The position numbers and the translations under genes were made by a program. Source: a virus (lineage: Duplodnaviria > Caudoviricetes). Taken from it: DNA of 50,307 nucleotides. Positions 1 through 50,307 of the stretch are shown here, piece after piece. Location: positions 1-50,307 of the IMG/VR virus record IMGVR_UViG_3300037045_000218; one strand, 5' to 3'. Below the pieces are notes generated by a model that made no database searches, was not told the origin of the DNA, and was given only the letters and a program-made list of their open reading frames with translations. Each line of letters begins with the position of its first letter. The first letter of the stretch is position 1.

Positions 1-174
1 GGATCTGCTCGCGATTTTTTTCTACATTTTGGCTCATCATCCCACGATCACCGCCTTGATTTGATACTTCCATTATACCAAAAAAAGACCTGAAAGTCTT
101 GATAATACTAGCTTTCAAGGTCAAAAATATAGAAATATCCGAAGCGTTAACTTCGGATTTTGTCGACAGTCTGA
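1..174 (-). mobile_element. Left end of an IS1182-family-like insertion sequence with transposase start (MMSQNVEKNREQI..., ATG at 40) running off the window
   Basis: Minus-strand ORF start resembles clostridial IS1182 transposase N-termini; terminal-like sequence CAGACTGTCGACAAA at ~159-173. Confidence 0.6.
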
Positions 175-413
175 GACACTTCCTTCGAAGTGCCTTAAAT
201 TTACTCTTATGGAAAAACGAGAACAATGTAGAACGCAAAGATTAAATGAATTAGAATGATAAAGCCTATTTAACAATGATTTTTAGAGACAGTCCATCTA
301 GATTCTTGTGAAAAAATCTCTGAATAATCGAATTATATCAAAGAAGAATCGCGGCGAGCACTCTCATGACATTTGATGATTATAGGAGGTGGGGAGGTCT
401 GCTTCTCATGGAT

Positions 414-458
414 ACGATCATACCAAAATAGATAGTTGAAATGTTTTGGTATGATCGT
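414..458. terminator. 15-bp perfect inverted repeat downstream of the aldo/keto reductase
   Basis: ACGATCATACCAAAA (414-428) / TTTTGGTATGATCGT (444-458). Confidence 0.5.
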
Positions 459-518
459 GCAATATTTTAATTGTATAATAACGGTTGATAAAACATTGCC
501 TAATTTACTAAAAAATAA

Positions 519-1511
519 TTATCGTTCGCTATCAAGCATTTTCATCTGTTGTGAATTATACCGTTCGCCGGCTACTGCTTCATGAGGAACAGCGGCTTCA
601 ATATCTATTATATCGGCAGGACTTAACTGCACGTCCATTGCACCTAGAGTGGACTGCAGCTGTAAAGGGGTACGGGATCCTATTACAGGAACGATATCTT
701 TCCCCTGGGATAAGACCCAAGCGATGGCAAGCTGTGAAACCGAAGTTTGTTTTTTATCGGCAATTTTACGTAAAGCTTCAATAAGAACCAGATTCTTTTC
801 CAAATTTTCTCCTGAAAAACGTGGGAATCCATTTCTATGGTCTTTTGTATTTGACAATCGCTGTTTACTCCAGGTTCCGCCTAATAATCCCCTTGATAGT
901 ACACCATAGGGGCAAAGTGTAATGCCTAACTCCCGCAATACAGGTAATATTTCTTTTTCAATACCACGACTAAAGAGTGAGTATTCCATTTGTAGCCAAC
1001 TTATGGGATGAACTTTATGAGCTCTACGTATATTCTCTACTCCAATTTCAGACAATCCAATATTACGGACATAGCCAGCCGTTACCATATCGGAAATGGC
1101 ACCAATAGTATCTTCGATAGGCACATCAGGATCGAGACGTGAAGGGTAATACATGTCAATATATTCAACTCCTAGCCGCTGCAGGGTATAAGCAAGATAA
1201 TTTTTGACGGCTCCAGGGCGACAATCTGGGGAGCCCCATCCACCGTCAGGGGTTCGCATATGCCCGAATTTCACGGAGATATATGCTTGATCCCTCTTCG
1301 AACCCTTGAGTGCTTCAGCCAAAAGCATTTCATTATGACCGGAACCATAGAAATCACCGGTATCAAATAGATTAATTCCTGCATCAAGAGCTTTATGAAT
1401 GGTAGCAATGCTTTCCCTTCGGTCTGAAACGCCATAGGTGGACATTCCCATACATCCTAAACCAACAGAAGTAACCCATTGACCGGCTTGTCCAATCCGT
1501 CTTTTTTCCAT
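519..1511 (-). CDS. Aldo/keto reductase (probably host gene outside the prophage)
   Basis: VGLGCMGMS, FDTGDFYG, ISVKFG, IGLSE, QMEYSL motifs; GAGGAG RBS before ATG at 1511. Confidence 0.92.
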   Translation of the reverse strand: MEKRRIGQAGQWVTSVGLGCMGMSTYGVSDRRESIATIHKALDAGINLFDTGDFYGSGHNEMLLAEALKGSKRDQAYISVKFGHMRTPDGGWGSPDCRPGAVKNYLAYTLQRLGVEYIDMYYPSRLDPDVPIEDTIGAISDMVTAGYVRNIGLSEIGVENIRRAHKVHPISWLQMEYSLFSRGIEKEILPVLRELGITLCPYGVLSRGLLGGTWSKQRLSNTKDHRNGFPRFSGENLEKNLVLIEALRKIADKKQTSVSQLAIAWVLSQGKDIVPVIGSRTPLQLQSTLGAMDVQLSPADIIDIEAAVPHEAVAGERYNSQQMKMLDSER

Positions 1512-1772
1512 AACAATCCATCTCCTCAATTGAAAATATTATATATCATAAGAACAAGCTGTAAATTTGCTTATTTGGGTGTATTAAGCGAATCTCAGAT
1601 CTTTTCATATTAAAATGTGCAATATTGACAACAAGGACCATTCGTTTCAGGTGAAATTCGATTATACTTGAATTGATAGGGTGTTACTATTTGCAGCTTT
1701 AAAATAGATATAATCTTATTAAACTTCTTTTCTAATCTAGATTATTTCTATTAAGAATAAAACTCATGGCGA

Positions 1773-1910
1773 ATCTACTACAAAATGATACAATGCACAC
1801 CCCTTAGCCAAAGCCCAACGATTTGAGAAAGAGGGGTGTGCATTTTTTCAGGGTGTGCAATCAAAAGCATAGTCTTTTCAAAATTCGTGATCTGAGACCA
1901 TTGTATCAAG
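1773..1910. repeat. Candidate prophage terminus: inverted repeats plus a 19-bp direct repeat shared with 5568-5586
   Basis: AATGCACACCCCT (1792-1804) / AGGGGTGTGCATT (1832-1844), third GGGTGTGCA at 1851; TGATACAATG (1786-1795) / CATTGTATCA (1899-1908). Confidence 0.5.
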
Positions 1911-2087
1911 CTAAGTTTACTACAGTTATTTTTCACTTTTATACGAACTTAATTTTTTCTTTGTTTCTAAGTATGATTTTTGAACTACAACTTTCAATTT
2001 ATCTGTCAGTTTACATCGAACCATTTATTAAGATAATTATATTTCACAAAACCACTAATTTCCAATAACCTAGCATAACCTTTTATC

Positions 2088-3155
2088 CTACATTGAATCA
2101 ATCTTTCTTATTTCATCAACTATTCTCTTGAGTTTACTGATTTGTATACTAATTTCGTTAAATTCGACATTCTTCAAACTATGAACAATATTGTTTCTAA
2201 ATGCATTTAAGGTTTTTATTTCATTATACAAAGATTTGGAATATAAATTGAGGTTTTCACTATTCTTTATTACATTTGCTAATGATTCGTAGCGATTATA
2301 TTTAGAATAATTTCTTAACTTTTCATCAAGTTCATTCCATAATAGTAGAAAGTCCCCAACGTCACCGTCATGAAACCCTCTATTATTTTCTGTTTTAACC
2401 TTATCAGCGATTTCTAAAAATTTGTCATCATCAGGATATAGAAACCATCGCCTAAGTGGCGAGAAATCAGTACCCCAGAATGACTCATTATTTGGGAACT
2501 TAAACTTTCCAACAAGTCGCGAATTAAAGTCTAATTCATTTTTACTCTTAGAATCATAGATATAAGTAATATCTGTTGTCCCAGCAACAAAGCCTTCTTG
2601 ATAATAGGGTCTTTTAGCATCAGGAGGCGATATACTTAATAATCTTATTAATATCACATCCTCTTCTGAATTAACAGTTATCCTATTGGAGAGATATGGT
2701 AGACCTAACACGTAAATATACCCATAGTCCTCCTTGCTCTCCAGAACTGCAAATGTACACGCAACTTGCAAAGAATGAGTAATATCTAAATAGGGTGTAT
2801 CACATACACCATAATGTTGCAATATACTCCATTGAATCTGTTGTTTACGCTTCAACTCATTGATTCCACTTAATTTATAGCCCTTTGCTACTTCAACTAG
2901 TAATTTTGATGATGAGTCTAATAATTTAAAACGACTCATTATTTCGTCTTCAGTCAATTTTCCTCTGTAAATAGAAGGATATATTGAAGTAGTATTATTT
3001 GAGTTCACATAATCTGTATTTTGTCCTCGATAATACAATATAAGAAATGGGTTCTCATAAGAAATATGTGCAATCTTCTCAAGTAATTCCACATACGTGT
3101 TTACATGTATTGGAATGTCAGTTGCGATTTTTTTAGCGTTTTCAATTGCCTTCAT
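2088..3155 (-). CDS. FRG-domain protein with C-terminal HEPN-like helical domain
   Basis: YYRGQ, LQHYGVCDTPYLDIT...VACTFA, RPYYQEGF (FRG); FLLLWNELD...FRNNIVH (RxxxxH). Confidence 0.8.
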   Translation of the reverse strand: MKAIENAKKIATDIPIHVNTYVELLEKIAHISYENPFLILYYRGQNTDYVNSNNTTSIYPSIYRGKLTEDEIMSRFKLLDSSSKLLVEVAKGYKLSGINELKRKQQIQWSILQHYGVCDTPYLDITHSLQVACTFAVLESKEDYGYIYVLGLPYLSNRITVNSEEDVILIRLLSISPPDAKRPYYQEGFVAGTTDITYIYDSKSKNELDFNSRLVGKFKFPNNESFWGTDFSPLRRWFLYPDDDKFLEIADKVKTENNRGFHDGDVGDFLLLWNELDEKLRNYSKYNRYESLANVIKNSENLNLYSKSLYNEIKTLNAFRNNIVHSLKNVEFNEISIQISKLKRIVDEIRKIDSM

Positions 3156-3261
3156 GTCAACACTTCACTCTTCTATTAAACTTAAAATTATTCAAAACAC
3201 TCTTATATCAATGAATCAAATAGTAATTGTATTTTATCTAATGACTTCTGCACCTCAACTT

Positions 3262-3513
3262 TCAATTTGTCAATGTGATGAACAAACTCCTTAAATCTTT
3301 CCGATTTTCAATAGAAGGAACAATAACGTTCAAATCATTTAAGATTTTCAGATTTATGTTTTTCTGTGCTGATTCAGGTGCTTGTTTTTCTAAGAGCTGC
3401 TGGAAAAATGCAAACCAGTAATAAATGAAAACATTGTTTGTACTTGCATTCGGATCAAAACCAACATCACTGTCAGGAAAACAAGCATCGAAACTCAAAA
3501 TACTCGTTTTTGT
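3262..3513 (-). pseudogene. hsdS: Fragment of type I restriction specificity subunit
   Basis: KTSILSFDACFPDS..GF and APESAQKNINLKILNDLNVIVPSIE resemble an HsdS TRD/conserved-region junction; truncated next to an IS remnant. Confidence 0.7.
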
Positions 3514-3536
3514 GGGTGGTAAGCTGATTTTACAGT

Positions 3537-3749
3537 TGAGGGGGTGCGGACAAAAACCTGGACTTAAAAAAAATTCAGGAGGTGCGCATGTTTTCCTATA
3601 AAGAAAGAATGAAGGCAGTAAAACTACTCATACAGTATGATATGAGTTACGCTACAGCGACTCGTGAGTTGGGATATCCTACGAGGAGTATTAGCCTATC
3701 CCCTTGCAAAAAACTGACTTTCAAATTCACAAAACAAGATAGACCTTAG
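3537..3749 (+). mobile_element. Truncated IS3-family element (left end and OrfA N-terminus)
   Basis: TG-initiated end at 3537, GGAGG RBS, ORF 3588-3749 MFSYKERMKAVKLLIQYDMSYATATRELGYP typical of IS3 OrfA HTH, then similarity is lost. Confidence 0.7.
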
Positions 3750-3778
3750 AGATGCAAATTGACTAATTGAGCGAAATT

Positions 3779-4330
3779 CTAACTAAAGACTCTCCACATT
3801 TCGGATTCTGCTTCTCTTACAACATTTGTGATTTCAGCATATTTTAAAAACCCTCGACCGGCTTGTATGGCTCCGAATAATATCGCACCCCAAGTTATCG
3901 TGTACGAATCTCCATTAGCTGCTGCTAAATAACTACCAACACTAATAATTAAGCCACCCAAAAACCAAGCCAACCCAATTAGCGCAGATTTTCTTGCTGC
4001 ATCTTTATATGGTTCAACTTGAGCATACAGCCTATGTATATAGTTTTCTATATCTGCTGCAGTAACGCTATCTTCATTATAATCCTCTGTCGAATAACCG
4101 TTATAATCATACAAGTCGTAGGCAGCCCTATATGTATCCCAGTGATTTTTCTTAATTGGATCTGAAAGTATTGAGTAGGCTTCTGCTGCTTCTCGAAATT
4201 GAGCCGTCAGTTGTGAATTTCCATTGTTTAAATCAGGATGTGAGCTTTTAGCTATTCGACGAAAAGCTGCTTTAATTTCTGCGATCGAAGCATGCTCTGC
4301 GACACCGAGTATTTTGTAAGGATTGTCCAT
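3779..4330 (-). CDS. J-domain (DnaJ-like) membrane protein
   Basis: NPYKILGV...SHPDLN...AYSILSD with HPD motif; two C-terminal hydrophobic helices. Confidence 0.85.
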   Translation of the reverse strand: MDNPYKILGVAEHASIAEIKAAFRRIAKSSHPDLNNGNSQLTAQFREAAEAYSILSDPIKKNHWDTYRAAYDLYDYNGYSTEDYNEDSVTAADIENYIHRLYAQVEPYKDAARKSALIGLAWFLGGLIISVGSYLAAANGDSYTITWGAILFGAIQAGRGFLKYAEITNVVREAESEMWRVFS

Positions 4331-4597
4331 TTAATTACCCACTCTCTTCATTTTAATTTATATGCTAAACATCTTTTCACGGTATTGATATATCTACAAC
4401 TAACCAATTTGCAAACCACACTCGAAAACTTTGTCAGATAGAAAACATGCTTATTTTGACGGCTCTCATTTTTAACTAAACTGTTAGATTTTGAGAAAAC
4501 ATCCATTGGGGGCAAAAGTTTCCACACCCAGTTTAAATACCAAATTTTACTTGGTTTTAAATTCAACGCTTGGAAAGAACTGTAGTGATAATTATAA

Positions 4598-5320
4598 CTA
4601 TCCTTCTGACTTATTTTCTTCGTTGTCAGAAGGTTTTTTCTTAGCAAAAGGTTTACCAATTTTCTCAATAAAGTCATGTCGCTCTTTTTCCTTTTGTGCT
4701 TTTATTGCTTTGCTAGCTAAAACTACTTCATCATTAACGTAATAAACCCAAATACGGTCACCCACATTTAATCTTATTCCCACTTTTTTTTCATTTGAAT
4801 ACGTAAGCTTTGTAACTTGCCCGTCTACTTTCTCAGCGAAGACAACATTGGGTTGTTCCAGTTTTTCAGTAATTTTTAATCCCAAAGCTTCCAAATCTTC
4901 TCGAGCATCATAGATATTTAAACCTATAACGATTGGTACTTTAAATTCCTGAGGAACGTTTTCTAATAGATGTCTGCTTTTATCAATTACTTCTTGTGTC
5001 AAATAATAAACTTTAATAGTTGTTCCTGGATTGACGCGAGACCCAAACCTTGGTTCAGTACTCATCACTTCATTTTCAGATTCATCTGCATAGGCTGAGC
5101 TTGGATTTGCGATCGCAGGTGTCGGTATTAAATTAAGATCCTCTTTCAAGATTCTTAAAGCTTCATCGATATGAATATCTTTCAGATCCGGAATCTTCAC
5201 TAGGCTTTTCTGTTTTTCAACTAAGTCATTTCCGATCTTTGCACCTAATTCTATAAGTTCTGGAGCGAATACTTTTGCTACTGCTTTCCCACCTTTTAGT
5301 ACTGTATTCCATTTGCCCAT
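4598..5320 (-). CDS. Two-PASTA-domain protein
   Basis: VKIPDLKDIHIDEA...VMSTEPRFGSRV and KVPIVIGLNIYDAREDLEALGL repeats. Confidence 0.7.
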   Translation of the reverse strand: MGKWNTVLKGGKAVAKVFAPELIELGAKIGNDLVEKQKSLVKIPDLKDIHIDEALRILKEDLNLIPTPAIANPSSAYADESENEVMSTEPRFGSRVNPGTTIKVYYLTQEVIDKSRHLLENVPQEFKVPIVIGLNIYDAREDLEALGLKITEKLEQPNVVFAEKVDGQVTKLTYSNEKKVGIRLNVGDRIWVYYVNDEVVLASKAIKAQKEKERHDFIEKIGKPFAKKKPSDNEENKSEG

Positions 5321-5603
5321 TTTCTACTCTCCTTATAATTATTGCTTGTTTTAGATATCGAAATCATTTAAGGCAACAAGTTTTTCGTAATTTACAGCAC
5401 TCAAAAATATTTTCCAATCTTTTTACCACTATTTATAAAAATACCATATTTATAAATTTCCGTCAAATGAATCAAAATCATACAAATTTATTTCTAAAAA
5501 TAAACCGCATCAAAACCTTACGCGGCGTCTATAGTACTATTACAGATTTCGTGGAATGAAATAGCTCATCTACTACAAAATGGTACTAAGTACAATATGA
5601 TTT

Positions 5604-6617
5604 TTAACTCCACGTTTTGATTTTCAATATATCTGCAATTGTTTCTGTTTCCGGTATCTGTGCAGTTTCAAGGATTTGCGTCAAATCAAAGATACGTGTA
5701 CCCATAGGAGCCCTAGGCGTGATTTTCTTGAAATCTGTTTCGTAAAATTTCTCAACGAAGAAATATCTATGCTTAGTAGACCTTAAATCATATCCATGTT
5801 CATCGCCATCTTCGATAGATCTAAGGATCTTATTTCTCCTCTCCTCGGTCAACTCGCCATATTCTGACTCATATTGTAATTCACCATCAGTTTCAATTGC
5901 TAAAATACGCGCACAAACCTTACCAATAGCGCGAATACTTTTATTTTTATATAGGCTTAAATAATCATGAGCTCTAAATCCACGTTCTGCTTTATCATAA
6001 TAAACATTTTCATTCACATTAAAATTAAGAGTTACACCTGCAAGCTGCATCCTCATGTATTTCCATGAATCTGAAACTGTAATTAAGCCATCATTATAGC
6101 AATAGTTCAAATAATCGTCCAAAACTTCCTGCATTTCATAATCTCTATCATCAATCACTTCCTGGATAGCATTCGCAAGATTTTCAAAAGTAGTATTTAT
6201 ATGAATAATATGATGCTTTTGACCAGAGTTGTAATTCTTCAGATGGAGTTCAAATTCATTTTTCTTATTTTCTGCCATTAGTTCAGGAGCTAATGTAAGC
6301 ATCACTTTGTACTTTTCATCTTTGAATGATTCCAAATGCTTCATGAGCTGAACAGAATAAAACCAATCCCACATTTTCGTTTCAACGACTATCTTAAAGC
6401 TCTCTTGTGTGATCGTTGCATCAGGAACACTATTTACGCTTTTCTCTTGCAAAGTAAATACAATTTCTGGTTCGAAAGTATCAGAGAAAACTTCGGACTT
6501 TAGAAAACGAAAAAACTTATCCGAAGAATATTGATATAAACGTGATAATAACAACATGGTATTTGCGGTAGCTACATTTTCTTTTGCATGGTATCGCTGA
6601 AAATAATGAATTCTCAT
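5604..6617 (-). CDS. Putative PD-(D/E)XK nuclease
   Basis: KEN..T N-terminal helix and SVPDATI...IVVETK motif. Confidence 0.6.
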   Translation of the reverse strand: MRIHYFQRYHAKENVATANTMLLLSRLYQYSSDKFFRFLKSEVFSDTFEPEIVFTLQEKSVNSVPDATITQESFKIVVETKMWDWFYSVQLMKHLESFKDEKYKVMLTLAPELMAENKKNEFELHLKNYNSGQKHHIIHINTTFENLANAIQEVIDDRDYEMQEVLDDYLNYCYNDGLITVSDSWKYMRMQLAGVTLNFNVNENVYYDKAERGFRAHDYLSLYKNKSIRAIGKVCARILAIETDGELQYESEYGELTEERRNKILRSIEDGDEHGYDLRSTKHRYFFVEKFYETDFKKITPRAPMGTRIFDLTQILETAQIPETETIADILKIKTWS

Positions 6618-6776
6618 AATTGCTGATCTCCTGACTTTATCTTTTCAAAGCTTCTAGTTGGTCTAAGAAGCAAAGTGATGAAACTTCAATGTGATAATGG
6701 TGTCCAATTTCTGACTTACAGTAATATATGAGCATTATCTTTCATCATGCTCTTAATCAAAACTACTTTCAAATAT

Positions 6777-8081
6777 TTACCACCAATATCTATATCTTTT
6801 TAACTTTTTTTGATCCTCATCTTTGCTATGTTCCCTAACGCCAAACACCTCATCTTCTTTGGCTGTAATTGGATCGAACCAGTCGGCTTTGCCTTTGGCC
6901 CATTTCACCCATTGATGAACTTCTTCAGTAAGTTCATATTTTCTATCACCTTCGATAGCTGCAATGTAACACCTAATTCTGCATGCTCTTTCATAATCAA
7001 GAGCTTCATTCTCAAGAGCCCAAGTCTTTTCAACTTCAATATCATGAAGTCGTTCCCGCTGTTCTTTTAAGCGTTGCGCTTCTTGACGTTTCAGTTCTTC
7101 TTCCTCTTTTTTCAGTCTTTCGATTCTAACATCTTCTGATTTTTTATAAACAGCAATTAAAATTTTATCAAGCATATCTTCAACTTTTCCATATCCGCTA
7201 TCTCGGAAATACTCACTATTGCTTATAATGATCTTAATTTTTCCATTAAAAAAGTAATCATACTTTCTAATATTAGGCTTGCGCCAGTTTCTATTTTCAT
7301 ACTCGGCTACTTCTTTAGCTTCCTTCTTTGAAAGTATGTGCTCTGCTTTATCTTGGGCTTCCACTATGTCAAAGGGTACTCGCTCACCTCGTATCTGCAA
7401 CGAAAGATCTTGATTTACCGCACCGCCCAACTTCTCAACCTGCCTATAAAGCCTATCTAGAAGAATGAAAACTCGCGGCAGTGTTTTTTTTGATAAAGTT
7501 CCAGCTAAAAAAGGGGGTTTCTTAGAGAAATTGCTCAAACTTCTCTGCGCGAATTCGTATTTAATATCTTTATCGTTCCATTCTTTTATAATCTTCTTAT
7601 ATTCTGTTATCTTACTGTGTAAGCTTGTTTTACCTCCAAGAGACGACAAATTATTAGCGACAATTAAAACCTTTATCCTCTCTTCTTCGGTTAAAAAGAG
7701 TAGCTGTGCGTCAAAATTTTCTAATATATTAGCCTTATCCATACTCTCAATTTGCTTAATTGGTGAACTGTCATCAATGACAATTGTTGTTGGGCTTTCA
7801 ATTTCAACCTTGACAACTTGTAGATTTTTCTTTGATACTTCTTTTGGTAATACAATAATCAAGCCTTCCTCACCAACTAAAGCTGCTATCGAAACTGTTT
7901 TTCCAAAACTGATCTGAGTCCAATAACCAGAAGGTGGCACAGGTATATTGTTTTCTTTGCAAATGCCCAACAATTTCCCGTATGGCACATTATATTTTTT
8001 AGATACTTTCACCGCTGACATTGCCCAGATTTCATCATAAAGTTCTTTCCGCGTCATCCGAATCTCATGTTCATCTGCCAT
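6777..8081 (-). CDS. Hypothetical protein with N-terminal HTH-like region and coiled coil
   Basis: 434-aa ORF; TRKELYDEIW...NIPVPPSGYW N-terminus seen in mobile-element hypotheticals; C-terminal WAKGKADWFDP. Confidence 0.6.
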   Translation of the reverse strand: MADEHEIRMTRKELYDEIWAMSAVKVSKKYNVPYGKLLGICKENNIPVPPSGYWTQISFGKTVSIAALVGEEGLIIVLPKEVSKKNLQVVKVEIESPTTIVIDDSSPIKQIESMDKANILENFDAQLLFLTEEERIKVLIVANNLSSLGGKTSLHSKITEYKKIIKEWNDKDIKYEFAQRSLSNFSKKPPFLAGTLSKKTLPRVFILLDRLYRQVEKLGGAVNQDLSLQIRGERVPFDIVEAQDKAEHILSKKEAKEVAEYENRNWRKPNIRKYDYFFNGKIKIIISNSEYFRDSGYGKVEDMLDKILIAVYKKSEDVRIERLKKEEEELKRQEAQRLKEQRERLHDIEVEKTWALENEALDYERACRIRCYIAAIEGDRKYELTEEVHQWVKWAKGKADWFDPITAKEDEVFGVREHSKDEDQKKLKRYRYWW

Positions 8082-8214
8082 TATTGTCTCTCGTTTCTTT
8101 ATTTTATTTAATCATGAAGTAAGTTTTCGGGCTAATTTTTGTTTAAGATCCATATAATCGCCGATTGTATAAATCGCAATTTGTTCACAGTACCTGATTG
8201 CATTTTTCAAATCT

Positions 8215-9027
8215 TCATATTTTATCTTTAATCTTCATTTTATCTTCAGGTAAATTCTTAACATGCATTCTTCTATGGCAATTTGGACATAAGGCTACTG
8301 TATTTTCTATAGTGTCACTTCCCCCTTGGGATAGCCACTCGACATGATGGCATTCCAAATATGGTTTACCTTCGTTATCATGAAAGGGCGCTTGTTTCTC
8401 GCATAATTGACAAATGCCGTTGGCTCTACGCTTAGCGTATTCTGCAACATAAACGTCTCTTATAAAAGCATTGCTTAATACAAACCGACTGCTTACTTTG
8501 TTACTGCCATTGTATTCAGCTCGTTTTCTAAGTTCGCTAAGCGGCAACTTTTGTGCCGACTTTTCCTTACTTTTTAAATATTCTTCTATAGAAGTCTCAT
8601 AAACATTTTGTGCGTCTGTTTGTACTTTAAGCGGAAACATCCATACCTTTCTTGGTAGCCCGTCATCCCCTATTTGTGTTTCTTGATAAGGTTGTTCAGT
8701 GAGATTAACGATCCCTCTATAAATATACTGAGTTGGGACAAGCACTTCAAATAAGTGAACGTTGACACCATTAGTGGCAGATTCTGCTAAAGTTCTGTTT
8801 TGCATAAAATTGATATCTTGATCGCCTTTTTTACCCATCCCGGTATAATGAAGTATATCCTCATACCATTTATCATCGTAGAGTCCTTTTGTGTGATCAC
8901 TAATAATTACAAGTGAATTTGTAGCTCTTGAACGACGCATACCTCCCATATTGCCACATTTAAACTCTTCAATGAGATCGAAATGGCTTACAACACCACC
9001 AACAATGAGTTTTGTTAACATACTCAC
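8215..9027 (-). CDS. SRA-like domain + HNH endonuclease (putative modification-dependent type IV restriction enzyme)
   Basis: GGMRRS...YDDKW...HYTGMGKKGDQ (SRA-like); CQLC...YLECHHVEWLSQGGSDTIENTVALCPNCH (HNH). Confidence 0.8.
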   Translation of the reverse strand: MSMLTKLIVGGVVSHFDLIEEFKCGNMGGMRRSRATNSLVIISDHTKGLYDDKWYEDILHYTGMGKKGDQDINFMQNRTLAESATNGVNVHLFEVLVPTQYIYRGIVNLTEQPYQETQIGDDGLPRKVWMFPLKVQTDAQNVYETSIEEYLKSKEKSAQKLPLSELRKRAEYNGSNKVSSRFVLSNAFIRDVYVAEYAKRRANGICQLCEKQAPFHDNEGKPYLECHHVEWLSQGGSDTIENTVALCPNCHRRMHVKNLPEDKMKIKDKI

Positions 9028-9086
9028 AAATTCACCCTTTCTTGATAATCAAGATTCTGCGAATCTCACCCAGCTATACATTTCCA

Positions 9087-9165
9087 TATTTAACATTATA
9101 AAATATTTGTTGAAACATTACAATTCTAACTGTAAATTGACAGGACTTTGCAAGTATTTACTATT
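9087..9165 (-). promoter_or_regulatory. Sigma-A promoter module, copy 1 (heads the left cargo array)
   Basis: TTGTAA (9123-9118), 17 bp, TATAAT (9100-9095); homologous to 20353-20432. Confidence 0.7.
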
Positions 9166-9315
9166 CAAAGTTCCAATAGTTATCAGTTATGCTTTTGTTA
9201 ACAATAAGTACACCTACAAAAAGGTTTAACTATATTGTAACGCTGCGCTACTTTATCGTTAAACCATCCTTTGTAATTCTGTCTGCTATTTTAAGAAACA
9301 AAAGAGCCAAATTTC

Positions 9316-10893
9316 TTATTTTAATATGCTTGTGCCGTCCTTAAATTCGAATTCCAACTCGCCGTTTGATTTAATGGTCACTATATCGATCGCTGCCACC
9401 CAAAGCTTCTCATCAAATTCTTCAAGTGTACTCTCACGACTTGCGAGGTTCTGAATAAAGCCCTTTAGTATGAGACTTTTACTTTGACGCTTTCGTTTCA
9501 AAACTTCAAGTTCGGTTGCACGCTCCAAGGCCCTCCTGTGTTTTTCAAGAAAGCCATTGTTTCGTTCATGCCATTCATCCTGATCTATTGCAGAATGGGC
9601 ATTTTCATGGATGGCTTTCCTTGATAACTCTGCGGCCACTTCAATTTCCTGGTGCAACCCAACTATCTCTGAATCGATCTCAGTGCAATCACAAAGTGAT
9701 TTCTGAGCTAAACGGCAATTGGCAATCAGTTCTTCCTTATGCTCCATAATTGAATTGAAAGCTTCTAAAAATTTCTGTTTGACTTTTTCCTCGGTTACAT
9801 GAGGGGTGGTGCACTTGGTATCACCTTTGTATTTCTGGTTGCAACACCAAACCACTTTTCGATATTTTGTATTGGAATTCCAAATCTTTGAGCCATAAAA
9901 ACCGCCACATTCCTCGCACACCAGTTTTGTTGCCAATGGACTTTGGCAGGATGTAGGTCGTCCTAGCTTCTTTCGACGCTCAATCTCAACCTGAACCGCA
10001 TCAAATTCATCTGGCTCAATAATGGCTGGGTGACTATTGTGGACATAGTACTGAGGAACTTCCCCTTCATTTGCCTTCATCTTTTTGTTAAGGAAATCAA
10101 CTGTAAAACGCTTCTGCAGTAGGGCATCACCCTTGTATTTTTCGTTAGTGAGGATGGAATTAACGGTAGAAACCTGCCACCTATTCTTTCCGCCAGGAGA
10201 TGGAATGCCTTTATCGGCAAGGTGTCTTGCAATTGCTGATGAAGTTTTTCCTTCCATAAATAGGCGGTATATTGTGCGGATTATTATCGCTTCGCTATCG
10301 ACAATTTTTGGTGTGCCATCATCGCCCTTTTCATATCCTAGGAACCACTTATAAGGCATGTTGACTTTTCCATCAGCAAATCGCTTCCGCTGACCCCAGG
10401 TGACATTTTCAGAGATGGATCTACTTTCTTCCTGCGCCAATGAACTCATGATCGTAATGAGCAATTCGCCCTTGCCGTCAAAGGTGTAAATATTTTCTTT
10501 TTCGAAAAATACCTCAACACCCTTCTCCTTAAGCTTACGAACTGTTGAAAGGCTATCCACCGTATTTCTGGCAAATCGGCTGACGGACTTGGTGACAATA
10601 AGGTCAATTTTTCCAGCCAAAGCATCAGCCACCATACGGTTAAACCCGTCACGCTTTTTTGTATTCACAGCACTAATTCCTTCATCCGCATAAACCTCGA
10701 CAAACTCCCATTCAGATCGCTCTTTGATGTACTTGGTATAGTAGTCAACCTGTGCCCCATAGGAAGTGAGTTGTTCCTCGCTATCTGTAGAAACGCGAGC
10801 GTAAGCTGCCGTTCTTCTTTTAATTGATGGATTGCTACTTTGTGCTGAGGTTCGATGTAGGGTAGCTGGTATAACTCTAACCTTAGAATCCAT
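9316..10893 (-). CDS. Large serine recombinase
   Basis: AAYARVST, IVTKSVSRFARN, recombinase domain, CEECGG zinc ribbon, coiled coil; likely start MDSKVRVIPA after GAAAGGTGG. Confidence 0.95.
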   Translation of the reverse strand: MDSKVRVIPATLHRTSAQSSNPSIKRRTAAYARVSTDSEEQLTSYGAQVDYYTKYIKERSEWEFVEVYADEGISAVNTKKRDGFNRMVADALAGKIDLIVTKSVSRFARNTVDSLSTVRKLKEKGVEVFFEKENIYTFDGKGELLITIMSSLAQEESRSISENVTWGQRKRFADGKVNMPYKWFLGYEKGDDGTPKIVDSEAIIIRTIYRLFMEGKTSSAIARHLADKGIPSPGGKNRWQVSTVNSILTNEKYKGDALLQKRFTVDFLNKKMKANEGEVPQYYVHNSHPAIIEPDEFDAVQVEIERRKKLGRPTSCQSPLATKLVCEECGGFYGSKIWNSNTKYRKVVWCCNQKYKGDTKCTTPHVTEEKVKQKFLEAFNSIMEHKEELIANCRLAQKSLCDCTEIDSEIVGLHQEIEVAAELSRKAIHENAHSAIDQDEWHERNNGFLEKHRRALERATELEVLKRKRQSKSLILKGFIQNLASRESTLEEFDEKLWVAAIDIVTIKSNGELEFEFKDGTSILK

Positions 10894-12193
10894 CCTTAAC
10901 ACCACCTTTCGAAATCCTGCGGGCAGTTTCTCGCATCTCTTCAGTCCAGCTTTCTCGACGGGATTTGTGCTGCCATGTCCTTTCGACAGAATGTCCATCT
11001 CGAAAGATAAAAGTCAATAACCCTTGTCCCGGAACCAAGATTTCGGCAATATCATTTACAAAAACGTCTGTGTTGAATTTCTCGACTCCAAGCACTTCCA
11101 TGCTAAGCAAATACAGTACGTTTTCCGGTATCTGCTTTGAAGAGCACACGGACTTTCCCTCCTGTAAGTAGTTCGAACAATACCAAGCCGCCTTGCCTCT
11201 TTGAAGTTTCCGCTTATAGTTCTTTCCGCAGTTTTCACAACGAACCAAGCCGGTAAAAGGATATTGATTCGTGGGAATATTTTTTACTTCGAATTTCAAT
11301 CTTCGCTCTTCCAGAACAGCTTGTGCTCTTTCAAACAATTCTAGATCAATAATTGCAGGATGTGTATCTTCTGCATAATATCTTGGCAAATGGCCTTTAT
11401 TTCTAATCAATTTTTTCAACAAATAATCCTCAACGAACTTCTTTTGCAAAAGAGCATTGCCAGTGTATTTTTCATTTTTTATAATCTCTATAATCCGTTG
11501 ATATCTCCACTCACCCCCAAAAGGTCTGTGAATCTTCATCTTCTTCAACTTTTCCACAATTTTTCTGCCCCCCATTCCGCCAACATAGTCTTCGAAAATC
11601 ATACGAATGATATTCGCCTGCTCAATATCGATTTCGACTTTGCCCTTGATAATTCGATACCCAAACATGAACCTGAAATTTACCAGCTCACCATTCTCAA
11701 ATTGTTTGCGTATACGCCATTTGCAGTTTTCACTCACTGATCGGCTTTCTTCTTGTGCATAGCTTGCAAGGATGGTCAGCATCAGTTCGCCATCACCACT
11801 GAGTGTGTGAATGTTTTGTTCTTCGAAGAATACGTCCACACCCATGCCTTTGAGCTCGCGTACCGTTTCCAACAAGTCGATCGTATTGCGGGCAAACCTT
11901 GAGATAGACTTTGTCAGTACCAGGTCGATCTTCCCGTTTCTGCAATCTTCAACCATGCACTTGAATTCAGGTCTATTATTCTTGGTTCCTGACATCGCTT
12001 CATCAGCATAAATCCCGGCAAACAGCCAGCCAGGATGCTGCTGAATAAAGTCGCTGTAATAGCTCACTTGTGCAGTAAGGGAATGCAACATCTCATCCTT
12101 GCCGGAAGACACCCTAGCATACGCCGCGACCTTGGTTAAAGTGGGTAATGCCGCTATGATTTTTTCCTTTTTAGTGATGGTCTTACTCATCAA
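10883..12193 (-). CDS. Large serine recombinase
   Basis: AAYARVSS, LTKSISRFARN, CENCG zinc ribbon. Confidence 0.95.
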   Translation of the reverse strand: MMSKTITKKEKIIAALPTLTKVAAYARVSSGKDEMLHSLTAQVSYYSDFIQQHPGWLFAGIYADEAMSGTKNNRPEFKCMVEDCRNGKIDLVLTKSISRFARNTIDLLETVRELKGMGVDVFFEEQNIHTLSGDGELMLTILASYAQEESRSVSENCKWRIRKQFENGELVNFRFMFGYRIIKGKVEIDIEQANIIRMIFEDYVGGMGGRKIVEKLKKMKIHRPFGGEWRYQRIIEIIKNEKYTGNALLQKKFVEDYLLKKLIRNKGHLPRYYAEDTHPAIIDLELFERAQAVLEERRLKFEVKNIPTNQYPFTGLVRCENCGKNYKRKLQRGKAAWYCSNYLQEGKSVCSSKQIPENVLYLLSMEVLGVEKFNTDVFVNDIAEILVPGQGLLTFIFRDGHSVERTWQHKSRRESWTEEMRETARRISKGGVKDGF

Positions 12194-12212
12194 TTTTGCC
12201 TCCTTTCGCAGT

Positions 12213-12246
12213 TACATATATCACTCTAAAAGCCCCTAAAAGCAAG
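12213..12246 (-). promoter_or_regulatory. Repeated promoter/operator-like motif (also 43668-43700 and 44915-44948)
   Basis: CTTGCT-N-TTTAGAGTGATATATGTA-like sequence just upstream of an RBS in three places. Confidence 0.55.
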
Positions 12247-12251
12247 CACTT

Positions 12252-12407
12252 TCAGCGGTATATGCTGCCTTTTGGAAAGCCGTATTTGTCGGCTATGAGG
12301 GCATCAATTTCTATATATTCTTCTTCACTAATGATGCCTTGCTCAAGCCATTTTCGAAAAACTGTCACAGCTATGCGGTAATGAAGGATCGCCTGTTGCT
12401 TACTCAT
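12252..12407 (-). CDS. Small SHOCT-like protein of the recombinase module
   Basis: 51 aa MSKQQ...WLEQGIISEEEYIEID...KYG; position directly before the recombinase pair. Confidence 0.7.
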   Translation of the reverse strand: MSKQQAILHYRIAVTVFRKWLEQGIISEEEYIEIDALIADKYGFPKGSIYR

Positions 12408-12816
12408 GTCGCACCGCCTTTGCCTTCCCATAGCAGGCGCGTGAACAGTATTTGCGATCCCGTTTGCCATAGCCCTCAAAAGTTTCTCCACAGGTCTCGC
12501 AGGTGAAGTGTTGAACGTTTTTTCTGGTTACCGTTTCCGGATGAGCATTCCACCAGGCCATCCGGCACTTATCTGAGCAGTAATGCTTTTGCTTCTTACC
12601 AGAGGTTTGTTTGACCGAGGTTCCACACTGGCGGCAATAGGTAGCGCTCACTGATTCTGGTGCCACCAAAGCGAATCCTCCGAGGTTGTTTCTGCGGCAG
12701 TAGGATTTTATTGTATTCTCCGAGATGCCAAGAAAACTAGCTATTACCGTGTAGCTTTTGCCTTCTTTACGCAATTTTTGAGTTGCATCTTTTTGCTGGT
12801 TGTTCAAAGTCGTCAC
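12400..12816 (-). CDS. Sigma-70 region-4-like HTH + zinc-finger protein
   Basis: GKSYTVIASFLGISENTIKSYCRR HTH; CRQC, YCSDKC, CETC, YCSRAC. Confidence 0.75.
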   Translation of the reverse strand: MTTLNNQQKDATQKLRKEGKSYTVIASFLGISENTIKSYCRRNNLGGFALVAPESVSATYCRQCGTSVKQTSGKKQKHYCSDKCRMAWWNAHPETVTRKNVQHFTCETCGETFEGYGKRDRKYCSRACYGKAKAVRHE

Positions 12817-13014
12817 CTCCTAGCTTAGAAATCGCTCTTACTACCCAATGGAGGCAAACAAACCGTTTGAACGAAAAATCAGCAAAAATAATAATGCCTA
12901 CCAAAAGACAACTCTTTCGATAGACATTACAACATAAAGATCCATTCAGAACATTCCATCATCTTGGCATCAAATGCGACAACTCTAACAATTTAGGTCG
13001 TGGGTGCCTCTGTG

Positions 13015-14997
13015 CTATCTGCCAAAAATATCTCTTCTGAGTAATTTATAAATGTTAGTTTCTTGCGTTATCAACGGAGCCATTGTATCACGCAAAAAAG
13101 AAATTGTATCATTACCACATTTTGTTAACCCGAGGGCTTTCTTTGTCTCAGTGAAAAACAAACCAGACGCAGACTTCAAATCATCAGTAGGATTCCCACG
13201 TGCAATGGACTGTCTTAATGCTTCTTCCTTGATTGCTATTATCTCACCGTATTTTTCTAACTTATCACAAACCATACATAGCCTTTCAATAATTTCATCT
13301 TCAAGCAAGTAAGATTCAAGTTCTCGTAATGACAACACAGTTATATTTAGAATTTTCAGCTCTTCAGTTTCTTCTAAGCTTCTATCATCTCTATCTATCA
13401 GTTTAATGATTATATGATAAGGGTTCACTTTTTTGATTATCTCAAATAGCATTTTATCTTCTGTCTCGATATCTTTGCACGACCCAACAGAGCAAAATAC
13501 TGCGTTAGGAAACTCCAATGAAAATATTTTCGTATAACACTTCTCATCAAAATTCGAATTTTTTATTCCGCCAGAATTGCCCTCGCAAAAAATAATGAAT
13601 TTATCGGTTTCTTTTCTAATGCTGGTAGTATTATGGGAATTATCAATTTGATAGTCTCTAACCATATATGTGACTTGATTACTACCTTCGGCCATTCTTA
13701 TGGCCTCAAGGCATAAAATATTAATCATTACTGCTGGAGCACCCTGAATATACCAACAACCAACTTCGTTTTGCTGACTTAATAACCATTCCTTGGCTTT
13801 TTCAACATACCTTTGGTATCCTACGGGTTTTGTTAAAGATAAGGCTGTCATTGCTAAACAAGTAGATAAAATACTTCCTTTTTCATCTTTGGACGTTAGC
13901 GGCCAAGCTCCAGAAACCAATTGAGTTTGGAACAATAGTAATAATGCTTGATCTAAAATCTCCTTGTTTATATTAGTTGGATTAATACGTTGCCAAGCGA
14001 AAGCAATTATACTTGCAGTTGGCACATAATCAACGTAAGTAAAACCTCTTTGCTCTTTGGCTGGTTCTTCCCAATACCGCTTCCATGGCTTCGCAGGATC
14101 GATATTTCCTACGCATATTCCGTATAATAGTGCTTCTAAACCGAATTTTGAGGCCTTCCTAAGTAAAAAGTCAGACCTACAATAAAAAAACAATGGATAC
14201 AATGAATAAACTTGGTCGACCCCGCCTTGATAAGCTGTAGATATTTCTTGAGCGTACACATCAGCCCATGGTTCGTATTCATTTAGTTGAAACCATTCCA
14301 TTGCTCTAAAGAAGGTTGAAGATATAAAATCTTCTTCCTCATCTCTAGCGCTTAGAAAACTTGGAAACATAATCGAATGTTTAAATAAATCTGCAAGCTC
14401 AATTAATGAAATCTCTTTCTTCTTAGCTCTTTCTATTAATTTTTTATCATTATTATTTAGCAATCGATCTCTTTCAACATCAACACATATTGATTTTCTC
14501 CATGCTTCACTTAATTCGTGTGATGAAACAAGCGATTCTCCCTTGCTCTTAAAATATATAAGTGCTTCGAGATCGGCATCTGCGGTAGTCTTTAATGCAT
14601 ACGGATAGAGCCAAGCTTCTGCTTTTTCAATTCCTGACGGAACTAATACAAAAGCTTCTTGAAATTTATCTCTGATTGTAATCAGTTCGGGAATGTCTTC
14701 TTTAATTTCGGATCTGAACCCTAATGGCAAAAATTCATGAATCTGTGGCTTATCGCTATCTGGTTTTTCTCTTGATTTAACGTCCCGTATCTCGTATGCC
14801 CTTATTTTTATTTTATCTATATCAACAAAGTTATATATTTCTGGAATATAAATATCAATTGTCTGAAAGACACCCTCCAGAGAATACATACCCCAGTAAT
14901 ATATCATCTCAGATGCAAAAATCCAAATTTTAGATAATTGTCGTACACTTGCTGTCCGAATAAAAACCTCCATCTTTTTTTCATTTAAACAATTCAA
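13015..14997 (-). CDS. Hypothetical fusion: prenyltransferase/squalene-cyclase-like QW repeats + OLD-type TOPRIM-like domain
   Basis: LFQTQLVSGAW and WLLSQQNEVGCW repeats; IIFCEG...SVGS...LIDRDD...RELESYL; likely TTG start at 14997 after GAGGT. Confidence 0.6.
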   Translation of the reverse strand: MNCLNEKKMEVFIRTASVRQLSKIWIFASEMIYYWGMYSLEGVFQTIDIYIPEIYNFVDIDKIKIRAYEIRDVKSREKPDSDKPQIHEFLPLGFRSEIKEDIPELITIRDKFQEAFVLVPSGIEKAEAWLYPYALKTTADADLEALIYFKSKGESLVSSHELSEAWRKSICVDVERDRLLNNNDKKLIERAKKKEISLIELADLFKHSIMFPSFLSARDEEEDFISSTFFRAMEWFQLNEYEPWADVYAQEISTAYQGGVDQVYSLYPLFFYCRSDFLLRKASKFGLEALLYGICVGNIDPAKPWKRYWEEPAKEQRGFTYVDYVPTASIIAFAWQRINPTNINKEILDQALLLLFQTQLVSGAWPLTSKDEKGSILSTCLAMTALSLTKPVGYQRYVEKAKEWLLSQQNEVGCWYIQGAPAVMINILCLEAIRMAEGSNQVTYMVRDYQIDNSHNTTSIRKETDKFIIFCEGNSGGIKNSNFDEKCYTKIFSLEFPNAVFCSVGSCKDIETEDKMLFEIIKKVNPYHIIIKLIDRDDRSLEETEELKILNITVLSLRELESYLLEDEIIERLCMVCDKLEKYGEIIAIKEEALRQSIARGNPTDDLKSASGLFFTETKKALGLTKCGNDTISFLRDTMAPLITQETNIYKLLRRDIFGR

Positions 14998-15028
14998 TAG
15001 CCTTACCTCACTATTCGTTATATATTCA

Positions 15029-15140
15029 ACATCCAACCTGACCACACAACCCCGGAAAATCCAAAAAACATCTAAATCGACCACTCGCGAACCACTGATA
15101 TCTAAACTGACCACTCGTCAAGCACCGACATCTAAATTGC
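15029..15140. repeat. Four degenerate direct repeats, three at 30-bp period
   Basis: ACATCCAACCTGACCAC (15029), ACATCTAAATCGACCACTCG (15068), ATATCTAAACTGACCACTCG (15098), ACATCTAAATTG (15128). Confidence 0.85.
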
Positions 15141-15240
15141 TCTGTCACGTTCAAAATCATGCCTTTGGACTTATTCCCACGAACCGATATTTTCACGATC
15201 TTATCACATCAGATTTTTACTCTCAAACCTCGAAAAGCCC

Positions 15241-15306
15241 TTATTCCAAGCCTTTTTCACACTCTTTCATCTCTACCCTTGACATCAATACTACCGTCTC
15301 AACGTG
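15241..15306 (-). other. Isolated copy of the rlmD/rumA 3' end (att-like half site)
   Basis: CACGTTGAGACGGTAGTATTGATGTCAAGGGTAGAG... translates HVETVVLMSRVEMKECEKGLE*, the RlmD C-terminal motif, with no upstream gene. Confidence 0.8.
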
Positions 15307-15352
15307 GGTCGAACCATTTTCTATGATGTCAGATACTAATTTGGGTATATGA

Positions 15353-15443
15353 CGTAAGTGGGAACAGGTCGATGACCTTTTTGCGTTTTCGAGGCATGCG
15401 GTAACATGTCAAAGTCTTTATCTGTTCGTGAGAACATATCAAT
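15353..15443 (-). other. Three tandem degenerate upstream halves of the rlmD target site
   Basis: IDMFSRT (15443-15423), FDMLPHA (15413-15393), VIDLFPLT (15376-15353) versus RlmD VDMFPxT. Confidence 0.6.
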
Positions 15444-15607
15444 CAGAATACGGATTATTCACATACCCAGCTGGATATGCCTCGATATGGTCCGCAAACG
15501 GTGGAAAGAGCGAAAGCACATTATCAACAAAATCATAAAGATTATCAATATCATCCAATATTTTAACAGGGACCCTTTGTCTTACTCAAAAGTTATTAAA
15601 TCAATTC

Positions 15608-16657
15608 TTATCTTTTACCCATATACATTGTTTCAACATACAAGCATTTAAAATATTCTGCCCAAGAAGCATCTATTCTACCGCTGACAGTAACATTGTC
15701 ACCTTCACTGACAGCCTTGCTAACTGAGTTCAACCATGTTCTATCCCCTACACGAATTATGAGTCCATCATATATAGAATAGTCATAGGTACCTAGTGCA
15801 GTTGTTCCGTCATAATCTCCTCCAGTTACATTGATAATATGACTAGTTCCACCATCATATGTTAAATGGTGCGTTACATACGCATCAAACTCAACATACT
15901 GACCATCATACTTGCTGCAAAATTGAATATATGACATATCTTTGCTTGTAAGTACATTGAGCAAGTCTGGACAATTATCAACCGTCAATAATGGCGATTC
16001 ATTATAATATATAGAAATCTCTGCATTTGAGTTGAACTCATCACCTGCGTTCCATGGGTCAGTACTGACCCTACCAGTTTCTATCACCATTTCACGTATG
16101 TTAATCCTAAAATTATCATCATCTGGATCACAAGGAACTGCATGAATATTTGTAAAGCCTAATCCTTTTAGATGCTCTGTTAAAGTCTCTATTGTCCATT
16201 CTGAACCAATATAATCAGAAGTACTATTAGGCATCTTTATTTCACCATTAGGCATTGAATTAGATGTATTCTTTTCTTTCGATTTAGATTCATTATTATC
16301 TAGTTCAACCGAATCATTATCAGTTTTGTTTGGAAAAGTATGATAATAAACAACGACAGCTGCATTATTGGCAACCCACTTATCTGGCGAATATTCAAAA
16401 TCTCCATCAATTGATACCTTTTGGACTTCGCCATCACCCGTTAACCATCCAATCACCAAGTCATCGATTCTTTCTGTTGAAATATTTGTAAATCCCTTTT
16501 TTTCAAATATTACGATAACATCCTCGTACTTTCGTCCTTTCAGGGCACTTGAACTAGGTGGTGTTTTTGCTTGTCCACTATGTCCATCTGAACTGCCACA
16601 CGCCGACAATGACACACATATTAAAAGAATTAAGAACAAGGATAATATTTTTCTCAT
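15608..16657 (-). CDS. Lipoprotein with duplicated domain and C-terminal OB-fold-like region (DUF4839-like)
   Basis: Signal peptide with LSAC lipobox; two GFTNI...YY repeats. Confidence 0.75.
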   Translation of the reverse strand: MRKILSLFLILLICVSLSACGSSDGHSGQAKTPPSSSALKGRKYEDVIVIFEKKGFTNISTERIDDLVIGWLTGDGEVQKVSIDGDFEYSPDKWVANNAAVVVYYHTFPNKTDNDSVELDNNESKSKEKNTSNSMPNGEIKMPNSTSDYIGSEWTIETLTEHLKGLGFTNIHAVPCDPDDDNFRINIREMVIETGRVSTDPWNAGDEFNSNAEISIYYNESPLLTVDNCPDLLNVLTSKDMSYIQFCSKYDGQYVEFDAYVTHHLTYDGGTSHIINVTGGDYDGTTALGTYDYSIYDGLIIRVGDRTWLNSVSKAVSEGDNVTVSGRIDASWAEYFKCLYVETMYMGKR

Positions 16658-16898
16658 GGTTAATCCTCCTATCTTTTTGACAAGATATGATTTGAGATCA
16701 CTACATTTGCATCCGACAAGAATTTTCTTCCACCTAATGTTACTTCATGTCAATTTACTGTAATTGATTCAACCACACCAGGTTTTTTCATTAATCCTAA
16801 ATATTAATCATTAAGTGGTACACATTTAATATTTATAAATCCTGCCTCCCTAATTCTCAAGCAAACATTTTATCAATTTCCTATTGCTTGATCAGTGG

Positions 16899-16937
16899 TT
16901 AGAGCTTCAACATCATCACCACGCACTCCACATATGT
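16899..16937 (-). other. Second isolated rlmD 3'-end-like half site
   Basis: ACATATGTGGAGTGCGTGGTGATGATGTTGAAGCTCTAA = TYVECVVMMLKL*. Confidence 0.6.
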
Positions 16938-17056
16938 TCGGACCGAAGTCCGGCTACCATTGCGCATTTTAGCGGTTTCGCGGGATTGTACGACCCCTTA
17001 AAATTGCAAGGGGGGCGCTTTTATTAGGCTCTTAATCTTTGCGCAATTATATAAAA

Positions 17057-17938
17057 TCAACTTTTTTTCAACTCAATTGTCCTTAGAATAATTTCTTTTC
17101 TTGGCTCCTTGCTACCTTTTATCATCGATTCAATGATCGCTACCGATTTTAGTACTGTATCTATGCTAATATCCGGAATTTCATCATTATCATTTAGATA
17201 TCCATTAAGATACACAGCCGAAGGATTCTTAATTCCCATTCTCTCACAGACTAGCCAGCATACACATTCAGCTTCAAACTCACGTTCATATAAATCTAGC
17301 CAACGTCTATCTTCCCACCACTTCGGATTGGGAGTCCCAAGGTGACCACAATACATATGTCCCAATTCGTGAAGAATCGTTGCAAATTTAGTTTCTTTTG
17401 GATGCGCTCGATTAACCACCATATTAAACACAACCTGCAACCACATTTCTTTGTTTCCTTTAACCATCCTTATTTCATTTGAATGATCACCAGTCTGAAT
17501 AAATCCAGCACTTGAAGCGCCTCTATCAGATTCACAATAAAGTATACCATCGCATCTTAAGTTATCAGCAAATTGTTTAAATACAAAATCAGAGATCTCA
17601 CCTTCCGTTTTAAAAGGATTCAATAATTTTTCTGGAAAGGGGTCCTTTCCGTAAGTATCCATTAGTTCGAATACAAATGAGACTGGACCAAAAGGTCTTA
17701 ATATGACTAGCGGTCTTGCTCCAGGATTAATTTTCCTATTGAATCGCCTCACCCAATCTGAAGCAGATGCAATGTATTTACTACCTGGTTTTTGAATATG
17801 AATTAGCATTGCATTGTAAGGTGCTATTTGAGGAAATTTCTTTACAAACTCAAATAGCCCTTTCAATTCATTACTCTTACGATATGTGCCGATTTCTAGA
17901 AACAACTTATCCAATTCAGGGATACTTTTCTTTTTCAT
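17057..17938 (-). CDS. ArdC-like ssDNA-binding domain + ImmA/IrrE-like zinc metallopeptidase
   Basis: YNAMLIHIQKP...W.RRFNRKI..GA N-domain; HELGH and EFEAE. Confidence 0.75.
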   Translation of the reverse strand: MKKKSIPELDKLFLEIGTYRKSNELKGLFEFVKKFPQIAPYNAMLIHIQKPGSKYIASASDWVRRFNRKINPGARPLVILRPFGPVSFVFELMDTYGKDPFPEKLLNPFKTEGEISDFVFKQFADNLRCDGILYCESDRGASSAGFIQTGDHSNEIRMVKGNKEMWLQVVFNMVVNRAHPKETKFATILHELGHMYCGHLGTPNPKWWEDRRWLDLYEREFEAECVCWLVCERMGIKNPSAVYLNGYLNDNDEIPDISIDTVLKSVAIIESMIKGSKEPRKEIILRTIELKKS

Positions 17939-18008
17939 CTAAACTCCCTCCCCGTAAGGTTTTTTATTCCCCTATAAATCTCTTCATAAAGTATCACCCC
18001 ACTAATCT

Positions 18009-20081
18009 CTAAGGCATAAAGTCCAAGAACAACATTGCCTTTTTATCTTCATAAGATGCAAACTTAACGTTCCATCGGCGTTCCATAAATTCAAGGAGTT
18101 TATTCCCTCGCTCTAGGATAGCACTAGCATCCCAATCACTAAAGGCAGCTACTTCAATTTCACTGTGAGATCCATCGGTGTAACCTTTATGTGATTTCCC
18201 CGTTGGAGATTTCTTATCCGGGAAACTATCATTCTGCATACTGGAATTCTTACTGCTTGATAATGGTAACAAATTTCCCAAAGATCCCATTAAATATTTC
18301 TTTTGTTCATCGGGAAAACTAACAAATGCATTTTTCCAATAGTCTTTATCTGGTGTTTGAGGATAAACGTGCTCTATTGATACTTTATCCTTTTCGCTTT
18401 TTACAAATAGCGTCCAGTCAATTTTAGGATTACCATTTTGCATAACCTTTTCTTGTTCATATTCATATAGGAAGTAATGAAGTCCATTCCACCAATAAAA
18501 GCCACCGCCGTTTTTATAATGTCTACCAATGTAAGCCCTAAATGACTGAGTGTCAAAGGCAGTTTCAGGACTCAGCCACTCTTCAAGTCTTCCTTTTAAG
18601 GTAGCACATATATCATCTATCGAAACATCGCCATTACGCAGCTGCTTGGTAAGTCTATAATATTCACTGTTTCTATACGTTGATAATGCTCGACCAACCC
18701 GGAAAGCTAAGAAAATGAATCTTTCTATTTCTTTAAATAATTTTATTCTGCTTTGTGTACTAATACCCGATCTTACATACGAAGCCACCACAAGCGGCCT
18801 GAAGTAAGCAATCCCTATTCTATTCAGTCTATCCAGCCAAAGTTGCTCTTCTGATGTCAAATCTGAATTATTCAATGGATAGAATGAGTTGTACCAATGC
18901 ACAGCTGCAGACTGAAGGCTCTTTACATAATCCGATATTTCTTTCGGAGCAAGTTTTGCACGCATAACTGATTTGTCTTCTGTCCCGTTTTCTTCAGGTT
19001 CATCTTCGTCATCTTGATCTCTTAATTCAGTTATTGTTGTTATAGAATCCAATTTTGCTTCCGTTTTATTAAAAACACTCTGAGGAGTAAATTTTTCTTC
19101 AAGAAGAAATTTGATATAATCGTCGCCTTTTTGCCTCGTATACTGAAAATACATAATCCAGTGCGCCGTCAGAAAATCATCATCAGAAAGCGGTTTCTGC
19201 TTGTTTCGTCCAAGTTGATAATAAACATCTTTCCAAGCATCATTGATATCTTCCCGAAGAATCGATCTCTCATCATCAGTTATTTCGTATGGTTCATAAA
19301 GAGTCGTTAAGTAAATAAGGCGGTTTTTCAGCAGCTCCAAATTCGAAAGTTTTTTACCACGATTGTTCATGGTTTCAAATGCCACAAAAACATCGAAATC
19401 ATCTTCGATTTCATGTAAGTTGAACATAAGGTTCTGAGTTACTTTTTTAAAGAGCATTTCTATCTCTGAAATACCATATGTTTTGTAATAATTTACTAAA
19501 TTATCCTTAAAAAAAAGTCTGGCATTTTCAAGATTGAGAGTGTAGAAAGTCTCGGTGATGCTTCCACCATCAGGCTCACCTAATATTTTATGTCTGAGGT
19601 ATTTGAAGCTTGGATTATCCCTTTCATAACCAAATTTATATGTGTTCACTAAAAATTGAGGAGGCATTTGAATCACTAGGTATTCTTCTTTAATCTGCTT
19701 TATGCTAAATGTTCCAATATAAATATCTGAGTCGGGTTTCCCAACATTCTCTGGAATTGATTTTATTAAATTAAGTATTTCATTTATAAAAATAACAAAC
19801 GTAGTAAGCCTCTGCTGGCCATCGACAATATGAAAAGGTCTGAACGCTCGGTCTTTTATCAACCAGCGTTCAGCTGTCCAATTCTCCGCTTCATAATCTT
19901 TTCTTGTAACTTGTTTTAAAGATAACAAGCCGGTGTAGTGAAATCTTTCACTTGGAAGATTAACTATGTCCTCCCAGAAATCTTTTAATTGTCTTTCTTG
20001 CCAAGCATATCCCCGCTGATAATCCGGTATCTTGAAAATTCTATCTTTGAAAATACTCTTCAGTGATTCCAATGTTTGCAT
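18009..20081 (-). CDS. GmrSD-family (DUF262 + DUF1524) type IV restriction protein
   Basis: IPDYQRGYAW, IVDGQQRLTT, FETMNNRG, SIEHVYPQ...GNLLPL. Confidence 0.9.
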   Translation of the reverse strand: MQTLESLKSIFKDRIFKIPDYQRGYAWQERQLKDFWEDIVNLPSERFHYTGLLSLKQVTRKDYEAENWTAERWLIKDRAFRPFHIVDGQQRLTTFVIFINEILNLIKSIPENVGKPDSDIYIGTFSIKQIKEEYLVIQMPPQFLVNTYKFGYERDNPSFKYLRHKILGEPDGGSITETFYTLNLENARLFFKDNLVNYYKTYGISEIEMLFKKVTQNLMFNLHEIEDDFDVFVAFETMNNRGKKLSNLELLKNRLIYLTTLYEPYEITDDERSILREDINDAWKDVYYQLGRNKQKPLSDDDFLTAHWIMYFQYTRQKGDDYIKFLLEEKFTPQSVFNKTEAKLDSITTITELRDQDDEDEPEENGTEDKSVMRAKLAPKEISDYVKSLQSAAVHWYNSFYPLNNSDLTSEEQLWLDRLNRIGIAYFRPLVVASYVRSGISTQSRIKLFKEIERFIFLAFRVGRALSTYRNSEYYRLTKQLRNGDVSIDDICATLKGRLEEWLSPETAFDTQSFRAYIGRHYKNGGGFYWWNGLHYFLYEYEQEKVMQNGNPKIDWTLFVKSEKDKVSIEHVYPQTPDKDYWKNAFVSFPDEQKKYLMGSLGNLLPLSSSKNSSMQNDSFPDKKSPTGKSHKGYTDGSHSEIEVAAFSDWDASAILERGNKLLEFMERRWNVKFASYEDKKAMLFLDFMP

Positions 20082-20260
20082 TAAAAACCTCCTCATTTAT
20101 TCTTAAATAAACTATTTTAGTCCAAGTTTCCTTTCCTCTAGTAGCGTCAATATTTCTTGAAAAGACAACCCCGTCACTTTCTGTGCCTCTCGTGCAAATG
20201 CTCGTGATGTGTTCTCATAGGCTGAGTTGTAAATATAACTGGGATTCCCATTTGCTCTGG

Positions 20261-20329
20261 ATCAAACCCAAATTGTATAAGTCTATCTTTGCACATTCTT
20301 CTTTCATCATCTGTGAAGAGATCACCATA
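20261..20329 (-). pseudogene. C-terminal fragment paralogous to the 30984-31298 protein
   Basis: YGDLFTDDERRMCKDRLIQFGFD versus YENLFTEEERELCKDRLSKFGFD. Confidence 0.75.
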
Positions 20330-20352
20330 AATCAATAATTGCTTCTAATACT

Positions 20353-20432
20353 TATTTAACATTATAAAATATTCTCATGACCTTTACAATTGAAACTGGA
20401 AAAAGATACTAATTTGCGAAATGTATTTCCAA
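20353..20432 (-). promoter_or_regulatory. Sigma-A promoter module, copy 2 (upstream of gmrSD)
   Basis: TTGTAA (20389-20384), 17 bp, TATAAT (20366-20361); 21 bp identical to 9087-9107. Confidence 0.7.
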
Positions 20433-20512
20433 TTGATGAAACCAGCATGCCGACGTTTCAAATTATTTCACGATCATTCATCCGGTTCGTCATTTTTATG
20501 CTACTGCAGTTT

Positions 20513-20905
20513 TTACTCTATATCCGTAATTATTCTGGTAGAGTGTGCTAATTCAATTAGCTCTTCTAAAGTGATTTCTAAGTCGTCAGATATATTTGTT
20601 GGTTTCAAATTGCCTGCGTGTTCGATTCTCATCTTAACTGCTCTTCTAATTTTTCTCAGGTAAAACTTGGAGCTACCAGCTGCGGCCAACGCAGCTCTCG
20701 AATAGCTAGAAACATCTGATATCGAAGAAGATAAAATGCAGTTGCAAACTTCGCACTTAAACAAATATTTTGCCACCCCTGTCACTACTTCATCAATGGT
20801 CCAACAAGGTGCACAGCTTCCACAAATAGGGCAAGTAGGTACATTTCTATCAATAAACCGCTGCGACATACATCCAACAAAACCATCAACTCTTTTAAAT
20901 GTCAT
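20513..20905 (-). CDS. Small zinc-ribbon hypothetical protein
   Basis: CPICG and CEVC motifs; GGAGG RBS. Confidence 0.6.
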   Translation of the reverse strand: MTFKRVDGFVGCMSQRFIDRNVPTCPICGSCAPCWTIDEVVTGVAKYLFKCEVCNCILSSSISDVSSYSRAALAAAGSSKFYLRKIRRAVKMRIEHAGNLKPTNISDDLEITLEELIELAHSTRIITDIE

Positions 20906-21074
20906 AAATACCTCCGGGCGTCATTTTTAATATGCTAATTATAACATGTAAATCATTATTTTAAACACAATGAATCTCTGAGTTTCTTTTTTCGATATCA
21001 ATTGACCTCCTATCTATTAGCTTGGAGAATAAAGTAAAGTTGAGGATTTGTAAAAACTTCTTGATCCAAAACAT

Positions 21075-21112
21075 AAAAAAATGCCTACAGAGTGATTCAC
21101 TCCCGCAGGCAT
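21075..21112 (-). terminator. Intrinsic terminator after endolysin
   Basis: ATGCCTGCGGGAGTGAATCACTCTGTAGGCAT hairpin followed by T-run on minus strand. Confidence 0.75.
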
Positions 21113-21123
21113 CGCTCTCACCA

Positions 21124-21822
21124 CTATTCATATTTAATAAATGCATCTGTAAAGCCGGCTGCTTTGACCTTGGAAAGTGCCCTCTCCGCATTGGATCTTA
21201 CACTATACGCTCCAACCTGGACCCGGAAGAGTTTCTTTTCTTCAGACTGATGAGAAACCGGGTTTGTAAGAAGCTTCTTCACATCAGCCCGAAAAGCATC
21301 CATGCTTTTCCCGTGTCTTGAGAACCAGTGCTTTGGATCGATATGGTTGGAAGCAGTGCCTTTTTGATATCCCTCGAAGTGTCCGGTAATATCATTCTCC
21401 GTCAGATCATAGAGTTTACACAGATACACGCATAGCTCAATCGCTTCATTGTAGATTTTGTTGAAATAAACGAAGTCAGTCAGACCGTCCTCGCAGATTT
21501 CAAAGCCGATGTGTGTGTCGTTTGCCGTACCTCCGGCATGCCAACCTCGATGATTCCAGGGCAAAGTTTGATAAGTAGCTATAGTGCCATCTTTTAGTTT
21601 GCCAATGAATGCATGAACACAAACCTGTCTGCCTCCGGGCTTGTCCTGATTCCAGTGGTTGTTGTACTCATTTCTACCGAGTAATCCATCATCCGGCCCA
21701 ACATAGCGCTTTAGGTTTGGATTGTTCGCCCCAGTGGAATGCACCATGATTCCTTTTGGGGCGATGGTTTTGCCGGCTTTATAGCAGGCATTGTTGGTTA
21801 ATATTTGTTTTTTCAGGTTCAT
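21124..21822 (-). CDS. Endolysin: N-acetylmuramoyl-L-alanine amidase (Amidase_2) + SPOR domain
   Basis: GIMVHSTG, GWHAG, GFEICE, NHIDP; LFRVQVGAYS...GFTDAFI. Confidence 0.93.
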   Translation of the reverse strand: MNLKKQILTNNACYKAGKTIAPKGIMVHSTGANNPNLKRYVGPDDGLLGRNEYNNHWNQDKPGGRQVCVHAFIGKLKDGTIATYQTLPWNHRGWHAGGTANDTHIGFEICEDGLTDFVYFNKIYNEAIELCVYLCKLYDLTENDITGHFEGYQKGTASNHIDPKHWFSRHGKSMDAFRADVKKLLTNPVSHQSEEKKLFRVQVGAYSVRSNAERALSKVKAAGFTDAFIKYE

Positions 21823-22230
21823 TTATCTATCCTCCGTGTTTTTATTAAGTTGCTCTAAAATGTCTTTAAGATTCTGTGGCACAGGCAATCCGATGTGCGC
21901 TACGTTTTCAAGAATGGAGACACCTTCGTTACTAAGATAAAAAAAGATGACGGCTGTTCTGATCACTAAACCGTCTTTGATAAAGCTTTGATCGATGATA
22001 TGTCCAATGCCCACCAGGGCGAATATGATCACTTTTTTGAAGATGCCACGAAAGCCTACATCGCTGGATAGGTTTTTATCCAGCACCGCACACATGATGC
22101 CGGAGATGTAGTCGACGACCACAAATGCAACAAGTGCATACAAAAATCCATCAAACCCTCCCAAGAAGTAGCCCACCCATCCTCCAACAGCTGCAAATAG
22201 TACTTGAATCCAATTCCAAATATCCTTCAT
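21823..22230 (-). CDS. Phage holin (holin_4_1-like)
   Basis: Hydrophobic helices, DYISG, NEGVSILEN...GLPVP; adjacent to lysin. Confidence 0.93.
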   Translation of the reverse strand: MKDIWNWIQVLFAAVGGWVGYFLGGFDGFLYALVAFVVVDYISGIMCAVLDKNLSSDVGFRGIFKKVIIFALVGIGHIIDQSFIKDGLVIRTAVIFFYLSNEGVSILENVAHIGLPVPQNLKDILEQLNKNTEDR

Positions 22231-22302
22231 TATTGATCCTCCATTTCGTTTTATATTAAAAAGAACACCTCGATTTGAAGTGTTCTAGCAGAACTTCTGA
22301 TC

Positions 22303-23310
22303 CTATTTGATTATTTGCTTTTTCATAATGCTTTTTATAAACGATTTATAGAACTCGTCCGTTTCAGGGTTGTACCCTTTTATACCTTCCCAAGTATACG
22401 GTATAACTTTTTTAACATCCTCATAAATGTGCAGGATATATTTCTTTCGCAGTTCAGCGGTATTTCCAAGTGTCTGTATCAGATCATTCTTGATTGGGTG
22501 ATTACTCGCAATAAAGTGCTCATTTCGATCAATCAGCTTATGAATGTACTTCACACTAGGTAAAGAGTCGCTTTTTTGCTCATTGCAAAACTCGTGAGCT
22601 AAAACTAAATTCCAAATTTCATCGTGATAAATCACCTGCCGAGGCATCACATGATCTACATGAATCTTATGACCTTCCAGACTTTCTCCGCAGTAAAAAC
22701 AGATACCTTTTTGATAACCATTCAGTACCGGGATCAAGTTGGTAATATTTTTTCTTTCATAACCTGTAACGAGATAAATTCTTCGAACATCATTGGCCAA
22801 TTTTTCATTGCTTCTTTTTTGTTGAAACGCTGCCTCAATTAAATCCCATCTTGAATTGACTTCTTCGATTAGGCTGAACTCGGCGTTTGTTTCAAACAAC
22901 AGGAATATATCGTCTTTTAGTATCAATCCTTCGTTAGAGTATTCGTAGAAATCCATCGGGATCTTTTGGTTGTTCACCGTATGGAAGCGAGGAATGACAT
23001 CGACAAAAGCGTTCTTTTCAACATAGTCGATAGCCTGTGCTTCATCCACCAACCCTAGATTGAATCGATTTACTATGAACTCCATCTTGGTTTGTCTCGC
23101 TGGAGTACCTAGTTGTGGCATATTGTTTTGAAGCCGCAATTTATACAACTGAAAAAAAACATCCGCTAGCTCAGTCATGGTGACCTTATCTTTTCCTTGT
23201 TTGGTCAGATCATACAAAGCTTTTGCTAATGCGATTTTATAGGTAGCAGTATTCATTCCATACAAAATAATGGATCGCCAGTAATCTTCAGTTCCAAAGG
23301 GTCTACTCAT
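22303..23310 (-). CDS. HNH endonuclease moron with N-terminal helical domain
   Basis: NTATYKIAL N-terminal motif; CFYCG...HVDHVMP...WNLVLAHEFCNEQKSD. Confidence 0.8.
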   Translation of the reverse strand: MSRPFGTEDYWRSIILYGMNTATYKIALAKALYDLTKQGKDKVTMTELADVFFQLYKLRLQNNMPQLGTPARQTKMEFIVNRFNLGLVDEAQAIDYVEKNAFVDVIPRFHTVNNQKIPMDFYEYSNEGLILKDDIFLLFETNAEFSLIEEVNSRWDLIEAAFQQKRSNEKLANDVRRIYLVTGYERKNITNLIPVLNGYQKGICFYCGESLEGHKIHVDHVMPRQVIYHDEIWNLVLAHEFCNEQKSDSLPSVKYIHKLIDRNEHFIASNHPIKNDLIQTLGNTAELRKKYILHIYEDVKKVIPYTWEGIKGYNPETDEFYKSFIKSIMKKQIIK

Positions 23311-23387
23311 GAACTCACCTCAATTATACTCGTACCCTCATTCTAACATAAATCACTTGCCTACAAAATGTGTTCATCTCAAAGAAC

Positions 23388-24746
23388 CTATTCATAAACC
23401 CTGCTACTACTCGAGCGGTCTTTGGTGATCCTTCCGATGTAGTCGCTGAGTCTTCCTTTTCCAATCTTTCCTCCACTATCCACTGTGAAATCCGTGTAGA
23501 AACCATCCCCGCCAAATCGATGAGTGATTCCCGTGATGAGTCCGAGGTTTGACATTCCTGTATCTCCAATGATGATGGCTTCATCCCCAAGAATCAACTG
23601 AGGTCTAAATGGACCGGTGAAACTCTCGACTTTACCGACATATTGGAGGGTGTTTGCTATTTGATTGGCATAATTTTCAGCATCTGAAAGTGTGGTACCT
23701 TCCGGCAAATTGATATAGAGCGTCTTATTCGCTTGGAGATTCCACCCGCTATAGGTTTCCACATCCCGATAAACCTTCATGCTAAAATCCTGGTTATGGA
23801 TACAGACTCTTCTGTAGGCTTCTTGATCATCCCGGATGATACTTCTTGTGAAGATATCTTTGTCTCTGTAAAATGTGTAGCTGGTGTTTCTTGTGAATCC
23901 TGCATATGAGTTTGAACCGATCACGACCGTACCATCCACCAATTCTTTTATCTGCCAATTTTCCAAAGCCTTTAGTATTTCCATAACGCCTTCTAGATAG
24001 CTCATGTTTACGCCGAACCGGTATCCAGCATACGTACTGGTGTTTTCCACAAACATTTCATCCGAACTTATATTGGCCTGAAATAAAATATCCTTAAGTA
24101 TTTCATGCAGTAGCCCATACGGGTACGTGTTATCCTCGTCGAAACTCTGATCTCCCAGCGCTTTTCCAATGATGCTTCGCCCATCCACACAAACCACTTC
24201 GTTCAGCAAAGAGAAATTGCTTCTGTCCACGTAAAACACCCCCATTGTGTACGGTTCGCTGTCGCCCAGTATTAGTTCAAACTCCACCTTGCTGCCTGGT
24301 GAAAGTAGGCTTGATTCCTCGGATATCGCTACATTGCCTTTGTATTCCGGGTTTTCATTAAGCGGATTCTGCAGGCTTAAAGTAAAGGTGGTGATCGGGG
24401 TATCTATGGAATGTTTGATGGAGCCACTATCTAGATACTTCTCCATTTCAAAGGCGAATTCATTTATGAGCATTTTATGTTTATTCTCTGATTTATAAAC
24501 ACCGAATATTCCAAATCCTGAAAGCAGACTTACTTCTTGATGTGATATTGATGTATCATTCGAAATACGAACTTCATCTTGATAGATCACAGATTCCCAG
24601 TCACCTTGATGGATCTTGTTGGTTGGCAAGCCATATAATAAACCGTCCTTAACATAGAAAACTTCTGCCTGTGTATTGGGAAAGTGAATCAAGTCCGAGT
24701 ATTGACCTCCAACAATATTTTCAATTACTTCAAATATAAGTTCCAT
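23388..24746 (-). CDS. Tail tip/baseplate hub-like protein
   Basis: Position at end of tail module; C-terminal GPFRPQLILGD...ITGITHRFG. Confidence 0.65.
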   Translation of the reverse strand: MELIFEVIENIVGGQYSDLIHFPNTQAEVFYVKDGLLYGLPTNKIHQGDWESVIYQDEVRISNDTSISHQEVSLLSGFGIFGVYKSENKHKMLINEFAFEMEKYLDSGSIKHSIDTPITTFTLSLQNPLNENPEYKGNVAISEESSLLSPGSKVEFELILGDSEPYTMGVFYVDRSNFSLLNEVVCVDGRSIIGKALGDQSFDEDNTYPYGLLHEILKDILFQANISSDEMFVENTSTYAGYRFGVNMSYLEGVMEILKALENWQIKELVDGTVVIGSNSYAGFTRNTSYTFYRDKDIFTRSIIRDDQEAYRRVCIHNQDFSMKVYRDVETYSGWNLQANKTLYINLPEGTTLSDAENYANQIANTLQYVGKVESFTGPFRPQLILGDEAIIIGDTGMSNLGLITGITHRFGGDGFYTDFTVDSGGKIGKGRLSDYIGRITKDRSSSSRVYE

Positions 24747-24890
24747 TGCCTTGCCTCCATATCTATCATAAATCTCTCACGGGGGACACTAGCTTACGAG
24801 GGTCGGGCATCTTGCACTGACTTGCAATGCTTGTCTGAAACAAACTGTAATATTCCTCATATAACCACCTTTTCATTAAGAATTTGGTTC

Positions 24891-26873
24891 TTAGACGCCC
24901 TCTCCAAATTGAATGGCGAAGCTTGCGTCAATGACATATTGGTCTGTCTTATGTACTCCGTCTACTATGTAGTCTGCCGTAATGACGTCTCCTATAGCTG
25001 GAGGCACTTCGATCTCTACATAGGTTTGCCAAACCTTATCGTTAGTAAAAACACGTAACGTGGGTGTACTCGAAGAAGTATTTGCAACGAGTACCGACGC
25101 ATCAGCACTCACGCGGACATTGCTTCCCGGGTAAGCCGCATCCGTATACGGAGATATGTCCACCCACTGCTCATCAACCCACTTATGCGCGCGTATTGTC
25201 GAGCCATATTGATTCGTTATCGCAAGTATAGAGCCATCCTCGTTAAAAGAAATGCCGCTGTAGGTCGATGCGGCGACGGTCATGGGTCTTGTTAACCACG
25301 CGGAACCATTCCATTCTCCGATAGATATATTCCCTGTTACATAACGCCCATAAACTAACCCGTTTCCACTTAACGCTTGGTCAGCATACCGCAGCGATGC
25401 AGACGGAAGACCGCGTGACACCCAAGTACTCCCGGTCCAATCAAATACCCAATGATATGGTGATGTAGCATTATCGTTTATAGCGAAAGTATTACCATCA
25501 TCGCTAAGGTGTACAAAACCACCCGTCCCTGGTGGGAATCCCGTTGTTGGTCTCATTACCCAAGCGCTTCCATCCCAGTCGTAAACAGCGTTTCTTGTAG
25601 CATCGGCTTTAGTAACAGCCAAAACCGAACCATCCGCAGACATCGCATATTGACTCACAGCTACATTAACAGGAGCTACTCTGGGTACCCACACACCATC
25701 AACATAATTAAATATTTTGAGCTTACTGTCCGCATTTTCACGGAACGCAATACATAAACCATTTTTACTTATGATCCCTGACATACGTCCAGGGGACAGA
25801 TAAGCCGCGTCCATTCTTCGGACCCAGTAGTCTCCTTGACGTTCAAATAAGCCAACGAAAGGTGCGTTAACCATATCTAAAAACAATAAGTTTCCATCAC
25901 CACTAATTGATGGACCGCTTGAAACGGAACTAGCATTTAAAGATATAGCGGGACCATATTGCGACACATATCTTTTTAAAACTGACGTGTCTGCGGTTAC
26001 CGCAGAACCCGCCACTTTTATGGCAACGCTAGGTTCTCTGATGTTTCTCGACGGCAAAAGAAACCTAGTAGTAACGCCGTCACCCGTTGCAATAGGAACG
26101 CCGGCGTAACTTTGGCCAGTGAATACACCTGTTATTGGAAAGGTAGCATCGAATAAGTTTGTAAATCCAAGGGTTCTTACGTGCCCATTCCCGTCACTTA
26201 TCCCAAATCGTGGCAGGTTCGTCTTTCTTTGTTTGTTTGCAGTGTCAGACACCCATGATATGTTTAACGCGCCAAGGCTTTGATAAGCATTCCGCGCCTC
26301 TTTCAAAAGCAGTTGGCCAGCTGGCCAAGTTGCACCACCAATCAAGTAAGCTATTAAAGCGTTTCTTTCCGCTTCTGCGTATAAAATATTGGGATTACTA
26401 ACGTCTGCGGTTACGAACACCGTTGCAAAGATGGTTATAACATCAGTATCCGTTTTCGTTATCGAGATTGGGTTCCCTTCGGCGTCCTTCAACATGGCAT
26501 GAGTGACCAAGTTGGTCGCGGTTGCCCCAAAAGCGATTCCAACTTCAGTTATCGTACTGCCTACGTATTCCTCGGGGTTCAGAACGATTTTCCGTTTCCA
26601 ACTAGACACCGGAATGGCTTTTATCAATTCCTCGTTCACGGCGGTTTTGGTTCCAAGATGCGTAAACAAACTTGTTCTTGTCGCTACTACCGTCCCTGCG
26701 CCCGTACCAAAATGGATATTGACGAAGTACGTAGAACCTCCGCAAAGTCTTGTGTACATTTGGTCCAAGACGATGTTATAGGCTGTCGCTTCTTGCTTCA
26801 AGTCTCCCGTTACAGCATCTCTCACTTCAATGTCAAATCTATTGTGCAAATTTACTTTCTGTTCAATGTTCAT
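24891..26873 (-). CDS. Tail fibre/receptor-binding protein with beta-propeller
   Basis: N-terminal fibre-attachment region (ITEVG...ITKTDTD); repeated SxDGxxLA / WDGxxW blades. Confidence 0.75.
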   Translation of the reverse strand: MNIEQKVNLHNRFDIEVRDAVTGDLKQEATAYNIVLDQMYTRLCGGSTYFVNIHFGTGAGTVVATRTSLFTHLGTKTAVNEELIKAIPVSSWKRKIVLNPEEYVGSTITEVGIAFGATATNLVTHAMLKDAEGNPISITKTDTDVITIFATVFVTADVSNPNILYAEAERNALIAYLIGGATWPAGQLLLKEARNAYQSLGALNISWVSDTANKQRKTNLPRFGISDGNGHVRTLGFTNLFDATFPITGVFTGQSYAGVPIATGDGVTTRFLLPSRNIREPSVAIKVAGSAVTADTSVLKRYVSQYGPAISLNASSVSSGPSISGDGNLLFLDMVNAPFVGLFERQGDYWVRRMDAAYLSPGRMSGIISKNGLCIAFRENADSKLKIFNYVDGVWVPRVAPVNVAVSQYAMSADGSVLAVTKADATRNAVYDWDGSAWVMRPTTGFPPGTGGFVHLSDDGNTFAINDNATSPYHWVFDWTGSTWVSRGLPSASLRYADQALSGNGLVYGRYVTGNISIGEWNGSAWLTRPMTVAASTYSGISFNEDGSILAITNQYGSTIRAHKWVDEQWVDISPYTDAAYPGSNVRVSADASVLVANTSSSTPTLRVFTNDKVWQTYVEIEVPPAIGDVITADYIVDGVHKTDQYVIDASFAIQFGEGV

Positions 26874-26883
26874 GTTTTCCTCC

Positions 26884-28281
26884 TTACAGCGGATTTGTTC
26901 CGATCTTGGTCACGACAAAAGTAAAGACTAACCCGGTGGTCATGTTTTCTGTTTCAAAAGCACTGCTGCGATATACCTGCGCCACTGTAAACGTAGGTGT
27001 TACGAACGCTGTTAAGTTTTCTTTCAGGTAGCCCTCAGGTGGCGCTAAAACAGGTGTAAATGACAAAGCAAAAGACTCCAGTGCAAAGCGACTGCCTTGA
27101 TTGATGCTGTCCAATTCCATAACGCTTCGGTCATAAGTGATTGTCATATCACCCGAAGCTGAACCAAAGTTCTCCACCGTAAAGACCAATTCAGTATTGT
27201 CCGACCCTGCCGATGTGCTAACGACGTGGAACGCCGCATTTAGCGTGTCCTTGATCGTAAATGCTGGCGCAACAGTAGAAAGATCCACGTCAAGCACGTG
27301 ACTAAATGTTAAGCGAATCGTCGTGGCGTTATCGTTCGATAATTCCAGTGCAACCGGATAGATCGGCTCTGCTACGTTGAACCAAACATCAGCTATACTA
27401 GCTTCAAGGTTCTCATCACCACCAAATAAATCTCTTTTCCCTATCGGATGTACTTCAAACGTGATGTCTCCGAGCCCCACAGAAATCGTTTCAGATGGTG
27501 ATGCCATTCCACTCCAGTTTCGATGCGTGATGAGCCAGTGCACTTGTCCCAAGTTATCTTCTATCATGAATCCCAGCCGATAATCATTCGTAATAAATAA
27601 ATTGATAGATTCTGCTATTGCGTCAAATTCAAGAATTACTTTCTCTGGTTCCCAAAAAAAACTTAAATCGCTTTGCTGGCACCAGTTGCGGTAATAAACC
27701 TTACCATCACTCTTGATATAAGCGACCACGACTCCTTGATCTCTGTCTGGATAGTATTTACTTTTCCATCCTCTGCATGCTTTAACTTTTAAAGTTGAGG
27801 CTGCTAGTTGAGTCCGACTTTGATGATGATCCCATTTTTGAACCCATAACACGTTATTGCTGTCTACCCAAAATATATACGGTTTTTCATCAGTGACTAT
27901 CCTCCACTTTTTTCGGTGCATTTCCCAACCGCCATCAAATGCAATTCCGACGGATAATCCAACACCCAACTCAAATTGGTGTTTCCACCCTTCACTCAGT
28001 AAATCAGGATACTCTCTGATTGTTGTTTTCACGATCGAATCATCAATGTGTATCTCATAAATTCGATCTGGATGACCGTATGGCACCAACCTTCTCACCG
28101 CTATTGATATGTCTCCTAGTCCATCTTTTTCTCTTATGGTTTCAGTTAACCAATAATCAGAATCCATTATTGTTGATCTTGCTCGGCTAACCTTCACACT
28201 CATTTTGGGATCTGCATTATTGGCGGGGGTCTGCCTCTTGCTTTGGAGTTTCTCATTTAAGTTAGAGGTGATACTTCTCAT
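26884..28281 (-). CDS. Tail structural protein with Ig-like C-terminal region
   Basis: 465-aa ORF between the Dit-like gene and the fibre; beta-rich. Confidence 0.6.
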   Translation of the reverse strand: MRSITSNLNEKLQSKRQTPANNADPKMSVKVSRARSTIMDSDYWLTETIREKDGLGDISIAVRRLVPYGHPDRIYEIHIDDSIVKTTIREYPDLLSEGWKHQFELGVGLSVGIAFDGGWEMHRKKWRIVTDEKPYIFWVDSNNVLWVQKWDHHQSRTQLAASTLKVKACRGWKSKYYPDRDQGVVVAYIKSDGKVYYRNWCQQSDLSFFWEPEKVILEFDAIAESINLFITNDYRLGFMIEDNLGQVHWLITHRNWSGMASPSETISVGLGDITFEVHPIGKRDLFGGDENLEASIADVWFNVAEPIYPVALELSNDNATTIRLTFSHVLDVDLSTVAPAFTIKDTLNAAFHVVSTSAGSDNTELVFTVENFGSASGDMTITYDRSVMELDSINQGSRFALESFALSFTPVLAPPEGYLKENLTAFVTPTFTVAQVYRSSAFETENMTTGLVFTFVVTKIGTNPL

Positions 28282-28646
28282 AACTCCACCTCCTCTTCGA
28301 TGATCATAGTTATTTTGCCTTCAAATAAGCTTCTATCCTTGTCGCCTTGAGCGTAGCTGATCCGCTTCCACGTTATGCCTTCATCAATGTACACCAAGTA
28401 CTGCTTATTAAGAATAGTTAGTATTATTGGGGTGCCTTGATCGATCAGATGATTCAGTATTTCAGCCTGGTTTAGCGTGGATACGATGGTGCCTTCCATG
28501 CTTTTCATTGGATTACCGATAATCTGGACATGATAACTTCCGTCGAGGAGTCGGTTTACTTGCTTATTAGAGGAATATATCGTCGGGGAGAGTTCCTTTA
28601 CAATTTTCGATAAGGCTTCACCTGTGGATGTTTCCAGCCTAATCAT
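28278..28646 (-). CDS. Distal tail (Dit-like) protein
   Basis: Small ORF overlapping the tape-measure stop. Confidence 0.5.
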   Translation of the reverse strand: MIRLETSTGEALSKIVKELSPTIYSSNKQVNRLLDGSYHVQIIGNPMKSMEGTIVSTLNQAEILNHLIDQGTPIILTILNKQYLVYIDEGITWKRISYAQGDKDRSLFEGKITMIIEEEVEL

Positions 28647-30823
28647 CCTAACCTCGCCTCCCTTCTAAACTGATCCATAATGATGTCAACGACCCCGGTC
28701 AGTTCATTCTTATTGTTGATCCCTCGAACCTCGATCACTCCGGTATGCTCAACAATAGACCTAACAGTATTTCCAAGCTCAGGCACCACTGTTTTCATGT
28801 TTAGGTTTGAATCCACGTTAAAATCGGTAGGAATCGAGGTTTGCATGTCCCTTGCAACCTTACCCATCACATTTTCAAAACCCACCCCGATGCCCGCACC
28901 CATATTTTCACCGATCCCAGCAAACACCACAGATGGGGAGTGAATCCCAAGTACGTTTTTCGCACCCTTCACAATACCCGAGAAGAAGCCTCCAATTTTT
29001 TCACTGATCCAACTGCCCATTGATTTCATGCCTTCCCACAAACCACTCACGATGTTCTTACCAATTCCAAACACCGCACCCATGCCTTTGCCAATGCCAA
29101 GGACTATTGCAGAGATGATTTGCGGTAAGGATGATATGAGCTGCGGGATGGCCCTGATTAGTCCTACAGCTAGCTGAAGTGTTAGCTGCGCACCCAAAGA
29201 AATGATTGCCGGCAGATTGTTTGTGATGAAGCTGATGATACTGGTAATAATTTGGGGCAACGCTTCCATCAACCTGGGTAGAGCGTTTAAAAGCCCCAAG
29301 GCCAAACCTTCAATGAGAGCAAACGACGCTTCCATGACTTGATCCATGTTACCTATTAAACTCTGTGCAATGAGGATAACCGCCTCCATAGCAGCGGGGA
29401 TCAATACCGGCAAAGCTAAACCGATGCCTTCCACAAGGGATGTGACCAGCTGCACCGCAGCATCGATAAGTAGCGGAAGACTATCGATTAGTGCCCCCAC
29501 AATCGTCAATACTGCAGTAACGGCTGCCGGGATCAGCTCAGGAAGGAGTTGAATGATGGTTTGTAGTACTTTTGTGAATAACTCTGTAACGGTCTTGAGG
29601 AGCATGGGCAACATTCCACCGATGGCTGATAAAATAGCATCCGTCGCCTTAGGTAGAGCTTTCACGATATTTTCAAGCACCGGTACGATATTTTTAACCA
29701 CAGTCTCAAATGCATCAACCAGATTCTCGGTCAAATTCGTCATGTCGGCGTTGGCGTTTCCGAGTCCCGCTGTGAAAGATCCAAGCGATGCTTTAAGTAG
29801 ACCGATTGATCCGCTGATGGTTTGAGTGCTTTCCTTAGCGAAGTTGCCAGCATACTGCTGGGTATTTTCGAAGAACATCTGCATGGCTACTTCAGCCTTT
29901 TCTGCTTGCGTCGCACTGTTCCAGGTGAAATCGAGCCCTTTTGCAAGGGCATAAGCTTCCACGTTGGTAGCGTTCATGGCCACACCCAGGTTATCCATCA
30001 TGGTAAAGTTGCCTTTAGCCGCACCAGCCACCGAATCGAGTGCCATTTGCATATCAATGCCCATGACAGAAGCCATATCGGCTGCTCGCTGCATGGCTTT
30101 TTCAGTCAACTCGAGGCTTTTTTGTTGGTCGATACCAGAGCCTTGGAACAAAGCGCCCATTTTATTTGCCGTTGCCAGGTAGTCACTTTGAGATACTCCG
30201 AGGTTTTTATACGCTTCCTCTCCAGTCTTTTGAATCGAAGCGGCGTACGCTCCGAAAACAGCCTCAGAGCCGCCGAGATTCTGTTCCAACTCGCCAAACT
30301 GCTGCACGACTTCCGTACCGAGCCTTATGGCAGCCGCTCCGGCAGCTACCACCACAGATCCCATGGCTATCCCCATGCCTTTAAGTGTGGTGGAGAGTTT
30401 CCCAAATCGATCTCCGGCAGCATCTGCGGATTTACCGGACTTTCCTAATTCTTCCCCCAAGTCCTGGGCTGTTGCGGTAGACTCCCCTAGTTCCTTTTCC
30501 ATCTTATTAAGATCCGCGTTTGCGTTATTAAGCTGTATCTGCCAAGCTTTTGTTCTCTTGTCATTTTCTCCAAATGATTCCGCAGCATTGTTGAGCGCTG
30601 CTTCAAGCGTGTTGATCTTATTTTTCTGCTCGTCGATTTCTCTAGTTAAAACTTCACTACGTGCTGTAGCCGCCTTTATGGATTTGTCCTGATGGTCAAA
30701 TTGAGAGGTGACAAGATTCATTTCTGAACCCAGCACTTTGAAGCTTTGATTGATATCTCGAAGCGCGTTCTTAAATTCCTTTTCCCCTTCGATTCCGATT
30801 TTGAATCCGAAACTATCAGCCAA
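28643..30823 (-). CDS. Tail tape measure protein
   Basis: ADSFGFKIGIEGEKEF N-terminus, coiled coil, amphipathic LPxLI repeats, GIHSPS; TTG start after GGAGGTG. Confidence 0.92.
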   Translation of the reverse strand: MADSFGFKIGIEGEKEFKNALRDINQSFKVLGSEMNLVTSQFDHQDKSIKAATARSEVLTREIDEQKNKINTLEAALNNAAESFGENDKRTKAWQIQLNNANADLNKMEKELGESTATAQDLGEELGKSGKSADAAGDRFGKLSTTLKGMGIAMGSVVVAAGAAAIRLGTEVVQQFGELEQNLGGSEAVFGAYAASIQKTGEEAYKNLGVSQSDYLATANKMGALFQGSGIDQQKSLELTEKAMQRAADMASVMGIDMQMALDSVAGAAKGNFTMMDNLGVAMNATNVEAYALAKGLDFTWNSATQAEKAEVAMQMFFENTQQYAGNFAKESTQTISGSIGLLKASLGSFTAGLGNANADMTNLTENLVDAFETVVKNIVPVLENIVKALPKATDAILSAIGGMLPMLLKTVTELFTKVLQTIIQLLPELIPAAVTAVLTIVGALIDSLPLLIDAAVQLVTSLVEGIGLALPVLIPAAMEAVILIAQSLIGNMDQVMEASFALIEGLALGLLNALPRLMEALPQIITSIISFITNNLPAIISLGAQLTLQLAVGLIRAIPQLISSLPQIISAIVLGIGKGMGAVFGIGKNIVSGLWEGMKSMGSWISEKIGGFFSGIVKGAKNVLGIHSPSVVFAGIGENMGAGIGVGFENVMGKVARDMQTSIPTDFNVDSNLNMKTVVPELGNTVRSIVEHTGVIEVRGINNKNELTGVVDIIMDQFRREARLG

Positions 30824-30854
30824 GTTCATCACCTCCATGTGGGAAATAAGCGTG

Positions 30855-30880
30855 AAAAAAGCACCCCGTTATGGAGCGCC
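30855..30880 (-). terminator. Intrinsic terminator closing moron slot before tape measure gene
   Basis: GCGCTCCATAACGGGGTGC + TTTTTT. Confidence 0.65.
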
Positions 30881-30983
30881 ACTTTCAGTAAGACTATTTA
30901 ATAATAAAGGAGTATCTAATAGTTTTATATCTCTGAAACTAAGTTTGCTTTCAATATTCACAATCATCCGAATAATCCAACTT

Positions 30984-31298
30984 CTAATATTTATCGAACC
31001 CGAACTTGGATAACCTGTCTTTACAAAGTTCGCGCTCTTCTTCCGTAAACAGGTTCTCATACTCAGGTTTCAAGACGTGTGCCTCAACAGACAAATCTAA
31101 TCTTTTATTTTCCCATAGTACTTCAAACCCATAGGTTCCACCATCTTTAGATATGAGTTTCTTTGCTGCTTCAATGCCTCCTACTTGTGATAGCAGCTGC
31201 AAAAACCGTGTTGCATTGTAGCCTAACTCTTTCTTTGCACGGTCATAAATACTTTTCATGTCTGCGTTAAACTTTATTTCCAAAGTATTCATTTTCAT
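30984..31298 (-). CDS. Small hypothetical moron protein
   Basis: 104-aa ORF, RBS, GFEVLWENKRLDLSVEA motif; paralogous fragment at 20261-20329. Confidence 0.75.
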   Translation of the reverse strand: MKMNTLEIKFNADMKSIYDRAKKELGYNATRFLQLLSQVGGIEAAKKLISKDGGTYGFEVLWENKRLDLSVEAHVLKPEYENLFTEEERELCKDRLSKFGFDKY

Positions 31299-31305
31299 GC
31301 CCCCT

Positions 31306-31908
31306 CTATTTTATAACATCCCAGTTATTTAAGTGATCTGTAACATTTACAGTCTTTTCACGAACTTCGGTGGCTTTCCCATCTTCGACAACAAAATATA
31401 AATGCAACTGGTTGCTATCAGCTGAACGGTTTTCATCTCGATACTCACCTAATTCATCTGCCTCATATAGAAAGAAGTTCCAATTGCCATTTTTATCAAC
31501 AACAGAGAAAAGACAATAATCATATATGCTACCAATGATTTCTTCGAGATTTATTGTATGCCAAGCATGTTCATATCCAGATCTATGCTCATATGTTTTA
31601 CTATGATAAAACTTAATGATAACTGCTCTTTTAGCACCAACATCAGGCTTCATAATTTTAATTCCACTACCCTCTAATCTTGACGCTTTCTCAACAAAAC
31701 AATCTGGGAATTTGCTCTGGATCATTTTCATTGCTTTATCCCTTGCCTTGGATCTTGTAAAATCTCCTGCAACACCACTGTCTTCTTCTAACAAATCTTC
31801 ATCCACCTCATCCTTGAGAGATTTAAGTTCACTTTGAACGTCTGTCACCTTCTCCTCGAGGACTTGCACTCTGCTCATTAACTCCAAAATAATTTTATCA
31901 TAGTTCAT
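31306..31908 (-). CDS. Hypothetical moron protein with N-terminal coiled coil
   Basis: ORF with GAGGTG RBS and own promoter. Confidence 0.7.
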   Translation of the reverse strand: MNYDKIILELMSRVQVLEEKVTDVQSELKSLKDEVDEDLLEEDSGVAGDFTRSKARDKAMKMIQSKFPDCFVEKASRLEGSGIKIMKPDVGAKRAVIIKFYHSKTYEHRSGYEHAWHTINLEEIIGSIYDYCLFSVVDKNGNWNFFLYEADELGEYRDENRSADSNQLHLYFVVEDGKATEVREKTVNVTDHLNNWDVIK

Positions 31909-31936
31909 CAAAGGCACCTCTTTCTTTTTTGATTTT

Positions 31937-31965
31937 ATCATACAAGATATAATCAATTATGTCAA
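31937..31965 (-). promoter_or_regulatory. Near-consensus sigma-A promoter of moron
   Basis: TTGACA-17 bp-TATGAT. Confidence 0.75.
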
Positions 31966-32114
31966 TGATATATTTAGATAAAATTATGATAAGATCATTT
32001 TACCAAAAACACCTCTCAAGAAAAAAATATTTTTAAAACACTGTTATCTGAAATACGAGTGTGCACTGTTATTTTCGTTTGTACATTTTAATTATTTACG
32101 CATAGAAATAACAT

Positions 32115-32483
32115 CTAAATCCATTCAGGTACAATATCGTCGATTAAGCCTTCCTTCTTCACCCACAGCTATTCGATGGTCAGAGTTATCAGTTAGTACA
32201 ATACAGGAATAACAGTCCTCGTGCGGGAACGCCTGCATCGTTTTAGCAACCGAAAAGAATGCAACTAAAATATGAGTTCGTATCTGGTTCTTGGTAAAAG
32301 AGTTGCCATAGCTTATCGAAGTTTCGAGCGAGCTGGTTGCACCTCGATAAATAACCTTTTAGATCCTCGCAAAGCTACGATGTCAATCCCCTTCTTTATT
32401 GTCGTCAATTGACTCTCAACTGTGTATCCTGGCTTTTCTAACTTTTGCGCCACAAACTTTACCACATCATTTTCAGTAAACAT
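32115..32483 (-). pseudogene. Frameshifted PD-(D/E)XK restriction-like nuclease
   Basis: MFTENDVV...GIDIVALRGSKRLFIE then frame change to GATSS...YGNSFTKNQIRTH; the catalytic ExK appears disrupted. Confidence 0.6.
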
Positions 32484-32516
32484 ATCTATCTTTTTTATAC
32501 TAGATTGTTTTATATG

Positions 32517-33266
32517 TCAATTCCTGGTGAATCTACATTTCGGATAGTTGGAACATCCAAGAAAACTGCCATACTTACCGTTTCGTTCAATAAGAGTACC
32601 TTCGCATTTGGGACATTTAGAACCAGCAGTAAGCGTTTCGAATGCATTAATCTTTTCTTCTATCTTTAATATGTGTTCTTGCTTAGCTTCAGGATTACGA
32701 AGTGTCTGATTTTGAAGTTTATTAACTATGGCGGCAACATCAGAACTTCCAATAACTTTTTCCATATAACCTTGGATAATTTGGTTTATCCGATGGAAAT
32801 AAACAACATGGCTCGTTGTTTCTATTTTTAAATCACACTTTGGGGAAAACGCTACGATTGGTATAATCGGAACACTCCCATATTCAGATAGCTTTGATTC
32901 AACTGCTTTCACATGGGCATAGTTTTGATGAATTGGATTCATAAATCTGCTTTTCTTTCCGTAAATGTTTTGTGTCCACTGGGCTGATTTCTCAGATCCA
33001 AAAATCCACCCAGTATAGTTTTTAACTTCAATTACAAATACCCCATATTGCGAAATCACAATGTGGTCTACTTGAGTTGTCCCTGTGTTCGTGTCGAAAA
33101 TCATGTCGTTTAGGGTTGTATATTCATCCTTTGGTAAACGACCCAAAACAACAGATACTGCCTTTTCTCCAATCCAACCCTTGATTGTAGGTCTAAATAT
33201 CTTTAATAACGCTGTAAGAAAAATGAGCAACCATATAAACCAAAACTGGGACATAATATAGAGCAT
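32517..33266 (-). CDS. NERD nuclease with N-terminal TM helix and topoisomerase-type C4 zinc finger
   Basis: GWIGEK, QVDHIVI..YGVFVIEVKNY, NPIHQN; CPKC...FLGCSNYPKC. Confidence 0.88.
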   Translation of the reverse strand: MLYIMSQFWFIWLLIFLTALLKIFRPTIKGWIGEKAVSVVLGRLPKDEYTTLNDMIFDTNTGTTQVDHIVISQYGVFVIEVKNYTGWIFGSEKSAQWTQNIYGKKSRFMNPIHQNYAHVKAVESKLSEYGSVPIIPIVAFSPKCDLKIETTSHVVYFHRINQIIQGYMEKVIGSSDVAAIVNKLQNQTLRNPEAKQEHILKIEEKINAFETLTAGSKCPKCEGTLIERNGKYGSFLGCSNYPKCRFTRN

Positions 33267-33297
33267 CACGACTCTCCTTTCAAAAACATTAATGTAA

Positions 33298-33507
33298 TTA
33301 TATCCCAGTTGGTATAACATCGTCAATTTTGTAATCTTGTTTCGAGTTGGCCAGTCCATACGATTGTTTGTGACACTCGAACAGATCTAGGAGCCATCCT
33401 AGTGGCATTAGCCATACTTTATCTTCGGCAAAACCTAGCTGCACGGTACCATAGTAGATAAGTCGGGTAAATAGTTCTTCATCACTTACCCGACTTCCTC
33501 GTTTTTT
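33298..33507 (-). CDS. Tail assembly chaperone -1 frameshift extension (gpT-like)
   Basis: Slippery AAAAAAC at 33507-33501; -1 frame reads RVSDEELFTRLIYYG...IDDVIPTGI*. Confidence 0.75.
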   Translation of the reverse strand, partial: KKRGSRVSDEELFTRLIYYGTVQLGFAEDKVWLMPLGWLLDLFECHKQSYGLANSKQDYKIDDVIPTGI

Positions 33508-33896
33508 GAGGGTTCACTCTCCACATTTCGTTTGGTGCCTCTCATCATACTGACCATGATGGCCTCTTTGTAATTTGCTAGATCGAATGGGGTCGTAAGT
33601 AGCTCGACTTCCTCTTCTGTTATCAGATCTCTTTTAGAATCCTTATTCCGGATGTTATGAATCTGAATGGATTGATTGGCAAGGAGCGTAATGAGCCAGA
33701 CAATCTCATCCAGGGCGAGCTCAAAATTCTCGCTTTTCATCAGCTTCTCGCCTAGGTTTTCTAAGCCACCATAGCGCTTGGCAATTTCCTTTGTAGCCTT
33801 AGTCGTGAGAATCATTTTAAACTCTGCACCACCAATATCTATAGCAGAACTTCGTTCTTCTGCGACCTCATCTATTTCGATTCTTTTTTCTTCCAT
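33486..33896 (-). CDS. Tail assembly chaperone (gpG-like)
   Basis: Follows major tail gene; ends ...SKNEEVG at slippery site. Confidence 0.8.
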   Translation of the reverse strand: MEEKRIEIDEVAEERSSAIDIGGAEFKMILTTKATKEIAKRYGGLENLGEKLMKSENFELALDEIVWLITLLANQSIQIHNIRNKDSKRDLITEEEVELLTTPFDLANYKEAIMVSMMRGTKRNVESEPSKNEEVG

Positions 33897-33910
33897 GTTT
33901 CCTCCCTCTG

Positions 33911-34792
33911 TTAAGACACAACTACATTGGCAACTCCCGTTGTTACAGCGTCAGCCCCACTTAAAGTTAGCACACAATAGTAATAATAAGTGTCTGCCAA
34001 AAGGTCAGTTGGGATGACAAAAATGGATGCTGTTTCTCCAGTAATTGATGTGCCACCGGTTGCAGCATCTACAGTGTTTTCAAACCACTGATAATTAACG
34101 GAATCTGAAATATTGGAGCTTGCCGCAACTGTTAGACTCCCTGTAATGCTACCAGCTGTTAATTCCGTCAAAGATTCCGGTTGAGAGGTAATGGTAATCG
34201 TCGGTATCACAGGTGCGAATTGGGGTTCATAAACGCTTGTGAACCAATTTATAGTCGTAGCTCCAGCTACTCCATTGTCGCCTTCCGTGACTTCTGCTTT
34301 CCAAGGATGCTTGTTTTCGCCATCCAACTTGTTCCGTCTAAAAACCGTTCCTTCTATGGTGGGAGAGCTAAAGGTGATGGAATCACCTTTGGTAGCAAGA
34401 CTAGTAGCTGGAACGCTGAAGATCACCCTGTAGAGCCAAAAGTATCTGTATTTTCCATTCGCCTTCTTAGCGCGAAATCCAACCGCCACAGGGCTTCCGC
34501 CATCCTCACTTCTCGAAACGATTACATTGTTGCTGTCGATTTTACACCCCGTTAGATCGTGGGCTACCAAAGATCCAATGTCATCGATCCCTAAACTAAG
34601 CGTTCCATTCTTGAACTCTTTCACCACTTCACAGGGACCATCATCTGCATAAAGAATTGCTTCAACCAACTCAATGCTAAGTTCTGCGCTCATAGCTTTG
34701 GCTAAAACTCTGGGTGTACCATACGCCTCAATGCCATTAGCATCTTCGGTGATTTTGGCGTAGTATAAACTATCCAGTCCAATTGTTGCCAT
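33911..34792 (-). CDS. Major tail protein (phi13 family) with C-terminal Ig-like domain
   Basis: MATIGLD.LYYAKI, LYADDG, YRYFWLY; PTITITSQP...YQW...YYYC. Confidence 0.92.
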   Translation of the reverse strand: MATIGLDSLYYAKITEDANGIEAYGTPRVLAKAMSAELSIELVEAILYADDGPCEVVKEFKNGTLSLGIDDIGSLVAHDLTGCKIDSNNVIVSRSEDGGSPVAVGFRAKKANGKYRYFWLYRVIFSVPATSLATKGDSITFSSPTIEGTVFRRNKLDGENKHPWKAEVTEGDNGVAGATTINWFTSVYEPQFAPVIPTITITSQPESLTELTAGSITGSLTVAASSNISDSVNYQWFENTVDAATGGTSITGETASIFVIPTDLLADTYYYYCVLTLSGADAVTTGVANVVVS

Positions 34793-34795
34793 GTA

Positions 34796-35134
34796 TCATT
34801 CCTCCAATTCGTAATTTTTCGCCACATCAATGGCGTAGTGGTGATAGCCCGTATCGCTCTCGTATACGATATACCGGCGGTCTGTTATGATAAAATCCGC
34901 TGCTACCAGGCTTCTGACTATGCGGTTTTTAACTGTCGTATAGCTTCCCTTGTCAAATAGAGAAATCCGAGCCTCCTGGATTTCTTGCCTAGGCTTATCA
35001 TCGCTGTGAAGTTCAAAGGTGTCTATCAAGGGTGTGATGACGGCATAACGCTGTGGTGCGGTTTCCGAAAACACACCGGTTTCCACAGGCAGAAGTGGCA
35101 AGAGGAGAGTGTTTATTTCACTTAAGATACTCAT
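34796..35134 (-). CDS. Tail terminator/completion protein
   Basis: Position; YESDTGYHHYAIDV. Confidence 0.7.
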   Translation of the reverse strand: MSILSEINTLLLPLLPVETGVFSETAPQRYAVITPLIDTFELHSDDKPRQEIQEARISLFDKGSYTTVKNRIVRSLVAADFIITDRRYIVYESDTGYHHYAIDVAKNYELEE

Positions 35135-35562
35135 AGTTTCTCCATCTCCTCTTCCAACACTGCTATCATTTCATCCATGCAAGCTTTTTTACTTGCTGCT
35201 ATCGCCGGTTTTAAAAATGGCTTTGGCAACTGACCATGCTTTCCGTATTCCAAAACGCCGGCAATCATCGCATTGCTTTTGCCATCCTTTCGCGGTTCAG
35301 AAAAACCCACTTTGACGTTGAAATTGCCATCCTTATCCTGTTTTGCCGGAGAGGCTCCGAGTGCAAAAACCAGCTCTCCGGTGGATCGGCTTTCTACCTT
35401 AGTACCTTTACCGATGATACTTTGTAGATTGTTTTTTACTTTTGCTGCTACAACCTCGCCCCCGGCTCTTAAGACACGTGGGATGATCTCATCGGTTTTC
35501 TCTCCGATCCTGGATAACTTCAAAAGAAATTCTTCCGGCATTTTAAATGTTGCCTTAGCCAC
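35131..35562 (-). CDS. HK97 gp10-family neck protein
   Basis: TGEL, LEYG...PKPFLKPA. Confidence 0.85.
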   Translation of the reverse strand: MAKATFKMPEEFLLKLSRIGEKTDEIIPRVLRAGGEVVAAKVKNNLQSIIGKGTKVESRSTGELVFALGASPAKQDKDGNFNVKVGFSEPRKDGKSNAMIAGVLEYGKHGQLPKPFLKPAIAASKKACMDEMIAVLEEEMEKL

Positions 35563-35887
35563 TTGAGGTCACCTCCTTGGCAAAAACCTCCGTATACATC
35601 CCGCGACCCTTCACATCTTCCACCGAGGTGATGTCAAATCGGCTGTCCCCATTTACGATGAGCGTGGCGGTAGTGACATTGAGTCCGGGAATCCGGCGGA
35701 AGCGGAAAAGGTCGGTTGCCTCAGAAAACGAAGCCCTATTTGCCCACTTCTCATTCCCATGACGTCCTTCTCGGTACGCCTTAACGCTCACTACAATGTT
35801 ATCCGTTTCCGTCTTAAACCCTTCCAAATCTTTACCGACCACTCTCTCAATGATGTCAATAAAAGTATTCATCTTTCCATAGCTCAT
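35555..35887 (-). CDS. Head-tail adaptor/head closure protein
   Basis: GKMNTFI...DLEGF...FRFR; position. Confidence 0.8.
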   Translation of the reverse strand: MSYGKMNTFIDIIERVVGKDLEGFKTETDNIVVSVKAYREGRHGNEKWANRASFSEATDLFRFRRIPGLNVTTATLIVNGDSRFDITSVEDVKGRGMYTEVFAKEVTSSG

Positions 35888-35889
35888 CA

Positions 35890-36198
35890 CTACACCTTCC
35901 AATCCCGGTCAAGTCTTAATAGTAGATTGACCGTATTCCATACCTGCTGCCCAGCTTGCACGCTGTCCGCAAAAAAGCCACCCGTGCTGCCGTCCCTGGA
36001 TTCATAGAAATGAGACGACAGCATGATGATGGCCTGCTGCGAAGTTGGGGGCATTGGGTTTTCATTATAGAAATTCTCAGCAAGGTGCTGGTAACTCTCG
36101 GCGTATGCAGTAGCACCAGTGATATACATCTGCAGGATTTCATCATCTGCGTCGTGTTCGAGAATCAAGTTTACTTTGACTTTTTCAAGCAGTGTCAT
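35890..36198 (-). CDS. Head-tail connector (gp6-like)
   Basis: VKVNLILEHDADD...QAIIMLSSHFYESR. Confidence 0.88.
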   Translation of the reverse strand: MTLLEKVKVNLILEHDADDEILQMYITGATAYAESYQHLAENFYNENPMPPTSQQAIIMLSSHFYESRDGSTGGFFADSVQAGQQVWNTVNLLLRLDRDWKV

Positions 36199-36222
36199 AT
36201 CACCACCGTCCTTTCATTTTTC

Positions 36223-36450
36223 CTAACTATCTGCCGCCATTAGTCCGGCGGCTTTTAGCTTTGAAACAAGTGCATTGAAGTCGACAACGAGTCCGGCAAT
36301 GGTAGTAGCGGTTGAGTCTAACTGGTTTTCGGCCGGGGTGAACGGTGAGGTTAGCCCCGTCACCGAGGCTCCCTCCTTGATTTCAAGCGTGCCACCAATA
36401 ACGGTTTTCTCACCGCCTTGTTCAGTGTAGTTCTTCGTGTTATAACTCAT
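36223..36450 (-). CDS. Head fibre/decoration protein
   Basis: DFNALVSKLKAAGLM motif after the capsid gene. Confidence 0.7.
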   Translation of the reverse strand: MSYNTKNYTEQGGEKTVIGGTLEIKEGASVTGLTSPFTPAENQLDSTATTIAGLVVDFNALVSKLKAAGLMAADS

Positions 36451-36462
36451 AGCACTCCTCCT

Positions 36463-37659
36463 TTAAGCTTTTTGCTGAAGAACTTTTATGGCTTCAGGCA
36501 AAATCAGTTTCCCATCCACTCGTTGGCTAGCTTTAAACCCTACTTGTCCCGTAGCAGCAAACAGCTCGTTGAGCCGTTGGAAGGATCTACCCTGTCTATC
36601 CGCTATCCAATAGTAACCGAAATCACCAAAAGCGATGGTCTTGGCACCAGCAGCGATGTTGGGCGCGTAGCTGGACGTTTTCACCGGTCTGTTTAAGATG
36701 GTATCCGGTTGTCCTGCAGTTATGGATGGCTGCCATAAATACTGTCCGTTGCCGTCTTTAAGCTTTCGGATAGCCTTAACGGTTGCGTCATTCATGATGA
36801 AGATGGCGTTTTTTCTATACGGAGATTTTAAAGAGTGGTACAAATCGATCAGCTCATCTGCAGTAATGCTTGTAGCAATGGCAGAGGTAAGTCCTACTTC
36901 AGCGCCACCGGTCGCATGTAGGATGCCTGTGGGCTTACTGGATCCATCTCCGATCAGAAACGCCTCTTCTTCTTTCGCTCCAATCCTTCTGGCAAATTCC
37001 GTTGCAATGTAGTTTGCAATATCAAAGAACCCATCATTAAGCAGTTCCTCGGAAATTTTGATGATGGTTGCCAGCTTATTGGCTCCAAGGGTGATCTGTC
37101 CGAAAGCGTCATCCGATTCAGGGATAGGGCCTTCTTCATCCACCCAAGAAGCTGTTCCTTTGGATGCCACCACCGGAATCTTTCGATCTCCAGAGGCTGT
37201 GGCAATGACCTTGGCAATTCCTCTGAAGATGTTTTCTTCCTGAAGGGCTGCAATCAAAGTCCGTTCGAATTCGTCCGGGACCAAGTACCCCCCTTCCGAA
37301 TCGGTACCGATCTGCAGTGCGTTTTGTACGTCGAAGCTGTTTTTACTTCGCATGGCGTTCCAGAATGCTTTCCTGTATTCATCGGACGCTCTCCCGGTTT
37401 TCTCTTCCAAGCCTGCAGTAGAAGGTCTTCCAGTTAGAGGTAGGTTCAGTGGTTTAGAAAGTTCTCTGTCCAATGCCTCTTGCTTTTCCAAGCGATCGAT
37501 CTCATGCCCAAGAGCCACCACCTCCCCCTCCATTTTGTCGTAGGTGGCTGTATCCTCAGCAGAAACAATGCCATCCGTTCCTCGTTTGGTATCTAGAAAA
37601 GCTTTCGCAGCTTCCCATGCTTTTGCACGCTTTTCGCGCAGTTCAAGAATTCTATTCAT
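36463..37659 (-). CDS. HK97-family major capsid protein
   Basis: Coiled-coil delta domain, GGYLVP, GDGSSKPTG, FGDF. Confidence 0.96.
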   Translation of the reverse strand: MNRILELREKRAKAWEAAKAFLDTKRGTDGIVSAEDTATYDKMEGEVVALGHEIDRLEKQEALDRELSKPLNLPLTGRPSTAGLEEKTGRASDEYRKAFWNAMRSKNSFDVQNALQIGTDSEGGYLVPDEFERTLIAALQEENIFRGIAKVIATASGDRKIPVVASKGTASWVDEEGPIPESDDAFGQITLGANKLATIIKISEELLNDGFFDIANYIATEFARRIGAKEEEAFLIGDGSSKPTGILHATGGAEVGLTSAIATSITADELIDLYHSLKSPYRKNAIFIMNDATVKAIRKLKDGNGQYLWQPSITAGQPDTILNRPVKTSSYAPNIAAGAKTIAFGDFGYYWIADRQGRSFQRLNELFAATGQVGFKASQRVDGKLILPEAIKVLQQKA

Positions 37660-37678
37660 CTTTTATTCCTCCTATTTT

Positions 37679-38377
37679 TTAGTGTTGAATCAAAGAGAGC
37701 CGCTTTTCAAGCGACTCAACGGGTGAGCCTGTATTTTGTTTTGGTAGTTTTGGTTTTACCTTATCTAAAAGCGTGTTGGTCACCGCTCGGCGGCTGAATG
37801 CATAGGTAAAACCATCGACGAGCGCTCGTTTCTTTTCGTCTTCCAAGATTCCGTCAGCAAAACCAAGTTCAATGGCTTTCTTTGCATTAAGCCAGGTTTC
37901 CGCATCCATCAGATGAGAAAGCTTCGCCCGTGACTGCCCCGTTTTAATTTCATAAGCGTTGATGATGCTTTCTTTAAACTCAGAGAGCATGGCGATAGCC
38001 TTTTGCATTTCTTCACTATCGCCGATGGCTACAGTCAAGGGATTGTGCACCATCATGAGAGCCGTCGGTGCCATCAAAACCGTCGTCCCCGCCATGGCGA
38101 TCACTGACGCGGCAGACGCGGCTATTCCGTCGATTTTTACTGTGACTTCCCCTTTGTAATCCATCAGCATTGCATAGATCTGACTTGCTGCTATGCAGTC
38201 TCCACCGGGCGAGTTGAGCCAAATGACAATATCACCCTCGCCGGAAGTAAGCTCTGCCTTAAAGTCTTTCGGGGTCACATCGTCATCAAACCACGACTCT
38301 TCGGCAATCACACCGTCAAGATAGAGTGTTCGAACACCGGTTTCTTCACCTGGTACCCAGTTCCAAAATTTCTTCAT
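37679..38377 (-). CDS. ClpP-like head maturation protease
   Basis: LNSPGG, GIAASAAS, MVHNP, ETWL. Confidence 0.95.
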   Translation of the reverse strand: MKKFWNWVPGEETGVRTLYLDGVIAEESWFDDDVTPKDFKAELTSGEGDIVIWLNSPGGDCIAASQIYAMLMDYKGEVTVKIDGIAASAASVIAMAGTTVLMAPTALMMVHNPLTVAIGDSEEMQKAIAMLSEFKESIINAYEIKTGQSRAKLSHLMDAETWLNAKKAIELGFADGILEDEKKRALVDGFTYAFSRRAVTNTLLDKVKPKLPKQNTGSPVESLEKRLSLIQH

Positions 38378-39630
38378 TCTGTTTCCTCCGTTTCTTTTAT
38401 ATTTGCAAACGCCCCTGCATCCTGCAGTTTGGTCATTGCACCGTTGATCAGATAAAGATCACCACCCAGCTCCGAAGGGATGCGGTCCAGGTTCTCAAGC
38501 TCCCGGATATCATTGGTACTCATCCATCCGTTTTGACGAGCGGTGGCATAACCGCTCATACGACTGACATAATCTCCTCGCAGCAGTCCATCCACGTTGA
38601 ATCGAATGAACAGCTTCGGCTTTTCACTTTCCATGAGTAGGGCGCGGCTCATGGACTGTTCCCAGCGCACCACCCACGGATCTAAGGTGTATTTTACGAA
38701 CTCCAATGACTGCTGTTCGATGTTACTAAACGAGGACTTCTCTAGATCAGCAAGCATGTGGGGTGGGACTCTGAATATCCGGGCGATCTCATTGATTTGA
38801 AACTTCCGCGTCTCCAAAAACTGCGCCTGTTCCGGAGAGATGCCGATGCTTTGGTACTTCATGCCTTCCTCCAAAACCGCCACTCTGTGGGCATTTGTGC
38901 TCCCCTGATAGGCCGCATTCCATGATTCCTTAATCTTTAGTGGGTCCTTGATCGTGCCTGGATGTTCCAGGACACCGCCCGGAGCGGCTCCATTAGCAAA
39001 GAACTTAGCACCGTATTCTTCGGTAGCAATGGCTAATCCCACTGCATTTTTCGCCATTGCTATAGGCGAGTAGCCTACTAGTCCGTCAAAGCCCAAACCA
39101 GGAATATGCAGTACTTCTGAGGGAGATAAGTAGACCTGACTCTCTGTCCCAAGGGATGGTGCATCTTCTCTACTTCGCTGGTACATATAAAATAGCCGAC
39201 CACTTTTATCACGATCGACCATCATTTTGTTTGGCATTAAAGGGTAGAGTGCAACAACCTCTCCTCGGGCATTTCGTATGATTTGCGCATAGGCGTTCCC
39301 CCATAACAAAAGATGACTCATCAGCGTTTCTCGAAACGCAAAGGAAGTCATCTCCGGATTTGGTTCATCATGAAGCAGTTTATACAGCGGGTGCTTCAGA
39401 TCCTTTTCTTTTCCACCGGAAGCGTTATACCTAAATACATGGAGCGGCAATCCCGCCAAGGTTTCGGATAGTATTCTCACGCAGCTGTACACGGCTGTCA
39501 TTTGCATAGCCGTTTGCTCATTGACCGGTTTTCCAGCACTGGTGCTCCCGAAAAAGAAGCTGAAGCGACTGTTTCCAATCTCATCTCTTGGTGCATCGCG
39601 CGCTTTGAATATACCTTGCAATATTCCCAT
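38374..39630 (-). CDS. HK97-family portal protein
   Basis: VYSCV, LLWGNAY, GYSPI, IARIFRVPP. Confidence 0.96.
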   Translation of the reverse strand: MGILQGIFKARDAPRDEIGNSRFSFFFGSTSAGKPVNEQTAMQMTAVYSCVRILSETLAGLPLHVFRYNASGGKEKDLKHPLYKLLHDEPNPEMTSFAFRETLMSHLLLWGNAYAQIIRNARGEVVALYPLMPNKMMVDRDKSGRLFYMYQRSREDAPSLGTESQVYLSPSEVLHIPGLGFDGLVGYSPIAMAKNAVGLAIATEEYGAKFFANGAAPGGVLEHPGTIKDPLKIKESWNAAYQGSTNAHRVAVLEEGMKYQSIGISPEQAQFLETRKFQINEIARIFRVPPHMLADLEKSSFSNIEQQSLEFVKYTLDPWVVRWEQSMSRALLMESEKPKLFIRFNVDGLLRGDYVSRMSGYATARQNGWMSTNDIRELENLDRIPSELGGDLYLINGAMTKLQDAGAFANIKETEETE

Positions 39631-39658
39631 AGACACCACTCTCCTTAAAATGGGCATG

Positions 39659-39685
39659 AAAAAAGCACCTCATGCAAGATGCTTC
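39659..39685 (-). terminator. Intrinsic terminator closing moron slot before portal
   Basis: AAGCATCTTGCATGAGGTGCTT + T-run. Confidence 0.65.
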
Positions 39686-40165
39686 TTATTCTATATAAAT
39701 ACATTCATGGAGCTTTTCTAAAATCCAAACTCCTGCTTGAAATAATACAATTACATTTTCAATCGAGGATGTGATGTCATTCCCATGAGAAAAATTATTT
39801 CTCAATTCCACTAAGGAATTTAACTGACCCTTTTGATTTTTTGCTATAATCTTAGTTGCAAATTCGTTTGACCATTTACTATTTATTTGATCTAACATTT
39901 TTTGAATTTGTCCCGTTTTGGGGTTGCATGATGAGTTAATTATATTTTTAGTCAGAAACTCCATAGCCTCCTCATTCGATCCTTTTGATACGTGATCAAA
40001 TATAATTTGCTTAAATACGTTTTCGATTGTTCCACACGATTTGATTACCGCATAACTAACAAGGTATTTAATATTAGAATCAAGTTTGTTGCTATCGATC
40101 CATGTTTTTATTTTGTTTAATTCATTTGAACAATCATCAATTTCAATTTTATATTTTCCATTCAT
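39686..40165 (-). CDS. HEPN-domain protein
   Basis: GTIE helix and LRNNFSHG (RxxxxH); overlaps DUF262 stop. Confidence 0.8.
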   Translation of the reverse strand: MNGKYKIEIDDCSNELNKIKTWIDSNKLDSNIKYLVSYAVIKSCGTIENVFKQIIFDHVSKGSNEEAMEFLTKNIINSSCNPKTGQIQKMLDQINSKWSNEFATKIIAKNQKGQLNSLVELRNNFSHGNDITSSIENVIVLFQAGVWILEKLHECIYIE

Positions 40166-41294
40166 AGTCCACCCCAAACAAAACGTTAGTGGCTAAATTG
40201 ATGCGGATTCTTATGTTTTCTATGTTTGTAGTTCTATGTGTTGCTGCATCAATAAAATCACTATTCGTTAATAGCTTAATGTTTTTATCTTTTAATTGTT
40301 CCTTATTTGGCATCTCTATTACTTTGCTGATTGCAAAACTAGTTGCAGTAGAAACAGCCTCAAAAACCACGGGGTTCACTTTTCGGGCATAAGTAACATT
40401 CTCTCCTTTGATTTTTACAGTCCTAAAAGCTTGTTCACCTAGGTTATCATACAAATAGGTTAAGACCTTTTCAAAAGTCAAAGTTAAATCTGTAGCATTA
40501 TGTTCATCAATATCTTTGAACTCACTCATAAATAAGTTCAAATGCTTAGTTAAATTAATTTGTTTCAAACTTTTACTGTTAAAATCTCTAAACATATTAA
40601 ATGCAAAGAAACGTAAAATTAATTCTATATCGGCCATTCTCGAGTCTTCTATATCTGAACCCAATACCTTTCGCCATACTTTAAACTTATTTAATTCAAA
40701 AAGCAACGTATTAAAGCTACCCTGATAAACACAATTTCTTATTTCTTGTGGCTTTAAAACTCGTCCACTTGTATTAATCCTTTCAAAAATCTGAAACATA
40801 CCTGTGTCATCTTGTGGATGTTTTTGTTCAAAAATAATAGCGTGAATAGAAGAATTTCTAATTTTTCTTTGCTCTTCAGCAGAAAGCTCCTTGAATGCTT
40901 TTCCACGCCAACGCTCATTTATATTATCAGCATTAGATAATTTGAATATTTTCCCATCACCTGTAAATAATCCAGTAACATAGTCAAAGACAGTCATTAT
41001 TCTTTGATATCCATCAATAATTAAACGTTTTTCATCCGGTGTTTTAGCTAGAAAAATACTAGGCACAGGCAAACCCAAAAGTATTGAATCAATAAATCTG
41101 CTTGCTTCATTTTTGGTCCAAACGTATTTTCGTTGAAGTTCTGGTTTTTCAAGGTCTCCATCTTCGTACATTGATATTAGTTCTCTAAACGTTAAGTCTG
41201 CTCCAAAGGAAGTTATGTTAAACAAAGAGTCATCCGAATATGATAAGCTTTCATCCTTTATTTCTTCTGTCAAATTATTATCTTTTCTTTCCAT
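40149..41294 (-). CDS. DUF262 (ParB/GmrS-like) protein
   Basis: PELQRKYVW, FIDSILLGLPVP, IIDGYQR, IFERINTSG. Confidence 0.88.
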   Translation of the reverse strand: MERKDNNLTEEIKDESLSYSDDSLFNITSFGADLTFRELISMYEDGDLEKPELQRKYVWTKNEASRFIDSILLGLPVPSIFLAKTPDEKRLIIDGYQRIMTVFDYVTGLFTGDGKIFKLSNADNINERWRGKAFKELSAEEQRKIRNSSIHAIIFEQKHPQDDTGMFQIFERINTSGRVLKPQEIRNCVYQGSFNTLLFELNKFKVWRKVLGSDIEDSRMADIELILRFFAFNMFRDFNSKSLKQINLTKHLNLFMSEFKDIDEHNATDLTLTFEKVLTYLYDNLGEQAFRTVKIKGENVTYARKVNPVVFEAVSTATSFAISKVIEMPNKEQLKDKNIKLLTNSDFIDAATHRTTNIENIRIRINLATNVLFGVDYEWKI

Positions 41295-41337
41295 TTTAAA
41301 CACCTCTATAATTCATAATAGTAGTAAGCTGGTAGGT

Positions 41338-41580
41338 TTAGAAATTATTTTTATATTTGGATTTTAGATCAACATATGTTGATAGATTCATACCTTTATA
41401 TACTTCAGTTCCATACGATTCTGGTAACTGCGCAGCCTTTACGACTTCGAGAGGCTTGACGTTTGCTTCACGCATATCGTCCGCATATATAACACCAAAG
41501 AGATGAATCATAGTTACCCTTTTCGCACCATTGATCTCATACATTTCCCTGAGTTTATTTCCTAATTCTAGACTTGTCAT
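41338..41580 (-). CDS. Small HTH-like moron protein
   Basis: 80 aa; IHLFGVIYA...SYGTEVYKG; GGAGG RBS. Confidence 0.65.
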   Translation of the reverse strand: MTSLELGNKLREMYEINGAKRVTMIHLFGVIYADDMREANVKPLEVVKAAQLPESYGTEVYKGMNLSTYVDLKSKYKNNF

Positions 41581-41702
41581 GATAAGCTTACCTCCATTTT
41601 TAATTTCTTAAAATTAGCATACCATATATTCTTGTTGTTGCAAAATGATTCTATACAATCAAACATGGTGCTTAACTAAATTATCTCAAACACTAGCACT
41701 TG

Positions 41703-43304
41703 CTAAATAAACAAAATTCCCCGGTTATCATAAACAGAAGAACCAGGCGTTTGGCCACATCGTATTGCCCTATCAAGAGCCATAATGGTTGCCACAGCTC
41801 CGTCGATTTTTTCTGTAGATTTTTCTTTATCTGCTTTGATGTTACCGGCAGGATCAGTACGGATGTAGATATTATCCATCATCCACCGAAGTACCGGATG
41901 CCCACTATGAGCAATTTTTTGTTCGAGGGTCAGCTTCATTAGTTCTTTGGTGGGCGGGCTCATATCCTTGAAGCCCTGACCGAAGGGAACGACTGTGAAA
42001 CCTAGGCCCTCAAGGTTTTGTGTCATCTGGACTGCACCCCAGCGGTCAAAGGCAATCTCTCGGATGTTATATTTCGTACCAAGCTGTTCAATGAACGCTT
42101 CGATGAAGCCGTAATGCACCACATTACCCTCGGTGGTTTGCAGATGATCTTGCTTTTTCCAGACATCATAATTAACATGGTCACGCCGCACACGCAAATC
42201 GATGTTGTCCTCCGGTATCCAGAAGAACGGGAGCACGACAAACTTGTCATCATCGTCAAGCGGCGGGAACACCAGAACAAAAGCAGTAATATCGGTGGAG
42301 GAGGAAAGGTCAAGGCCACCGTAGCAAACTCGCCCTCGTAAGGCTTCTGGGTCTACCGCAAAAGCGCAAGCATCCCATTTGTCCATTGGCATCCAGCGTA
42401 CAGCCTGTTTGACCCACTGGTTCAAGCGGAGCTGCCGGAAGCTGTTTTCCTCGGCGGGATTCTGGCGGGCGGACTCAAAAGCCGCCTTGACCTTATCTAA
42501 GCCGACTGTAATACCGAGGGAGGGATTGGCTTTTTTCCACACCTTTGGATCGGTCCAGTCGTCCCCTTGCGCTGCGCCGTAAATGACCGGATAGAAAGTC
42601 GGGTCATGTTTTCTGCCAATGATGATATCCAGTGCCTTCTGATGAACCTCCCAGCAGATGCTGTTCTGATTGTCTCCGGCTGTCGTGATCAGAAAATAGA
42701 GCGGCTGCATTCTCGCATCGCCACTGCCTTTGGTCATAACGTCGTAGAGCTTTCGGTTTGGCTGAGTATGAAGTTCGTCGAATACCACGCCGTGGGTATT
42801 GAAACCGTGCTTGTTGCCGACGTCGGCAGACAGCACCTGATAAATGCTCCCAGTCGGCAAATAAACAAGCCGTTTCATGGAATCAAGAATCTTGACTCGT
42901 TTCGCGAGTGCCGGACACATTCGCACCATATCCGCTGCAACGTTAAAAACGATAGATGCCTGATTACGGTCGGCGGCGCAGCCGTAGACCTCGGCGCGTT
43001 CTTCATTATCGCCACAAGTCAGCAGCAGAGCGACCGCAGCAGCGAGCTCTGATTTACCCATCTTCTTCGGTATTTCTACATACGCTGTGTTGAACTGCCG
43101 ATAGCCGTTGGGCTTGATGGTGCCAAAGATGTCCCGAATAATCTGCTCCTGCCAGTCAATAAGCTCAAAAGGCTTACCGGACCAGGTGCCCTTGGTATGG
43201 GAGAGCGCCTCAATGAAGGATACGGCATAATCAGCTAGAGCCTTGTTATAGACTGAATCCGATGCTTTAAATCGGGTGGAAGAGTATTTCTTGAGTTTCT
43301 TGAT
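41703..43304 (-). CDS. terL: Terminase large subunit
   Basis: IPKKMGKSE Walker A, VVFDELH, GGLDLS, KIDG; start uncertain (ATC 43304 or ATG 43331). Confidence 0.96.
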   Translation of the reverse strand: MKKLKKYSSTRFKASDSVYNKALADYAVSFIEALSHTKGTWSGKPFELIDWQEQIIRDIFGTIKPNGYRQFNTAYVEIPKKMGKSELAAAVALLLTCGDNEERAEVYGCAADRNQASIVFNVAADMVRMCPALAKRVKILDSMKRLVYLPTGSIYQVLSADVGNKHGFNTHGVVFDELHTQPNRKLYDVMTKGSGDARMQPLYFLITTAGDNQNSICWEVHQKALDIIIGRKHDPTFYPVIYGAAQGDDWTDPKVWKKANPSLGITVGLDKVKAAFESARQNPAEENSFRQLRLNQWVKQAVRWMPMDKWDACAFAVDPEALRGRVCYGGLDLSSSTDITAFVLVFPPLDDDDKFVVLPFFWIPEDNIDLRVRRDHVNYDVWKKQDHLQTTEGNVVHYGFIEAFIEQLGTKYNIREIAFDRWGAVQMTQNLEGLGFTVVPFGQGFKDMSPPTKELMKLTLEQKIAHSGHPVLRWMMDNIYIRTDPAGNIKADKEKSTEKIDGAVATIMALDRAIRCGQTPGSSVYDNRGILFI

Positions 43305-43412
43305 ACGCCACCGCCTCCTTTCGCAGGTCATAAAAAATACAGCCCATCATGGCTGTATAACGAGGAACAGAGCCGGTTGGTTCATGTCCCAAGGAAATTA
43401 AGTTTGTTCGTG

Positions 43413-43640
43413 TTAGCTGTTTTCCTTATGAAGCAGGAGTTCAAGGGCAAGCTGCGTGTCTGGGTCAGCGGGCTCTAGATCCCAGCCTCTGTCATAATTG
43501 CATACGACCTTGCCATCTCGTTTGAGGATCAGCTTGCTGATCCTGCCGCCGTCGATTCCAAATTGCGAACCTTCCTCGTAGACCTTCATCCAGTAATGAA
43601 AAATGCTGTCGTGAATCTTAAGGTTTCCTTCTTTCCACAT
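43413..43640 (-). CDS. Conserved phage hypothetical protein
   Basis: MWKEG...SQFGIDGGRISKL...NYDRGWD. Confidence 0.75.
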   Translation of the reverse strand: MWKEGNLKIHDSIFHYWMKVYEEGSQFGIDGGRISKLILKRDGKVVCNYDRGWDLEPADPDTQLALELLLHKENS

Positions 43641-43750
43641 GGTGTGTACCTCCTTCGTTTTTGTATGTCCATATTCGCTTTGAAAGCACACTATAGCAAG
43701 TTAATTCAAAGATACAAATGCATAATAAATCGTTACGAAAGTGAGGTGTA

Positions 43751-43927
43751 TTACGCTTCGCCGGTCAGGATGAAACGGGGGTATTCCTTGCGGTTTTCCT
43801 CCAAGTACACTACCAGCTCATAAAAGCCCATGTCGTTTGCGATGCGCTGCACCGCTACTACATCAAACATATTTGTAATGCCGGTCTCGCGAATAGACAG
43901 GATCTGCTTGCGCACTTTATCGGTCAT
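43751..43927 (-). CDS. DUF5049-like protein
   Basis: QILSIRETGITNMFD...FILTGE. Confidence 0.75.
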   Translation of the reverse strand: MTDKVRKQILSIRETGITNMFDVVAVQRIANDMGFYELVVYLEENRKEYPRFILTGEA

Positions 43928-44147
43928 CGTCGCACCTCTGGCAAAGGTCCTCGCCAAAGACTACGTTCAGTCCGCTGCCGTTGTCCCAGCTAACCATAAT
44001 GCTTGCTGTATCATCCACACCAATTACGGTGCCCTTGGTGCTAATAGGCGGAGCCTGCACATCATCCATGCGAATAAGCTCCACGCGGCAACCGATCGGA
44101 AATTGACGGCGGATGCGGTCGACTACTTCTTTATTCGGAAATCTCAT
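43917..44147 (-). CDS. DUF4314-like protein
   Basis: GCRVELIRMDD...VDD...WDNGSGLNVVFGED. Confidence 0.8.
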   Translation of the reverse strand: MRFPNKEVVDRIRRQFPIGCRVELIRMDDVQAPPISTKGTVIGVDDTASIMVSWDNGSGLNVVFGEDLCQRCDDDR

Positions 44148-44892
44148 CACCAGCTGCCTCCTTTCCATTCAGCAGGGCATTTACCGCTTCTACTACATCG
44201 GGATCGTCGGTGGCAGCGTCAAGGTCCTCTGCGCTGAAGCCCTTTTTGGCTACAGTTCGAAATGCGGCACTACCGGTCAGGTTCCGAAGAAGTGTCCGGC
44301 GCGTTTCCTTAAACTCATCACCAATGAAGCCGAGTCTAAGGAGGAAGCATCGGAATGCGTACTTCTCATTGTCGGTTTCCTTTTCCTTGGCAGTCACTCG
44401 CTTATGGCTCTTCGCTGCATCAAGCATATGCCCAAGGAAGTGGGCGGCTGCGCTGATGACCTCAGGCTCCGGAATGCGATCGAACCAAGGGAAGCGGATA
44501 CGCTCCTCGGTTACCTCGATTTCCAAGGTGTTAGCGCCGAGCGCCTTTTTGATGAGTGTCGCTTTGCTGTCGACCATCCTGCGCAGGTTGTCAATCGCCG
44601 CTTCGGTGGTGTCTTTCAGCGGAAGCTCGATGCAAAGTCCATCTGCGACTTCCTCGACCTCAGCTTCAAAGCCCATTTCACAAAGGCGCTCGATAAGCTG
44701 CTCAGCCTCGCCGCTGTTGGCGTGGTCATCGAAGGAAAGGATGCCATCCTTGCTGATTGTGAAGTTGTCCACCTGATAAGCACTTGATGGAACGCCGAGG
44801 TACTTGGCGTCGCTATCGAGAATTTGGGCAATGGCCTGTACCAGTCGCTTGCGGTCGGGTCCAGTTACGTTGTACTTGATTTCCATTTTCAA
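44131..44892 (-). CDS. Conserved phage protein (usually annotated virulence-related protein)
   Basis: GPDRKRLV, NEKYAFRCFLLRLGFIG...LTGSAAFR. Confidence 0.75.
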   Translation of the reverse strand: MKMEIKYNVTGPDRKRLVQAIAQILDSDAKYLGVPSSAYQVDNFTISKDGILSFDDHANSGEAEQLIERLCEMGFEAEVEEVADGLCIELPLKDTTEAAIDNLRRMVDSKATLIKKALGANTLEIEVTEERIRFPWFDRIPEPEVISAAAHFLGHMLDAAKSHKRVTAKEKETDNEKYAFRCFLLRLGFIGDEFKETRRTLLRNLTGSAAFRTVAKKGFSAEDLDAATDDPDVVEAVNALLNGKEAAGDEISE

Positions 44893-45018
44893 AACCTCCT
44901 ATCGTTTTGGTATGTACATACATCACTCTAAAGGCACCATATAGCAAGTGATTTTCGAGAAATATATGTGCCAAATCGAGTCGGAGTAAGGGACGCTATT
45001 TCATCAGCGGTGTTATCG

Positions 45019-46266
45019 TCACGCATGGCTGTCCTCGCTGGCTGACACCTCTGCATAGGAGTAGAGCAGACCATCGCGCTGAACTGAAACCTTGTCAGCA
45101 GACCCGACCTGTTCGATGTAGCGCTTAACTATAACGTCGCAGAACTTCTCATCAAGCTCGATAGTATAGCAGGAGCGGTCAGACTGTTCGCAGGCGATTA
45201 GCGTTGAACCACTGCCGCCGAATGGATCGAGAACCAGGGTGTTGCTCATGCTGCTATTCATAATCGGATACGCCAAAAGCGGGACCGGCTTCATGGTCGG
45301 GTGTTCACCATTTTTCTTAGGCTTGTCAAACTCCCAGATAGTGGTTTCCTTACGACCGGTGTACCACTGATGCTTGCCGGTTTTTTTCCAGCCATAGAGA
45401 ACAGGCTCGTGCTGCCATTGGTACGGAGAGCGCCCCAGAACCAGTGACTGCTTCTTCCAGATACAGCAGCCGGACAAATAAAAACCGGCATCCACAAAGG
45501 CTCTCCTGAAATTCAGTCCTTCGGTGTCGGCATGAAAAACATAGATGCTGGCGTCACCTGCCATGACCACTTCGGTGTTTGTGAAAGCATCGAGCAGAAA
45601 GTGGTAGAAGGCATCATTGCCCATGTTGTCGTTTTTGATCTTTCCGGCGGTGCCTTCGTAGTTAACGTTGTAGGGCGGGTCGGTGATCACGAGATTGGCT
45701 TTGGCACCGGCCATCAGCAAGTCAAAGGTGTCCTTCTTAGTGCTATCACCACAGACCAGTCGGTGCCGACCAAGGGTCCAGAGGTCACCGAGCTTGGTGA
45801 ATGGCGGCTCTTTTAGCTCTGCATCTACATCAAAATCATCGTCCTTTACATCCTCCATTCCACTCAGGAGTTTATTAAGCTCGGCATCGTCAAATCCGAG
45901 GATCGAAATGTTAAACTCCGCTCCTTGCAAATCAGACAGTTCTACGGAAAGCATCTCAGCATCCCAACCGGCATTCATGGCCAGCCGGTTATCAGCAATG
46001 ATGTATGCTCGCTTTTGTGCCTCAGTCAAATGCTCGGCAAACACGCACGGGACCTCTGTGATGCCTTCCTCCTTGGCAGCGACGATTCGTCCGTGGCCCG
46101 CAATGATGTTCAACTCTTTATCAACAATGACAGGGTTGACGAAACCGAACTCTCGAAGAGACGCTCGAAGCTGAAGGATTTGCTCTTTGCTATGGGTGCG
46201 GGCATTCCTGGCATACGGGATCAGCTTTTGTATATCCACTCTTTCAAATTTTGATGTAATTTCCAT
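45019..46266 (-). CDS. ParB-like domain + N6/N4 DNA methyltransferase
   Basis: LIPYARNAR..H, IIAGHGR; TDPPYN, HPTMKP, DPFGGSG. Confidence 0.93.
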   Translation of the reverse strand: MEITSKFERVDIQKLIPYARNARTHSKEQILQLRASLREFGFVNPVIVDKELNIIAGHGRIVAAKEEGITEVPCVFAEHLTEAQKRAYIIADNRLAMNAGWDAEMLSVELSDLQGAEFNISILGFDDAELNKLLSGMEDVKDDDFDVDAELKEPPFTKLGDLWTLGRHRLVCGDSTKKDTFDLLMAGAKANLVITDPPYNVNYEGTAGKIKNDNMGNDAFYHFLLDAFTNTEVVMAGDASIYVFHADTEGLNFRRAFVDAGFYLSGCCIWKKQSLVLGRSPYQWQHEPVLYGWKKTGKHQWYTGRKETTIWEFDKPKKNGEHPTMKPVPLLAYPIMNSSMSNTLVLDPFGGSGSTLIACEQSDRSCYTIELDEKFCDVIVKRYIEQVGSADKVSVQRDGLLYSYAEVSASEDSHA

Positions 46267-46283
46267 AGGACGCTCCTTTTTAC

Positions 46284-46497
46284 TTCAAATTATGTAAATT
46301 TAATGGTATAATTGTTTTAATTGAATAAGATGAACTTAATAGAGTTCATCAGGTGCGGAATAGGATAAGCTGTTGGCCCCTGTTCCAAAAGGTCTTAATG
46401 ATAGAAGGCTCTTCTTTCAGACCTTAACATAAAATGTGTTAGCCATTAGTTTTCATATGATTGTTTCAATCATGTGATGACTAATGGCTTTTTATTT
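46284..46497 (+). promoter_or_regulatory. Promoter and structured leader ending in a terminator-like hairpin upstream of RNase H (candidate attenuator or sRNA)
   Basis: TTCAAA-17-TATAAT with TG extension; four hairpins; final AGCCATTAGT/ACTAATGGCT + T-rich run directly before the RBS. Confidence 0.55.
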
Positions 46498-46510
46498 GGG
46501 AGGAATGTGA

Positions 46511-46951
46511 ATGGAAAAACGAAATGCAATTATCTATGTTGATGGCAGTTACAACCCCAATACGCGTGTGATCGGGTGTGGTGTTGCGCTATTCGATGGA
46601 GTTAGTAACAGGCCACACCGGTTAGCGTTCAACAAGCTACTAAAATCACAAGCGAAGTATGGTTCATGTATTGCTGAAATGACCGCCACCAAAACAGCCA
46701 TTAAAACAGCACGATCCTTAGGCTTTACACACATCGATATTTTTCATGATTGGAATGGCGTAGATCATTTTTCCTACCGCGACAACATTAAAAAGCGCCA
46801 CTTCTTGTGCCGAAGCTTTGCCTCGTATGCAGACTTTGTTGAAGAAGCCAGGAAATACTTGATGATTAATTTCATCAAAGTCAAAGCACATTCTGGCAAC
46901 AAACTTAACAATTTAGTTGACAAGATGGCTAAAGCTGGAAAGGCGAATTAA
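46511..46951 (+). CDS. RNase HI-like protein (antisense moron)
   Basis: IYVDGS, IAE, IFHD, KVKAHSG...N.LVDKMAK give the DEDD set. Confidence 0.85.
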   Translation: MEKRNAIIYVDGSYNPNTRVIGCGVALFDGVSNRPHRLAFNKLLKSQAKYGSCIAEMTATKTAIKTARSLGFTHIDIFHDWNGVDHFSYRDNIKKRHFLCRSFASYADFVEEARKYLMINFIKVKAHSGNKLNNLVDKMAKAGKAN

Positions 46952-48132
46952 CTTACATTGTCTTGCTTTATCAACAACAGAGTCTCCGCTTCTTTTCTTA
47001 GGGACGAATACATGTCAACTCTCTCCCAGGGAAACAGACTCGAGTTGAAATGTCCATATGTTGCTGTGTCTGAATATATTGCATTTCGCAGACTAAGCTT
47101 CTCGATGATCGCTGCCGGTCGAAGATTGAACACTTCATTGACTATATCTGTTAACTCTTCATCGGTTAACTTACTAGTAGTGAAGGATGTCACGCCTACA
47201 GACACGGGGTTTGCTTTGCCGATTGCATAAGAAAGAGCGACCTCGCATTTTTCAGAAAGACCGCTCCAGACGATGTTCTTTGCAATATACCTGGCCATAT
47301 AGGCACCGCTTCGATCGACTTTGGTTGGATCCTTTCCACAAAGAGCTCCTCCTCCATGCGAAGCAAGTCCGCCGTAGGTATCGACCATAATCTTCCTCCC
47401 GGTAAGACCCGTGTCAGCAGCAGGACCACCCTCGACAAATCTGCCGGATGGATTGATGAGAATCTCGGTCTCGTCATCAAATGGGAAGTCTTCAAAACAC
47501 TGCCAAAGCACGTTGCTTAAGATGTCCGATTTCAGCTGTTCTTGTGTTTTGTCCTTGTCGTGCTGAACGGATACCACAATGGTTTTCACACGCGCTGGTT
47601 TACCGTTTTCATACTCGATGGTGATCTGTGCTTTCCCATCGGGCATTATGCCTTTGATGAGTTTACCTCTACGGCAGTCGTCGATGCGTTTTACGATTCG
47701 ATGAGACAGGATCAAAGGCAGCGGAAGCATCTCGTTGGTTTCGTCAGTCGCATAGCCGTAAACGGTTCCCTGGTCGCCAGCACCGGTAGTACCATAAGGA
47801 TCGATGATCCCATTTCTTGCTTCAAGCGCAGTGTCCACCCCGGAAGAAATATCCATGCTTTGACGATGTACAAACACAAATACTGTATACTTCCACGGGT
47901 TATAACCAACCTCACGAAGCACATTTCTCACTATATAGCGAATGTCTACTTTTCCGCTGCAGGTGATTTCGCCCGCCACGATGATTTTGCCATTGGTCGC
48001 AATAACCTCGCAGGCCACTCGGGAAGCTCGATCTTTACGAAGACAAGCATCTAGAATACTGTCGGCGATTAGGTCGCATAGTTTATCCGGGTGTCCTTTA
48101 CAAACGCTCTCTGCTGTTTTATAAGAAATCAT
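46948..48132 (-). CDS. metK: S-adenosylmethionine synthetase (phage-encoded)
   Basis: ESVCKGHPDK, GAGDQG, GLTGRKI, GGGALCGKDPTKVDRS. Confidence 0.96.
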   Translation of the reverse strand: MISYKTAESVCKGHPDKLCDLIADSILDACLRKDRASRVACEVIATNGKIIVAGEITCSGKVDIRYIVRNVLREVGYNPWKYTVFVFVHRQSMDISSGVDTALEARNGIIDPYGTTGAGDQGTVYGYATDETNEMLPLPLILSHRIVKRIDDCRRGKLIKGIMPDGKAQITIEYENGKPARVKTIVVSVQHDKDKTQEQLKSDILSNVLWQCFEDFPFDDETEILINPSGRFVEGGPAADTGLTGRKIMVDTYGGLASHGGGALCGKDPTKVDRSGAYMARYIAKNIVWSGLSEKCEVALSYAIGKANPVSVGVTSFTTSKLTDEELTDIVNEVFNLRPAAIIEKLSLRNAIYSDTATYGHFNSSLFPWERVDMYSSLRKEAETLLLIKQDNVS

Positions 48133-48136
48133 ATTA

Positions 48137-48688
48137 TCATTTTCCTTTCCTGGCGGATAAAAGCCGCTCCATAACATCATCTTGCGGGTTGGCACCTTTG
48201 TAATCACCGGTGCAGTTTTCCTTAACGATCTGGAATAATTCAAACCAAAGACGATTGGTCTGGTTCATGTAGTTCTGACCCATCGCTACATAGGGACTCT
48301 GTATCGCATTTCCCGTGGTAGGGTGTTTCGCTAGAAAACCATATTCAGTTACCGCCTCCTCGCACTGAATCCAACGAGCCACACTCATGGCATAGCGTTC
48401 CAAAAGCTGTGGTGATACGAGAGCAGCACAACCTCGATCATTAAGCCACTGCCAGGTGGACTTGTATATTTCACTCGCCGTAAGGGACTTGCCGTCTTTT
48501 TGTATTGCCTCGAGCATCTTGTTTGGTTCGGGCATCGCTTGTCCTTTAAGGTCTGCAGTATCAGAAAACTCCATGACCGTCAGCTTTCTACCTCCGGGAT
48601 TGCCTTCAGCTATTTTATCAGCTAGAGCCTTTTTCTTTGCTCCTGCGCCAACGCGAGCACCACCTCGACTTGAACCGTCATTTGCCAT
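48137..48688 (-). CDS. terS: Terminase small subunit (P27 family)
   Basis: RGGARVGAG, GNPGGRKL, IQSPYV. Confidence 0.88.
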   Translation of the reverse strand: MANDGSSRGGARVGAGAKKKALADKIAEGNPGGRKLTVMEFSDTADLKGQAMPEPNKMLEAIQKDGKSLTASEIYKSTWQWLNDRGCAALVSPQLLERYAMSVARWIQCEEAVTEYGFLAKHPTTGNAIQSPYVAMGQNYMNQTNRLWFELFQIVKENCTGDYKGANPQDDVMERLLSARKGK

Positions 48689-48719
48689 ACCGTTCACCTC
48701 TCTTTGCCGGTTGAGGCTA

Positions 48720-48800
48720 TTACCTCGTTTGAATCTGCGTTTTTTAACACGAAGCCCCACGCCGCTGTCCATCTTTGATAGTTCCGGAGATTTGACTACC
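48720..48800. other. Probable cos packaging region
   Basis: GC-rich tract between HNH and terS, the usual cos position in HK97-like phages. Confidence 0.45.
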
Positions 48801-49152
48801 CCCACCGGTCACCGTTTTCGGCAGTGATGCTGGAGTGACATGATTTACACAGCGCCATGAGATTGCTCGCTTCATTTCCACCACCTTTGGAGAGTGGACG
48901 GATGTGGTGTACCTCTTCAGCGAGTGCGAGCCTGTCTTGCTTCTGACACTCCTCGCACAGAGGATGTGCTTTTATGTATCTGTCACGAATCCTTTTCCAA
49001 GACCGGCCATAGCGTTTGTTTGATGCAGGGTCGCGTTCAAACTGGTTATAGCGTTTATCCATGACTTTCTTATGGTCGGCACAGTATTGCTCGTGTTCAG
49101 CAAGCCGAACGCACCCTGGATAAGCACAAGGACGTTTAGGTTTGTAGGGCAT
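48796..49152 (-). CDS. Packaging-associated HNH endonuclease
   Basis: HPLCEEC, VHHIRPLSKGG...NLMALCKSCH; precedes terS. Confidence 0.92.
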   Translation of the reverse strand: MPYKPKRPCAYPGCVRLAEHEQYCADHKKVMDKRYNQFERDPASNKRYGRSWKRIRDRYIKAHPLCEECQKQDRLALAEEVHHIRPLSKGGGNEASNLMALCKSCHSSITAENGDRWG

Positions 49153-49289
49153 AAGGTCACCTCCTTTTTGGCATAAGAAAAGCCTTCACGGATTCATTTC
49201 CGCGAAGGCGCTTGCTACAGCTTTCAATGTGTTTGTCTGGTTTCGCAAAAGTAACTTAGTCTTTTCCTCGTTCTTAAGAAGTAAATAAA

Positions 49290-49781
49290 CTATTTATCCC
49301 CACCTTGAATTAATACGGTTCCACCAACAAATACGAGTGCGATCAAGGCTAGAGTGCTAGCGCCAATGACACCTTTATTGAACAATCCATCAAGAAATTT
49401 TTTGTTCTCACTATCTTTCTCAAAATCTTGGTCTGCAGTCTCCATAATCAATTCATAAAGTCTATTTTTCTCTTCAAATGTTAAATCCTCATTGTTCAAT
49501 TCACCTTTAAGTATTTCTCTGACATCGTGATAGGCACTATGAACAGTTTCTTGACTTTGTTTGTTAGATTTCACAGTTGTTTCGTGTTCTTTCTCCATGG
49601 TTTTTAATGCATCTAATGCAAATTTGGTGAATTCTGGTAACTGTTTTATTCGATTTAAAATAACTTCTTTATCCATTTCAGGCATCATTGCAGCAAATTT
49701 TACTATTTTGTCTTTAGAAAGCTTTTTCCATGAATCGATATTAAGCGCTTTCTTAATCTCATCATCACTCTTAAATTTCAT
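49290..49781 (-). CDS. Hypothetical coiled-coil protein with C-terminal TM helix (moron)
   Basis: 163-aa AT-rich ORF with GGAGG RBS. Confidence 0.65.
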   Translation of the reverse strand: MKFKSDDEIKKALNIDSWKKLSKDKIVKFAAMMPEMDKEVILNRIKQLPEFTKFALDALKTMEKEHETTVKSNKQSQETVHSAYHDVREILKGELNNEDLTFEEKNRLYELIMETADQDFEKDSENKKFLDGLFNKGVIGASTLALIALVFVGGTVLIQGGDK

Positions 49782-49820
49782 TTGTGACCTCCATAATGAT
49801 ATTTTTACTCAAGATGCTCC

Positions 49821-50307
49821 TTAGAGCGTTTTAAAGATTATTAGTGAAGGCTCATCTTCTGTTATTTTTGCATCATTCGAAATTCGTTTAGCCGCACGGT
49901 ACCACTTACTTATATACTTGTCATTGAGAAATTCTTGATTATTTTCAATAGTCATCAAAAACCATGATAACATTCCATCCCAAGTTGTTATATTCCCACC
50001 AGAGACAATAATCCAGTCAAGTTCCTCAATTGTAAAGTTTGCCTTAGCACTGTTCCTCAAAAAAGATGTTGTTAACCAATTACTTTCATCATCGACACCA
50101 CCTCTTGCAATGGGTACCACATGATCAATCGTTGGTGCCAATTCCCAGTATGCAATATGACACTCATCCATTTTCCAATTTTTGTGATAAGGAAATTCAT
50201 TAGGCATCATCTTGGATAACAATTTCAGTGTACCTGGAAACACTAGTTTTTTCCCTGAATATCTATCTATGAAACCGTCCCTAACAAAAACTTTAAGCGC
50301 TTGATAA
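49821..50307 (-). CDS. HNH endonuclease (5' part outside window)
   Basis: VFVRDGFIDRYSG upstream in frame; TIDHVVPIARGG...N...N.AK. Confidence 0.8.
   Translation of the reverse strand, partial: YQALKVFVRDGFIDRYSGKKLVFPGTLKLLSKMMPNEFPYHKNWKMDECHIAYWELAPTIDHVVPIARGGVDDESNWLTTSFLRNSAKANFTIEELDWIIVSGGNITTWDGMLSWFLMTIENNQEFLNDKYISKWYRAAKRISNDAKITEDEPSLIIFKTL

Follow-up and report, generated by a model that had tools for sequence, protein, structure and literature searches.

The 50.3-kb viral record analysed here (the window, 50,307 nucleotides) carries an 8.1-kb insert that probably derives from the known rumA/rlmD accretion hotspot, a piece of which would have come to rest in a moron slot of a temperate Clostridia phage. 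The block would consist of mosaic accessory DNA from the hotspot at the rumA/rlmD 3' end, received in a slot between the lysis and recombinase modules, and may have entered the phage en bloc through non-att recombination. One of its two att cores, remA, would be an older half-site, now decayed, that dates from tandem accretion in the donor, and the att sites would now be orphans, at most usable in trans by a co-resident rlmD-type recombinase.

The insert extends from about 21073 to 12931, between the lysin terminator and a recombinase module consisting of an HTH gene and two serine recombinase genes, SR1 and SR2. The last conserved phage gene before it encodes the lysin, an N-acetylmuramoyl-L-alanine amidase with a SPOR domain (21124-21822, minus strand; Pfam Amidase_2, E = 6e-18, and SPOR), homologues of which are 66–78% identical and lie immediately before HTH-SR1-SR2 in relatives. 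The lysin and HTH genes are directly adjacent there, with 140–400 bp between lysin and HTH-SR1-SR2 in relatives, or about 130–620 bp in eight of ten viral loci (the other two end short of the lysin) and a short gap also in many genome loci, versus 8.1 kb here; the insert is, as is typical of a phage moron slot, missing from related phages at a conserved junction. Its GC content is 0.35–0.39, as against 0.42–0.46 in the flanking phage genes. The left edge is the lysin terminator, a hairpin with a T-run (21074-21113, minus strand) in the position of the terminator after the amidase stop codon in the related locus L002, and the right edge is a second, L002-like copy of this terminator (12883-12930, minus strand), window positions 12930-12817 being 81% identical to L002 5797-5911 and to L012. 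The outer ends of the insert are thus a duplicated lysin terminator and not att cores, contrary to the preliminary description of this DNA, which placed the cassette boundaries at rlmD-like motifs. The adjacency of lysin and HTH is ancestral, because the L002-like lysin terminator sits directly before HTH. A search of the whole record (rated 97% complete) with PF05958 revealed no rlmD, and the same domain is absent from the five related viral records searched. Megablast of 9000-22300 yielded only lysin-gene matches (73–79%) against phages and only an 86-bp remB match against plasmids, an Rfam scan of 12000-21500 gave no match at E ≤ 1, and synteny between the window and the 50-kb record of L011 is limited to the recombinase module.

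Three scars resembling the 3' end of rlmD had been described in this region, and all three are present on the minus strand; two of them, remB and remA, are real cores, whereas remC is not. The sequence of remB (15306-15241, minus strand) encodes THVETVVLMSRVE, followed by ten further codons and a stop codon. Its peptide shares 13 of 13 residues with the C-terminal end of L093, a full-length RlmD (E = 3e-9 in a blastp-short search of the six-frame window). On a 30-nt weight matrix derived from 14 independent core copies, not including that of the window, remB obtains 48.5 bits, the best score of any copy seen. The core (15306-15277) opens a conserved 280-nt module (15027-15306, minus strand), which matches an nhmmer model built without the window sequence over 284 of 285 model positions (E = 3.4e-71) and contains a surrogate RlmD C-terminus ending at 15241, a terminator-like hairpin, GTTCGTGGGAAT (15184-15173) and four direct repeats GGTCRNTTAGATGT. 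GTTCGTGRGAAC palindromes are present as well. Upstream of the core lies a left arm of the att site that belongs to type II of three arm types (15307-15446, minus strand), containing TGACATCA (15331-15324) and the 12-bp palindrome GTTCGTGAGAAC (15424-15435, plus strand); positions 15442-15359 have homology in four genomes (G138, G078, G246 and G255), and 15414-15443 is matched by nhmmer. This arm (AAGACATCAAT-N9-10-CTCGnGC) also precedes flagged cores in seven bacterial genomes and on the Enterococcus faecalis plasmid LR962847, where arm and core adjoin spw; the site therefore travels between replicons. Together, remB and its upstream arm are a complete palindromic attP-like site, TGACATCA-N36-TGATGTCA, with symmetric 12-bp palindromes about 125 bp to each side and a dyad centre at 15306/15305 that coincides exactly with the start of the rlmD homology. 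The 15 module copies aligned diverge upstream of CAY GTT GAG, and contigs of other organisms part from the window exactly at 15306, continuing as VDMFP; the rlmD homology ends at this one point, as with a fixed crossover in an rlmD-type core. A consensus RNA fold of the 15 copies gave no convincing structure (-4.6 kcal/mol, little covariation). The intact, top-scoring remB site suggests recent or continuing use.

The second core, remA (16905-16934, minus strand; ..TYVECVVMMLKL*, in an ORF running to 16899), is degenerate but rlmD-like, as had been described. It scores 21.0 bits on the weight matrix, ranking second among about 100,000 positions and exceeding the maximum of all 200 shuffles (mean of the maxima 7.5, 99th percentile 17.1), and its VECVVMM is a natural variant seen in the alignment row of L138. 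Only a right half-site is present, without a left arm to match, and the upstream flank of remA is classed as "other". No DNA-level repeat links remA to remB in a blastn-short comparison, and the differences between them fall, by eye, mostly at third codon positions. When 17100-16640 was used as a DNA query against 399 Clostridia genomes, short matches were obtained, mostly at the start of the lipoprotein gene, and none at remA. The third sequence, remC (12963-12989, minus strand), was tried as an rlmD remnant and rejected: it scores -9.4 bits (rank 160), aligns with the terminator after homologues of the upstream gene in other contigs (the arm in L166/L170) and is a decayed 3' terminator arm of the 652-aa cargo gene, rather than the weaker rlmD copy previously proposed. 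Chance resemblance to rlmD fits remC, and remA on its own is at blastp noise level against five RlmD tails (E = 2.6), but this explanation is refuted for the other two sequences by the E-values of remB and its module and by the rank of remA above every shuffle, and its probability is negligible.

The relatives of the remB module show what such a site normally belongs to. Full-length modules (matches of at least 230 nt) were found in 17 of the 399 Clostridia genomes sampled, and matches of any length in 91. The module sits at rlmD 3' ends and is followed by serine recombinases, often in tandem arrays (L130, L134, L140, L129 and L131). The order in these units is core, conserved module, cargo, recombinase, such that the core opens the unit, whereas each cargo had been described as being followed by a scar. 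A recombinase is present in nine of the 11 inter-core intervals of the bacterial and viral loci; two lack one, including an interval carrying Piwi and SIR2. In the viral contigs L161 and L162, the core and module are followed by one gene, a convergent large serine recombinase and a lysin. The rlmD-integrating family comprises 2–4-kb mini-elements with a serine recombinase of 230–320 aa and phages in which two large serine recombinases are paired. The small recombinases are 75–97% identical across genomes whose RlmD proteins are only 45–62% identical, and they match the NCBIfam CcrB/CcrA models weakly (72 bits, versus a cut-off of 900). The succession of arm, core, module and one gene at remB is the standard left end of this element family. 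A donor array for the insert was not found among the sequences examined.

The cargo gene of the remB module encodes a 652-aa protein (13015-14973, minus strand; likely start ATG at 14973, the ORF being listed with 699 aa from a GTG at 15114). Residues 505–630 match models of fused PARIS AriAB (PADLOC AriAB, E = 2.6e-6), and the C-terminal part may thus be weakly TOPRIM/PARIS-AriAB-like. No relative of the 652/699-aa protein was found in the viral contigs searched. The module and this gene recur as a unit in five metagenome contigs, with 75–92% DNA identity over 15048-12982; all five hits carry the unit, and each of the three contigs extending far enough upstream has the module or its last repeat there. 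Downstream, the C-terminus of a convergent recombinase is found in three contigs (L166, E = 5e-40; L170, E = 4e-9; L168, by eye). This convergent large serine recombinase, 3' of the metagenome units, is absent from the window, where the unit is cut about 35 nt past the stop codon of the cargo gene and joined to the phage's own terminator-HTH-SR1-SR2.

The integrity of the locus was assessed by comparing assembled contigs of public runs with the window, X3 and X4 contributing small shares, over the shared core region only. In the source run (X1), two unitigs abut at the 30-nt core, overlapping by 15277-15306 only, with depths of 55.8 and 62.3; contiguity across the core rests on the original assembly and these two abutting unitigs, not on a spanning contig. 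A second sample, X2, has the same cargo sequence, with one contig crossing remA and a depth of about 4–5 on both sides of the core. An assembly chimera, in which two unrelated molecules were joined at a 30-nt core common to many organisms in the sample, would account for the minimal overlap of the source-run unitigs and for the many contigs of other organisms that cover 15028-15306. It is nevertheless highly improbable, given that depth is nearly equal on the two sides in both X1 and X2, that the mean depth of the core bin in X1 owes only about 7 to the other contigs, and that a 30-nt repeat is shorter than the reads.

The same breaks would be expected if remB were the phage's own attP. The phage would then integrate into the 3' end of a host rlmD, supplying a surrogate C-terminus, with morons on both sides of attP, and the contig would represent an excised or circularly permuted genome or an attR-to-attL assembly path through the shared core. 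Unitigs breaking exactly at the core with similar depths on both sides in two samples, a nearly complete record without rlmD, retention of the canonical order of module, cargo and recombinases, and the documentation of rlmD-flanked prophages (PMC12785378) are consistent with this explanation. The phage's recombinase module lies at 9316-12816 on the minus strand (HTH 12816-12400; SR1 12193-10883; SR2 10998-9316); both large serine recombinases have the Pfam domains Resolvase, Recombinase and Zn_ribbon_recom. However, this HTH-SR1-SR2 module is kept after the holin/lysin genes in most of 90 related loci, and in these 90 loci around SR1/SR2 relatives (1.39 Mb) there is neither a core of at least 18 bits nor an rlmD-like peptide. 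L012 and L015 keep lysin-HTH-SR1-SR2 contiguous within chromosomal records, and the L002-like terminator before HTH points to the ancestral adjacency described above. An imperfect palindrome (GGTTTAAC..GTTAAACC, 9223-9265), identified by an inverted-repeat search 50 nt after the SR2 stop codon and with a partial counterpart behind SR2 in L022 (ATGGTTTAACG..GCGTTACAATA), is a separate candidate att site for SR1/SR2, or a terminator. The attP explanation is, on balance, unlikely. The relatives of SR1/SR2 are at most 71% identical to them, a level at which recombinase specificity can change. SR1 and SR2 lie 3 kb from the remB module, whereas recombinases in its relatives lie within 0.7–1.5 kb of theirs. 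The proposed use of remB-type sites by this neighbouring pair finds no support in the 90 loci, and the cargo unit recurs with a different, convergent recombinase. Several points count against the captured-fragment reading: the intact remB site, the modest identity of the SR1/SR2 relatives, the missing donor array and the absence of a contig spanning the core. In addition, the order of module, 652-aa gene and HTH-SR1-SR2 mimics the module-cargo-recombinase order, and the paired recombinases of rlmD phages share about 40% identity with SR1/SR2, so that a functional link is conceivable.

The remB and remA cores have the same orientation (minus strand, 15306 and 16934) and are 1,628 bp apart. The only gene they bracket encodes a lipoprotein with a DUF4839 domain (15608-16657, minus strand; Pfam DUF4839, E = 9.6e-6; phrog_29396, E = 2.3e-48), and 15306-16934 has no SR-like coding sequence; as in the cassettes of the preliminary description, two same-orientation att-derived sites enclose a unit without a recombinase, the arrangement of a cis-mobilizable unit. 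No relative of the lipoprotein was found in the viral contigs searched; the single good homologue among the 399 genomes (G322) has no core of at least 12 bits within the 16 kb fetched around it. This bracketed gene, the intact palindromic remB site with its symmetric 12-bp palindromes, the two recombinase-free intervals in bacterial arrays (one with Piwi and SIR2) and the arm and core beside spw on the E. faecalis plasmid would all suit a working, reshufflable defence array, with remB as a landing pad where a serine recombinase, whether supplied in trans or in cis, would insert, excise or exchange recombinase-free units bounded by rlmD-type cores. Such an array is improbable: remA is degenerate and lacks a left arm, there is one bracketed unit only, no core marks either outer end of the insert, the window has no cognate recombinase and SR1/SR2 relatives never occur with cores, and, to our knowledge, large serine recombinases do not normally recombine two attP-like sites. 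The supposed reshuffling was not seen either, the cargo sequence being unchanged in X2; no joint linking 15306 to 16934, or the two copies of the D1 repeat described below, appears among the 15 of 22 joints listed, contigs being blind to rare variants. A broader version is equally doubtful, if not slightly more so. It holds that Clostridia phages and mini-elements have in common an rlmD-type att site that is palindromic, portable and equipped with a 250-nt repeat arm, that short serine recombinases without a zinc ribbon stack and swap defence units of one or a few genes at it, and that the window is a landing pad on a phage. If true, this would constitute a serine-recombinase counterpart of integrons or SCC, with a defence array that is transduced and reloaded from resident rlmD islands.

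The remainder of the insert carries defence-like genes, the identities of which had been proposed with mixed success. The GmrSD assignment is confirmed: a type IV restriction-like enzyme of the GmrSD type (DUF262 + DUF1524) is encoded at 18009-20096 (minus strand; Pfam GmrSD_N, PF03235, E = 3.6e-29; GmrSD_C, PF07510, E = 5.2e-16; PADLOC HEC-06, E = 3e-47). The proposed TOPRIM fusion is the weakly matching 652-aa protein. The ArdC-like identity of the 293-aa protein (17057-17938, minus strand) is not supported; this protein is weakly M78/IrrE-like, matching only Pfam Peptidase_M78 (E = 0.001) and the C-terminal part of PADLOC RT_III-A (1.2e-8). A promoter-like repeat, D1a (TTGTAA-17 nt-TATAAT; 20347-20417, minus strand), lies upstream of a 53-aa ORF and GmrSD; its second copy is at 9081-9151, and the repeat families D1 and D12 (65 nt at 74% and 27 nt at 85% identity) have two copies only in the window.

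The closest known system is the rumA/rlmD hotspot itself. As the preliminary description had stated, the 3' end of this gene is documented as a serine-recombinase target with tandem heterologous insertions and accretion, used by ICEs, IMEs, vanG elements and prophages that carry such enzymes (PMC4120198, PMC4701971, PMC5357655, PMC11578063, PMC12785378). In the window, as at the known hotspot, the target corresponds to the last 11 or so codons of the 23S rRNA U1939 methyltransferase gene, for which the element provides a replacement C-terminus. By contrast, the cores of the window lie inside a phage genome without rlmD, and their junction takes the form of a complete attP-like palindrome with a 250-nt arm bearing four direct repeats after it. 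Here the CA of the His codon marks both the dyad centre and the homology break, some 5 nt ahead of the GA that is reported for vanG/ICE-r. Unlike the known hotspot elements, the window's relatives have recombinases of 230–320 aa without a zinc ribbon, or large pairs.

The recombinase-free unit invites other comparisons. A CIME is an att-bounded unit without its own recombinase, arising from integration into attL or attR of a resident element, and the lipoprotein unit and the two of 11 intervals in relatives are likewise att-bounded and devoid of a recombinase. Tandem accretion is described for islands of the ICESt1/ICESt3 type (Pavlovic 2004 and Bellanger 2011, as cited in PMC5357655). Those islands use tyrosine integrases, tRNA or ribosomal-protein genes and chromosomes, whereas mobilisation here is putative, and the array is flanked by lysin and recombinase modules rather than lying at a chromosomal target gene. 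SCC composite islands target rlmH by means of ccrA/ccrB. The likeness to SCC lies in the serine recombinases, the 3' end of an rRNA methyltransferase gene and arrays that include recombinase-less units between repeated site sequences, but the target gene and clade are different, Ccr scores are far under the cut-off and there is no Ccr-like recombinase beside the cores of the window.

Integrons stack promoterless or recombinase-free gene units at one recombination site. The integron-like array of the preliminary description shares this idea and is supported in part, by two real cores and a recombinase-free unit, but the locus is not an integron: the window has neither attC-type folded sites nor an attI/Pc organisation and its units carry their own terminators. 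The cores open units, unlike attC sites, and the module alignment has no conserved fold; Pfam scans of the 30 larger ORFs of the window revealed serine recombinases only and no IntI tyrosine recombinase. The locus resembles a phage moron slot in that a low-GC insert carrying defence genes separates the lysin terminator from the integrase module; unlike a usual moron, it bears att sequences belonging to a different element family. Knowledge of the rumA/rlmD hotspot comes mainly from resistance elements of streptococci and enterococci. The present analysis shows in addition that the same att core, together with its conserved arm and small recombinases, is widespread in environmental Clostridia, that such arrays carry defence genes, and that a phage genome can contain a complete copy of the site. 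Were the site active, phages could ferry defence cargo along with a place for further elements to dock; if it is inactive, the locus is a clear case of phage accessory regions built from pieces of a chromosomal integration hotspot.

The 3' end of rlmD had been proposed in the preliminary description as the origin of three minus-strand scars in the window, remA (16934-16905), remB (15306-15277) and remC (~12989-12963), but only the first two are borne out. Reference rlmD genes were fetched from five genomes holding relatives of SR1 (one of the window's two large serine recombinases, with SR2), rlmD being present in four of the five, and the true RlmD C-termini of these four read ..VDMFPxTxHVETVVLMSR... 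In a peptide comparison with these C-termini, remB matched one of them at 13/13 (E = 3e-9), remA was at noise level and remC gave no match. A weight matrix for the 30-nt core (the rlmD 3'-end-like att sequence), derived from 14 independent copies with that of the window left out, gave 48.5 bits for remB, 21.0 bits for remA and -9.4 bits (rank 160) for remC, as compared with a mean maximum of 7.5 bits and a 99th percentile of 17.1 in 200 block shuffles. The remC sequence aligns with the 3' terminator arm found elsewhere behind homologues of the neighboring 652-aa gene (13015..14973, minus strand). These scores, together with this alignment, indicate that remA and remB are genuine and that remC is not; remA retains the right half of an att site only.

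The remB core opens a conserved 280-nt module (15306-15027). Contigs of four metagenome runs were compared along the window, and 15028-15306 is overlain by many contigs from other organisms, which diverge exactly at 15306, where they read on as GTCGACATGTTTCC.. (VDMFP of full-length rlmD). Of 399 sampled Clostridia genomes, 91 gave matches to a DNA query (15450-15000), mostly to the ~30-nt core alone; by count from the match table, the match reached at least 230 nt, from the core to ~15027, in 17 of the 399 (67-82% identity). A model from which the window had been left out aligns to 15308-15027 with E = 3.4e-71. The module contains a surrogate RlmD tail, a terminator-like hairpin, GTTCGTGGGAAC and four direct repeats of GGTCRNTTAGATGT; a search of it for a conserved RNA fold revealed none, and it has no Rfam match. 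The sequences preceding cores are of three kinds: rlmD body, a 'type I' arm (GAAATAGCCTAAAAAyTT) occurring after small recombinases, and a 'type II' arm (AAGACATCAAT-N9-10-CTCGnGC), which is the arm present in the window. The window's type II arm and remB core together form TGACATCA-N36-TGATGTCA, centered at 15306/15305, the start of rlmD homology. Given that this palindromic site is intact, it might still serve the window's own phage, which we consider unlikely, or be used in trans, which seems more doubtful still. The reading preferred here is that the region would be a piece of an rlmD-hotspot array, or the attP neighborhood of an rlmD phage, lodged in the accessory slot of another phage. 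A 12-bp palindrome, GTTCGTGRGAAC, lies ~125 bp to each side of the att center (15173-15184 and 15424-15435) and may be a binding site for an accessory protein; its left copy, with flanking sequence, recurs alone or near cores in three Clostridia genomes (G078, G246 and G255). A type II arm with an rlmD-type core (48.6 bits) is also present on the Enterococcus faecalis plasmid LR962847 (locus L001, 6048-6095), in a multiresistance region where spw is ~160 bp away; a truncated serine recombinase is at a distance of 1.6 kb. The rlmD-type att site thus also travels on resistance plasmids.

The join at the remB core is probably right. In X1, the probable source run, one unitig (4001-15306) has a depth of 55.8 and a second (15277-24000 and beyond) a depth of 62.3, the two sharing the 30-nt core as overlap, and the remaining contigs over the same bin raise mean depth by only ~7. 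Both sides of the core have a depth of ~4-5 in a second sample, X2, in which a contig (16466-17344) crosses remA without differences. No single contig among the public contigs spans the join at 15306.

The loci retrieved present a common order of full-length rlmD, module, one variable gene and serine recombinase. The recombinases (230-320 aa) have Resolvase and Recombinase domains without a zinc ribbon, and are 75-97% identical across genomes whose RlmD proteins share 45-62%, a disparity indicating that these elements are mobile. Tandem arrays occur in L130, L134, L131/L132 and L129. In the bacterial and viral loci, consecutive cores on the same strand delimit 11 intervals, of which nine contain recombinase-like sequence and two lack it; the window's lipoprotein interval constitutes a third recombinase-free case. 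One of the former two (L129 2351-6163, G319 contig 109), bounded by rlmD-type cores, encodes a Piwi-domain protein (644 aa) and a SIR2-like protein (350 aa) resembling a short prokaryotic Argonaute defense pair. A family of 2-4 kb mini-elements is found at rlmD in five genomes (L130, L134, L137, L138 and L140, from G307, G138, G267, G014 and G333, respectively), each with the 280-nt module, one variable gene, a recombinase, a 110-aa ORF and a short conserved arm. In L140, a complete 3-kb element, rlmD is joined to the module, followed by an SRA/HNH-like gene, the recombinase, the 110-aa ORF, the short arm and the displaced rlmD tail. Prophage ends in L139, L131 and L134 (G135, G128 and G138) carry a holin and a lysin (75-77% identical to that of the window in L139 and L131) and two 520-aa serine recombinases separated by a 150-aa ORF; these prophage ends lie 4-5 kb from sites with a type II arm and core, which repeatedly ties this phage group to the rlmD hotspot.

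The 652-aa gene recurs in five metagenome contigs, at 75-92% DNA identity over 15048..12982. Three of these extend upstream: L167 contains the module end, L169 a type II arm and a shortened module, and L170 the last repeat only. In L166 the gene is followed by a large serine recombinase in convergent orientation, which shares 50% identity over 138 aa (E = 5e-40) with that of L139; its last 32 residues remain in L170 and a decayed tail, read by eye, in L168. In two viral contigs (L161 and L162) this order recurs and leads into a lysin with 72-83% identity to that of the window or L131. These arrangements identify core, module, one gene and recombinases as the end shared by a family of phages and mini-elements that integrate at rlmD, and the window contains this end without its recombinase.

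The virus record (50,307 bases, rated 97% complete, 'linear') has no rlmD-family gene over its whole length, and at least half of the window's sampled words are contained in each of two groundwater metagenome runs from two studies. Nearly all its long ORFs lie on the minus strand, in the order small terminase, SAM synthetase, ParB-methylase, large terminase, a GmrSD_N/NsnA gene, portal and capsid, a long coiled-coil protein that is probably the tape measure (28643-30838), HNH protein, holin, amidase, the region in question, HTH protein, SR1 and SR2, and finally an HNH type IV restriction-like gene, several unknowns, PASTA, DnaJ and FRG proteins and an aldo-keto reductase. The gene between large terminase and portal (40149-41303, DUF262/GmrSD_N, GC 0.31-0.36, PADLOC NsnA 1e-72) is a second defense-type moron, inside the structural module, and the ParB-N-fused DNA methylase and full S-adenosylmethionine synthetase adjoining the small terminase (45019-48243) are phage-borne methylation support genes. 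The low-GC run downstream of SR2 (2088-9027) comprises the restriction-like gene (PADLOC 5e-24; phrog_15103 1e-83), two unknowns (434 and 337 aa) and the PASTA, DnaJ and FRG (PDC-S15) proteins, and precedes the aldo-keto reductase (519-1529); run and reductase may be phage cargo or host flank, and a homologue of the 434-aa protein likewise follows SR2 in L053.

In eight of ten viral loci found with SR1, HTH-SR1-SR2 comes no more than a few hundred bases after holin and lysin (the other two stop short of the lysin), and the same spacing between lysin and HTH-SR1-SR2 is seen in many of 80 genome loci found by SR1 alignment. The amidase gene of the window ends at its stop codon (21124) and is followed by its terminator (21113-21074), after which homology to the lysin-HTH spacer of L002/L012 does not return until 12930, where it starts with the 3' portion of an L002-like terminator; GC is 0.35-0.39 in the intervening 8.1-kb block vs 0.42-0.46 in the flanking phage genes. 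The block has, thus, been inserted at the usual accessory position behind the lysis genes, and its outer ends are terminator copies, not rlmD-like sequence. A direct repeat of 65-71 nt (9081-9151 and 20347-20417; 74% identical, rising to 85% within a stretch of 27 nt) flanks the entire GmrSD-to-SR2 stretch. Each copy, of which one precedes the HNH type IV restriction-like gene and the other GmrSD, includes a near-consensus promoter (TTGTAA-17-TATAAT). The pair might represent a shared promoter/operator or else a relic of recombination.

The suggestion that SR1 and SR2 act on rlmD-type cores finds no support in their relatives: the 90 loci surrounding these (1.39 Mb) contain no core of at least 18 bits (the two best reach 14-16 bits), no rlmD-like peptide and no rlmD gene, and in the four genomes where rlmD was matched, the gene is distant from the SR1 locus. 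A 43-nt imperfect palindrome, GGTTTAACGATAAAGTAGCGC-A-GCGTTACAATATAGTTAAACC (9223-9265), 50 nt past the SR2 stop, is a candidate attP for SR1/SR2 but might instead be a terminator; its left half and center recur after SR2 in L022.

The region had been likened to an integron cassette array, possibly served by this recombinase pair. The likeness lies in the stacking of units at one site, which holds, whereas the features defining integrons do not, and a link to SR1/SR2 finds no support. The rlmD/rumA 3' end was rightly named as a serine-recombinase target: the rumA/rlmD tail is described as a hotspot at which heterologous serine-recombinase elements insert in tandem and bring a new C-terminus (PMC4120198, PMC4701971). 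Other papers report rlmD-flanked prophages (PMC12785378), rumA sites with 'nested recombinase islands' (PMC11578063) and accretion that includes decayed elements (PMC5357655).
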